IMG/VR virus record: IMGVR_UViG_3300028384_001121
Coordinates: 1-53,602 of that record
Direction: 5' to 3' (one strand)
From: a virus
Lineage: Duplodnaviria > Caudoviricetes
Length of the DNA stretch: 53,602 nt
A model generated the notes under the pieces. It was not told the origin of the DNA and ran no database searches. It saw only the letters and a list, made by a program, of their open reading frames with translations. Position numbers and translations under genes: made by a program. Below are positions 1 to 53,602 of the stretch, piece by piece (the stretch's first letter is position 1; each line of letters opens with the position of its first letter).

Positions 1-294
1 TTTGTAGGCAGCAGCAGATGCAGAAACTGCAGAGCCGTTGCTGTCAGTGTGGGCTGCAAAGCCAACAGACAAGGTGGTCGAACCTCCGAGCGCATCGTGG
101 GCCAGCTGGCCTTGAAGGATACGCGCACCATTCGGCAGAGCGAACATCTCAATGACATCACCAGATGCCAGCGAAGATGCCTCATATGTGCCGTGTGCTA
201 CGCGAACCTCGCCGCCAAATTCGTTGGCCTTAACGAAGCCGGAAGGGTCGTCCTGAGTCAGCGTGGTGCGCTGAGTGCTATATACAGTAGCCAT
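1..294 (-). CDS. Partial virion protein of the type that follows the major capsid gene in HTVC010P-like marine podoviruses (runs off the window edge; not in the ORF track)
   Basis: ATG at 294 with an open frame to position 1 (MATVYSTQRTTLTQDDPSGFVKANEFGGEVRVAHGTYEASSLASGDVIEMFALPNGARILQGQLAHDALGGSTTLSVG...), preceded by a strong SD (TAAGGAGGGCTTGAGATATG). Family assignment is from recalled similarity. Confidence 0.75.
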   Translation of the reverse strand, partial: MATVYSTQRTTLTQDDPSGFVKANEFGGEVRVAHGTYEASSLASGDVIEMFALPNGARILQGQLAHDALGGSTTLSVGFAAHTDSNGSAVSASAAAYK

Positions 295-302
295 ATCTCA
301 AG

Positions 303-311
303 CCCTCCTTA
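303..311 (-). promoter_or_regulatory. Shine-Dalgarno ribosome binding site
   Basis: TAAGGAGGG overlapping the stop codon at 309-311, 8 nt upstream of the ATG at 294. Confidence 0.8.
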
Positions 312-722
312 TGCCGATTCATCACATACGATGGAAACCAGCTTCTCTTCCTCCATACGGGTCGCCCCGAATGTGGCGCAGTAGTAAACCTGCGTGGAGT
401 AAGATTTATCGGCTCGCTCATCGATACGCGACATGACGTCTTTACCGACAGCCAGCTTGATGCCGTCTTCGGCCCAAGCAAAGCATGTGCGGTTATTGCC
501 GGACTTGGCGAGACGTGTCGAAACATGGAACTGGAAGCCCATGAACGTGTTGATCTCACCTTGAACCAGAGCTTTGACCGTATTGAAATCGCTACTGGTG
601 ACAGTCGTGCTGTTCAGCAGTGATTCAATCTGGTCAGGCCCGACGGCAATGTGACGCTGGATGGATGGGTCAACAGATGCAAGGTCAAGTGTCTTCTTGG
701 CCTCAATCAGTTTCGCCAGTGT
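309..722 (-). other. C-terminal 137 aa of an HTVC010P-type podovirus major capsid protein, fused in frame to the vRNAP ORF
   Basis: TLAKLIEAKKTLDLASVDPSIQRHIAVGPDQIESLLNSTTVTSSDFNTVKALVQGEINTFMGFQF...IDERADKSYSTQVYYCATFGATRMEEEKLV matches my recollection of that capsid family, and the downstream gene agrees. Confidence 0.8.
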
Positions 723-3700
723 CTGCGTATCCAGGCTAAAGTCATCGATATCTGTCTCAAGCAAGTCGTCAATCAAGTCATCACTCGCAACATCATTCTG
801 GTCCATTGACAGGTCCAGTGTCTTGATTGTCACTCCACGTGCTTTGGCATTCTTCTGGATCAAGTCCATAGTAAGTGCCGCCGCTTCGTGTGCGTATGTA
901 CCGGTCTTTACTTGCACTCCTAAGCCTTCAAGCATCTCACCGATATACTTTACGATACGGTCGAGCCATGTCTCGCTTTGGCTCAGCTTGATTTGACTCA
1001 GCTGTTGTGCAAACTCTGGACGAGAAAGCAACTCGGCTACCATCTCTTTCGCGCTGGTAAAGCCGTAGTACTTTTTCATATTCTCTTTGTCCATAGCGAA
1101 GTCATATGCCTCGCTAGCTACCAAGTCAGCTCGCATTGCCATCAGTGGCAGCTCACCGCTCAATACCTGCTTGCGCACTTGAATACCACGCTTGAACTTA
1201 TTGAGATCGTCCAGGTTCAGGCCCATCGCGTTCAACAGCTCTGGGCTTGTAGTCAGCTGGGTATATACCTTCTCGACTTTAGCAATCGCCTCCTTTACCT
1301 CTGCAGGCACACCTTTACGCTGTGCTGCATTCATAGACATTACATCTGAGGTATAGGCGTGTACCATTTCGTGCGCCAAGACGCGCACCAAGCGTGATGT
1401 ATTGCCAGACTCTACCAGCTGCTTCTGCAACTTCAGAGTATGTGTACCACGGTTGTATCCACCGACATTATCCATGTCTGCTACAACCACCTTTACCTGG
1501 CGCTCTTTTGGCAACCCAGCCTCGAAAGCTAGCAACTGACGCAACAAACGATTCTTCAGCACCCCATCGCCGATCTGCTGAGTCACAAACTCAGATACCG
1601 ACATCTCACGAGATTGACCTTGAGCTGCGGATTCCATAGCCGCTTGCTCAGCAGGAGACATTCCTTGGGGCACATCAGCCGCAGGTGCTGCAGGCATATC
1701 CATATTCTGCGCTGCCATCTCTGCTGGACTCATCCCTTGAGGAACATCACTTGAATCAGTGACACCAGTATGTTGCGGACGGCCTGGCTCTACATCATTA
1801 GTAGCATCCATGCCATTGACACGACTTGCCTTATTGGACTTGTTGATGTCCAAGGTGAACTTATGGTCCTCTTGAATATCCAGACCCGGTGTAAACTCCG
1901 TAGCGAAGTAGCTACCACCAGCAGGGTAGGGACCGCTGAACGCAAAGAACGAATCGCGTGTACCATTTGACACCTCCTGGACTTTGTACAAGCCTTTACT
2001 AGTACGGAACCAGCCCATGTATCGCATCTCGCGAGTCACCATGCCGTCTTTCACACGCTTCTTCTTGAAGTCCAGACGCTCTTTCATAGCTTCCTTATTC
2101 AAGTACTGCATATGCTCCGACATGTGCAGCATGATTTGGTCGTGCGCTGCCTCATCAGCACGCCAGCCCTCATAAATCTCGTGACTAAATCCAAGAGCTT
2201 CCTTGATGCCCAACTCCTGCAACAACTCTGCAGGCAAGTACTTACCGTATCCTTTAGATGCAAGCTGTCGTCCCTGTAAAAGGTGGTACACAACCAAGTC
2301 CTCAGCCAGTTGACGTACCGAAGCATCCTTCGAGGTAGCTAACGCCAAGAATGCTGCATGCATTTCAATTGGGCTGACATTCACCTGACGATCACCTTGG
2401 AAAGACACGCGTGGGTATCCCTTTGCCGGGTTCACTTCAGCAATCAAGTGCTTGATAAACAAGTTATTACGCACTTCTGCTTTGGCTGTCTTAGCACTGA
2501 TAAGTCTAGCAGCCATATTATTCTCACCGGTAAAGAACTCTTGACGCAATTCAGCCGCAGAACGTCCGCCTACCTTCTCTGCCCACTGTGCATAGAGGTA
2601 GCCCTTTGCCATATTGAGGTAGTCTTGAGCAAACTCTGGAGATAAGTACATATCCCCGGTACTGCTCTTATCCTCAGAATTCATCAGCTCTACCGCCTTA
2701 CCCATCATCTGCTGATACAGCGGAGTGCGGTATACTGACTCACCCGGCAAGTCTAAAACCTCTTGAATCATGGCATTCAAGTCTCTGTAGACCTGACCGG
2801 ATACCGTCATGCTCAACAGTTCCGACTCTAAGTTATCGACGGTCTCCTTCAAGCCTTTGGCATCAGCTCCTTGCGCTGTCTGCCGCAATGCTTGTGCTGC
2901 CACCTCGCGCTCCATATCAATCTCTGAGCGAGTCTTAGGCATCTTCGTATCAAACTTCATAGCCTTGGCAAACTTGCCTAACGCTCTGCCTACTTGATCC
3001 AGATTATTAAGCGCCATATGGAGTTGGTAGGTCATAGCCGCCTTATCCACTTCCGACATCTGCTCGCCCTGTACCATTGCGAGGAGGTCTGTTTTATTCA
3101 GACGCGGTAACCTACCGTTATTCAAAGCCTCAGACACTCTTTGAGCATTCTCGAATCCTGCTTCTTTTAAAGTATTCATCGCCTCACCAAGCATAGCCTC
3201 ATACTGAGAAGACTCCCGCGCACCTGTCAACTGACGTGATGCACTCTTATCCGCTGTAGCTGCTTGTACTAACGGGGTAGCCATGAAGATACCGATGGTC
3301 TCCATGTTATATCCCATGTTCGTCAACGCTGACCAGTAGCCCCAAGTCTGGCTATTGATATTCAGCTTAGCCAACAGCTGATTGTTTTCGTTATCTACCG
3401 CGTGGTTCAACAACCGGCTAAACTGCTCTTGACGGGTAATTTTCGTCGGCGCAGTTTCGTAGTCCAACAAGAATGTATCGTCATGGATATCAGTGACACC
3501 AAAGTAACGAGCCTTGTGAGAATCTTTCATCTCGTTGTCCCTATCAACTGCGATATCGACATGCAAGAGAACAGGCCCATAAGTCGTATCTCTCAAGTAT
3601 TGCATAGCTCCAACACCGGCAGACATCTGCTCAATCTGTGAGTGCAATACATTTTGACTAGCAAATACACCAATTGCATCCTTAGCACTACGCGCCACAT

Positions 3701-6700
3701 CAGCCTTCAGATCATTGTACTCATACGCCATAGGCATACCCGTAGCTTCACGCATCAACCCAAGCTGCTGACCCAACTCTTCGCTGTAGCCGTCAGTAAC
3801 AGGGCTATGACGTTCGAGTAGTGCCGTAGCATCTTGACTACGAAGACTTGCGTGGTACACATCAATCTGACGATTACGTGCTGACTTGCGGCGTTCCTCT
3901 GCCGTACCGACCTCAGAATCTCCTCGTGCCACTTGTAAGGCTCCATCCACAAGGGATGTCTCATACAAGAAGCCAAACATCTTATCGATATCGTAGTCCT
4001 GACCGATCTGTCCAACCAACTCTTCCGGTACAATCAGAGTATCTCCATAAGACTTAGGCAAGAAGCCTACAATCTCAAAGCTCGCTGAAGACGCTTTCTT
4101 TTGACCCGGAATACGATATGCCAACACCTGGAAAATCTCCTGTGGTAGGCTGTCCATATCGATTGTACCGTCCTCATTCTTGAACTGCTCCAACTGCCCC
4201 GCATACTTCCAAGGCATGATAATCTGATTGGGCTGCTCATATTCCGCAACCTTCAACTTCTTACCATTGAACAGCTTTGACTTGCCCTTCTTTACCCAAA
4301 CGATATCGCTTGCATCCATACCCTCGAGAGTCTGGTACTGCATACCTGTTTCGGGTCGGATAGGACCACTGAAGCCGCTAATCTTCGGCTCGATCAGTTC
4401 CTTACGCAAGATGCTAATCAGCAGCTGCTCGATACGCTGTGCACTTGGGCCTTGACTCAAAGGCGTAAAGAAGGTGCCCGTCTTTTCATCGTACTGCAGG
4501 TGAGCCAACTCGTTCACATCGTAGTTCCGGTCAATGGCCTCTTCTACAATACGTGCAGCCATACGCTTTGCATACTCCGGCCCCTGCACCAAGTTGCCGT
4601 TTTCTACACGCATACCGTACTTCTTCGCAAAGATGTCCATACGAGCGCGTTGCTCTTGAGATCTTGCCTCCATGTACTCGTAGTACAAGTCTCGTCCGCT
4701 TACCGTCTCACCGTCTAATTCAAACGTGACATCCTCAGTTGCCATGTTTGCAAGAATCAGCTTGGCTACCTGTGAGCCATGCACCTTTTCAGTAGACTTC
4801 GACACTGGTACTTCTTGCTGGATACGAACGCTTTCACGCTTGTATTGAATTACCTGATCTTTCAATCCGTCTTGGATGTCTACTTTACCTTCAGCATCGT
4901 GCACATCCACCATATCGGCGAACGGATTGCCCACCTTCAACGCTGAAGTGTATGCTGCCCGCTGAATGTTATTGGCCTCCATAAACTGGCGCAACTCATC
5001 CAATGACTGATTCTTGGTCAACCCAGGCACCAATGGGAAGGATGCACTCTTGATATACAAGAGGTGCCCATCTTTACGCTCTACGGTAACCGGCTTCATG
5101 GGCTGGAACCATCCTCGCTCTTGGTTATTTAATGGAACACCCTCATTAACCTTACGCAGAATGCCCTCGAACTCTTTACGTCCAATCTTGCCTTGTGCAT
5201 ACAGAATAGACAAGTGCTCTTCTGCAGTAGTGTACTCAGCAGCATCAGCGGTATCGTAACCACGATATGCATCTAACTGCTCCTCAGTCATACCCAACTC
5301 CTTCAAGTAGCTCAGGTGTGCAGACTCGGAAATCTTACGCTCTGGCATCACCAGGCTACGGACAGTCTTGTTATTGACGTCCTTCACTTCTTCAAGTACC
5401 GGCTTGCCATTCTTCAACACAGGCTTACCGTCTTCATCATAAGTAGCCCGCATTGCCGTATACGACACTTCTGGAATAACATTACCAGGCGCAATCAGAG
5501 CAGCAAAACGCTTACCCATGTTAGTTGCCGTCTGCTCTGCGCTACCCTTAGCAAAAGCTCCAGGGTCACCCAACAGTGCAGTAGTAACGTTCGTGTTGAA
5601 GTGCATCGCTTCAATGACATACTTCGCCACAAAGCCCATGAATGCATGTTGCTTATTCATAGGATTATCGCGGAAGTCGCTAGCCTCCATACCTACATGC
5701 CGACGCACATAGTCAAACTCTTTCTTTGAGGGGTCAAAGAAGTTAAATCGAGAAATAGTATTCTCTTCGCCCAGCTCGTACAGCATGCCCTCAGCATCCT
5801 CCATAGCCTTGCGGTAGGACTTATCTAATTGAGCTTCGTAAATGTCCCGAGCTGCTTTGTGAATCTCAGCATCAGTACGGTCTTGCATACCGTTCAGTGC
5901 AGGCATCAAGACAAAGCGATCGTTACGCTGCTGCTTGGCATCTAAAGTTGAGAAGACCTCACCCTTCTTCTTTGCCTGTACCGCCCGAATACGTGCCAGC
6001 TCCAAATCGATGCTTGCGCGGATGGTAGTATCGTAGGCTTCTTGCACATTAAAGAAGTCACTCACCCGGTACTCTGCAGGAAGAAGCTGTTCACTTGCTG
6101 GTTGAACAGTCAAGCCTTTCATCTTAAGAGTCAGCGATGGCACCTGAATCAAAGGCATTGTATGCTTGTCTGCCAGTGTCGGCATCATATGCCGGCTATA
6201 CATCTGACGGCCCCCATCGATATAGGTATTGTTATTACCGAAGTATGCCAGTCGTGCGAAGAGACGATCACCCGGCTCCATCTTGTGGAAGTCACGCACA
6301 TCGCCAAACCCTGCTAGCATCTTGATTCCATCGACATAGCCAAACTTGACATACGGACGATTCTTACGACGCCGCATGCTCATAAGCAATGGGTTATTAC
6401 GCAAGGTCCAATCAGCTTCCATATCTACCGCAAAGACCGCATTACCATTTGCGTCAGTTACAAGCTGCCCTTTCTCGTCAAGAACAGGTTCCATCAAATC
6501 TTGGAACATCTTCTGTGCATGCTTAGGAGCAGTGTATTGCCACCGCAGTTTGCCGCTACCGTCCTTACTACTATTCTGGACAAGGTTATCCTGGTAGTTA
6601 GACAAGACCGCAATAAACCCAGCGATAGCAGGACGTGCGCTTTGCCTATCCTGACCGGGATCAGTAATCGCTAAAGTCTTGTCATCCGATTCCAACGCCT

Positions 6701-9700
6701 CTTGCATCCCCATACGGAATGCCCCAAACAAGCTCTTAGCAGACTTAGGATTGACCAAGTCCTTCTCAATACCACGCATGACCTCAACGCCCAAACCAGA
6801 AGTCATCCGGTTACGGCTTGTCAAGGCTTGTGGCGGGATATTCATTCCCAGCTCAACAGCAAACAATCGGCTCAACTCTTGAGCAGCCTTTGCAGGGTCG
6901 CTGTTGTCTGTTGCAATCTTCTCCATTGCCGTGATGAAAGACTTCAACTTTGCATCATTCACCAATACAGTACCGTCTGGCTGACGAGTGTAGAAGCCTT
7001 TGATGATGAACTGGCTCTCCAGCTCTTTCATCACAAACTCTGTCATATTGGTATCGTTACTACTGAACTGGAACACATTTGCTGCCCGTCCAGAGTTCGG
7101 TCCCACTGCTGCCTCACCCTTGTCAACCTTTAGGCTCAAGAACTCCGCAATGTTCTTCGCCATACCGACTACAAACTGGTTGCGCATCATATCGATACGG
7201 TCTAGCTCATTCTCCTTAAACGCGCCACTTTCCACAGACGCGTCATCCAGAATGTTCAGAACCACCTGAAAGTATGGGTAGGTGCCTACATTTTCCTCCA
7301 AGCGCTTCTTCATTGCCGGCCAGTTATACTTAGCCCCAGCCATAGCTTGATTGAGATGCCCGATTAAAGTGCGCTGGTTCACAAACTTGCGACCTAACGC
7401 ACCTACAGTAGTTGCATTACTATGCACATGCTGCACAGTCATCAATGCCAGCTTCAGTTCAAAGCGTAAGGCTGCCTGTGGATCTACACCAAATGCGAAG
7501 TTGTCATCGAATGCAGCCATAGGATTGGCATCCCGCTCGATATCTTCTGCAGTCTTGGCTTGACCTTCTACCACCTCATCGCGATCCTGCTGCAATTCGC
7601 GCACAGCATCTGCCAGTGTACCAGCTTCAAGCTTTACAATACCACGTGACTCTCGCAGCAACTCCAAGAAGCCCAAATCCATCAAACGGTCGAAGCGATT
7701 GGCTTCCAGCATCTTATCGAACGTCTCGACAAAACGCTTTGCCTGCTCATACTTAGGATGCTCGGGCTGCTGAACTACCAGTTTAGCCGCTGCATATCCC
7801 GGCAACTCTAAGATATCATTACGAACCTGACGCTTAAGGTCATCTGCCTTGATTCCTTCGATACGACCAGTAGTCTTACTGTGCCGAAGCATACGTGTTG
7901 CCAGTCGCCCCGTGATAAAGTTCAGCGCATCTTGTGTAACCTTTTGCGCTAAACCTTCAACAGAATACAACTTGCCTGCACGCTGCATGGGGCTGTCCTC
8001 GTCGTAGTTCTCAGGCAACAAGTCCAAGTCTGCAAACTGCTCAAACTGCAAGAGCTGCTCTGGCGTAAGCTCTACTGGCTTGGCTTCTGTATCAGTGCGA
8101 TCCGTTGGCACTTCTACATCGCCCAACTCAATAGTCAGCCGCTCTACTGGATTACCGTAAGTCTTACCATCAATAACCAAAGGCACACGTTCGTCAAACG
8201 ACATGTGGTTCAAGTAGTACTGCTTAACGCTTACCGGACGATCGATTTGCACAATCCCCGTTTCACCATCAACCTTAAAGCCTTCAAAGACTTGGCTTAC
8301 ATTGTCACGGTGCTCAAACGAAGTATTGCGGCGCATAGCAGCAATACGCTTAACTGCCTGAGCCTGGAAGCTCTGATTTGACAGCTTGTGTGAGCGCAAG
8401 AAACTACGCATCTCCTTGCCAGTACTCTTTGACTCAAACGTTGCGACATCATCATAGATACGCAAGCCTGGATCAACAGCACTAGGGTAATAAATGAGAG
8501 CCGGGCGCTTACCAAAGGTTTTGTGCTCGGTAGACCCCACCTCACTATGTGTGCCGTTCTCGAGCATCAGGTACTGCTTAAGAACACTGTGAAAGCTATC
8601 GACCAGACGCTTGTTATCGATGACGCCTGCTGCATTGCGGATATCCCATCCAAATGCCTCCTCCATGTTCTTTACAGTCGCATTAGCTGCATCCAGTGTC
8701 AGACCCATAGATTGGTCCACCTTACCGGTGACAACTAAGGCAACAGCTCTTTCAGCGGTCAGCAAGCCAAACGCCAACTCGTCGCCAACCGCACGCATAT
8801 TAGCTGGGACGTAGAACAGGTCTCCACTCGCATTATCCTTGACAATCGCATATGGCTTACTCAGGATGTTCCGGCCGCTATTGGTCAGAGGTTCTGACGG
8901 CATTGTCATATCCGGACGGGTAAAGAACTGGAACTCCTCTTGCTGACCACGAGTGCTCCAAGCACCAATGTCTACGAGATTCTCTTCTGTCAATACACCC
9001 TTAGCATCACGAGGCTGTTCAATCCGCGTTCCTCCATACTGTGCCCGCGTAACAAACTTCACGCGAGCTGTACGTGGCTCAGCAAGAGACAAGAACAAGT
9101 CGTTTGTATCTGAAGTACGTGGCTCAGTGCGGAAGATGTTACCACGCACACTGTAGTGAATTACATCTGTCAAGACCCCATCCACTTCCTCTCGCCCCCG
9201 ACTCAGTGTCACCTCTTCTCCTACACGTACACCATTTTGTGTGATATCCTGGGATGCTTCTGGGTAGCGTGGGTTGAGCTGGCCCGTCATACGCGGGTCA
9301 TCTACCACCACCTTTAAGGTGTACTCCTTTTTCTCTAACGCAGGATTTTCTGGCTCACTGTTGTCTACAGGCTGGGCACTCTGCTGCTCCTCGTCTGCCA
9401 CCTGTGCTGGTGACTTGCCTTGAGGTTCAGTAGGCACTACAGCTACAGGCTTCTTTTGAGACGGATCTACATCCTCTGCAACCTCCTGCTGCGGCTCAAC
9501 CTCAGTCTGAGTATTTGCAGCTTCAGCCGGCGACACTCCCTCTGGTACCTCCGTAGTCTCAGGGGCTGGCTGACTCAAGTCTTCAAACATAGCAGCACTT
9601 GGTGGCTGAGAACCCGGAGGTCCATCCACATTATCAGGTGCTTGCTCGGCTTGCTGCTGGGCTTCTGCAGGCGACATACCCTGTGGCGTGTCTGGCGTTT

Positions 9701-12413
9701 CACCTAAGTCCGCCGCTTCAGCACGACGTTCTTCCTCCATTGCCTCTTCCTCCTCGTCCTCGTTACGCTTTACTACGGAACGCACACTGTTCTCCATACG
9801 TGCGATAAAGCGCTCGTAGCCTCCAGGCTTAGTCAAATCGTTGAACGCCTCAATCATTTCTTGACGATCACGTGCAACTTCACGCAAATCCTCACGGAGT
9901 TCCTCAATCTCAGTCATATCTACCTCAGTAACTCCACGCTTGCCCATAGCAGCAAGAGCACGATTGTAGTTTACCAAGTCATCCAGCTGCTGATTGAAGC
10001 CTTCTAAATCGTAGTTATATGCGCCTGCTTTACCCTTAGCCCGGTACCCTTTCCGCAGTGCCTCTTTTTTGTCAAGCAGCTCCTTCAGTTTTGCGTTGCG
10101 CTCCTCGCTCTGTTCAGAAGACTCTACCTCATCAATTTCGTCCTCAATAGCCGTGAGCTTGTCAATCTGCGCTTGAGTCATACTAAGCTCTAACTCAAGC
10201 TGCGTACCGTCTAAAATGGCTTCACCATTCATGCCTTTGATTCGCTCTGCTAACGATTCGGCAATTGCCTTCTCACGAGCATCGCGGTCCTTGGTATTGT
10301 ACACCAAGTTGGCAATAGCGTTGAGAGCGTCATGATTTTCGCCACGATAGATCTCTCTAGCCTTACGGTAGGCATCCCGCACCTCATTCATACGATTAGA
10401 GTACTGCTCGTATGCTTGAGTTTTGCGCGAACGCAACTCCTCATCAGTCATGTCCTGTGCAGCAGGCCCTAACATTTCACGGTAGTCTTCCACAGACATA
10501 CTATCAAGAAGCTCTTTGGCTTCAATCATGCTGTCCTCAAACCGACCAGTAAGAATCTTACTGCTAGCATGAGAGAAGATAGAATTGGCTTCATTGTCCT
10601 TGAGACCTTTGAAGTCATTCTGGTTCGCCATGACATCTGCCTGACGTACCAACCCTCGCTGCGTAATAGCGTTATTCAACTCAGCAGCTAAGTGCTTACC
10701 TACATCACCCTCTTGCTCGTGCAGCTTGATGATGCGATCCATCACAGCATCTCGCTCAGCATTGTCTTTCCGCACCTGAGTAAAGCCACCCACAAATGCA
10801 GGACGTACTTTCTTACCTGTTTCAGGGTCGACCTCACTGTAAGCATTGGCAATCATAATGTTAGGAATACCAAAGGCTCCCAACAACATACCAATACCTA
10901 CCTCTTTCAAACCTTCAGCCGTACCATAACTACCCTTGATACCTTCAACAAAACTGCTGACAAGGTTTTCAGTGTCTTTATGGTTACGGGGGTCATAGCG
11001 GTGTGAGATATAGTCCTCAAAGCCTCGACTAATCACACCCTGTCCACCCTCTTCAACTAAACCTTCATAGAGTGCAGTACCTGCTACACCGGTACCTGGT
11101 GTCAAACGACGTAAGTTTCGACCTGTTCGTGTAGCGCGGCTTGCATCTACGAGACGAGGTAGCTGTCCCTCTTTGACACCCATACGCTTAGCCATCTGCT
11201 GGCGTGCCTTAGCAGTCAGCTTAGTGGTGTCAACAAACTTAGTCTGGCGCAAACCATTTCGTAGGCCACTGCCAAAAAGCTTCGGGAACATCAGCATGTT
11301 CGAAGCTCCTACCAGTGCCATATTCGTCATAAACGCAGTATTACCGTATCCAGTAATCTCATCACGGAATGCTGCCTCCATTTCTGGAGTGTAAGAGCCT
11401 TCGCCATTCTCCAACTCGTACTCACGCTTATGATCTTCGCCCGCTGCGTTCATCATGTGACGAGCTTCCATACCAGCCTCCATACCAGCACCAGTAAGCA
11501 ACTGACGACTCATACGTCCTGCTGCCGTTAAACCTGCTTTACGCGCTCCAGCTGCACCGCTTGCACGAAGTCCTGCCTCTGCTGCTTCACGAGTAGCCGA
11601 AGATGCCAACTGCGCTTCTGCTCGAACCACATCATCCAAAAGCTGTGTGCCAATAACTCGCTTACCGCCAGTCACTGCCTTCTTCAATAGACGTGTGCCT
11701 CTTGCAACAATACCAGCTGTAGCCGCAGCCTGAGCAGGCGCAGCGCCTCCCAAAGTCAGTGCCGTAGCCGCTGTCATTCCTAGCTCAGTGAGAATTGCAC
11801 CAGCCACAAACGACACACCACCAAGAACGTCATCAAATACAAAGTTGGTAACCTGCTGCATCCCGCTTTGATTACCACCACGCTTAATATCAAAGTACTT
11901 ATCGTACTCTTCTTGCGCACTATCTAAAGCGTTAGAAACCGCGTTGTCGTAAATCTTATGGAACTCGCCATTGACCACCATACTAGGCAAGCCATAGAGC
12001 AGCGTTGCAAAGCCTTGTGCAACATTGATGCCGGTGTCCCCTACAAACTGGAACATACCGTTGCGAATCTTTTCTAAGTTGCCCTGTGCAGCTTGAGAAC
12101 GATTGTAAACATCCTCAATACCCGTATTGGTAAAGCCGTCATCCAACCCACTTACGCGAGTAGACATGCCGCCCAACCACTTCTGATCCTTGAACTGGTC
12201 AAAGTCAACGTCTTGTTGCGCATCAAAAACATTATTGATTCCAAAGACACCATCCTTAGATTCATACAGCATATCACTGAACTGACCTAAGTCTAATTCA
12301 GAGCTTTTCTGTTCCTCTACGGGTTCCGGTTGACCCTGCAATGCATCACGAATCTCGTCTTCAGTGATGTTAGTATGCAAGCCAAGGTTTACGAGATTGT
12401 TTTTATCAGCCAT
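309..12413 (-). CDS. Giant virion-packaged RNA polymerase polyprotein: N-terminal cargo region, two-barrel RNAP core, zincin protease, and a foreign capsid-like C-terminus
   Basis: ~4030 aa. GQDYDIDK catalytic-type motif at 3981-3998, preceded by YRIPGQ. HEMVH at 1359-1373 with downstream EMVAE. Hydrophobic Gly/Ala helices near the N-terminus. Lies after the cargo genes as in crAss-like phages. ATG at 12413 preferred over TTG at 12422. Confidence 0.88.
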   Translation of the reverse strand: MADKNNLVNLGLHTNITEDEIRDALQGQPEPVEEQKSSELDLGQFSDMLYESKDGVFGINNVFDAQQDVDFDQFKDQKWLGGMSTRVSGLDDGFTNTGIEDVYNRSQAAQGNLEKIRNGMFQFVGDTGINVAQGFATLLYGLPSMVVNGEFHKIYDNAVSNALDSAQEEYDKYFDIKRGGNQSGMQQVTNFVFDDVLGGVSFVAGAILTELGMTAATALTLGGAAPAQAAATAGIVARGTRLLKKAVTGGKRVIGTQLLDDVVRAEAQLASSATREAAEAGLRASGAAGARKAGLTAAGRMSRQLLTGAGMEAGMEARHMMNAAGEDHKREYELENGEGSYTPEMEAAFRDEITGYGNTAFMTNMALVGASNMLMFPKLFGSGLRNGLRQTKFVDTTKLTAKARQQMAKRMGVKEGQLPRLVDASRATRTGRNLRRLTPGTGVAGTALYEGLVEEGGQGVISRGFEDYISHRYDPRNHKDTENLVSSFVEGIKGSYGTAEGLKEVGIGMLLGAFGIPNIMIANAYSEVDPETGKKVRPAFVGGFTQVRKDNAERDAVMDRIIKLHEQEGDVGKHLAAELNNAITQRGLVRQADVMANQNDFKGLKDNEANSIFSHASSKILTGRFEDSMIEAKELLDSMSVEDYREMLGPAAQDMTDEELRSRKTQAYEQYSNRMNEVRDAYRKAREIYRGENHDALNAIANLVYNTKDRDAREKAIAESLAERIKGMNGEAILDGTQLELELSMTQAQIDKLTAIEDEIDEVESSEQSEERNAKLKELLDKKEALRKGYRAKGKAGAYNYDLEGFNQQLDDLVNYNRALAAMGKRGVTEVDMTEIEELREDLREVARDRQEMIEAFNDLTKPGGYERFIARMENSVRSVVKRNEDEEEEAMEEERRAEAADLGETPDTPQGMSPAEAQQQAEQAPDNVDGPPGSQPPSAAMFEDLSQPAPETTEVPEGVSPAEAANTQTEVEPQQEVAEDVDPSQKKPVAVVPTEPQGKSPAQVADEEQQSAQPVDNSEPENPALEKKEYTLKVVVDDPRMTGQLNPRYPEASQDITQNGVRVGEEVTLSRGREEVDGVLTDVIHYSVRGNIFRTEPRTSDTNDLFLSLAEPRTARVKFVTRAQYGGTRIEQPRDAKGVLTEENLVDIGAWSTRGQQEEFQFFTRPDMTMPSEPLTNSGRNILSKPYAIVKDNASGDLFYVPANMRAVGDELAFGLLTAERAVALVVTGKVDQSMGLTLDAANATVKNMEEAFGWDIRNAAGVIDNKRLVDSFHSVLKQYLMLENGTHSEVGSTEHKTFGKRPALIYYPSAVDPGLRIYDDVATFESKSTGKEMRSFLRSHKLSNQSFQAQAVKRIAAMRRNTSFEHRDNVSQVFEGFKVDGETGIVQIDRPVSVKQYYLNHMSFDERVPLVIDGKTYGNPVERLTIELGDVEVPTDRTDTEAKPVELTPEQLLQFEQFADLDLLPENYDEDSPMQRAGKLYSVEGLAQKVTQDALNFITGRLATRMLRHSKTTGRIEGIKADDLKRQVRNDILELPGYAAAKLVVQQPEHPKYEQAKRFVETFDKMLEANRFDRLMDLGFLELLRESRGIVKLEAGTLADAVRELQQDRDEVVEGQAKTAEDIERDANPMAAFDDNFAFGVDPQAALRFELKLALMTVQHVHSNATTVGALGRKFVNQRTLIGHLNQAMAGAKYNWPAMKKRLEENVGTYPYFQVVLNILDDASVESGAFKENELDRIDMMRNQFVVGMAKNIAEFLSLKVDKGEAAVGPNSGRAANVFQFSSNDTNMTEFVMKELESQFIIKGFYTRQPDGTVLVNDAKLKSFITAMEKIATDNSDPAKAAQELSRLFAVELGMNIPPQALTSRNRMTSGLGVEVMRGIEKDLVNPKSAKSLFGAFRMGMQEALESDDKTLAITDPGQDRQSARPAIAGFIAVLSNYQDNLVQNSSKDGSGKLRWQYTAPKHAQKMFQDLMEPVLDEKGQLVTDANGNAVFAVDMEADWTLRNNPLLMSMRRRKNRPYVKFGYVDGIKMLAGFGDVRDFHKMEPGDRLFARLAYFGNNNTYIDGGRQMYSRHMMPTLADKHTMPLIQVPSLTLKMKGLTVQPASEQLLPAEYRVSDFFNVQEAYDTTIRASIDLELARIRAVQAKKKGEVFSTLDAKQQRNDRFVLMPALNGMQDRTDAEIHKAARDIYEAQLDKSYRKAMEDAEGMLYELGEENTISRFNFFDPSKKEFDYVRRHVGMEASDFRDNPMNKQHAFMGFVAKYVIEAMHFNTNVTTALLGDPGAFAKGSAEQTATNMGKRFAALIAPGNVIPEVSYTAMRATYDEDGKPVLKNGKPVLEEVKDVNNKTVRSLVMPERKISESAHLSYLKELGMTEEQLDAYRGYDTADAAEYTTAEEHLSILYAQGKIGRKEFEGILRKVNEGVPLNNQERGWFQPMKPVTVERKDGHLLYIKSASFPLVPGLTKNQSLDELRQFMEANNIQRAAYTSALKVGNPFADMVDVHDAEGKVDIQDGLKDQVIQYKRESVRIQQEVPVSKSTEKVHGSQVAKLILANMATEDVTFELDGETVSGRDLYYEYMEARSQEQRARMDIFAKKYGMRVENGNLVQGPEYAKRMAARIVEEAIDRNYDVNELAHLQYDEKTGTFFTPLSQGPSAQRIEQLLISILRKELIEPKISGFSGPIRPETGMQYQTLEGMDASDIVWVKKGKSKLFNGKKLKVAEYEQPNQIIMPWKYAGQLEQFKNEDGTIDMDSLPQEIFQVLAYRIPGQKKASSASFEIVGFLPKSYGDTLIVPEELVGQIGQDYDIDKMFGFLYETSLVDGALQVARGDSEVGTAEERRKSARNRQIDVYHASLRSQDATALLERHSPVTDGYSEELGQQLGLMREATGMPMAYEYNDLKADVARSAKDAIGVFASQNVLHSQIEQMSAGVGAMQYLRDTTYGPVLLHVDIAVDRDNEMKDSHKARYFGVTDIHDDTFLLDYETAPTKITRQEQFSRLLNHAVDNENNQLLAKLNINSQTWGYWSALTNMGYNMETIGIFMATPLVQAATADKSASRQLTGARESSQYEAMLGEAMNTLKEAGFENAQRVSEALNNGRLPRLNKTDLLAMVQGEQMSEVDKAAMTYQLHMALNNLDQVGRALGKFAKAMKFDTKMPKTRSEIDMEREVAAQALRQTAQGADAKGLKETVDNLESELLSMTVSGQVYRDLNAMIQEVLDLPGESVYRTPLYQQMMGKAVELMNSEDKSSTGDMYLSPEFAQDYLNMAKGYLYAQWAEKVGGRSAAELRQEFFTGENNMAARLISAKTAKAEVRNNLFIKHLIAEVNPAKGYPRVSFQGDRQVNVSPIEMHAAFLALATSKDASVRQLAEDLVVYHLLQGRQLASKGYGKYLPAELLQELGIKEALGFSHEIYEGWRADEAAHDQIMLHMSEHMQYLNKEAMKERLDFKKKRVKDGMVTREMRYMGWFRTSKGLYKVQEVSNGTRDSFFAFSGPYPAGGSYFATEFTPGLDIQEDHKFTLDINKSNKASRVNGMDATNDVEPGRPQHTGVTDSSDVPQGMSPAEMAAQNMDMPAAPAADVPQGMSPAEQAAMESAAQGQSREMSVSEFVTQQIGDGVLKNRLLRQLLAFEAGLPKERQVKVVVADMDNVGGYNRGTHTLKLQKQLVESGNTSRLVRVLAHEMVHAYTSDVMSMNAAQRKGVPAEVKEAIAKVEKVYTQLTTSPELLNAMGLNLDDLNKFKRGIQVRKQVLSGELPLMAMRADLVASEAYDFAMDKENMKKYYGFTSAKEMVAELLSRPEFAQQLSQIKLSQSETWLDRIVKYIGEMLEGLGVQVKTGTYAHEAAALTMDLIQKNAKARGVTIKTLDLSMDQNDVASDDLIDDLLETDIDDFSLDTQTLAKLIEAKKTLDLASVDPSIQRHIAVGPDQIESLLNSTTVTSSDFNTVKALVQGEINTFMGFQFHVSTRLAKSGNNRTCFAWAEDGIKLAVGKDVMSRIDERADKSYSTQVYYCATFGATRMEEEKLVSIVCDESA

Positions 12414-13938
12414 TGATGCCAAGGTTCTTCATGATTTGCATGCCTAAGATCTGACGAACTTCTGCTTCACTCGATACAATAACAGATTTTCCTCCTACCG
12501 TTGCACGTGTACCATCCTGATTATAGATAGCAAACATGCCGTCTTCTTTCCTTACGTCAAGTTGTGCAACTCCAGAGCTAAACTCATTCACCTCATTGTT
12601 TGCTGCGAAGGCATGCAAATCTGGAGCATACATCGAGCCATACATTGGAATTGCAGCCCGCCGCACCACGCTCGTAGACTGGTTGAAATTAGCAAGCTGT
12701 GCGTTAAAGCCGCCCATATTCTCAGTGACGTTGGCAATATCACCAGCATTCATCTCAACGTAAGTCTTACCCCCAGCAATACGATTGCCCTTGCTATCCA
12801 CAGTTTTCATATTCAACTCGAGTACGGGTAAGCCATTAGGTCCGACATTACCGGTTAGTCGCACCGCTTCAATGTCATCATCGCTAATGGGTTGTGACGA
12901 ACCTTTGCGCGGTACAAAGTTGTTGAATTCGTCTAACGGTACAATATCCCTATCACCTTGATACAAGAAACGCAACTGGTTATCTAAACCGCTGTCTTTT
13001 GCCTGGTCATCAAAGCTAATAGTCACCTGATCCGGGCTTTCTAAATCTCCATCGGTAATCACAGAACCTCCTTGACCGCTGGCAAGAATTGATTTGTTCT
13101 TAAGACCGCTATACATACCTCCGCTGTCGAAGTCCGTCTTGCTTGCACGGCCTCCACCTAAGTAACGCTTACCGGTTGTATACAGCTGGTTTTGCAACTC
13201 CTGAATCACCATGCCCTTTTCCTCATTCGTCAGTCGAGTGTATGGTACAGCTTCCCCCCCGCGTTGACGTGCAGAAATCTGCTGAGCTAAGAAGTTTACA
13301 TGCGTCCGCCCGCCTGGTGTTCCCTGGTAGTAGTTCAGTGCGCCGTTCTCAGGGTCTTGAATAAATTCTTGCAAAGCGGCATCGCTCTTTACGATGTCCG
13401 TATTGCTACGGAAGACCTGATCCATTGCCTTACCAAAGTCTGGGATACGCGTAGGAACTCCATTGAACTGGCGCACCTCATTAGTATTCGGGTCTACCGT
13501 ACTAAAGAACTGGCCCATATCCCCGTCCATCATTACGTTCTCCGTTCCTAACTGCGCAACCAAGGCACGGTACTTAGTATCAGCTTCCTGATAGCGCTTT
13601 GTGTTATTACGTACTGCCGCGTATGTCTGGTCTCCCATCATGTCGGAAACCATCTTCTTGATTTGACGAGAATACCCGGGCAAGTTCTTTTCCTTACTTG
13701 CCTGCTCGATACTCGCGTCGACCTGATTCCACATATTTTGCAGATAGGCTTTGTCTCCTTCTGGAGCCGCCGCAATCTGGTCCGCAAGAACCTGCTTCAT
13801 CTTGCTTGTAGCTTGCTGAGTCTGCATAGCCTGCCGATCTAAACGATCGTACAGCCGCGCTACAGATTGTGTAGGTACGCCCACCATACTGGGCTTGTAC
13901 TCAACGAATTTCGGAATCTGTGGTAAGTATACAGCCAT
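12406..13938 (-). CDS. Putative cargo (ejected internal virion) protein
   Basis: 510 aa with a helical N-terminal half, immediately upstream of and overlapping the vRNAP gene, as in crAss-like gene order. Confidence 0.6.
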   Translation of the reverse strand: MAVYLPQIPKFVEYKPSMVGVPTQSVARLYDRLDRQAMQTQQATSKMKQVLADQIAAAPEGDKAYLQNMWNQVDASIEQASKEKNLPGYSRQIKKMVSDMMGDQTYAAVRNNTKRYQEADTKYRALVAQLGTENVMMDGDMGQFFSTVDPNTNEVRQFNGVPTRIPDFGKAMDQVFRSNTDIVKSDAALQEFIQDPENGALNYYQGTPGGRTHVNFLAQQISARQRGGEAVPYTRLTNEEKGMVIQELQNQLYTTGKRYLGGGRASKTDFDSGGMYSGLKNKSILASGQGGSVITDGDLESPDQVTISFDDQAKDSGLDNQLRFLYQGDRDIVPLDEFNNFVPRKGSSQPISDDDIEAVRLTGNVGPNGLPVLELNMKTVDSKGNRIAGGKTYVEMNAGDIANVTENMGGFNAQLANFNQSTSVVRRAAIPMYGSMYAPDLHAFAANNEVNEFSSGVAQLDVRKEDGMFAIYNQDGTRATVGGKSVIVSSEAEVRQILGMQIMKNLGING

Positions 13939-13940
13939 GA

Positions 13941-16900
13941 TTATTGTTGTCTGTAGCCAGTAATATTACCTGCAGCATCATAAATAGGCACCATGCCCCC
14001 TTGAGATTGACCTCCGGTTGCAGCTTGTTGTGCATTCATTGCTCCAGTATCAAACTGGCGGCCAATGCCCTCAAGGGTATTAGCCATGTTAGTCTGGTAG
14101 ATATTCTTTAAGTAGTCCTGTGCAGCCCCACTAATAACATTCAGTGGCTGTTGCTTTACTGCTGCTTGAGCTTGCGTCATAGCATTGTCAAAATTAACCT
14201 GATCCTGCGCATACTGATTCAACATCGCGTTGTTCGTATTCCGAACCTGATTTGCCATCATCTCGTAGCGATTCAGTGCCTGCTGACGCATCTGGTCATC
14301 TGTCTGACGGATACGTGCTTCTTGCTGCAAACGCTGAGTATTCAAACTCTGCGCAAGTGCCGCTTGCTGAGTACCCTGCAAGTTGGTGTTTGCACCGGCA
14401 GCGCGTGAAGCCTCACGAGCATCCATCAACTGTTGCCCCACATTACTGCGGTAATCAAAGTTTGCAATTGTGTTGAGGTTAGGACGAGCTGGGCCTTCCA
14501 TAGAGTTTAAAGCACGCCGCTGGACACCTGCACTAGCTAAACTCGCTAAAGCTGGTACTGCCATAAGCGGAGACATCTTACCCATATCGATGTTGTACTT
14601 ATCGCCCTCACCCATGTCAAAGTCCTTAAGAGGAGTTTCATCAGGCAACCCAGCTACCTTCTCACCTCCTATCTCTTCTCCACCTCCAACAGGGTCGGTC
14701 TTCACTGGTGGCACTGTATCGATACCATCATCCAAAACGTCCCCTGTTACTCCGCTTGTATCCGGAGCCTGACTACCAAACTGACGTGGGTCAAACTGCG
14801 GGAAGTATGTCATACCGGCCTGCAAGCCCAGTCGCTCCAATGCCAACGGTGTACGTGTAAAGATGTTTCCTCCAATACCAGAGGCGCGTTCGATGGTAGG
14901 AATCTGACCCATTGCATCGTCTGCCAAGCCTACTACACCTCTTTGCATAGCGGACCGAGCAGGTAAGCCAGTCATAGGGTTCACTGGCGCTAATGCAGTA
15001 GATCCCTGACGTGTCGTTTGTAACCCAACATTCCGTACTGCAGGAAGACGTGAGCCAGGTAATGACAACCCTCCAGGTTGCACACCACCAAACTGCCCAC
15101 CTTTGCCCCCTGCACTACCTGCAGGCATTCTAAACTGCCCGCGATTTACACCAAGAATACCACCGGCACCATCGTCTAATACATTGACCCCTGACTGACG
15201 AATCTGTTGCTCAGCTGTCAGTGCTCCCGTCTTTGTTTTCGATACTGGAGTAATATCAATCGTCCGGCCTGCAGCATTACGTGCAGGTACATATGTTGGA
15301 GACTGTCCCTGCGCACCCGTGCCAGGCTTAAACTTCATTCCGGGCACTCCCTTTACAGCAGGTCCAGCACTACCCTGTGGCAGCATCTTTTGACCCTGCC
15401 CCAAAAGCTTGGTTTCTTGTGCTACCGCTAAATTCAGCGCAGCGTCATCACCAGCTTGCAACGCCGCTACTGCATCATCTCCTAAGCTACGCCCAAGAGC
15501 TGCACTCCCACGCGATACGGCAGCACCACGGGCAGCAGTAACTGCACCAGGTGCAATAAACTGACCTGCCAAACCATATGTTTGCTGGCGGTTTTGAAAG
15601 CGAGTTTGGAAGTCAGCATTACCCGTATTGTAAGCTACGTAATCACTGTATGGGCTGTACCCACCAACACCTACGCGCTCAGTACCCGACTCATCAGTAA
15701 ACTTAAATGTACCGGGGTTAGCTGCAATCTCTGCATAGATTGCTTCCATCTCGCGATCATACCGCTTCTTATCCTCAGGGTCGGTAGAGGTAGTCGTATA
15801 TGACTTACCCATATCACCCATCATGCGGTTATATACCTTCTTAGCAGGCTTAATCCCGCGCTGTTCAGCTACCAGGCTTGCCACCTCCTTAAAGGACATA
15901 CCCATACCGGATTGCAACTCAGATTCCTGCCCACCGCCAATCGTCATTGAGACCATAGCAGCGTCCATATCCAAGCTCATATTTTGCTGAGTAGGATCTG
16001 CAAAAACTGATGCAAATAGAGATGCTCGGTCTCCATCCGTTGCCGGCCCATCTACATCATCCAAATACGGAATAGCAGAAGACAGGGACTCTTGGATAGA
16101 TTCTGGACCTTTCCAGTCTTTGGCTCGAATAACATACTTGCCCTGGAAGCCAGAGCTGCCAACGCGACCGTATCCACCCTCTAAGTTGCCAAAAGCCTTA
16201 TCCGGAACAATGACATTATAATCGCCAAACTCATTACGAGCATAGGTGATATTAGAACCAGCAATATTATTGCCCGTTTCTGTTGCCTTAGCAGAGTTAA
16301 AGTCTAACCCAACTAAGTCCATCCCCTCCCTTTCTTGAGCCAATCTCGAATCTGCTTGTGCAACGGGAGGCACACCTCCTCCATCTTGTCCAAGTACCGC
16401 AGCCTTCTCTTGCTGCGCTTCAGGACTTAACATGAAGTCCGGAGTATTCATTAAGCCCGGGTCAGGAGCTGCCGCAGATTGTGATGCTGAAGTAGCCGGT
16501 ACAGCCTGTTGTGCAAACTGTTGCATCTTACCCATAGCCGAAGAGTACTGGTCATACGTCTCAGCCATTTTAGCGGGATCTTGAGCAGTCGACTTTGGCA
16601 GTGTACCGCCAGATGCAACGACCGCATAGGTTCCATTAAGAACTTCTTGAATTTGCTCAGGAGTTGGGTTAGGCGTACTCAAATCAAAATCTACATACCC
16701 CTCTACTCCCTTACCACTTTCCGCTGTAAAGTATGCAGCGGCAGCCCCAGCTACCTTGTCATCTAACAACAAATCGGGGTTCTTAACCAGGCGGTCATCT
16801 CCATACACAGCCTGACTAACGCGACGGTAGTTTTCCTTACCGGTTACTTGAACTAAGCCACGGCCTCGATACTTATAGCCGTCCCCTTCAGCACTATTAC

Positions 16901-17441
16901 CCGCGACATCATCGTATACAAAGTTGAAGAACTTTTCAGGATCAGCTTTAAGAGCATTTAGATCCTCGTCGGACATATCCTTGAACTTCCTTTTGAAGCG
17001 GGAATTAAGTGTTCTAATACGTTCATTAGACGTATTAGCATAGTTCATCTCCTCTCGCGTACCCGAACCTCCACTTTCTTTCTGCGTTACTGCCGCTACT
17101 GCCGCAGCAATCGCCGGACTCATACCGTACTCAGCTGCAAGCGTATCAACCATAGCTTGCTGTGCTCCTGTAATACCGAACCCACTAGCGCCAGTGCCAC
17201 TTGCACTACCGCCTAAGTTCATCTGTTGCACTGGCTGTGGCTGCTTACCTACACGCATCTCCTCATTCTTACCCTGCAAAGCTGCCAAAGCACTCTTGCC
17301 CTTTTTCATATTAAGCCGCGCACTATTGGCGAGCGGTCCTACAGGATAGCGGCGCAGAGTTTCCTCTTGCTTCGAGATATATGCCGCAAGCTGTTGAGCA
17401 ACCTCGGCGGGCGTCATCATTTTTTTCTTCTTGCGACTCAT
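13941..17441 (-). CDS. Cargo protein with a GH19 (chitinase/lysozyme-like) peptidoglycan hydrolase domain
   Basis: KESGG...GDGYKYRGRGLVQVTGKENY...LVKNPDLL is the phage GH19 signature. The C-terminus is Gln/Asn/Ala-rich and helical. Confidence 0.8.
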   Translation of the reverse strand: MSRKKKKMMTPAEVAQQLAAYISKQEETLRRYPVGPLANSARLNMKKGKSALAALQGKNEEMRVGKQPQPVQQMNLGGSASGTGASGFGITGAQQAMVDTLAAEYGMSPAIAAAVAAVTQKESGGSGTREEMNYANTSNERIRTLNSRFKRKFKDMSDEDLNALKADPEKFFNFVYDDVAGNSAEGDGYKYRGRGLVQVTGKENYRRVSQAVYGDDRLVKNPDLLLDDKVAGAAAAYFTAESGKGVEGYVDFDLSTPNPTPEQIQEVLNGTYAVVASGGTLPKSTAQDPAKMAETYDQYSSAMGKMQQFAQQAVPATSASQSAAAPDPGLMNTPDFMLSPEAQQEKAAVLGQDGGGVPPVAQADSRLAQEREGMDLVGLDFNSAKATETGNNIAGSNITYARNEFGDYNVIVPDKAFGNLEGGYGRVGSSGFQGKYVIRAKDWKGPESIQESLSSAIPYLDDVDGPATDGDRASLFASVFADPTQQNMSLDMDAAMVSMTIGGGQESELQSGMGMSFKEVASLVAEQRGIKPAKKVYNRMMGDMGKSYTTTSTDPEDKKRYDREMEAIYAEIAANPGTFKFTDESGTERVGVGGYSPYSDYVAYNTGNADFQTRFQNRQQTYGLAGQFIAPGAVTAARGAAVSRGSAALGRSLGDDAVAALQAGDDAALNLAVAQETKLLGQGQKMLPQGSAGPAVKGVPGMKFKPGTGAQGQSPTYVPARNAAGRTIDITPVSKTKTGALTAEQQIRQSGVNVLDDGAGGILGVNRGQFRMPAGSAGGKGGQFGGVQPGGLSLPGSRLPAVRNVGLQTTRQGSTALAPVNPMTGLPARSAMQRGVVGLADDAMGQIPTIERASGIGGNIFTRTPLALERLGLQAGMTYFPQFDPRQFGSQAPDTSGVTGDVLDDGIDTVPPVKTDPVGGGEEIGGEKVAGLPDETPLKDFDMGEGDKYNIDMGKMSPLMAVPALASLASAGVQRRALNSMEGPARPNLNTIANFDYRSNVGQQLMDAREASRAAGANTNLQGTQQAALAQSLNTQRLQQEARIRQTDDQMRQQALNRYEMMANQVRNTNNAMLNQYAQDQVNFDNAMTQAQAAVKQQPLNVISGAAQDYLKNIYQTNMANTLEGIGRQFDTGAMNAQQAATGGQSQGGMVPIYDAAGNITGYRQQ

Positions 17442-18481
17442 CGAATCATAGATAAAATGTCACTAGCATCGAAGCGCATCTCCGGTGCATCACTAAATAC
17501 ATATGGGCTATCATGCTCTTGCCCCTGCGCGTCTACAAATGGTTCCGTTGCACCTTTAGTAGGTACTCCTCCCATTTCATGACTTGGACCGTTAGCACGG
17601 TACAGATTTTTACTGATACGATTATAGCCCCCTTGACCCATTGCCACTGGCGGGTCGTTAGGCGAAGCTAAGATAACCTCATTCTTTTCAGTTTCATAGT
17701 CGGGCTGCCCCATAGGACCGCCCATCCGCGCCATATAAGAGTCTACCATCTGGCCCTGGTCGTCATACATGTTCTTAATCTGACGGCTGTACTCAAGTGT
17801 ATTCTCTAAGCGCAACTTATTGTTTTCTTTAGCACGCTTCAGCTTATCACGCTGTGCTTTTTGTTCTGCCGCTTTCTTCTTGTATACAGAGTACAAGGCC
17901 CCACCTACCAAAGCAAACGGCGCCACACCTGGAATCATAGAAGCATAAGGCAAGGCAGCTCCAGCTCCACTAAGCGCACCACTTGCACCAGTCAGCAAGT
18001 CGCCTCCAAGATTTTCCTCATTAGCACGATCAGTATTACCAATAGCTGTGCCTAAAGCATTCAAGCCAGCAGATGCAGCAGCAATTTTAGCTTGCCGCAT
18101 ATTAAACTGCTCCATAGCTTCAGGTACTTCACCCGGCGCTAAGTCTGTCATATCTACTTGAGGCCCTACTAAGCGCTCTAACAAACCCGGAGTTGCACTA
18201 CTCGTAGTACCTGGAGCAGCTCCCGGAAACTGTATGCTAGATTGTGGGGCAAACGGATTGAACTGCTGTCGCTGATAAGCACCATACTCTTGGTCTAGCT
18301 GCCCTGAATAATCCATATACGGGCCACCAAGATATTTCTTGTTTACTGCCGGCTCTGTTGTAAAGTTCTTAGGCCGCTTCTTTGCTTTAGGCTTGGCACG
18401 ACGGCGCCCATCTGGACCCGTACCTAACAATAGGTCAGTCAGATTACGCCGTTCACACCGGTGTCCATTAAATTTCTTCAT
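17438..18481 (-). CDS. Putative cargo protein
   Basis: 347 aa with a glycine-zipper-like hydrophobic segment (GASGALSGAGAA...ALVGGAL), a coiled coil, and GPSHEMGGV...YVFSD, which I recall from crAss-like internal proteins. Confidence 0.65.
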   Translation of the reverse strand: MKKFNGHRCERRNLTDLLLGTGPDGRRRAKPKAKKRPKNFTTEPAVNKKYLGGPYMDYSGQLDQEYGAYQRQQFNPFAPQSSIQFPGAAPGTTSSATPGLLERLVGPQVDMTDLAPGEVPEAMEQFNMRQAKIAAASAGLNALGTAIGNTDRANEENLGGDLLTGASGALSGAGAALPYASMIPGVAPFALVGGALYSVYKKKAAEQKAQRDKLKRAKENNKLRLENTLEYSRQIKNMYDDQGQMVDSYMARMGGPMGQPDYETEKNEVILASPNDPPVAMGQGGYNRISKNLYRANGPSHEMGGVPTKGATEPFVDAQGQEHDSPYVFSDAPEMRFDASDILSMIR

Positions 18482-18609
18482 CCGCTACAGCTTTCGCAGT
18501 CATCAGGGTTTTCAATATTGCATGTAATCTCGCCGTTCTTAAGCTTGTCTTCCGACTTCTTAAGTTTTTCCGGGTCGAGAAAAGAGATGTCAAATTCTTC
18601 TTCTTTCAT
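18478..18609 (-). CDS. 43-aa peptide ending in C-x7-CxxCSG
   Basis: ATG at 18609 is 4 nt after the upstream stop, and its TGA overlaps the next ATG (ATGA). Sequence MKEEEFDISFLDPEKLKKSEDKLKNGEITCNIENPDDCESCSG. Confidence 0.7.
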   Translation of the reverse strand: MKEEEFDISFLDPEKLKKSEDKLKNGEITCNIENPDDCESCSG

Positions 18610-18613
18610 GAGA

Positions 18614-18919
18614 TTAGCATTTCCAACGTCGGCGAGCCTGACGAATACGTGAATTAGGATTATTACGAGTCTTAGCACTAGAACGCTTAAGCTGTCCTAA
18701 AGATCGTGCACAATATGACTTGCGACGCTTAGCAGCCTTACTACCCTTTTTGACCTTACCAGTAACAGCCGTCTTGAGCTTACTGCCTGGGTTTGCCTTG
18801 CGATAGGCACGTACACCTTTGGCAGTCATTCCCGCACCTTTTTTGGTTGGGCGGTAGTTGGCTCCCTTGCCTTTGGTCGTTTTCCGTATCGGATTCGATT
18901 TGCGTCGTTTGGTTGCCAT
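18614..18919 (-). CDS. Small highly basic protein (DUF6321-like)
   Basis: K/R-rich with GAGMTAKGV...NPGSKLK...RRKSYCARS...RRRWKC. TAATG coupling to the upstream gene. Confidence 0.75.
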   Translation of the reverse strand: MATKRRKSNPIRKTTKGKGANYRPTKKGAGMTAKGVRAYRKANPGSKLKTAVTGKVKKGSKAAKRRKSYCARSLGQLKRSSAKTRNNPNSRIRQARRRWKC

Positions 18920-19125
18920 TACTTGTCCATTTGATTGCGCGCAAGAAGGAGCTTAATCTCTGCCAGATCACTTGCAAGTTGTTCCAAAGAGCGCTCAATC
19001 TTCTTGTTGCCATTTTCCAAAGAGTATACGCGACTAGTCAACTTGGTAACTTCCCCATGTAGTTTTACATAGACGCCCACCAAGCCAACAGCCAGCAGAA
19101 TTAGTTCGTAGTCCGTAAGATCCAT
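18919..19125 (-). CDS. Small single-TM plus coiled-coil protein
   Basis: Hydrophobic LILLAVGLVGVYV followed by a heptad pattern. TAATG coupling on both sides. Confidence 0.7.
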   Translation of the reverse strand: MDLTDYELILLAVGLVGVYVKLHGEVTKLTSRVYSLENGNKKIERSLEQLASDLAEIKLLLARNQMDK

Positions 19126-19430
19126 TATCGTTTACGTTTCGTAGTTGTACGTTTCTTCCTACTCGTAGTGCGCTTTGCACCACGCTTGACGGGAGAAACA
19201 CGTGTAGGCTTACCACCTGGGTTGCCCTTACGCACTTTCTCACGAACCTTTCTGCGCTTCTCGCTTTTAGACATCTCTCCAGACGTCTTCGGAGTCTTGC
19301 TATTTACCCGCTTTGTCGGACGGCAGTATGGATAAGGACGCTTTGACCCGCCCTTTGCCGACTTACGCCCACACGCTTTACCGGTGCGGACATCCTTCCA
19401 CTCTTCTTTAAACCACCGACGCAAGCTCAT
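19125..19430 (-). CDS. Small highly basic protein (DUF5872-like)
   Basis: LRRWFKEEWKDV...CGR...YPYCRP.KRV..KTPKT motif, widespread in marine phages. ATGA overlap with the upstream gene. Confidence 0.75.
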   Translation of the reverse strand: MSLRRWFKEEWKDVRTGKACGRKSAKGGSKRPYPYCRPTKRVNSKTPKTSGEMSKSEKRRKVREKVRKGNPGGKPTRVSPVKRGAKRTTSRKKRTTTKRKR

Positions 19431-19651
19431 CGTCTGCGTGTTGTACGCCGCGTAGTCTTACGCGTGGTGCGTTTTTTCGTAGTGGCCTTCTTTTTGCCCT
19501 TCTTGTAGCCAGACGCGGTTTTCTTTTTGCCCGAGCCATCCGGCTTTGTGCCTTTACAGACCTGCACAGCATACCCATTAGCATACGCCGAAGGGTATAC
19601 TTTATACTTACGCTTAGCAGCTGCTTTGCCTCGGGCGCACAGCTTACCCAT
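19427..19651 (-). CDS. Small highly basic protein (DUF5872-like)
   Basis: LCARGKAAAKRKYKVYPSAYANGYAVQVCKG followed by a K/R/T tail. Confidence 0.75.
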   Translation of the reverse strand: MGKLCARGKAAAKRKYKVYPSAYANGYAVQVCKGTKPDGSGKKKTASGYKKGKKKATTKKRTTRKTTRRTTRRR

Positions 19652-19881
19652 TACTTCCGGGTTTTACCGCCACGCTTCATCACGGGCTTCTTCGCAGCAC
19701 CGCCATACATCTTAATGTGTCCAGCAGCTTTCAAGGCGTTGATCAAAGCGGTAGGAGTCTTGCCGCCTTTCTTCATTTTAATCTGACGCGTGGCTTCTGC
19801 CATCGCACCGCCGTAAGTCATCATAGGCCGCTTAGCAGCAGGCTTATTTTTACGCACAGGCTTTTTCTTGCCGTATCCCAT
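19651..19881 (-). CDS. Small basic protein with four xxxGG repeats
   Basis: MTYGG, MKKGG, KMYGG and MKRGG within 76 aa. TAATG coupling to the next gene. Confidence 0.7.
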   Translation of the reverse strand: MGYGKKKPVRKNKPAAKRPMMTYGGAMAEATRQIKMKKGGKTPTALINALKAAGHIKMYGGAAKKPVMKRGGKTRK

Positions 19882-19941
19882 AGTAGTAAGTAAAGTGAGA
19901 GCGCGTACTGAAATTCTATATCCTTGGCTACTTATTCTCGA

Positions 19942-22900
19942 TTAGCGATAAGCCTTGCGCACCTTAGCATCTATGTCGTACAAATATAAACCAATTGTAC
20001 TATCTGTAGTATTGTCATAGCGAAGCCGAACTGTGGCGTGGTTACCAGCAATGCGACGCTGATCAAACCAACTTTTGTTGTCATCAATATTTGTGTTGAT
20101 AACGTCCCCCTCTTCATCTACGAATCGTAAAGTTCGGTTATCTACCAAGTCACGGAAATCGTTCCACTTCCACATGGTATCATCCCGACGCAGATTTGCG
20201 GTATGATCTAAAAGCCGATCTTGAACCGCACGGACCAATGTCGTCTCGCCACTACATTGATAGTCATTATAGATGGTGGCATGCGTAAAAGTGCGGTCGT
20301 GGTCAACAAAGCCCAGCGTATCCTCATCGTGGTCAAATGCTTTCGTATACCATTGGATACTACTAAACACCACACCCTGTGGATACGACAGTACCGTATC
20401 AATATATGAGTCGTATTTAATCGGGTTCGACGCCGCACCTATAAATCGAGTAAACGGTTCTTGTAAGTCATTGTGACGGAACCCTGTCAACTCCGTCGTA
20501 TCACCAACTTGCCTACGATTAAATGAATACAGCTCATTTTGAGTTCCTACCGCGCCGACCCAGTTATAGGTATGAAAACTTGTCCAGTTATTCAAGTCTA
20601 AGTTGTAGCTAAGGAACACATCCTCAGCCCTCGTACCTGTTTGGTAATACGCAGGATCTTGGTTTTGCGTAGCGTCATATGAGAAGTTAGGCAAAGTGCT
20701 GACGTCCCATGTATTATCTCTAATGTGAAAAATTACTCGATTCCAGCGAGAGTCATATACAGCCAGCACACCAGGATGATATCCAAAGACAGCTTCTGTA
20801 TTGAGAGTAGTCTGGTTAAGGTTAGTGAGCTTATTGAAGAAGTAGTCCCTCATGCCAAAAGCACTGATTTCTTGCAGCTTACCTCCGGCATACTGGAACA
20901 CCTTGCCCATAGACGCATCTGCATAGAAATACCCTGCCGGCGTGAGAATGCAGCTTAGCATATGCTGTGTGCCTCCATAACCATTGGGTGTAGGGATAAC
21001 CTCTACAGGCACAGTGCTAAAAATATCTCCAGTACCAAAAGCAATCTCGCCAGCAGTAGTAGCAAACTTCTCTTTACCACGAGTCACGTATAGACTTTGC
21101 TCGTGGTGAATAAGGAGCTTGTCAATGTAGCTCTGCAAGTTTTGAATGCTTCCCCGGCTACGAGGCATTTCATAGCTATCAAAGGCAAGGAAGGTTCGGA
21201 TATTAATATCCGGCTCGTCATTAGCCTGAGCCTGACTTCTATGCACCCGGTAGGGATAGGAGTTGGTATACGATTCTGTTAAGTCAAAAATACCCGGCTG
21301 GCGGAAATCATTAGACTTCAAAAACGTCACATCTACCGTGAAGTCATTCGTTTGATCTGGGCTTACTGGGCGGTCGTTACTACCTAAGTAATCGAATAAG
21401 CCCAACGCTGATTGGTCTGTGTCGATGTAGTAAGGATTTGCCGCCGAGTACATAGCAATGTTGTGCCCAATACGGATTGTGCCCGCTGTTGGGTCAGGCG
21501 AGTAATTATCCGTGATATCACGACTGTCATTTAATGGGTCCGCAGAATGGTGGTGCGTCCAGCCAGCCCAAGCCGTTGTACGATAGCGCATCTCGCTTAC
21601 GGCCATATCTCCATTGACATGAAAGAAGCGAACCTTACCAACTTCGGTTACATCAGAATCGGTACCTGCAATCAACGCTGCAATTTGTGTAGCATCTAGA
21701 AATTGCGCATTATCGTACTGCGGCACATCTAAAGTTCCCATTACAGGAGTACACGCTACTAGCTCCTGTGACGCGTATCCTTGATATACATCTTGACGGG
21801 CAACACAAAAGCTTGCAATAGGGGCAACACTAACCGGTGTTTCAGTACCACTAGACTGGCTTGCGGTGTTGACGCTATAGATATTATCTAACCAAAAACC
21901 TGTTTTTACGGACCGACTTTCGCCAGTCCAGCTATTGATAAACTTGGTCTGGTAATAGTCATACCCATCGGCATCACTAGGAAAGTGCATATCAGTGCCT
22001 GAGATACTCTGGTCGATTTTAAAGTGCAAGCATTCCTCTCCACCTCTATTATCTATTTGGCGCTCAGAATCAATAATACCTGGCGACAAATAATGCACGT
22101 CAGACACAGAGCGTACGCGCATAATTTCTGATGGAATATGAAACGTAGCTGCAGACTTCATGTAATCGAAGTACATCAAACGATTACGTATTTGCTCTGA
22201 TTCAAAAACCCCACCTTCCCATAACTCGTAAATATCAAAGCTGCTATCGGTGTCGACAATAAAATGCTGCCATTCTGCATTCGTTCCCGCAACCCCATCA
22301 AATGCTGTATAAGGTTCAGCCTGTTTACCAATGATATGGTCGTACCTAATGTAGTAGCGCCCCGCATTTGGACTTACCCTTGGCTTTGCACGCATCATAT
22401 CGAATGGGTGCATTCTGCCATAGTCCAGTATCATCTGGTTGAAGGCTGTATTACTTCCTAGGCTATTATCATTTGCCAGAGTCTTGCCGGTTACAGAATT
22501 TGTTCCACCCGGAGTACTGTTGTTGTTAAGGGTATTAATACCGTTTGTCGCTACGTGGTCTGTTAGGTTTTCTCCTGTAGCCTCAAGGCTGTAATGGTTA
22601 TGAGCACCATGAAACAGCAAACTCTGCCCAAGAACTGTACTGTTGTTAATTGTTCGCTTAGCATGATAGAACCGGACGCCCACATAACCCTCAGGCATCG
22701 GAACATGCTCAAACTCTACTGCTAACGTAGGACGATCACTTAGACTACTCAGATTTACACTTGTCTCCCGGTCTAACCATGCCTCTGTAGGCATCTTATG
22801 GTGACGAACCTTTTCACCTGCCAGCGTAGTCGTGGTTGTAGCTAGATAACCGCCACCGCCCCCGTTATAAGAAAATCTTTTTTGATCTGGAAAGTCAGAG

Positions 22901-24288
22901 GCATACGTCTCGTTTTGGTTTTCCCAAATGCCCATACGCCCCCGAGGTCTAGCGCCATCACCAACATTATAATTGGCATTTACTTCACAAGTATCACGCG
23001 CCATGTAGTAATGCGTGTTACCTGCCTCCTGGTCAAACTTCAGATAGTTCAACCTACCATCTGCATACGCTGACATATTCGTAGCCAGAGTACCAGTTGG
23101 GTCTACTACCACATTAGTGTTTACAGACAGCAGTTCAGAGTCCGCTGCTTCTATTTCTACATTGATAGTTCCAGGTACCGGACGGCCTGGAATATGAAAC
23201 GCTTTCGTTTCGCTACCATCACTACGCACCCATGCAACGTAAAATGCGTAGACCTCTCCCGGCATAAAGCGCAGACCTGCCGGATACTGCGTCTCATCCA
23301 TCTCACGCCCTAAGCGCGTCGACCCATTTCCAGTCGGGCCATATGCCCAGATAGGTTCGATCCAATTTGCATATTGCTGCAAATCTTCCTCATCATGTTC
23401 TGTAACATTACCGAGATAGAGCCGGTTCTCGTGAAAGGTCAACGTTTTCGCTGAAGTGTATACCTGAGGCTTAGCGGTAAGCTCTGCAACAGTAACCTCC
23501 CCATACGGATTGATATTATCTACCAGTCGTGTCAAAGTGCTGTTTCCTGCAGGAAAGCGCCTTTGAATCTTTGCTTCTAATGCGTTACCCGTGAAGGTTA
23601 ACGAAGCAATCAAGATATATGGGTAGTCCGTGTCAATGTTAGACATCTCTACCTCAAACGTGCCCGCTTCTTCTTTTACTGGGAAAGGACCAAACAACCC
23701 CTGCCACGCCGTACGACTACCATCTTCTTGCTCATAAGCTACGCAGAAGAAGTGTGTACCAACAGGAAAGCCACCATTACCGGCACCAACTGCAATATCT
23801 AAGTCCACCTGATTAAACTCGGGGAAGAGCTTATTCGTCGTCATGTCCGTATCGACATTAGACAAGTTCAAGATGCGAAGTGGATTTTCCCCATCAGTAA
23901 ACACTACCTGTAGTTCTGCCGCAGCATTTTGGAAGTGCGCTACTTTAAGAACTGTAGTATCACTGAAATTGAGATCGTCATCCTCTAGTACCAGAGTAGT
24001 CAAGCCGGTACTAGCGGTATAACGGTAGATTGCACTTCCATCCCCCGCTGGTGAGGTGCTAGAATATACAAAGAGCAAAAAGTCATCTTCAGGCAAGGCG
24101 TGTGCTCCACACAGCGCTTTACCCCCAGCAATGCCCGTTGCGCCGCCAGTCGACAGCTTTTTTAGACCTGGCTCTTGCATGAGGGCATCTAGCTCCTTGC
24201 CATAAATAAAATTCTGAGCACGACGGTATGTACCCTCCGGCATATTAGCCGAGGAGACATCCTGGTTCATACCCTTGAGTGGCTTCAT
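19942..24288 (-). CDS. Muzzle / tail stabilization protein (crAss-like)
   Basis: 1448 aa, beta-rich, N-terminal KGMNQD...A.N, NRLYLGN, C-terminal RRIAGNHATVRL. Located after the ring protein. Confidence 0.75.
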   Translation of the reverse strand: MKPLKGMNQDVSSANMPEGTYRRAQNFIYGKELDALMQEPGLKKLSTGGATGIAGGKALCGAHALPEDDFLLFVYSSTSPAGDGSAIYRYTASTGLTTLVLEDDDLNFSDTTVLKVAHFQNAAAELQVVFTDGENPLRILNLSNVDTDMTTNKLFPEFNQVDLDIAVGAGNGGFPVGTHFFCVAYEQEDGSRTAWQGLFGPFPVKEEAGTFEVEMSNIDTDYPYILIASLTFTGNALEAKIQRRFPAGNSTLTRLVDNINPYGEVTVAELTAKPQVYTSAKTLTFHENRLYLGNVTEHDEEDLQQYANWIEPIWAYGPTGNGSTRLGREMDETQYPAGLRFMPGEVYAFYVAWVRSDGSETKAFHIPGRPVPGTINVEIEAADSELLSVNTNVVVDPTGTLATNMSAYADGRLNYLKFDQEAGNTHYYMARDTCEVNANYNVGDGARPRGRMGIWENQNETYASDFPDQKRFSYNGGGGGYLATTTTTLAGEKVRHHKMPTEAWLDRETSVNLSSLSDRPTLAVEFEHVPMPEGYVGVRFYHAKRTINNSTVLGQSLLFHGAHNHYSLEATGENLTDHVATNGINTLNNNSTPGGTNSVTGKTLANDNSLGSNTAFNQMILDYGRMHPFDMMRAKPRVSPNAGRYYIRYDHIIGKQAEPYTAFDGVAGTNAEWQHFIVDTDSSFDIYELWEGGVFESEQIRNRLMYFDYMKSAATFHIPSEIMRVRSVSDVHYLSPGIIDSERQIDNRGGEECLHFKIDQSISGTDMHFPSDADGYDYYQTKFINSWTGESRSVKTGFWLDNIYSVNTASQSSGTETPVSVAPIASFCVARQDVYQGYASQELVACTPVMGTLDVPQYDNAQFLDATQIAALIAGTDSDVTEVGKVRFFHVNGDMAVSEMRYRTTAWAGWTHHHSADPLNDSRDITDNYSPDPTAGTIRIGHNIAMYSAANPYYIDTDQSALGLFDYLGSNDRPVSPDQTNDFTVDVTFLKSNDFRQPGIFDLTESYTNSYPYRVHRSQAQANDEPDINIRTFLAFDSYEMPRSRGSIQNLQSYIDKLLIHHEQSLYVTRGKEKFATTAGEIAFGTGDIFSTVPVEVIPTPNGYGGTQHMLSCILTPAGYFYADASMGKVFQYAGGKLQEISAFGMRDYFFNKLTNLNQTTLNTEAVFGYHPGVLAVYDSRWNRVIFHIRDNTWDVSTLPNFSYDATQNQDPAYYQTGTRAEDVFLSYNLDLNNWTSFHTYNWVGAVGTQNELYSFNRRQVGDTTELTGFRHNDLQEPFTRFIGAASNPIKYDSYIDTVLSYPQGVVFSSIQWYTKAFDHDEDTLGFVDHDRTFTHATIYNDYQCSGETTLVRAVQDRLLDHTANLRRDDTMWKWNDFRDLVDNRTLRFVDEEGDVINTNIDDNKSWFDQRRIAGNHATVRLRYDNTTDSTIGLYLYDIDAKVRKAYR

Positions 24289-25085
24289 CGTCCTAAGCGT
24301 TCTTGAGTGTTATTCCCAATAAAGAAATCGGAGTGTGCATTCATCCTTGGGACCATGCGGACCCACATATTTTTGAAGCTCTCCATCTTGTCGATAGATG
24401 GGTAAGCGGCGTCGTTCTGTGCTTTCACGCAGTACTGGCCCCACTTCTGATCGGCTATCCCCCAATTCAGAAACGGGTGCGTGTACCCTCCCATCATCAT
24501 CTGCCTTACGATGTACCATTCAAGCGCCTGTTTGTAGTAAATATTATCAGGCACCTTCGGATACCCATCATCACACATAGGGTAGGCAGTAAAGTGAACC
24601 TTTACCGTACCCTTCTCAAAAGAGGTTTGCAGATAGTCCGGATTGATGACATAGTAGTCACCGCCTCCGTAGCTTGCAGCTTTGATTGACTGGCGCTGCT
24701 TGAATGTGTCGTTCCCCGTTGGATGTTCTCCTGCTTGGGTCTCAAAGACTTTTGCAGTTGTTACATCGCTCGTATTGTAAGGTTGGGGATTCGTAGTGCG
24801 TTTTGCATTAGGCAAGTCGTACGATGCCGTATCAGTTCCGTAGGGGAGAGCACTACCCTCATACTCAACTTGGATAATGTCTACTAGCTCACACGGCAAC
24901 AAAGCACGATGGTCTGCCACTGTAAGTTCCATAGCCTTCTTCTCCAAACCGGTATGATAACCAATAAATTCCAGCGCCTCGCCAATCCATTCAACGGCAT
25001 CGTTAACCCACGTATCCGTGGTGGGCTTTAGATCACGAAAGACCTTCGCGATAACAGCTTTTGATGAGACGGTTTTGTAAATCAT
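24285..25085 (-). CDS. Tail ring / tubular protein
   Basis: EWIGEALEFIG...LPC...TSFEKG.V...Y...DDGYPKVPD pattern, directly upstream of the muzzle gene. Confidence 0.75.
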   Translation of the reverse strand: MIYKTVSSKAVIAKVFRDLKPTTDTWVNDAVEWIGEALEFIGYHTGLEKKAMELTVADHRALLPCELVDIIQVEYEGSALPYGTDTASYDLPNAKRTTNPQPYNTSDVTTAKVFETQAGEHPTGNDTFKQRQSIKAASYGGGDYYVINPDYLQTSFEKGTVKVHFTAYPMCDDGYPKVPDNIYYKQALEWYIVRQMMMGGYTHPFLNWGIADQKWGQYCVKAQNDAAYPSIDKMESFKNMWVRMVPRMNAHSDFFIGNNTQERLGR

Positions 25086-25540
25086 TGTTTGAAGTTCAAG
25101 TAGGCAAATTCATCCGTACGAAGTTTTTCTACGAGCTTTCGCTTATTGCCACGGCTCCCCGCTGTAGGAGCAAACGTGTACACGCTTTTATTCTTGACCA
25201 AGCACCGGTGCTTATCCCAGTTCCACCGATAGTAGTAATCATCGGTGTAATAAACGAGCTTCTTTATACCCTGTTTCTTCAGGCGGTTGGTCTCACCCCA
25301 ATCAATAGTAGGCTTGTTAAAGGTACGAGGTATCTTTTTAATTCTGATAGAACCAAGCCGTTGGCCCATATTGAATACCTGTCCCTCTAGTATCCTTTCG
25401 CTCACTCTCTTATTGAACCTACTAATGATATGCTTGTACAAAGCGTACGTTACCGGCGAATCCGGGTTGAGCTGTTTGTACCATTTGTAGGAGTCCTTGG
25501 TGCTAAACTTACTCGCTGAGCTGTACTTCGTCGCTGTCAT
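25082..25540 (-). CDS. IHF/HU-like basic DNA-binding protein
   Basis: ILEGQVFNMGQRLGSIRIKK...IDWGET, at the conserved crAss-like position between ring protein genes. Confidence 0.65.
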   Translation of the reverse strand: MTATKYSSASKFSTKDSYKWYKQLNPDSPVTYALYKHIISRFNKRVSERILEGQVFNMGQRLGSIRIKKIPRTFNKPTIDWGETNRLKKQGIKKLVYYTDDYYYRWNWDKHRCLVKNKSVYTFAPTAGSRGNKRKLVEKLRTDEFAYLNFKQ

Positions 25541-26159
25541 TCTGTCGATTCTCTAATTGCATCTCTGTTGCCAGAATGCTCTGTGTGATACGCTGTACCA
25601 TATCCATTGAAATCGGATACTCCTTATCCTCGCTAAACGCTGCTGTATTGTCGCAGCAAACGTGTCCTGCTAAGTCTTGAGGCTGCTCAAAAATGCCCTT
25701 TAGTAAAATCTTACTAGGACGTGCATTCAAAACATAGATTCGATCGTTGGCGTAGATGTACCGAGGCTGATTCGCCCCCCACTTTTGATGCATTGCGTAT
25801 TCCGCTTGCACACCTGTAGTACGCTGATAGGGCTTCTTGCCATCTACTGTACCAACATAGCCGAACTCGCTACCGTCGTATATACGCACTGGTCGCGGGA
25901 TGGTCTTCTTTGTACGCCAGACCTCACAGCCGATATCCTCTACCGTGCAGCACTCCATCGCATTAGCTGCCTCCATTTCTAAGCAGTCCAACTTCTGCAC
26001 GAATTGACTAGGCAAACTATGGTTACGCTTCTGGTCCTGGCGGATAAACTGCGCACGATAGTACCCTACCATGAACTTTAGCCGTTCAAGCAGAATAGTA
26101 TCATCAGCCTTCTCAACTTGAAGAGCAATGTTGTAGACGATTTCGTTTAGCGTTGCCAT
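25509..26159 (-). CDS. Tail ring protein
   Basis: Likely start MATLNEIVYNI (ATG 26159). YYRA..IRQ, a Cys cluster, GIFEQP and EYPIS motifs. Confidence 0.7.
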   Translation of the reverse strand: MATLNEIVYNIALQVEKADDTILLERLKFMVGYYRAQFIRQDQKRNHSLPSQFVQKLDCLEMEAANAMECCTVEDIGCEVWRTKKTIPRPVRIYDGSEFGYVGTVDGKKPYQRTTGVQAEYAMHQKWGANQPRYIYANDRIYVLNARPSKILLKGIFEQPQDLAGHVCCDNTAAFSEDKEYPISMDMVQRITQSILATEMQLENRQNDSDEVQLSE

Positions 26160-26596
26160 GGCAGCTGATTTTTGTCGACTGTTCGGACCACAAAGTATCC
26201 GCCAATCGTAGTGATCAATACAGTCTCGTACATCTTTACCCAAACCTCTCGAATGGTATACTCCATTGCCAGAGTGTCAAGTAAGATGAATCCAATGAGA
26301 AAGGCTACCAGTACTAAGACGATAAGCGGCCTCACATTCCGAGCCAACCAACTTTTACTAGAGACATCAGCTTGCCAGCGCTGGGTAATATTATTTTCCA
26401 GCGAGACCCGCTCCTCTTGTTCAAGACGATCGAATTCTAACTTTTGCTCAGGTGTGAGGCTGCTATCGTTACTAACCAAGTTCTTTACTACTCCCAGGAG
26501 TCCGGCATCTGGTAATGCATCGGCTACTACATCAAATACTCCGGGAGCTTTGTCCTTGAGCCACGACCCGAGCTTGGTGTCGCGGACTTTATTCAT
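26147..26596 (-). CDS. Holin (GTA/3TM-like family)
   Basis: RWQAD..S.SWL.RNVRP followed by hydrophobic helices and GGYF. Sits next to the lysin gene. Confidence 0.75.
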   Translation of the reverse strand: MNKVRDTKLGSWLKDKAPGVFDVVADALPDAGLLGVVKNLVSNDSSLTPEQKLEFDRLEQEERVSLENNITQRWQADVSSKSWLARNVRPLIVLVLVAFLIGFILLDTLAMEYTIREVWVKMYETVLITTIGGYFVVRTVDKNQLPWQR

Positions 26597-26751
26597 TAGA
26601 ACTTAAATGTGAAGTTGAAGAAAGTAAAGCTGTACAGCTTAGAACTCAAGTCAACAATGAAGTCAAACACCGTAATGGTGCCGAGACGAAGCTTGAAGAT
26701 AAACTTATCTCCGTGCTTATTGGGGTTACCCCATCCATTCTGGAATTTCAT
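26596..26751 (-). CDS. 51-aa hypothetical protein missed by the ORF track
   Basis: MKFQNGWGNPNKHGDKFIFKLRLGTITVFDFIVDLSSKLYSFTFFNFTFKF*. It fills the lysin-holin gap and its TAA overlaps the holin ATG (TAATG). Confidence 0.65.
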   Translation of the reverse strand: MKFQNGWGNPNKHGDKFIFKLRLGTITVFDFIVDLSSKLYSFTFFNFTFKF

Positions 26752-27274
26752 CGAAGTCATGGATTTCAATTGTTACGGTACCTCCATCCGCGAGATGGTT
26801 TGCTACAGGCGGGTACACATCAAAATACGCCTGGGTGCTGTTATATAACTCAAACTCTCCGCCGCCTACTCGCTTAGGCCCATAGCCCAGCAGTAAACAA
26901 CCAGAGGTATGCTCATCTGTATTGCCACAGTGAATCAGGATGTACTTAAAGTTTGGTACGTCCTGCAGGTGCAGCATGCCCTTATGAATGTCTTTAAACC
27001 GGTGGGAGTACTTATTGTGATAGCCTCCTTCTGTACGCAGCTTGATCTGGTAAGTACCGCTTGGGATGCGAGTTTCATGCATCACCTTTTCCTCCCGGTA
27101 CTCGTCTTCTAAAGTAAAGCAAAGATACTTTCTTTTGCCTTTGCCTTCGCCAGTACTCATAAAGAGTGTTTTGTTTACAAGGGCTACCAATTCATTGATT
27201 TTCGCAATGCGTTGCGCAACTGTAGCATTTGATTTCAGTTTTGCAACTGGTCGGGGGTCTTGAATCTTTTCCAT
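26726..27274 (-). CDS. DUF5675-family (L,D-transpeptidase-like) putative endolysin
   Basis: CFTLED...RIPSGTY...DVPNFKYILIHCGNTDEHTSGCLLLG. Confidence 0.8.
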   Translation of the reverse strand: MEKIQDPRPVAKLKSNATVAQRIAKINELVALVNKTLFMSTGEGKGKRKYLCFTLEDEYREEKVMHETRIPSGTYQIKLRTEGGYHNKYSHRFKDIHKGMLHLQDVPNFKYILIHCGNTDEHTSGCLLLGYGPKRVGGGEFELYNSTQAYFDVYPPVANHLADGGTVTIEIHDFDEIPEWMG

Positions 27275-27983
27275 TAGTCAACTAAGAAGAATCTGAAACG
27301 TCCGTAAATCCGCGTAGTGGTGGTAAGCGTACCTGTGCGGTTCTCTAGCAAAGGCAAAATGAATCCTCCATTAATTGTACTAGTTGTAGTAAAACTACCG
27401 TGATGCACAACCGTTGAGGTGTTTGGATTTGCTGTTATGTCTGACTCTCTGCCACGCAATGTCATAGTACGCTCGGTACTAGCACTACCTGAAGCACTTA
27501 ATGAGCCACTCCAAATACTGATTCCCCAAGTACTATTTAGTGGCGCACTTTGAATACGGAAGTTATAGTCACACCGAACCTTTTTGTTAGTGGTATGCAC
27601 CGGGAACCCAGCCATCTGCAACTTGTAGTTATCAATCGTTGCAGTTGTCGTATTAATAGTCGCAGAAGAGCTATAGTTGCGCAAGCCTGTTTGAGACAAT
27701 TCTGTAGAGTGCGAGTAAAAGAACTCTCCATACGAAATATTCATCGCTACTGTCTCGCCACTATCAGTACTGCTCCACGTATATAGGCCTCCCATATCAG
27801 CAAGCCATGTTTCACTAGCACCTCCTCCCCCAGATGGAGTAGTCCAACTTAAGGTCTTTGAACCATTAGTTGTGAGCACCTGACCGTTAGTGCCATCAGC
27901 CGCCGGTAAAGTCCAAAGACAGTTTGCCGTTATACTGGAAGGGGCTTTCCACCCTACATATTGAGTACCTGCAACTGGATATT

Positions 27984-28035
27984 CTGCTAAGCGCACTTCA
28001 CCAGCCGTGCTGCTAAGCGCACTTCACCAGCCGTG
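27984..28035. repeat. Perfect tandem duplication, 2 x 26 bp
   Basis: ctgctaagcgcacttcaccagccgtg at 27984-28009 and 28010-28035. Confidence 0.97.
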
Positions 28036-28855
28036 TAGCCTTGATTACTCTTGAAGAGCACAGGCCTGTGAAACGTGAAACTATCTGCAGAGTCATCCCA
28101 TGTAAACAGCCCACTGGTAGTGGTGTCGTAGATGCCAAAGTCGTACCCGCCAACCATGAACTTCCGAGATTGACTGAGAGTCAAATCCGTATTACCAATA
28201 TTGGTATTAGTGTCTGAGATAGTTGTAAACGACAACGTTCCAGAACCATTGGTGCTAAGAACCTGACCATTACTACCATCGGCTGAAGGAAGTGTAAACG
28301 TCGGACTTGAAGTAAGCGAATCAGGAGCTTGCAATCCAACATAGTTTGCACCGTTACCCCCGGCTTCTCTTATAGCAAGAGTTGCTCCAGACGGCCCGCT
28401 ACCAGAACCTATTGTGACAGTTCCGTCATCAGCAATAACAAGCGTTTCTTGATTTTGCGTACTACTGCTCCGGAAGGTCAATTCGTTTCCGTCAAGAGTG
28501 ACTAGGTGATCACTATCTAATGTCAAGTCGGCATTAGAGATATTAGTGTTCGTATCTGATACAGCATTGACCCAGCTAAACGTTCCATCACCATCAGATG
28601 CTAAGAGCTGTCCACTAGTACCGTTACCTGCAACGTTCAACTCAGACGCACCGATAGCGCTAGCATTGATGTGAATTGCATCAAGTGTATTGTGCGCAAT
28701 CTTGGCCCCCGTAATAGCATCGGTGGCTATACGAGCCATATCCAACGTACCGGTCAGTGAACCCGCACTACCGTCAAAAGCGTCTGTAATGCCGTACCCA
28801 CTAATTGTAGTCGGCTTACCAGTCAGGTCACCAAAGGCTCCGGAAAACAATGATG

Positions 28856-29155
28856 TATCGCCCTCTAAGGCAGTTCCTGCAGTTGTGCCAAATCCTGGGA
28901 ATGTGGTCTTCGCTGTGTTTGCAGTAATAGCATTAGCCTGTGCCGTAGTGATCGTAGTGGTATCTCCAGCCAATGCTGTGCTGCTTGTCGTTCCCAGTTG
29001 CAGCAGTGCCGTGTCGCCTTCGAGTGCGGTGCCTGCTGTCGTACCAAAACCTGGAAAGCTTGTCTTTGCCGTATTTGCGGTAATGGCGTTGGCTTGTGCC
29101 GTGGTAATTGTTGTAGTATCGCCTGCAAGCGCTGTAGACGAGGTAGACCCTAATT
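28856..29155 (-). repeat. Two copies of a 52-aa-period fibre shaft repeat
   Basis: LG(S/T)TSSTALAGDTTTITTAQANAITANTAKT(S/T)FPGFGTTAGTALEGDT twice, with diverged synonymous codons. Confidence 0.9.
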
Positions 29156-30284
29156 CCAATGCATCTGTAATGCCGTAGCCCGCTATGGTTGTAGGAGTAC
29201 CTGTAAGACTGCTAAACGCTCCATCAAAAGAAGAAGCCGAGCTAGTAATAGTTACGGTACCTCCTGCACTATACGCTAAGGTGATACCGGTACCCCCAAC
29301 AAGATTTAAGTCACCACCAGAGCTAACAGTCGTTCGCTGTACGCCCCCAGTTTTAAGATTCCAAGATCCGTAGTTGTCGGCGTGCTGCAATACACTGGCA
29401 GAGCTAATACGGGCATTGGCAAACGTACCGCTATCAATAGAACTTGCTGCCAACCCAGTTACCGTAGCATTGTTGAAGCTGACACTATGCGGGCTACCGG
29501 TACTATCAAACGCTAAATTTTTAAGTGTAGTATTACCGCTTACCGATAAGGTACTATTTGCTATTAGAGCCGTTGTTGCCCCAAAGGTTGCAGTTGCTTT
29601 GGCTGCAGAAGATGACCCGCTTATAAGTAAGGAGGTGATAGAAGTCTCGCTCCCACTAGCCCCTGCTTGAACAGCAAACCTATGTTCACCAGGGCTACTC
29701 TCAGTAGAAGAGTAAAAAGTATTACCGGTGCTTCCCGTTTGCAGCTTATTCTCACCCGGCTGTATGCGCAGAAAAGAGCTGGTCAACGCCTTACCGTCAT
29801 CCAAGAAAACACCACGGTCGTCAGCGGTAAACTTCAGAGCTTTAGACAGACTTAAGACGTCCGATTCAATGCCCGTAATATCTGTTTGAATCGTACTAAT
29901 ATCAGACTCAACATCGCTGATATCGTTTGCATTCGTTGTAATACGGGTATCAACCAGAGTTGCTCCAAATAGCGTACTACCATTCAAGGTCGTAACTACA
30001 GCGTCCCGCGTAGAACCCCATGTGTTACCATTAGACCTACGCAACCGGGCGTGATCAATGTCTTTAATAACAACTTGCCCCGTAGCGCTCGTAATCTCAA
30101 TCTCGTTTGATGCAGTACCAGCTCTCGCGGTTAAATGCTCAGAGGTAAGATTAAAGCGTAATACAGGCCGGTCTACTACAACGTCAATGCTACTGTCAGT
30201 AGTCGGCAGAATCTTACGTCCTGGCCCTACTTCAATGACAATGTCATTAGCTGCCTTGTAAAGTTTAATGTTCTGCGGCATAGC

Positions 30285-31793
30285 TTATACTGGATGAATG
30301 TAATCGTAAGCTTCCTCGTCAACATACGCGTGTAACTGTGCAATACTCAATTCAGTCAGCCCCGTATAGCTATAGCACCCAAAACGCAATTCAACATCCG
30401 CAATCTGGCCTAAAGTCGTATTGGTTGGAGAAATAAAATTTCCCGTAGTGCTAGTAAGTGTCCAAGTATTATCCTGCATAATACCACTTTCAGTAACACC
30501 TGAATCAGTAGCCTCATAGTCTAAAGCGCTAAACTGCGGGTTGTTAGAAGAATAGAACCAGCTTACCTGGATACTACTACCAGGTGTACTATTAAAGTCG
30601 TTGCCATACCAGAAGAACGAATTATTCGCTGCCCCGATCGGATTCATGTAATAAACCTGCTCATACTTCTGATCTCCAGTCATCGTAATGCGTACGCGTA
30701 AGAAGACAAAAACAAAATCTGCTACCGGTCCCGATACTTTAGCAGTAAGCACCGCCCTTAGCCTTTTGCCCGCAAACCACTCATTCGCTGTATTTCCAGT
30801 AGCCTTGCCTTCTAACTCGAAGTAGTTAGCAGCGCCTAAAGGGGAGTTAAAGGAAGTCCACCCGTAAACGGCATTATTTACAGAGTAATCTGCAGGCATA
30901 TCAAAGGTGTCGATATCTCCCCACTGATATGCATCGCCGCTGCCGCTATTAGATAAAGAGTCGCTGGGCGTAATAGTGAAACTATCCCCATCTCCAGTCA
31001 AAGCCCGAAACTTCGATACGTAGTTCAGCGTTTCATTACCTCCGCCAAAGCTTCCCATAAGGATTAGCAAGTCGGATATAGAAACAACTCCGTCTCCGTT
31101 CAAGTCCCCAACCGCCCCACTACCCCCTGCGTCAGTAGTAGACACAATACCACCGCCAACTAGCTCCGTGCCGATCTCTGCCGCAATTGCAGCAATCAAG
31201 CCATCAATCCCAAACTTACGTGTGCGTTTCCGTGCAACATCATAACCCGCAAGCCAAAGGCCTTCATTATTTTCTATGATAGATGAAAGCGATACGTTAT
31301 CGGGTGCTCCTTCGTTAGGCAGAGTAGAGTAGCGATTGAACTGCTGTACCAGCTCAGAGGTAATAGCAGTACTCGAGCGAGCTTGAGATATGACTGGTAG
31401 CGCTCCACTCGTGATACTTTGCATCAGGTACAGCCCGGCATACTCGTCTCCTGCAGAAGGAATACTATCTGAGTCATTGCGAAGTAGCCCATCCCGCGCC
31501 GTAAACAATCCGCCATTTTCAGAAAGAAAGGCATTGTCATCATCTGCTGTCACTAAGTTCCCCCCGGTAGCCGCCGCATAACCCGAGATGATATTGATAT
31601 AGTCTGTAGACGAAACGCCGTTTGCAGTAAAATTTGACTTTACATTGGACGCCCCATTGTAGGTCACCTCAACAGACTGAGCCGCATTGCCCGCATGCCC
31701 ATTAAAGAGACCCACGATATGCTTACCGTGAGTCTCTAAAACGGGATACGAGGTATTGATGTTTTCAATTACATCAGCCAGCTTTATTGCCAT
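30285..31793 (-). CDS. Tail fibre/spike-associated protein with a dockerin-like EF-hand
   Basis: N-terminus resembles 34260..36401. Internal GDLNGDGVVSISDLLILMGSFG. Confidence 0.6.
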   Translation of the reverse strand: MAIKLADVIENINTSYPVLETHGKHIVGLFNGHAGNAAQSVEVTYNGASNVKSNFTANGVSSTDYINIISGYAAATGGNLVTADDDNAFLSENGGLFTARDGLLRNDSDSIPSAGDEYAGLYLMQSITSGALPVISQARSSTAITSELVQQFNRYSTLPNEGAPDNVSLSSIIENNEGLWLAGYDVARKRTRKFGIDGLIAAIAAEIGTELVGGGIVSTTDAGGSGAVGDLNGDGVVSISDLLILMGSFGGGNETLNYVSKFRALTGDGDSFTITPSDSLSNSGSGDAYQWGDIDTFDMPADYSVNNAVYGWTSFNSPLGAANYFELEGKATGNTANEWFAGKRLRAVLTAKVSGPVADFVFVFLRVRITMTGDQKYEQVYYMNPIGAANNSFFWYGNDFNSTPGSSIQVSWFYSSNNPQFSALDYEATDSGVTESGIMQDNTWTLTSTTGNFISPTNTTLGQIADVELRFGCYSYTGLTELSIAQLHAYVDEEAYDYIHPV

Positions 31794-32157
31794 CTTCCTT
31801 GACGATTAGATAGTCCATTGCCGACATAAGGACCTGCGGCTGAATTGACAGATTGCCATCGTCAATCAGTGTGACCTTTTTCAAGCGGACTTTCTGATCC
31901 TCATTCAGGAGCGTTTCTACGTTTTCGCGAAACTCGGCAGCTAACTCGTCGCTTACTTCCGGGTTACCCTCAGCATCAAGAGTCGCTTGTTCACGCAACT
32001 TGTCGACGTATTGCTGTCGTGTGGTTTCAAAAGTCTCTACAATCGGCTGGAGCTTGTTGATATTCTGAGCAATCATCCAACTGCTTTTCAGCGGTAAGTT
32101 CTGGTTGCTCAAGTTTTGAAAGGCCTGGTAGACCCCAATGCAATTTTTCAGTAACAT
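31774..32157 (-). CDS. DUF1617-like tail-fibre-associated helical protein
   Basis: L.NQNLPLKSSWMIAQNINKL....E.FE..R pattern, located among fibre genes. Confidence 0.55.
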   Translation of the reverse strand: MLLKNCIGVYQAFQNLSNQNLPLKSSWMIAQNINKLQPIVETFETTRQQYVDKLREQATLDAEGNPEVSDELAAEFRENVETLLNEDQKVRLKKVTLIDDGNLSIQPQVLMSAMDYLIVKEDGNKAG

Positions 32158-32180
32158 GCTATAGATTTTTGGTACTAAGA

Positions 32181-32188
32181 CAAATATA
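32181..32188 (-). promoter_or_regulatory. Bacteroidota-type -7 promoter element
   Basis: TATATTTG (TAnnTTTG) in the intergenic gap, 23 nt upstream of the ATG at 32157. Confidence 0.55.
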
Positions 32189-32192
32189 TGCT

Positions 32193-34247
32193 TTATCCGA
32201 TAACAATGATATCGTACTTCTCGTTCTCTTTGGTGATGCCTACACTGACCTCAACGATATCGCTTGTAAGTACCTTGAACTTGCAGAAAATAGGCTGCGG
32301 TTCACCGATTTGTGTGGCAGCACCGCCACTTCCATCAGCACCTGCTTGATGCGTCTTAAGAGCAAAGACAAAAACGCTAGACGTACCCAAGTCATGTTGA
32401 ATAGGATATCCGTTAGACGCTGCAGCTACCGGAGCATAGTTTGTACCATCATCACTAGAATCCGTAGTAATGTCGATAGTACACTTAGAGACTGCGCCAA
32501 GTGAACGCACATTAGAGTTATTAGAACGCGCTGTATTAGCCGTGCCGTACAAATCAGCTAAATCGTTTGTACCAGCAGCTTCTGCTCCTAAACTCGTCGT
32601 AGTAACGTCAAACTTCAACGCGGCTACGTTATCTGCACCGCTAATCATATCCGCATCGCTGAAGGTGCCTCCATCAGCCTCACGGGTGAACTTAAACTTG
32701 TCTGCGCTATTATCGAATGCCATCTGAGCAAAAGCGCTCAATGCTGATGCACTCGCTGCGGCAGTACCAAAACGCAATCCAGAGTCGCTAGTAATATCTG
32801 CTGTAATCGTATCAGGAACGTTCAGCTCTAAGAAGGTGTCCTCGAAGATTACATTAGTACCAGTCTCTTGAATAAACGATCCAGTAACCGTTAAGTCACC
32901 TGAGATAGTTGTAGCACCTGCCGCAAACGTACCGCTAGTACTTAAGTTTTCGTTGCCAAAGCTGATTGAACCGCTACTGTCCGTAATGCTGCCGTCCGCC
33001 AATGTCAAAGTGCCAATGGTAGATCCTGTGGCAGTCGAGATTGTGCTACTGAATGAACCGGTGCCAGTAACAGTCAAGTTGCCAGATGCAAGCGTTCCCG
33101 TCGTGGTCAAGTTCTCGTTACCGAAGCTAATCGAACCACTGCTATCCGTGATGCTACCGTCTGCCAGCGTCAAGGTGCCAATTGTCGAACCAGTGCCAAG
33201 TGTAGCAACACCTGCACTTAAAGTACCGGTTGTAGAGAGATTCTCATCACCAAAGCTAATCGAACCACTGCTATCAGTAATACTACCGTCTTCTAAGGTC
33301 AGATTACCAAACACTGACCCCGAAGCACCAGTGATTGTGCCGGTAGTGGAAAGATTGTCATCTCCAAAAGAGATAGACCCACTCGTATCGGTAATGCTAC
33401 CATCAGCCAGAATCAAAGTACCCACATACAATGCCTCATCACTTGGATTCCAGTACAGATCTCCATTGTTCATAAAGAGGTCTGCGGTAGTATCCGTAGC
33501 TGTAGAGTCAGTGAAAACGAGGTTATAGTTGGTATCTGCACTAGCATCTTCAGTTACCGTTACCTCCGCAGCGGCGTCTGTTCCAACACCGGTGGCACCA
33601 ATGTACTGACGGCCAGTAATGTATACTACATCATTATTGGCAATAACAGACCCAGAGTTTACAAAGTTGACTGAGTCATCATAATCACCATTATTTCCAC
33701 TGTCAGCACCTTCTTCATTAGTCCAGTACAGCACCCCAGCTTCATAGTCGAAGAACCAGTCGGCAGCAGGGTTATCTCCAAAGACTACCTCAGTAATACT
33801 GCTAGTAGACTTTCCTGCTTCAGTGCCGTCCCACCCAGAATTACCGACATAAACACGCACCGCATAGTCACTGCCAAACGCAGGGCCAATCCAGTTGTCT
33901 TTACCAGTGTCCCAAGCACGCTTAAAGGTAATCCCCGGCATATTTGCAGAAGTCGCTACTGCGGTTGCTGCAACTGGACCCTGAACATTACCTGCAGTAT
34001 CAAAGTCAGTATCAGTCCCGTCAATATCGTAGACTCCAACATATGAGGTACTGCCTGAATCGGGGGTACTTGGAATATTAGAACCCGTAGCCTCTTTCCA
34101 GATATGCTCCGGCTTGATAGCTTTAAACGAGGTGATTGGCTCACCATTAGGACCAGTGGATTCACTAGTTCCCGTTTTCGATACACCGTAGGCTACTTTC
34201 TTAAGTAGGAGGTCAATTTTTTCCTCGCCGGTAAAATTAATTGCCAT
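32193..34247 (-). CDS. Tail fibre protein with four internal repeats
   Basis: L(T/I)L(A/E)DGSITD(S/T)SGSISFGx(D/E)NL repeated four times (about 32930-33420), WFFDYEAGVL motif, and a C-terminal H.LG motif. Confidence 0.7.
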   Translation of the reverse strand: MAINFTGEEKIDLLLKKVAYGVSKTGTSESTGPNGEPITSFKAIKPEHIWKEATGSNIPSTPDSGSTSYVGVYDIDGTDTDFDTAGNVQGPVAATAVATSANMPGITFKRAWDTGKDNWIGPAFGSDYAVRVYVGNSGWDGTEAGKSTSSITEVVFGDNPAADWFFDYEAGVLYWTNEEGADSGNNGDYDDSVNFVNSGSVIANNDVVYITGRQYIGATGVGTDAAAEVTVTEDASADTNYNLVFTDSTATDTTADLFMNNGDLYWNPSDEALYVGTLILADGSITDTSGSISFGDDNLSTTGTITGASGSVFGNLTLEDGSITDSSGSISFGDENLSTTGTLSAGVATLGTGSTIGTLTLADGSITDSSGSISFGNENLTTTGTLASGNLTVTGTGSFSSTISTATGSTIGTLTLADGSITDSSGSISFGNENLSTSGTFAAGATTISGDLTVTGSFIQETGTNVIFEDTFLELNVPDTITADITSDSGLRFGTAAASASALSAFAQMAFDNSADKFKFTREADGGTFSDADMISGADNVAALKFDVTTTSLGAEAAGTNDLADLYGTANTARSNNSNVRSLGAVSKCTIDITTDSSDDGTNYAPVAAASNGYPIQHDLGTSSVFVFALKTHQAGADGSGGAATQIGEPQPIFCKFKVLTSDIVEVSVGITKENEKYDIIVIG

Positions 34248-34259
34248 AGTCAGTAAAAA

Positions 34260-36401
34260 TTATGAGGTAAAGGGTTCGTCACTTAAACCGAGCTGTTGCA
34301 CGTAGCTGCCACTGACGAGTTTAATTCGAATGTATACATGCCCATCGTTGCCATTAGCCCAACGTTGGTTACCTGCATCAAGCTTGATGTTTTGAAAGCC
34401 CGTATCAGTTTTTGAAAGAGCACCGCCTGCCGCACAACCCACTGTTGGCACACCGTTCGAAGTACCTGAACTTGGAGCGGTAGCTTTAAGCCAACCACTA
34501 GAACCGGTATTTTCGTCTACCAGAGAGGGGCTATCGCCAGAGTCAAAGATTTTTACGTACAGCTCTCCGCTAGATTGCAGGCTACCCCGGAACTTGAGGT
34601 AAATAAACTGCAAGCCTGCCTGCGTAATTGGGAACTTAAACGTAGCGTACTGAGCATCGCTGTTGCGGCCTGACAAATCAATGTCATTGTACTTAGCCTG
34701 CGTAACATCTGCAGCTAAGTTGAAGCCGCTAGTAAAGTCATTGCTAGCCCACAACAAGCGCATAGTGCTTGCACTAGTGCCACGGATAATAGCATCCTGA
34801 GGATCTAAGTCAACAGCGGTAGAAGCAGCGTTACAGAATTCTGGAGACCACGCACTAAAGGCACTGCTCGCATCAGATGGGGTATCCACATAAGTACCTC
34901 CAGCATCTGGGTCAGCTACACGTACGCCATCACTTGCAGCATTGCCATCCAAGTCGTTGAACAAGTCATCCTCAGACAGGAAACATTCACTTCTACTCTG
35001 CAAAGGCATAGCAGCAAACAACCAGGGGTTTGAGCTAGACGTTGTACAGTGAGTAGTAGACGAATTGCCATGAATACTACGAACTTGAATATCAGGACCG
35101 TTATCGCCTGAATTCATAGTGTACGAACCATGAATTTGTGACCTAGTAGTAACCCCTGTAATTTCGTAGCCAGTCACACTCAGGTTCTGCTTGAGTGAGC
35201 TGTTGTCACTAATACCAGAAATATCCGAATAATTCTGATCTGAAGCGGCGTTAACGACATTTCCAATACCGGAATCTAGCCACTTATTATCGTTCTGATT
35301 TGACGATACTCCATACACCAACGCATTAGCAGGAACGATATTCGAAGCGTCAAAACTAATCTTCCACGTAGGATTGGTAAAGTGAGGGATACCACTCAAG
35401 TGCTTAACAGTACCATTCGCCGTCTTAATCAATGTTTCATTAGACGTAGTAGCATTGGCACCGTTTGCTTCACGGTAGATGGTCTTAGTCACAGGGTTAC
35501 TACCATCAGTAACAGACAAAATATGATAGCCATCTGTAATCGTTGCAGCCTGAGACACTGTGATACCATTCACCCCAGTATAGAAACCTGCACTGTCGCC
35601 CGTAGCCGGGAAGTTACCCGTTGTGACGGAAATGCTTAAGTTCCCACCATAATCGTTGTCAGCGGCATTTAGCGTCGCGCCACCAGAAGTAGCACTTGCC
35701 ATTTGAACAGACTCATCACTGATTCCAACTGTAAGCTGAGTCTGCGCTAAGTCATTCAAATCCCAGTCAGCATCACCCACCGATGTCCAGCTTTGAGTAA
35801 AGTTTGTGCCTTGAAACCAGCTAACTACGGTACCGCCAGTTGTTGTCAAACCTGAATTACCGTTAGTCAAATGGCTAACCGCAGTAGATCCATCTGACTG
35901 AAATTCAACTAAACGTGCGTTGAACGTGCTAACGTCATCCCATGAAAGGCTGGAATACACAGATGACCAAGACGCTGGAGCGCTTGGTACCAACGACCCT
36001 AAGGTTTCATTAAGTTGGTCAATCGCGTCCGTAATAGTCGTCGATGTAGTGAAATCCGTAATCGCCGGGGAGTTGTCCTGCAGAGTACCGTCATTAAAGG
36101 TTGAATCAGAACCTAGCGTGTTATCCGCCAATCCTGAAGTCTGCACCCAGCCGTCACCGTCTGCGTCGTTCCATTGATTTGTACCATTTGCAGTATCTGC
36201 ATCAACATAAACGTATACGTGCCCAGTATCTTTTGCAACCGCAATAGTTCCAGTCGCACGTTTAGTCGTAGGAATATTACCGAGGTTTACATCTGTAAAG
36301 GAATCGAGATACACTACTCCTTTAATGTTGTTTCCGGTACCGTCGACTACCGGGTAGTCAGAGTTTTGGTTCTCTAACGTATCACCAAATTTGATTGCCA
36401 T
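34260..36401 (-). CDS. Tail fibre/spike-like structural protein
   Basis: 713 aa, S/T/G/D/N-rich, with a TITDAIDQLNE.L trimer-coil motif. Located in the fibre cluster. Confidence 0.6.
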   Translation of the reverse strand: MAIKFGDTLENQNSDYPVVDGTGNNIKGVVYLDSFTDVNLGNIPTTKRATGTIAVAKDTGHVYVYVDADTANGTNQWNDADGDGWVQTSGLADNTLGSDSTFNDGTLQDNSPAITDFTTSTTITDAIDQLNETLGSLVPSAPASWSSVYSSLSWDDVSTFNARLVEFQSDGSTAVSHLTNGNSGLTTTGGTVVSWFQGTNFTQSWTSVGDADWDLNDLAQTQLTVGISDESVQMASATSGGATLNAADNDYGGNLSISVTTGNFPATGDSAGFYTGVNGITVSQAATITDGYHILSVTDGSNPVTKTIYREANGANATTSNETLIKTANGTVKHLSGIPHFTNPTWKISFDASNIVPANALVYGVSSNQNDNKWLDSGIGNVVNAASDQNYSDISGISDNSSLKQNLSVTGYEITGVTTRSQIHGSYTMNSGDNGPDIQVRSIHGNSSTTHCTTSSSNPWLFAAMPLQSRSECFLSEDDLFNDLDGNAASDGVRVADPDAGGTYVDTPSDASSAFSAWSPEFCNAASTAVDLDPQDAIIRGTSASTMRLLWASNDFTSGFNLAADVTQAKYNDIDLSGRNSDAQYATFKFPITQAGLQFIYLKFRGSLQSSGELYVKIFDSGDSPSLVDENTGSSGWLKATAPSSGTSNGVPTVGCAAGGALSKTDTGFQNIKLDAGNQRWANGNDGHVYIRIKLVSGSYVQQLGLSDEPFTS

Positions 36402-36402
36402 A

Positions 36403-37416
36403 TTAGTGCGTAATTGTAAGTTTCAACGTAACGTCAGTATCAAACGCTCCTGTTTGAATACTGCGGTATACTTTGTACGTGGGGGTTGCTGTACCGACTG
36501 TATGGCTCCAGTAGTTGCCACTGTTGTCGTCTAAAGTGAAGCTATCTGTGTAATCAATCACACTCGCTCCTCCTATCTCTGCATATACAGCTCCTAACGT
36601 AGCATCACTAGGAATAATAATCCAAGTGTAGTTTGTCGAAAGGGCTGTTTTCGCATTGCAAGATACAGAAATTTCTTGCGAACTGCCATTGGGGTCTAGA
36701 GATAATGTACTAAACACCGTAGAACCACCTGTCATCCAGGTATTAAATACAATATTGTTCAGCGGTGTAGCTCCTGCTCGCAGATACATACGATGACGAT
36801 GAGCGATTTTAGTAGACCTCGAAGTAGTAACCGCCGACCCCTGTCCGTTATTATTTAGGTACGTTCCGGTAGCAGTCACCGTTTTATTTGTAGGTGACGT
36901 TTCGATATCAATTGAGTACGTAGACGCAATTGAAACCGGGCTAGTCAAAGTAGTGGGGTCAATACTTGCCTGAGTAGCGATGTCCTCATTGTCAGTCGTG
37001 TTTCGCACAATCAAAGAAGACCCCGAGTTAAGGTTTTCCGGATTGGTAAGAGTCAACCCTACTGAGCTAACACTCGCAGCTTTACCGCACTCGACAAGCA
37101 GTACTTCGCCATCAGCCTGATGTGTACCCGTAGCGGACCAGCTAATATTTGAAACAGTAGGCTCTAAGAACGGAGCAATAAGATCTCGCACGATTGCCTC
37201 AAGAGTGGTACCGGCATTATACGTGCCCCCACGAATCGCGTCACCAATTGTATTGGTAATGTCCATAGAACTGGCGATTGTAGCATTACCGATAGCTCGA
37301 GTAACGGCTGCCACGGAAACCGTATTGGTCTGCTCTGTAATTTCTACAGTAACAGGCGCAGTAGAGACTTCTACTACATTTTTCGCTGGCTCTGTTATTT
37401 CAACCTTGTTTGGCAT
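36403..37416 (-). CDS. Putative tail structural protein
   Basis: 337 aa, Thr/Ser-rich and beta-rich. TAATG coupled to the upstream adaptor gene. Confidence 0.5.
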   Translation of the reverse strand: MPNKVEITEPAKNVVEVSTAPVTVEITEQTNTVSVAAVTRAIGNATIASSMDITNTIGDAIRGGTYNAGTTLEAIVRDLIAPFLEPTVSNISWSATGTHQADGEVLLVECGKAASVSSVGLTLTNPENLNSGSSLIVRNTTDNEDIATQASIDPTTLTSPVSIASTYSIDIETSPTNKTVTATGTYLNNNGQGSAVTTSRSTKIAHRHRMYLRAGATPLNNIVFNTWMTGGSTVFSTLSLDPNGSSQEISVSCNAKTALSTNYTWIIIPSDATLGAVYAEIGGASVIDYTDSFTLDDNSGNYWSHTVGTATPTYKVYRSIQTGAFDTDVTLKLTITH

Positions 37417-37802
37417 TACTCAGAGACTTGTAGTTTAATCTTAAACTTACCCTCTAACAGCCGCGTAACCACATCGCTGTCATCTACAATCTCCAAGTCG
37501 TACACTCCTTGATTAAAGTCGAAGTTCGTTGTCGTAGCACTTGGGATAATTAGAGTGAACTTGCCCTCATCAGAACCACTCTGCGGAGATACAATTGTGA
37601 AGTCCACATCATAGCCCGTGTCTTCCGTATCATCGCTCGTAGCCTGATAGACATACGCCGTATCGGTAATATGATCCTTGACAGACATACGCACACGGTA
37701 ATTCGTCAAGTCCTGATATGAACCTGAAGACAGCTTATAACGAAAGGTCACCTCGTGTTGTGACCCCTGCTCTACGATGAAATTGTACTTGCCTGCAGCC
37801 AT
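37416..37802 (-). CDS. BppU-N-like fibre attachment/adaptor protein
   Basis: YNFIVEQG...DLTNY..RM.V...GVYDLEI...VTRLLEGK. Confidence 0.65.
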   Translation of the reverse strand: MAAGKYNFIVEQGSQHEVTFRYKLSSGSYQDLTNYRVRMSVKDHITDTAYVYQATSDDTEDTGYDVDFTIVSPQSGSDEGKFTLIIPSATTTNFDFNQGVYDLEIVDDSDVVTRLLEGKFKIKLQVSE

Positions 37803-39028
37803 TAGGATAAGACGTATTCAAAGACATTAGGTTTCCCCTGTCCATTGTTGATGATTACGGTGTATCCGGCAGAGCTGTTCCAACCATTGCTTTCAGAGTA
37901 GAAGTTCCCTGTAAACAATGGAGCAACGGACAACTGCCGATAATTTGCCTGGTCGACCTGCTTTTCTTCAATAGTCCGGTAGACCCGCTTTCCTTTCCTT
38001 GCATGCCAGTGACCGCCAAGCATAACATTGTACATGCCCTGACGTCCGTGCTCCCAGAAAGCCTTTCCTAAATCTCCTTTTGCAACGCCATGATGGTTGT
38101 GCGTAAGGATGTAATAGATGCTGTCAATCTCTACTCCCAAAAGTACGGCATTGTGCCGTACATCAAGCGGAGTATTCTCGCGGAGCATGAATGCCAAAAG
38201 CCCCGCAACTGAACCGTATGGATCGCCCTCTATTTTTTGGGTAATCCGGTCGTGATTGCCACTTACAATATATACCCCACAGACATTGTCTAGTGTAGTA
38301 AGGAAACGACGAATAATAGTGTAAGCCAGGATAACAACATTAGTGCCATGACCACCGTGTTCGAGTTCCTGCCAAGTCGATTGATGATTGAGTCCGGTGA
38401 AGCTTTCAATGAAGTCACCCAGTAAGCAAACATATACCTCATCGTAATTCTCGTTATTGATACAAGTAGCTACCTCTTGTAAGCGTGCAACAACAGTTTT
38501 TACATTGAACGCCGGAGTATGCCCCATAGCCTCTACTCTTGCGCCAATATGAAAGTCAGACAAAGCTAACACCGCTGTGTTACTTCCGGGTTTTCTTTGG
38601 ATAGTAAAGCCATCAACAGTTTCACGTAACTGTGAAACAACGGCATCCATGTCAAGCGTTTGTTTCTTCCTTTCTAGCTGCACCTTTACCTGGTGCATTA
38701 CAACCGGCCCTGCTTTTGACTGAGCCTCCCAGCTATTGCAGGTAAACCGTGCTACTTCCCAAACATCAGTATCAATCTCGAAGTACTTGACAGCATCTTC
38801 TAAAGAGTGAATAGGATCAGCCCCTTTATACACGTAGGATGCAGAGTCGCTAGTTACTTCCTTCTTTACCTCGACAGAAGGCTTTCGCTCTTTTGAGACC
38901 ATCCGTCTCAAGCTGCGATGAGACAATTCGACTTCGGGATTCTCCTCAAGAATCAGCGAAGCGATACGTGCGTGTGTCTCATTTCGGTGATTCTTGCAGT
39001 ACTTAGTTACGAGTGCAAGAATATCCAT
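37802..39028 (-). CDS. Calcineurin-like metallophosphoesterase with an N-terminal extension
   Basis: All five motifs are present: SDFHIG, LGDFIE, GNHDR, THNH, GHWH. Confidence 0.85.
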   Translation of the reverse strand: MDILALVTKYCKNHRNETHARIASLILEENPEVELSHRSLRRMVSKERKPSVEVKKEVTSDSASYVYKGADPIHSLEDAVKYFEIDTDVWEVARFTCNSWEAQSKAGPVVMHQVKVQLERKKQTLDMDAVVSQLRETVDGFTIQRKPGSNTAVLALSDFHIGARVEAMGHTPAFNVKTVVARLQEVATCINNENYDEVYVCLLGDFIESFTGLNHQSTWQELEHGGHGTNVVILAYTIIRRFLTTLDNVCGVYIVSGNHDRITQKIEGDPYGSVAGLLAFMLRENTPLDVRHNAVLLGVEIDSIYYILTHNHHGVAKGDLGKAFWEHGRQGMYNVMLGGHWHARKGKRVYRTIEEKQVDQANYRQLSVAPLFTGNFYSESNGWNSSAGYTVIINNGQGKPNVFEYVLS

Positions 39029-39032
39029 AGTG

Positions 39033-39983
39033 TTAGTTTGCTTCTAAATCGTTGATTCGGATAATTAGAGGATTTGCTATCGGCCCTGTCTGACCGTTCA
39101 ACACGTTTGTCTTAGTAAACGTCACGTTGCCATTTGCAGCAAAAGCGGTGTTCGTAGCCTGGACCGTATAGGCATGCAACAAATTAAGTGTTGGCGTATA
39201 GGAGTTATTAATCGCCTCATATACTACCACTTCTGCTGCCCAATCTTGTGGATCAACACCCGTCTTAAAGGGCAAGCTAATAATCATGGGAGTACCTGCT
39301 GCAGCGGCATCTGGGTAATACTCAAACCAAGCTGTATTCGGAGCTGTCAAAGGCCGGCTGTCAAATATCGCAGCGAACTGGGCAACGTCAGTATTTGTGC
39401 CCGCTTGAATGTAGACAGCATTACGGGGAGTGCGCGTCGAGGCAATGTCGATATAAGCATCTCCGGCAATATCCGGCGCATCAAACAGTGTCGCTCCTAA
39501 GGCATTACTCGTAAGAACAGCGGACGTAGTAATAGACACGCCATTATCAGAGTAGTCCGAAGTGCTGTGATACGTAACTGTAAGAGGAGTATTATCAGGA
39601 TATACGGCATCTGCATGGTCCCCAGCTGTGTTGTCCACTAAAGCCAAGTTCTGATTAAGGGTCTCATCGACTGTATACGTCAAGCCGGCTGTTCCTGAGG
39701 GTTTAATTCCGGCAGGAGCCTGCACCTTAAGAATGCTATAAATAGCAGCAGGCATGTCAGAATCGTAACCGTCAAACCCGCTATACCCATCCTCTACTAC
39801 AATAGAGGTTTCATCTTGATAAACTTGAGTGCCAATAAAGAAGTCGCGCCGGTCGCAGTCACGGTCTAAACCGTACAGAACACGCTTGAGATAAACCTTC
39901 AGCTCTCGCCCAAACTCCCACAATTGATTGAGGGCAGCCGTGCGAGTTTTGCTATTGATGTAATCTTTTGGGTTGATCTTCAT
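39033..39983 (-). CDS. Putative tail hub/structural protein
   Basis: 316 aa directly after the Cys-tailed hub-like gene. Assigned by position only. Confidence 0.45.
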   Translation of the reverse strand: MKINPKDYINSKTRTAALNQLWEFGRELKVYLKRVLYGLDRDCDRRDFFIGTQVYQDETSIVVEDGYSGFDGYDSDMPAAIYSILKVQAPAGIKPSGTAGLTYTVDETLNQNLALVDNTAGDHADAVYPDNTPLTVTYHSTSDYSDNGVSITTSAVLTSNALGATLFDAPDIAGDAYIDIASTRTPRNAVYIQAGTNTDVAQFAAIFDSRPLTAPNTAWFEYYPDAAAAGTPMIISLPFKTGVDPQDWAAEVVVYEAINNSYTPTLNLLHAYTVQATNTAFAANGNVTFTKTNVLNGQTGPIANPLIIRINDLEAN

Positions 39984-39984
39984 G

Positions 39985-40560
39985 TCAGCAGCCGCATACG
40001 CAAGTGCAGCCGTTGCCCTTGCAAATATTATCTAGCAAGGTAATCTTTTCATTGGCGCTTGTAATGCGGGCGTCAGATGGATTCGCCAAGCCAATGTCAA
40101 GCAGAACCCCTTGCCTAATGGTTACAAGCTCTTGAAGGGTCTGTAATTGCTTCTGCTCCTTGCAGAGATTGCACATGCTCTTGAGGTAAGTCTCAAGCTT
40201 ATCGCTAATGCACTTGTCAATTACAGGAATGTGTAGGAAGTATTCCTCGAACGTGTAAGTATCAGAACCGATAACGTACACGATTTTAAATTGGTAAATA
40301 CCGTCCCGGAAGGACGTCCCAGTTTCATCTGAGACGTCCCCCGGAGCGATATCCATTGTGAAAGAGTGCGGGTTATCCGCATCATAGCTACCTAAGTCGG
40401 CTTCTGTCAAATCCTCGTATGCTGTCTTTCCAGGAATCTTGACCTTTACATCAAGTGATGTGCGGGCAGTTCCGTTAGGGAGGTGATCATACAAGACAAA
40501 GTTTACTGCACCTGCAATAGTCTTTGTAGTAATTCGCCAGTATCCGGTTTTAGCAGCCAT
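39985..40560 (-). CDS. Putative tail hub protein
   Basis: DGIYQF.I.Y, CxxC and a C-terminal CKGNGCTCVCGC, at the crAss-like position. Confidence 0.55.
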   Translation of the reverse strand: MAAKTGYWRITTKTIAGAVNFVLYDHLPNGTARTSLDVKVKIPGKTAYEDLTEADLGSYDADNPHSFTMDIAPGDVSDETGTSFRDGIYQFKIVYVIGSDTYTFEEYFLHIPVIDKCISDKLETYLKSMCNLCKEQKQLQTLQELVTIRQGVLLDIGLANPSDARITSANEKITLLDNICKGNGCTCVCGC

Positions 40561-40570
40561 AGGTCAGCTA

Positions 40571-41389
40571 TTAGGAAATAGAAATAGTACCTGGTGCGTT
40601 CGTTGCAAACACTGTAGACAAGTGTCCGATCAAAACGTCAGAAGCAGTATCATCACAGTAAATAACAATCTCGTGCAAGTCCTGACGATCGCCAACTTCA
40701 GCCTTAACAAAGATGCTCACGCGGTGGAACCCATTGTTGTCTGCACCTGAAACAGGCTTGACAACATTAGGACCAGCGATGTTGGTGACACCAATGAATG
40801 GAAGAGCGTCTTCAAACTCAGCGTCAATGTCGGCTTTAGTACCAATCGACAATTGTGGAGCCGTAGTCTGAGCAAATGCAGATGCGTCGTTACCTGCCAA
40901 ACGCAAGATTTTGTTCACGGGAGATGTGATCGTAATCACTGCACCTGAAACAGAAGCAACGACGTCCTTAAACACGTCGCGAGTAGAAGCGTTAATGGCA
41001 TCCTTGATAGCTTCCGCAGCAGCATCGGCATCAGCACCCTCACCTTCAAAGGTTGCAATAGCAAACTTCTCACGGCCGTCGGTAACATCGATGATTTTTA
41101 CCTCTGCCTTACCACCGTCAAGAGCGATAGTAGCAGTTTGGACTTGTTGGACACCAGCATTGTAAGCAACAGCGTCAACTTTTTCGATATCGGCTTGAGC
41201 GAACTCAGGTGTACCGTAACGCTTTTCGACTACTTGAAACTTATCGCCAGCTACCAGAGCAGCGCCATTATCGGCTTGAAAGTCTGGAGCATCAGAGCCG
41301 TTGTTTTCGAGAATGCTGATGGTGTTATCAGCAACAGTGTTCTTCACGCCATCTGTAGTGGCGACGAAGACAAATTTAGTATGAGACAT
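40571..41389 (-). CDS. Auxiliary capsid/decoration-like protein (paralogue 2)
   Basis: 272 aa, Ala/Asp-rich, with layout similar to the upstream gene. Confidence 0.55.
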   Translation of the reverse strand: MSHTKFVFVATTDGVKNTVADNTISILENNGSDAPDFQADNGAALVAGDKFQVVEKRYGTPEFAQADIEKVDAVAYNAGVQQVQTATIALDGGKAEVKIIDVTDGREKFAIATFEGEGADADAAAEAIKDAINASTRDVFKDVVASVSGAVITITSPVNKILRLAGNDASAFAQTTAPQLSIGTKADIDAEFEDALPFIGVTNIAGPNVVKPVSGADNNGFHRVSIFVKAEVGDRQDLHEIVIYCDDTASDVLIGHLSTVFATNAPGTISIS

Positions 41390-41409
41390 AGTATGGAAAA
41401 ATTAAGGGT

Positions 41410-42597
41410 TTATTCGATGATGGTTGCAGTATCTCCGGTAGTCGCAGATCCGCTGATATTGCCAGAGGTGTCTTCCACCTTAGCGTCCAAAGTCAATACA
41501 GCTCCTGCTGCGTAATCGGCACCAGAAATAGCCAATTCAAAGGCTTCATTTGCAGCTGTCATGGTAAAGTTTTCAGTGACATCTGCCTCTGCGCCATCGG
41601 AAGTAACCGTGACCTTGAGGGTAGCACCAACCTCGCCGCCGGCAGCCTTGACGAAGATTGCGTCATCATCGCTATTGTCGATTTGCGTAATAGGCGTACT
41701 GTCAGCAAGAGAAGTAACAAACGTGATGCTAGTAAGCGCGCTAGGAGGAGTTACATCTACACCAGACAAGCCCAGAATAGTTTGAATAGCATTTACGAGC
41801 TTGTTCGAAGCTGCTTCATCGTCTTTAATCGCCACTCGGATCGTCTCGATAGCACGACGGTTACCCGGAAGCGCCTGCAAAACCTCAATAGTGTAAATCC
41901 CATAGTCAGCGTCAAACTCTGTAGAAGTCGCTGGCACAACGACTGGGAACTCTACTTGGTTGTAAGCTCCTGCGCTGATGTAGCTACGAGTCTCTAAGTC
42001 GATGATGTTATCACGCTGACCCCGACGTCCTACAGTATTTGCCGTATTATAGGTAACTGTCAAAGCATCATCTCCGGTAACTGTAATGTCGTACCCGCGA
42101 GGAGTGATTGTGATGCGCACATCCGATCCTGAAACCTCTAAAGTCACGTTGTCAAAACGAGCGGTATCTGCTCGGTCGTTGAAGTTGGCTACAAGTTCTG
42201 CCGCATCCTTACCGGTCAGACCTAAAACATCATGGACATTAATACCATCTTGTGCTTCCAAACGGATGCTGTTCATGCCGCTTTGCAAATTGCTTACGGT
42301 AATGCTGGCATCAGACCCCGCTCGAGGCGCCTTGTAATCACTCGAAAGGATTTGAGACTTCTTGAATTCGCTGCTGCCCATAACTGCAGTCGAGCCATCG
42401 GGCTGAGGGACTGCAACGGACAATTTAATCATAGCATCAGCACTTGCAGCAGAGTCATCGCCGTCAGCAAATGCGCCGTCGACTTGAATCATTAATTCTC
42501 CGCTGGTAGCAGCATTAGACACAGAAGTAGCCAGAACGTCAGCTTGTGCAGCTGCCACGTCCCCGCGCACTACAAGGGTAGTATCGAGTAAACTCAT
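41410..42597 (-). CDS. Auxiliary capsid/decoration-like protein with a C-terminal Ig-like extension
   Basis: Follows the ring gene as in crAss-like capsid modules. C-terminal DVTPPS...AKVEDTSGNIS resembles a bacterial Ig-like domain. Confidence 0.55.
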   Translation of the reverse strand: MSLLDTTLVVRGDVAAAQADVLATSVSNAATSGELMIQVDGAFADGDDSAASADAMIKLSVAVPQPDGSTAVMGSSEFKKSQILSSDYKAPRAGSDASITVSNLQSGMNSIRLEAQDGINVHDVLGLTGKDAAELVANFNDRADTARFDNVTLEVSGSDVRITITPRGYDITVTGDDALTVTYNTANTVGRRGQRDNIIDLETRSYISAGAYNQVEFPVVVPATSTEFDADYGIYTIEVLQALPGNRRAIETIRVAIKDDEAASNKLVNAIQTILGLSGVDVTPPSALTSITFVTSLADSTPITQIDNSDDDAIFVKAAGGEVGATLKVTVTSDGAEADVTENFTMTAANEAFELAISGADYAAGAVLTLDAKVEDTSGNISGSATTGDTATIIE

Positions 42598-43289
42598 TAT
42601 TCGGATTGTTGTTGTTCAATAGAAGTCGTCTGGTATCGTGGCGACTCAATGGCCTCGATGATGCTTTTCACCGCTAGATCAACAATCTCGTGGTGCGTGT
42701 GCTCTGCTAGCTCGCAATCTACGCTAGTTGACAGGGTAATGTCAACCGGTTGACGCAAGTAATCGAGGTGTAGTGTTTTTAATATAAACTTTTCGTTGTC
42801 TTGGAAGACACGAACTTCATCGTCATACACTGCACCCAATGGAAATTCGGGCTTGGTTTTAGCAAATGGATTTTGCTGGTGCTGGTAAAGCTTGTCTTGC
42901 TCTACAATGCGTAAGTCCCGCGTAGTCTCCGGATCTGCCGTATCGACTTGTTCCCCGCAATGGTTCACATGAAAGGTCACGCGAGCATTGACGAGGAACA
43001 TATAGTCGATCGGTAAATCAAAGTTGATGAAGTCTACCGTATCATCCGGCGTGACACCATCTGTATAGTCAACGGTAATAAGCAACCGCAAGTCATCCAT
43101 GCGCTTGACATTACCCTCAAATCCTAGTTTTTTAGGATCTGTCTGTCGGTAGAGACGCTGCTTGATAAACCTTTCCTGAGCGCGATTCAACCAAAAGTCA
43201 ATCTCCTCTGGAATAAAGTAATCGTACACCGAGGAGGCTACTTTCTGTAGCCCCTGGTCTACTGCATAGTGCATCTCCTGAACAGTCAT
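42597..43289 (-). CDS. Head-tail ring protein (crAss gene 74-like)
   Basis: MTVQEMH...PEEID.WLN.AQ...KRMDDLR.L...YLRQP...CEL.EHTH.EIVDLAV. Confidence 0.8.
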   Translation of the reverse strand: MTVQEMHYAVDQGLQKVASSVYDYFIPEEIDFWLNRAQERFIKQRLYRQTDPKKLGFEGNVKRMDDLRLLITVDYTDGVTPDDTVDFINFDLPIDYMFLVNARVTFHVNHCGEQVDTADPETTRDLRIVEQDKLYQHQQNPFAKTKPEFPLGAVYDDEVRVFQDNEKFILKTLHLDYLRQPVDITLSTSVDCELAEHTHHEIVDLAVKSIIEAIESPRYQTTSIEQQQSE

Positions 43290-43290
43290 A

Positions 43291-44100
43291 TCATGCGAAA
43301 GCCTTTAGCTTGGCTTTAATGGCCGTCAAAACGTTAGAGTTCTTCTTGTCTTTCAGGAAGAGGACGGCTTCTTCCATCGAGTCTCCTAAGGTGATATCAC
43401 CATCTAAAATGCTGTTGCCAACTCGACGAAGGGCCTCAAGAGACAGTGCCTGATTAATCAAGGCGGTAATCTCTAAGTTCTTATCAGTGCAAATATCGAT
43501 AAAGTACTCTGGATTGTCCTCTTGGAGTTCTTCCAATTGAAGTTCCTTTTCATCGACAGTAAGCTTGCCCGGATTGAAGCCGTATACATGCAGAACCATG
43601 TTCATACGGTCTTCATTTGCAGTCAGCTTCATGAACTCTTTGAACGCATCCTTACGGACTGTCAAGCCAGCAGAAGCCTCAGCCAATTCCTTGCGAGCAT
43701 CTGAAATATAGTAACGAACCTTCTTACTGCCGCTTAACTCTTCCTCATCTTTTGCAACGTGAGGGTGAGCCATGATAAACTTGTACTTGATGTAGTCAAG
43801 CACAGACAGGGGATGTCCCTCTTCGTCCAAGCCTACCTCTAGGTCTATACCTCCAGCAGGGACCTCGACAGTAAGATTTAGGTAGTACTCCTTACAGGCA
43901 CGACCAAAGCCTTGGTCAGATGGCGACATGCCAATGACCTCAGGCAAGTATTGTTTTTGTTCAGCGAAAGTCAAGCCCCGGACAATGTCACCGGCGGCTG
44001 TAAAGACTGATCCAATTTTACGCTTGGAATCGGCGTATACCTCGTCCGGCAAGTTCGTGTTATTAGGACGACGGTTGATGGTAACTAAGTGTGAAGACAT
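43291..44100 (-). CDS. Conserved capsid-module protein (crAss gene 75-like)
   Basis: Directly after the MCP. Likely start is ATG 44100 (MSSHLV), because the longer call overlaps the terminator. Confidence 0.7.
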   Translation of the reverse strand: MSSHLVTINRRPNNTNLPDEVYADSKRKIGSVFTAAGDIVRGLTFAEQKQYLPEVIGMSPSDQGFGRACKEYYLNLTVEVPAGGIDLEVGLDEEGHPLSVLDYIKYKFIMAHPHVAKDEEELSGSKKVRYYISDARKELAEASAGLTVRKDAFKEFMKLTANEDRMNMVLHVYGFNPGKLTVDEKELQLEELQEDNPEYFIDICTDKNLEITALINQALSLEALRRVGNSILDGDITLGDSMEEAVLFLKDKKNSNVLTAIKAKLKAFA

Positions 44101-44127
44101 ATCTGTTGTATCTAATGAGTTTCTAGT

Positions 44128-44160
44128 AAAAGAAAGGGGGAGGACCATTTCCTCCCCCTT
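44128..44160 (-). terminator. Rho-independent terminator after the major capsid gene
   Basis: Minus strand AAGGGGGAGGA-AATGG-TCCTCCCCCTT (11-bp stem) followed by TCTTTT. Confidence 0.85.
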
Positions 44161-44178
44161 CCGAATCAGACGCTAAGA

Positions 44179-45606
44179 TTAGCTCTTAGTGCACTCGAGG
44201 TGCAAGCAATTGGTTGCGCGGCGTACAGCCACACCACACTCCTTCATGAAGTGGACAGCAGAGCCATCAACGTCAGTAGCACGGAGAGCGTTTCCACCGA
44301 AGCCAGGAGGCACAGATGCACCAGCCACAGCCCAACGGACCAACTCACGACCCTTACGGGAGATGTACTGAACATTACGCTCACCATCGTAGGTGCTCAT
44401 ATCGAGGAAGACCATACGGTAAGACTCGAGCGGCAAACCAGTAACAGGGTGACGGTCGCTGTTCAAGGCACGTGCTCCGTGGTCAAACAGAGGTAAGTGG
44501 CGAACAGTGATTACGTGACCATCGATGTGCTGGTAAGACGTGAAGTAACCGCCGAGCATCAAGTTAGAACCGCTTCCACCGATGAAGCTAGAAGGATCAG
44601 TGTTCTTGATGTACGTACCGGCCTGAATCTCGTTCTTCATCGCGTTGTCGAACTCTTCCATACCACCGATACCGGTGAAGAGAGTGATGTTCATCTGCTG
44701 AGCATCGGTAGCGCCATACAAAGCGTCACGGACAACAGACTTAATCTTAGACGCGGTCAACTCAGAGTAAGTATCCACGTTAGGAATCTGCTCGAGGACA
44801 CCGGAACCGAGAGTAATCGGCTTACCGTTATCGTCCTTCAAGTGGATGATACCGTTAGCGTCACGGTTGTACTGAGAGTACCACAGTGCGTATTCGGTCT
44901 CTTCCTTCCAACGGAGCATGTGCTGGTACTCCTCAAAGTCATACCAGAGGTTAGTAGAGCGACCACCAACATTGAACTCGAAGTTCACCACACGGTCAGG
45001 CATGTTGCCTTCGTATGCGTAAGACTTACGAATCAAGCTGATTTGGTTACGCATCTTGGAAGGAGCAACCCAGTGGCTCTCGTTTCCGCGTGATCCGCTC
45101 ATTGCAGCAGGTGCGTACAACTGAACGAACAACTTGTTAGCGAAAGCAGAACCACCGACACCAGCACCATCAGCAGCCACCAATTGACAGCTGTACTCAT
45201 AGCCGTCCGCCACAGGAGTGGGGTCGTCCATAATACGGAGCTGAGTTCCGTCGGGAGCTTCGATGATGTACTGGCGCACGAACCAACGCTCATTAAAGGT
45301 CAGTTTAATTCGGGTGTGGTTCGCTCCAGTACCGGATTGAGCCTTGCACTCCAACGCCTTGTTCATACGGCCCATCACTGGGTAATCGTACTCAATGTCG
45401 TTGATGTACTTGGTAGCGCCCATACCCTCGGTCAAGTACGAAAGCGGGAAACGCTTGTCTTCTTGCCCAGCGAGATGGGTAATAACAGGAGAGAGAACGT
45501 CCGGTTGAGTGAGGAGAGCAGCGGCGAGGCTGTTCTCATCAGTCATGGCAGACGAGTTGAAGGTGTCTTCGTAAAGACGTAGCTTCTTAATGTTGTCAGC
45601 AGACAT
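44179..45606 (-). CDS. Major capsid protein (crAss-like, HK97 fold)
   Basis: 475 aa with MTDENSL, FPLSYLTEG, RNQISLIRKSY, GSGVLEQI, LFTGIGGMEEF and HPVTGLPLESYRMVFLD. Portal-scaffold-MCP order. Confidence 0.92.
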   Translation of the reverse strand: MSADNIKKLRLYEDTFNSSAMTDENSLAAALLTQPDVLSPVITHLAGQEDKRFPLSYLTEGMGATKYINDIEYDYPVMGRMNKALECKAQSGTGANHTRIKLTFNERWFVRQYIIEAPDGTQLRIMDDPTPVADGYEYSCQLVAADGAGVGGSAFANKLFVQLYAPAAMSGSRGNESHWVAPSKMRNQISLIRKSYAYEGNMPDRVVNFEFNVGGRSTNLWYDFEEYQHMLRWKEETEYALWYSQYNRDANGIIHLKDDNGKPITLGSGVLEQIPNVDTYSELTASKIKSVVRDALYGATDAQQMNITLFTGIGGMEEFDNAMKNEIQAGTYIKNTDPSSFIGGSGSNLMLGGYFTSYQHIDGHVITVRHLPLFDHGARALNSDRHPVTGLPLESYRMVFLDMSTYDGERNVQYISRKGRELVRWAVAGASVPPGFGGNALRATDVDGSAVHFMKECGVAVRRATNCLHLECTKS

Positions 45607-45629
45607 GGTCTAAAGTTTAGAATTAAGGG

Positions 45630-46721
45630 TTATAAAAGATCTTTCAATGAGGGAAGTTTCTTTGGCGCCTTGTATGCGGTCTGCCCTCCTTTCATACGCT
45701 GATTGGATGGCTTACGCTGCTGCAGCTTTTCCTTTAAATTCTTTGCTTTCTTGGTGTTCTGTGTGTTGGACACAAGCTTGCTCAGGTCGAACTTCTTCCA
45801 AAGCAAGTATTCCATTGCGACTTGAGTTTCCAAGTCCATGCTTTCCCGCTCAACCAAACGTTGAGTGCGGCCTTGATTATCTACGGCATCGCTCATCCAT
45901 GAGAAGAACTTATTGCGATCCGCTGTAGGAATTTGAAATCCCCGTACGACGCCTTGGTCAATCGTGTCACGGATGCTCGCCCATTGTTGCTGGACTTGCC
46001 GTTGATTTTCCTCAGCTTGTTGTTGCTGTTGCTGTACCAACTCTTTCGCTTCACGCTCCTGAGCTGTTTTGAGCTTTCCTAAGCTGCGGTTAGCCTGACC
46101 CATAAGGATACCGGCATCCACATACTCTTGAACTGTTTCAGAAATCTCTTCAGCGGTGTAGCCCTGGCGTTGCAAGAACTCCTGAACAACCATACGCTGC
46201 ATAGAAACATCTTCGTCACTAAGCTCGATAGCTCCAAAATCCACGTTTGGATTCGTAGCCTCAAAGTATTTCTTACTGTCTCCACCGTTGTAGCGATACT
46301 GCAAGTACTGCTCAACGTCTGGGAACTGTGAGAACACTGCATCAAGTTGCTCTTTTGCAATCTCTTGAGCCACTGCTTGAGTAAATCCTACGACTCCGTC
46401 ATAGTCTTCACCAAACTCGCCTTGGACATCGTAGCCCATTTTTTGGCGCAAAGTGTCAATGATGCTCGCTTCTTCCTCTTCAACCGCTTCAGGTTCGTCA
46501 GAGGTCTCTGCTTCTGGTTCAGCGGCAGGTTCATCAGCAACTTCCTCAGCTGCCGGTTCCTCTACCTCTTCTTGTTGTTCAACTTCAGGCTCTGCAACTT
46601 CTTCTACAGGCGCCTCTTCTTCAACTGCCGCCTCGGGAGTAGGGATACTCGCTGGGGCTTGGTCATTGAGCAGGTTTGCTACGCTTACCTGACTCAAATC
46701 GAGTGATTTTTCTTCTGCCAT
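45630..46721 (-). CDS. Putative scaffolding protein
   Basis: Very acidic, disordered N-terminus and a coiled coil, located between portal and MCP. Confidence 0.7.
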   Translation of the reverse strand: MAEEKSLDLSQVSVANLLNDQAPASIPTPEAAVEEEAPVEEVAEPEVEQQEEVEEPAAEEVADEPAAEPEAETSDEPEAVEEEEASIIDTLRQKMGYDVQGEFGEDYDGVVGFTQAVAQEIAKEQLDAVFSQFPDVEQYLQYRYNGGDSKKYFEATNPNVDFGAIELSDEDVSMQRMVVQEFLQRQGYTAEEISETVQEYVDAGILMGQANRSLGKLKTAQEREAKELVQQQQQQAEENQRQVQQQWASIRDTIDQGVVRGFQIPTADRNKFFSWMSDAVDNQGRTQRLVERESMDLETQVAMEYLLWKKFDLSKLVSNTQNTKKAKNLKEKLQQRKPSNQRMKGGQTAYKAPKKLPSLKDLL

Positions 46722-46726
46722 TGCTA

Positions 46727-46734
46727 CAAAAGTA
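46727..46734 (-). promoter_or_regulatory. Bacteroidota-type -7 promoter element
   Basis: TACTTTTG, 5 nt upstream of the ATG at 46721, in an AT-rich intergenic region. Confidence 0.6.
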
Positions 46735-46791
46735 TTTGATATACCGAATTATATGACGGATTCGCTATGAGAAACGTTTATTTTACTAATA

Positions 46792-48993
46792 TCAACCTTT
46801 TTGCCTCTGGAGGTCTACTTTTTGACGCTCCACCTCCAGCCTTGCCTTGTCAATTTCATCTTTACGGCCATTACCGTCGGCATCTGTAGTCATCTTTGCA
46901 GCAAGGTCCATCTTCTTCAACTCTACCTTAACAGCCCGGTCGCGCTCATTTTGATCCGCTTCAAACTGTTGCTTTTCAGCTTGCATTTGTTGTTGGGCTT
47001 GCACCTGTGCTTGCTGTTGCTGTTGTTGCATCTGCTGTTGTTGTTGTTGCATTTCCTTCTGCTTGCTGTCAACCTCTGCCAAGAGACTCTTGATTTTGCT
47101 GAAGTTGTTAGTATCCAAGATTTCTGCGATTGTACCTGGCTGCTGCCCGTTCTGCGCAAACGCCTGTGCGAGACCTTTGAGCTGTTGGAGCTTGTCTTGC
47201 TCGCGGCTATTGTTCTTGACAAAGACGCCATACTCCGCTTCTTGGTACTCCTCAGGGTCAATGTTGACCATAGCCGTACGCAAATCACTTGTTACGTAAG
47301 TCATCTTCTTACCCTCACGCCATGCAATCTTGCTTGTATCTAACAAGCCCAAGTACTCGCGCTCAATGAAGTTCTCGAACCGACGGAACAGCTCCTCGCT
47401 AATAACAGAAGACTGGAAAATGGCACGCTCAGTAACGCCCACACCATCAGAGGTTTTAACCTGACCCTTTCGTTGCCGGCTAATTCCAATCATCTCTTCC
47501 CACTCAGTCTTAATAGCCTGCAAAAGCTGGAACTGTGCAGCGATATACTGACCTAAGGACATATCCAGTACCTGATACTGGTTGAATGTCACGCGCTCGT
47601 TGTTCTTGCCTTCTGCCGTAGAGTCAATGAAAGCAAAACCCATAGCATCTGCGTAGTACATGAACTTTTCTTCATCCCAACCATGGCGTTTGGGAATTGT
47701 GTTCATCTCCATGAGCATAATCTTGTCCTTGTTCTTAGCAATAGACAGCTCCAATCGATAGTGAAAGACGTTGTAAAGCACCTGATACGCCAATCCCATG
47801 CTACACACACTAATGTTGTCACTGTGCCGATTGCTGTACACACGGCCATTGTAAGGCAGCTTGCAGACGGAAATGTTATTCATCTCATTGCGCTGCACCG
47901 GATGCGGTTGGTGAGACACATAGATGTCTTTATCGATTTGGTATCCTTCCCATACCTCGTTAACCCAGTAGTAGGTAATCTCCTCGCCCTCTTCTTTTTT
48001 GTAAGACTCGTCAACTACCATCTCCTGCTCCTGCCCTAACTCATCAGTGAACTTAAGAATACCTACACGGCTAAAGGACTTCCAGCAAACGTGCAAGACT
48101 TCCACCATACGGTCGGACTCGTCATCTTCGGGCTTGTTGATGAACATACTCTGGACACCTCCGTAGCTACTATCCCGGTATTTCCCATGCGGAGCTTCGA
48201 GTCGATCAATGTCTTTGCTGCTCAACACGTCATAGAAGCGGTCTACAACTTGGTTTACCGACATGATTTGACGGCGGACTACCCAGTCTGCGTCCTCAAT
48301 AAACTCTACATCTGGCCCTTTCTCGTAGTCAATATCCAAAGGCGACACGACATCGTACTCGACATCGTTCATGCATACATCCTTGTACGTGTAGCACTCA
48401 CCGGCAATAAGCCAGTCAAAAAACAAGCGCTGGCTTTTATCTTCAAAGTTGAGCCAGTCGAACAAGTAGTTCAATACCTCTTGACCTATGATGGCACGAG
48501 AATCTCGGTAGTTACTGAGCACCTGTTCCATGTACTCTTCTGCAACAGGCATTTCTTGGGACTCCTGGCCCGTTTCCATTCCCTGCGCATTGGCCTCATT
48601 GATAAACACCTGCTCTAAGTACTCCTTGAACTGCTGCTGGCGGTACTTATCAAAGCGTGATTCAATATCAGCGTTGCGTACAACCACCTGATATGCCATG
48701 GGACGCTTAGCTTTCTCACCTAGCAGCAGGTCAACTACCGGCTTGATGATGTTATAATTCCTCAGACGTGCAGGAAAGTTCTTCTTTGCCCAAGCCTCAC
48801 TGTTGTAGGGATTGGTGACATAGTTATAGTCCGCCTCACGGATATTACCGTTATAGGCTTCGTAGTACGTCTGCAAGGTGTGCTTGGTGCTCGTGCTAAA
48901 GCTGCTGCGGTTAATGAATGCACGAATGCACTCTTTAGCCCAGTCTTTAGTCTTGCGAGACCTAGCAATTTTTTGTTTAGGGATTTGAAACAT
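46792..48993 (-). CDS. Portal protein
   Basis: 733 aa with PKQK...K..DW, NYNIIKP.VDLLLGE, WVNEVWEG, CKLPY.G and GISRQR.G. Located after the terminase. Confidence 0.92.
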   Translation of the reverse strand: MFQIPKQKIARSRKTKDWAKECIRAFINRSSFSTSTKHTLQTYYEAYNGNIREADYNYVTNPYNSEAWAKKNFPARLRNYNIIKPVVDLLLGEKAKRPMAYQVVVRNADIESRFDKYRQQQFKEYLEQVFINEANAQGMETGQESQEMPVAEEYMEQVLSNYRDSRAIIGQEVLNYLFDWLNFEDKSQRLFFDWLIAGECYTYKDVCMNDVEYDVVSPLDIDYEKGPDVEFIEDADWVVRRQIMSVNQVVDRFYDVLSSKDIDRLEAPHGKYRDSSYGGVQSMFINKPEDDESDRMVEVLHVCWKSFSRVGILKFTDELGQEQEMVVDESYKKEEGEEITYYWVNEVWEGYQIDKDIYVSHQPHPVQRNEMNNISVCKLPYNGRVYSNRHSDNISVCSMGLAYQVLYNVFHYRLELSIAKNKDKIMLMEMNTIPKRHGWDEEKFMYYADAMGFAFIDSTAEGKNNERVTFNQYQVLDMSLGQYIAAQFQLLQAIKTEWEEMIGISRQRKGQVKTSDGVGVTERAIFQSSVISEELFRRFENFIEREYLGLLDTSKIAWREGKKMTYVTSDLRTAMVNIDPEEYQEAEYGVFVKNNSREQDKLQQLKGLAQAFAQNGQQPGTIAEILDTNNFSKIKSLLAEVDSKQKEMQQQQQQMQQQQQQAQVQAQQQMQAEKQQFEADQNERDRAVKVELKKMDLAAKMTTDADGNGRKDEIDKARLEVERQKVDLQRQKG

Positions 48994-49004
48994 CCGTATG
49001 CGTT

Positions 49005-51014
49005 TTATGAGAAGAAGGCTCGATCAAAAAAAGTGTTTTCGCTCTGTTGCTCTACTAACTGAACTTCTTTTGTATGCAGATCCTTCAGATGGAACATGCC
49101 TACCAGCAGGGCCGATACCCGGTCAAAGTTTCCGCGCCTGTTGTACTTTACCAGCTCATCGATAAGTGCTATATCGTAAATGAAATGCAAGTTGAGTTTT
49201 TGCTCGCCTTGCTCATCACGACCTCTCGGTGTCTTGAGCCAGTCTCGTAAGTAAATTTCTGCTTGTCCTTTGCGTTCTTTGCTACCCATGCTCATACCGT
49301 AGCTACGGCCTAGCTTGCGTATCCGAACGTTGTCTGTTTTGTCGAAGATTTCTACCTCCGGCATCAGATACTGCATTAATTTATGACGCTTGGCATAAGG
49401 AATAATCTCACCTCGGTCATTCTCAAAACCTATACGTGCATTATAATACTTTGCTAGCAAAAATAGGTTATAGTTGTACTCATCCTGCGTATCAGGACGT
49501 CCTACATACGAAGCAACGATCATATCGTCCGGCTGACTAAGCGTATTTACACGTTTTATGACGTATGCAGCTCCTAAAGACGTGCCATAGCCATCCTGAG
49601 CGTAAGGGTCATGGACGATGATGTACAAATCACGTGGCACCTCGCCATTTTGCTTGTAGGGTGACTGATAAACTACTGGACATCCGGTAGTATCGTCCCC
49701 GCGTTGTACCGGAAACTTCATAACAGGGCGAAGTCGGTCATCTGGGCGTAATTTGATGCCCTCTTTGCCCTCTACAAGGTGCCCTGCTACAGCTAAACTC
49801 TTGAACATACCGCTGCGAACTAGCTCATTGCGGTGCTCAATCAACGAAGCTGTAGGAAATACGTTGCTACTGTGCTGTAGAAAGGCTTCTTTAGGAGTGA
49901 ACGGATACTCAGTAATATGCTTATCAAGTACCCCCGCATCTTTTGCGTCACGCTTGATTTGCTCACGTGTAGCCTCCTCAGATTGGCGAGCACCTGCAAT
50001 ATCGCTATTGCCGTCGTGGTCCATATGCCCAATCTTGTTTTTGTATGCCGGAAAGAAGTACCCACAAGTAGTATGGTCGCTGCTTTCGTCCCAGATATTG
50101 GTAATAGGTAGGAGGTTGTATGCTTCTGGGTTATAGAACATACTCTCAAAGTCGATAGTACCTCCAGCCATGTCACCACCCGTACCAAATAGAATCATCT
50201 GCCCCGTGGTGATACCTCCATCCTCTACAGTTGGCTTAGTTGCCAGGTATGACGCCTTAAGATTGTCAAAAGCACCACACTCTTCGAAGATTACGATGGA
50301 AGCATCTTTACCACGAGCAGCGTCTGGGTTGTCTTTAAATGTGATAGCCTCTACTTCCGACTTGTAGCCCTTCTCCACCTGCTGGCCCGACATATACTCT
50401 AAATAGCTGGCTCTGCGGTGGTTTTGCTTGTCTACGACTTGGCGCCTTTTAGCCCAGCCGGTATGCTCATTCAAGAAGTTCATGTTGTCGGTAACCATTG
50501 CCATGATACCTTTAGGGTACAAGTACTTCTTGTCAAATGCGCATAAAAGGGTGTAGCTGTTACGTTCCGTATTGAACGTATTCGTAACAAGAGCAGCGTT
50601 TTTATAAGAGAATCCCTTACGACGCGCCTTACCTACGATCATATGACGCCCTCCATTCATATGAGCCTCTTCCACGTGTGTGGAAAGGTTCAACCTTTCA
50701 TAGTCTACTGGTTTGATCCCGTTACGGGCTATCTCTTGCAGCCAGAAGTATTCATAGTCCCCATCCCAGAAGTTGGGAAAGCTCAGAATCTTCTTGTTAC
50801 CCTTGTCAGTCAGCTTTATCTGCACGTAATTCAAGTAGAAGTAATGGTGTCCAGTGATGGACACATCTCCTACAGTGTACCCCTCAGTACACCGGCGTAA
50901 CTCCTCTGCCCAAAACTCGAAATATGCCGCAGACCCCTCTGGGTCGCCGCAGTAAAAGCCGTGGTCTAGAAAATGACGGCCTGCTCTATTGAATTCTTGG
51001 GTGTTAGTCAACAT
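49005..51014 (-). CDS. terL: Terminase large subunit
   Basis: ITGHHYFYLNY, Walker A-like GKARRKGFSY, Walker B-like IFEECG, FGTGG, and nuclease motifs DPY and NFDRVSA. Confidence 0.95.
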   Translation of the reverse strand: MLTNTQEFNRAGRHFLDHGFYCGDPEGSAAYFEFWAEELRRCTEGYTVGDVSITGHHYFYLNYVQIKLTDKGNKKILSFPNFWDGDYEYFWLQEIARNGIKPVDYERLNLSTHVEEAHMNGGRHMIVGKARRKGFSYKNAALVTNTFNTERNSYTLLCAFDKKYLYPKGIMAMVTDNMNFLNEHTGWAKRRQVVDKQNHRRASYLEYMSGQQVEKGYKSEVEAITFKDNPDAARGKDASIVIFEECGAFDNLKASYLATKPTVEDGGITTGQMILFGTGGDMAGGTIDFESMFYNPEAYNLLPITNIWDESSDHTTCGYFFPAYKNKIGHMDHDGNSDIAGARQSEEATREQIKRDAKDAGVLDKHITEYPFTPKEAFLQHSSNVFPTASLIEHRNELVRSGMFKSLAVAGHLVEGKEGIKLRPDDRLRPVMKFPVQRGDDTTGCPVVYQSPYKQNGEVPRDLYIIVHDPYAQDGYGTSLGAAYVIKRVNTLSQPDDMIVASYVGRPDTQDEYNYNLFLLAKYYNARIGFENDRGEIIPYAKRHKLMQYLMPEVEIFDKTDNVRIRKLGRSYGMSMGSKERKGQAEIYLRDWLKTPRGRDEQGEQKLNLHFIYDIALIDELVKYNRRGNFDRVSALLVGMFHLKDLHTKEVQLVEQQSENTFFDRAFFS

Positions 51015-51019
51015 CGTCG

Positions 51020-51583
51020 TCAATCTTCGAAGAGACCTTTTTTACCCCCGCCTTTGATACGCGTGTCGTTGGATTCTTCCTTACGGACTTTCTCTTCAAG
51101 AACGGTAATGTTCTCAATCGCCTTAGGGAGCTTTTCAGAAATCTCCAACATGCGTGTAACGGAACGAGTAACAGGGTCAATATCTTCCAAATCAGGATCA
51201 GCAAGAGCAGCGTCAATGCGCTCACGTAGCGTATCGATGAGACGACTGCTCGTAAGAAGACCCTCCCTAATAGATGCAAGACTTTTAAGGGTGGGAGTTT
51301 TTGACAGCTCCAAATACTTCGCAATAGCTGCTTTGACTTTGTCATCGGGCTTATAGTCTTTGCCCAACCCTGTATCTGTGGACACGCGTAAGCGCCGCTC
51401 GTCTTCCGGATAAATGTAGTAGGGCGATTTGTGGTCGTGGATAAAGTAGATGTAGCTAAACTCTTTGAGCGCCTCTTTCTTATCCTTCGTCCGGTCACGT
51501 GTGAGCAGCGCTTTAAACTCTGGAATGAGTTTCAGCTCTACGTCTACTACTACTTTAAAGTTTTCTTCTCTGAATAACCGCAT
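51020..51583 (-). CDS. Conserved helical protein upstream of terL (possible small terminase)
   Basis: 187 aa with RDRTKDKK.A.KE..YIYF..D.KSPY and a C-terminal KGG. Function inferred from position only. Confidence 0.55.
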   Translation of the reverse strand: MRLFREENFKVVVDVELKLIPEFKALLTRDRTKDKKEALKEFSYIYFIHDHKSPYYIYPEDERRLRVSTDTGLGKDYKPDDKVKAAIAKYLELSKTPTLKSLASIREGLLTSSRLIDTLRERIDAALADPDLEDIDPVTRSVTRMLEISEKLPKAIENITVLEEKVRKEESNDTRIKGGGKKGLFED

Positions 51584-51794
51584 GGTTCAGTTTTGAGAGC
51601 CGCCCAGGTTTGACATAGAACTTGCCGAGATATGGTAGGCGCACGGTACTAAAGGCGCCCTTCTCCATGTGCTTACGCAGAAATCCAAACTGACTCATTA
51701 CTACCTCTGCCACCTCCTCATACGTGCCTCCATCCTCCTCAACAATCTCAAGGATGATTTCATGCATTATTTTACTCGGGCGGGGCATATACAA
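51555..51794 (-). CDS. HU/IHF-like DNA-binding protein
   Basis: EIILEI...EVAEVV.SQF......M.KG...VRLPYLGKF fits the HU pattern. Confidence 0.65.
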   Translation of the reverse strand: MYMPRPSKIMHEIILEIVEEDGGTYEEVAEVVMSQFGFLRKHMEKGAFSTVRLPYLGKFYVKPGRLSKLNHAVIQRRKL

Positions 51795-51984
51795 AGTAGG
51801 TTATGGTCGGGTGTTCGGGGCCTATAGCAATCTCAGTCTCGTAGTTTACAGCCTGTCCTTCAAGCTCAGCAGCCATTTGCAGTTCAAACGCAAAGAGTAC
51901 GTCGAGACTTTGAATCTCATACTCCAGCTTGAACAGCGGTTTCTGCGACGATGAATTTGAAGGTAAGAGACTCAAGGGTTCCAT
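51772..51984 (-). CDS. Hypothetical protein (start uncertain)
   Basis: Fills the gap between neighbours but overlaps both of them. Confidence 0.35.
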   Translation of the reverse strand: MEPLSLLPSNSSSQKPLFKLEYEIQSLDVLFAFELQMAAELEGQAVNYETEIAIGPEHPTITYFVYAPPE

Positions 51985-52270
51985 CAGGTTTTACAATGTC
52001 GTTGTAGCGGTACACTCCACTGCGATCCTTATAGATAACCTGCTTGTCCTTTAAACTCTTTACATAGTTGTTTAGCACCGACACGCTCTTAAAGCTCATC
52101 ACTTCAGCTACGTGCTTACGTGCTTGCATACTGCATGCTACTTCTTGGTCGTACTCTAAGAAATGTAGCAAGGCATCTAGCTCACGCGGAGTCAGCTTCA
52201 AGATACCATTCAATAGCTCTAAGTAGTGGCGTACGAAACTTTTCTTACTTGTTTGAATCTCCAGCTGCAT
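51917..52270 (-). CDS. Winged-HTH (RepL-like) protein
   Basis: LTPRELDAL...RKHVAEVM.....VLNNYVKSLKDK.VI...G.Y..N. Confidence 0.6.
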   Translation of the reverse strand: MQLEIQTSKKSFVRHYLELLNGILKLTPRELDALLHFLEYDQEVACSMQARKHVAEVMSFKSVSVLNNYVKSLKDKQVIYKDRSGVYRYNDIVKPDGTLESLTFKFIVAETAVQAGV

Positions 52271-52550
52271 TCTCCTGGTATTTGTTCACGCGATCAATCT
52301 TACGGTTCAAGCGCTTCTTGAGCAGCACACGAACTTGTTTAAGTAAAATGATGCAACACTGATTCTCGACTGAGAAGTTCTTGTTCTGTAATGCGTACAG
52401 ACGATCGATGAGCATGCTTACCACCTCCTCATTGGTCGTCCCTGGATTAAACCCGGTAGGTGTCTTCTCTGTGAAGCGCACCGTTTGGTACTCAGTTTCT
52501 GACTTGAAGTTGTGCAGCCGATACTCTATCCCGGGCTTGACAATTTCCAT
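52245..52550 (-). CDS. Tad1/Acb2-like hairpin protein (putative immune-signal sponge)
   Basis: Y.L.NF...QTVRF...NPGTTNEEVVSMLIDRL..LQ..NF..EN...I..L......L..R matches the Tad1-family pattern as I recall it. Confidence 0.6.
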   Translation of the reverse strand: MEIVKPGIEYRLHNFKSETEYQTVRFTEKTPTGFNPGTTNEEVVSMLIDRLYALQNKNFSVENQCCIILLKQVRVLLKKRLNRKIDRVNKYQENAAGDSNK

Positions 52551-52580
52551 GACATTTAATTTACCCGAAATATAGGAAAA

Positions 52581-52856
52581 TTATACAGCCTCAGCTTGCT
52601 GTTCCCTAAACCTGCGCTTATTATAGATTTTCTTGGTCACCATATCCTTCTCCTCTGTGGTCGCAATGGCTTGATAAAACTCATTATCCATCGCCTTAAT
52701 CTCAACCAAGAACTGATACCAGATCTGCTCAGCGGCAAGCGGGTTCTCCATGTCAAACTTACTCTTAGTACCCATATTAGCTTGAATACAAGCATTGATC
52801 TCTAATAGGGCATCAATCTTCTTACGTGTCTCCACGTCCTTGTAGTACTTACTCAT
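52581..52856 (-). CDS. Hypothetical protein
   Basis: 91-aa ORF with an AT-rich leader, co-oriented with the operon. Confidence 0.6.
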   Translation of the reverse strand: MSKYYKDVETRKKIDALLEINACIQANMGTKSKFDMENPLAAEQIWYQFLVEIKAMDNEFYQAIATTEEKDMVTKKIYNKRRFREQQAEAV

Positions 52857-52870
52857 AATAACATTACAGA

Positions 52871-53035
52871 TTAGCCAGACTTACAGTTCTCTAGTAAGGC
52901 ATAAGTTGCATCATCCATGTCTTCATGTAACAAGTCCCCGGTTATATAGACACCCGAGGTCGATTGGATAATAACAACATCCCCTCCCCCATGACACTGG
53001 TAGAATGTAAACAAGTAATTGTCTACACACCTCAT
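52871..53035 (-). CDS. Hypothetical 54-aa protein
   Basis: ATG 53035 is preferred because the longer 125-aa call crosses the strand-switch region. Confidence 0.35.
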   Translation of the reverse strand: MRCVDNYLFTFYQCHGGGDVVIIQSTSGVYITGDLLHEDMDDATYALLENCKSG

Positions 53036-53198
53036 CGTGTACAGGGGGTCTATGAACATGCCCAAAGTTAGGGAAGTATGAGTTCGCTTACCACCCCCAC
53101 TATACCTCCCCGGTGTGACCCCCACAAGACAACACCCCGGTGGCGTGTGGAACGGGACTTGCTCGTTCCTCGCAAGTAACCCCTTAATCTCATACACC

Positions 53199-53537
53199 GT
53201 GAAGGACATTACCCTCTTTCCCATCCGCAAGACCGACACTGGTCTCACCGCAACTGTACGAACCCCAGATTCCCTCGAGGAACGTCTGCTCTTTGTAGAC
53301 GACGCCTATACTGCCAAACACCTTGGCGTGGCTCTCCCTCGAGGTACCAAGACATGGGTCGAGTGCCAAGATGCTGGTGACGATTACCCAACGTTCAAAC
53401 GTGACCAACAATTTGACGTTAGTGCACCTGCGGGACACCACTTTGATGTCGTGCCATGGCCAGACCGCGAAACCGGCAAGCCTTGGACCACCAAAGAAGG
53501 TGACGTATTCTATGGTCTCGTACTCAAGCGAGACTAA
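53199..53537 (+). CDS. Hypothetical protein, first gene of the divergent transcription unit
   Basis: Likely GTG start at 53199 after CCCTTAATCTCATACACC, followed by a UUCG hairpin. Confidence 0.6.
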   Translation: MKDITLFPIRKTDTGLTATVRTPDSLEERLLFVDDAYTAKHLGVALPRGTKTWVECQDAGDDYPTFKRDQQFDVSAPAGHHFDVVPWPDRETGKPWTTKEGDVFYGLVLKRD

Positions 53538-53538
53538 G

Positions 53539-53560
53539 AGTGGGGCCTTCGGGCCTTACT
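53539..53560 (+). terminator. C(UUCG)G-capped hairpin (terminator or RNA stability element)
   Basis: AGTGGGGCC-TTCG-GGCCTTACT directly after the stop codon. The U-tail is weak. Confidence 0.6.
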
Positions 53561-53602
53561 TGGATACACTATCATCAAAACGAACTGTAAGCTACGTGTG
53601 TG

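Follow-up and report, generated by a model that had tools for sequence, protein, structure and literature searches.

The record analysed here, IMG/VR entry IMGVR_UViG_3300028384_001121, is, judging from its alignments to relatives of either part, very probably a chimeric (misassembled) contig, and nucleotides 1-722 of this otherwise crAss-like sequence are DNA of an unrelated marine podovirus, most likely stitched on by the assembler. The window comprises the whole record (53,602 bases, classed as linear, 67% complete according to CheckV), with the join 722 nt from its end. The RNA polymerase-capsid "fusion protein" encoded across the join is almost certainly an artefact; the fusion is not a real feature but the outcome of ordinary misassembly. 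A chimera formed by template switching before assembly is counted here within the same artefactual origin. A preliminary description, made from the letters of the sequence, had placed DNA of a different virus at 1-722, joined near 722, and had named an assembly chimera at a contig end as the likeliest cause, with a real inter-lineage recombinant as the alternative. Both of the former proposals agree with our results, since podovirus contigs align collinearly with the left part and a crAss-like record with the right part, and the breakpoint is an exact 21-nt word common to both parents. The alternative gained no support: the tail is absent from four of four homologues, and the parents were found separately. 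The features on which the argument turns are as follows.

309..12422, minus strand: giant ORF of 4037 aa.
724..12422, minus strand: first ~3900 codons of a giant protein bearing a predicted crAss-like virion RNA polymerase, cut short by the join (92% nucleotide identity to the related record G001).
703..723, minus strand: exact 21-nt word of both parents, coding for TLAKLI and the beginning of one more codon; the two sequences cross over here, as placed by alignment and flanks.
312..702, minus strand: C-terminal part of a podovirus major capsid gene of the HTVC010P type, residues after TLAKLI (PF19821).
303..310, minus strand: AAGGAGGG, the Shine-Dalgarno (SD) site for the podovirus gene, read directly; it overlaps the TAA stop at 309-311.
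1..294, minus strand: 5' part (98 codons) of the podovirus gene following the capsid gene, running off the record end (phrog_486).

The giant ORF passes from ...DIDDFSLDTQ into TLAKLIEAKKTLDL... at position 722 and terminates at a TAA at 311-309. The preliminary description was accurate on this point: the 4037-aa ORF runs without a stop into its last 137 residues, with DDFSLDTQ followed directly by TLAKLIEAKK and the T located at 722. This 137-aa tail (722..312) matched the Pfam family PF19821 (Phage_capsid_2) with 153.4 bits against a cut-off of 25 (E 1e-44), over profile positions 153-293 of 293, and the PHROG family phrog_3437 (major head protein) with an E value of 6e-41. Profile positions 1-152 of PF19821 are missing; the piece is half a capsid fold and has no evident function. 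When compared with GenBank phages by tblastn, the tail matched 124 records, and the 21 of these at 60-80% identity were all Pelagibacter phages of the HTVC010P kind, with the matches lying under annotated capsid genes (61-70% identity between the tail and the capsid proteins of these 21 records).

The closest relatives of the tail are uncultured IMG/VR podovirus contigs, not cultured pelagiphages, with amino acid identities of up to 93%. At the nucleotide level, single blastn alignments of up to 85% identity cover positions 1-722 and thus take in the capsid C-terminus, the intergenic SD site and the next gene. The next gene, present as a 98-aa ORF (294..1) that is open at the record end, matched the virion structural protein family phrog_486 (E 4e-10) and shares its blastn alignment with the capsid tail in four podovirus loci (L004-L007). 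The SD site AAGGAGGG at 303-310 is followed, after 8 nt, by the ATG at 294. These results bear out two earlier observations, namely that a strong SD and a further ORF from 294 to 1 follow the tail, and that the tail and this ORF resemble the major capsid protein C-terminus and following gene of HTVC010P-type podoviruses. Relative to a complete major capsid protein of that type, the likeness consists in the match to PF19821 positions 153-293 and in the placement of the next gene as in the podovirus contigs, and the difference is that only the C-terminal half is present in the window. Positions 1-702 are of foreign origin.

The left end also stands apart from the rest of the record in composition. 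Its GC content (0.539 for 1-722) is above that of all 73 other segments of 722 nt (mean 0.477, sd 0.020); GC skew is not exceptional, being as high or higher in 3 of the 73 segments, so the compositional evidence is limited to GC content. A strong SD, defined as GGAGG, AGGAG or AAGGAG at -22 to -4, precedes one of the 36 ORF starts examined, that of the podovirus ORF, and none of the 35 crAss-like starts, in keeping with the earlier remark that no comparable SD was seen ahead of the crAss-like genes. This contrast between the two parts suggests hosts with different translation initiation, in which case co-infection of one cell by both viruses would be unlikely.

The remainder of the record combines a crass-type major capsid protein with a matching portal and terminase, which places it in Crassvirales. 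The phage's own capsid gene at 44179-45606, already recognized as such in the preliminary description, matched PF23898 (Crass_capsid; E 7.6e-83); a portal and a large terminase are also present, and the PHROG matches in this set of genes were phrog_11589, phrog_6547 and phrog_6681 (E values from 4e-94 to 2e-148). A blastn search with positions 723-4700 gave no match in the GenBank phage collection, so there was no cultured close relative that could be used for the crAss-like part.

Residues 2356-2819 of the giant ORF matched the DNA-dependent RNA polymerase of PDB chain 6vr4_A (E 2.1e-20), the crAss-like virion RNA polymerase gp66 of Cellulophaga phage phi14:2 (PDB 6VR4). A DYDID motif is found at residues 2809-2813 and is conserved in G001; similarity to the phi14:2 polymerase together with a catalytic motif of the DxDxD type indicates that the protein is probably a crAss-like virion RNA polymerase. 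DYDID fits the catalytic motif DFDxD that the abstract of a preprint names (bioRxiv 10.1101/2020.03.07.982082). The intact protein of the window's lineage differs from the phi14:2 polymerase in its size (4969 aa versus 2194 residues in the solved chain) and in its long extra regions, which include an HExxH region and a C-terminal part of 1062 aa. The HExxH region corresponds to the zincin domain of the preliminary description: the motif itself stands, as HEMVH at residues 3684-3688, whereas the SprT-like Pfam match at residues ~3650-3690 scored 23.0 bits and falls short of the Pfam cut-off of 25.6.

How this protein continues in the absence of the join can be read from its relatives. The crAss-like record G001 is 92% identical to the window at the nucleotide level over positions 724-20000, and of positions 1-722 it holds only a 20-nt word and a 15-nt chance match; no PF19821 match was found across its 53 kb. 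Its corresponding ORF encodes 4969 aa. In a BLASTP comparison, 3785 of 3910 residues (97%) were identical between this protein and the window ORF without a gap, after which similarity stops and the G001 protein runs 1063 residues beyond the junction. This C-terminal part gave no Pfam or PHROG match.

G001 is the one record that displays the native continuation at high identity, and the homologous proteins found agree with it. A large protein collection was searched with G001 residues 3640-4300, which straddle the junction, and 1333 candidates were scored. Four homologues of 2830-5152 aa were found, with identities of 100, 65, 42 and 34%, each covering 98-100% of the query. Past TLAKLI, or the residues equivalent to it, all four have a conserved block, DYK.KRIRE.KEMRSRY, at the point where the window departs into capsid sequence, and none of these four proteins crossing the junction gave a capsid match. 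The preliminary description had proposed looking for the tail in intact crAss-like RNA polymerase homologues; it is absent from them, and what they have in its place is a different, mutually conserved continuation. Among IMG/VR sequences, the further relatives of the native C-terminal 1062 aa were G001 itself and one contig of 47% identity, which is cut at its end and so cannot show a link to the polymerase.

The point at which the two sequences meet is an exact word of 21 nt (703-723), present once in the window. In a three-way alignment, the window tracks the crAss-like locus L002 (taken from G001) down to the junction and the podovirus locus L003 after it, and all three sequences share ACACT(G/C)GCGAAACTGATTGA at the junction. 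In either gene the shared word lies in one and the same frame, coding for TLAKLI, and the ORF therefore stays open. Contigs from public metagenome runs resolve the same point from either side. In run X4, a crAss-like contig shows 0 differences from the window across 703-760 and diverges from it below 703; when its loose end was reverse-complemented by hand, it agreed with the native continuation of L002 at 27 of 30 bases, with the three differences synonymous (DYKRKRIREL). From the other side, podovirus contigs of two studies, in runs X3 (508 nt) and X8 (2491 nt), fit the window from 409 or 415 to 723 and diverge above 723, where they share one loose end. Read by hand, that end codes for HQIAAGSADL, which agrees at nine of ten residues with the HQIANGSADL upstream of TLAKLI in L003. 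The strains concerned thus differ at the first base on either side of 703-723, and both parents exist separately, each with its own continuation.

For random genomes of 80 kb and 35 kb, the expected number of shared exact 21-mers is ~0.001. Where very many genomes form a community, coincidences of this kind would nonetheless occur, and an assembler working with short words may be expected to find them; 21 is a usual smallest k-mer of short-read assemblers. The same 21-mer was found in three further contigs from IMG/VR and a metagenome collection, the podovirus contig L083 and the contigs L084 and L085. The last two were set aside as unrelated sequences that have the word in common by chance. 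None of the three carries the chimeric joint, according to a scan for exact identity, which would miss variants of the joint.

Searches for sequences bridging the join gave a consistent picture. When positions 1-1500 were compared by blastn with the loci fetched to that point (excluding L001, the locus of the window itself), 77 of the 82 alignments, to podovirus loci, ended at or before 730 and the other five started at or after 700, the best four of these five coming from crAss-like G001; none of the 82 spanned 690-740. The preliminary description had proposed comparing the two sides separately; 1-722 led to podoviruses (up to 85% nucleotide identity) and the sequence from 703/724 led to the crAss-like record. 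Among the 27 pieces listed from four public runs, none extended across the word with 31 letters to each side of it. These runs derive from samples other than the source and were compared as contigs, which drop rare variants, so that a rare recombinant could have escaped this comparison. Twenty runs contained some of the words sampled from 1-1500, and in none of them were half or more of these words present; the small shares of words in these 20 runs are no evidence of habitat. A joint from 481 to 696 in one X8 contig, with a shorter side of only 21 letters, was rejected as a probable strain or repeat effect. Stretches of 757-2500 that lacked cover in runs X1, X3 and X8 carry no weight.

Taken together with the native continuation in G001, the shared word suggests a simple sequence of events. 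The crAss-like giant gene for the virion RNA polymerase should run ~1063 codons further, and the crAss-like path through the assembly may have come to an end or become sparse here. Via the 21-nt word at 703-723, the assembly would then have crossed to the path of a co-occurring podovirus of the HTVC010P type, followed it for 722 nt (capsid C-terminus, SD site and start of the next gene) and stopped. With the word shared in the same frame, the ORF would have been kept open, yielding a spurious 4037-aa "RNAP-capsid fusion". Chimeric contigs known from short-read metagenome and virome assemblies have the same marks, namely a short exact word near the contig end, separate parents and a change in composition. 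Nothing essential differs here; what is unusual is that the word is read in the same frame by both genes, and the artefact consequently resembles a fusion protein. Benchmarks on chimeric contigs in viral metagenomes are among the topics of three published reports (PMC3901335, PMC4247695, PMC5610896).

Alternatively, the two templates may have been joined in vitro, by template switching at the 21-nt word during library preparation or whole-genome amplification, and the product then assembled faithfully. The record would still be an artefact. The crossover sits at a shared word, as this process needs, and both parents are marine phages whose sequences occur in metagenome runs of the marine, seawater, aquatic and estuary kinds. 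An amplification chimera, however, starts as a single molecule and would rarely prevail, during assembly, over the native paths of the two parents, and we regard this route as unlikely. Whichever of the two applies, we infer that the switch occurred in the assembler or in library preparation, not in a cell.

A genuine recombinant, in which illegitimate recombination at the 21-nt microhomology swapped the last ~1063 polymerase codons and the sequence downstream for podovirus DNA, appears highly improbable. Phage genomes are mosaic, the 21-nt identity could guide microhomology-mediated recombination, and the ORF remains in frame up to the stop codon of the capsid gene itself. Frame retention is automatic, however, given that the word has one and the same reading frame in the two genes, and the piece gained would be only half a capsid fold. 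The exchange would also delete a C-terminal region that is conserved down to 34% identity. The tail is found neither in G001 nor in the four homologues, both parents have their native continuations in other samples, and no other contig carries the joint. In addition, it would have to be chance that placed the joint 722 nt from a contig end, and the difference in SD usage (0 of 35 crAss-like starts versus the podovirus gene) suggests different hosts, so that co-infection would be unlikely. A third reading, a native capsid-like domain at the C-terminus that the polymerase protein of this lineage acquired long ago, has the open frame and nothing else in its favour and is refuted, for practical purposes, by the 97%-identical G001 protein that lacks the tail (G001 has no more of 1-722 than the short word and a chance match, and no PF19821), by homologues that continue differently, by the 93% amino acid and up to 85% nucleotide identity of the tail to present-day podovirus contigs, with similarity extending over the intergenic SD and next gene, and by a GC content that departs from the rest of the record.

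If a recombinant were real, it would unite parts of two unrelated structural modules in one genome, with the conserved C-terminal 1063 residues of a polymerase replaced by half a capsid protein. Under the preferred reading, misassembly, the result has no biological significance and its practical use lies in curation. At its left end the public record contains 702-722 nt that belong to another virus, and its largest ORF ends in the wrong place; the true protein, as read from the close relative, has 4969 aa. Left as it is, the 4037-aa prediction would introduce a spurious polymerase-capsid architecture to protein databases and to surveys of domain architecture. Positions 1-722 should be trimmed and the polymerase ORF marked as 3'-partial. 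The case also illustrates cleanly how a misjoin at a shared 21-nt word can preserve the frame.

A short repeat near the join had drawn attention in the preliminary description, which reported a 9-mer at the junction and again about 100 nt upstream, together with a repeated peptide KTLDL. Both copies are indeed present: AGACACTGG lies on the minus strand at 716-724 and 815-823, and KTLDL occupies ORF residues 3867-3871 and 3910-3914. As a candidate recombination signal the repeat was rejected, with each KTLDL being native to its own parent. The upstream copy is also present in G001, which lacks the second, and the downstream copy is also present in the podovirus contigs L003 and L083, which have the same text after the word. 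That two unrelated genes both have the repeat is a coincidence, and it played no part in the join.

The giant polymerase-bearing protein, which the join cuts short in the window, is intact in the close relative G001 (a crAss-like record), where its ORF comprises the equivalent of window 724-12422 plus ~3.2 kb absent from the window. The final 1062 aa of the G001 protein had no match in Pfam or PHROG; even homologues with as little as 34% identity conserve this C-terminal region, and the homologue alignment places its beginning at a DYK.KRIRE.KEMRSRY block. As L089 (G001:3300-23299) shows, the polymerase gene of G001 is followed by another ORF on the minus strand, of 584 aa, beyond which the ORFs lie on the plus strand in a long block; what lies past the polymerase gene is the part of the genome absent from the window's record. 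A P.G.SPA[EQ] motif (e.g., DVPQGMSPAE) also occurs five times in the giant protein, in two clusters that both lie inside stretches rich in Pro, Glu, Ala and Gln. All five copies are conserved in G001, and they could represent domain linkers or processing sites.

Giant protein in G001 and motif clusters in the window
L091:130-15039 (-), ORF of G001 encoding the intact giant polymerase-bearing protein, 4969 aa
Window 9402-9686 (-), P.G.SPA[EQ] cluster, giant protein residues 913-1007
Window 1647-1742 (-), P.G.SPA[EQ] cluster, giant protein residues 3561-3592

The 21-nt word at the join also occurs at L084:416-436 and L085:8573-8593, in two unrelated metagenome contigs whose flanks around it are identical to each other, which shows that in large collections words of this kind turn up repeatedly by chance.

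The TTG listed as start codon for the giant ORF (window 12413-12422, -) overlaps the upstream ORF at 12406-13938. An ATG lies three codons inside the ORF, at residue 4 (MADKNN), and is the likelier start; P0005, a database protein identical to that of G001, has 4966 aa, i.e., 4969 minus 3. Among the 35 crAss-like minus-strand ORF starts in window 12406-53248, none had a strong Shine-Dalgarno site at -22..-4 and two had a weak one.

Other genes of the window
Window 13941-17441 (-), 1166-aa protein adjoining the polymerase gene, with an endolysin/chitinase-like region at residues 139-330
Window 37802-39028 (-), exonuclease-like gene (phrog_284, E 1.3e-19)

The endolysin/chitinase-like region matches phrog_181 (E 3.5e-26) and gave a Glyco_hydro_19 match under the cut-off; the 1166-aa protein may be a virion-borne wall hydrolase. 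The exonuclease-like gene is located amid genes of the structural block.
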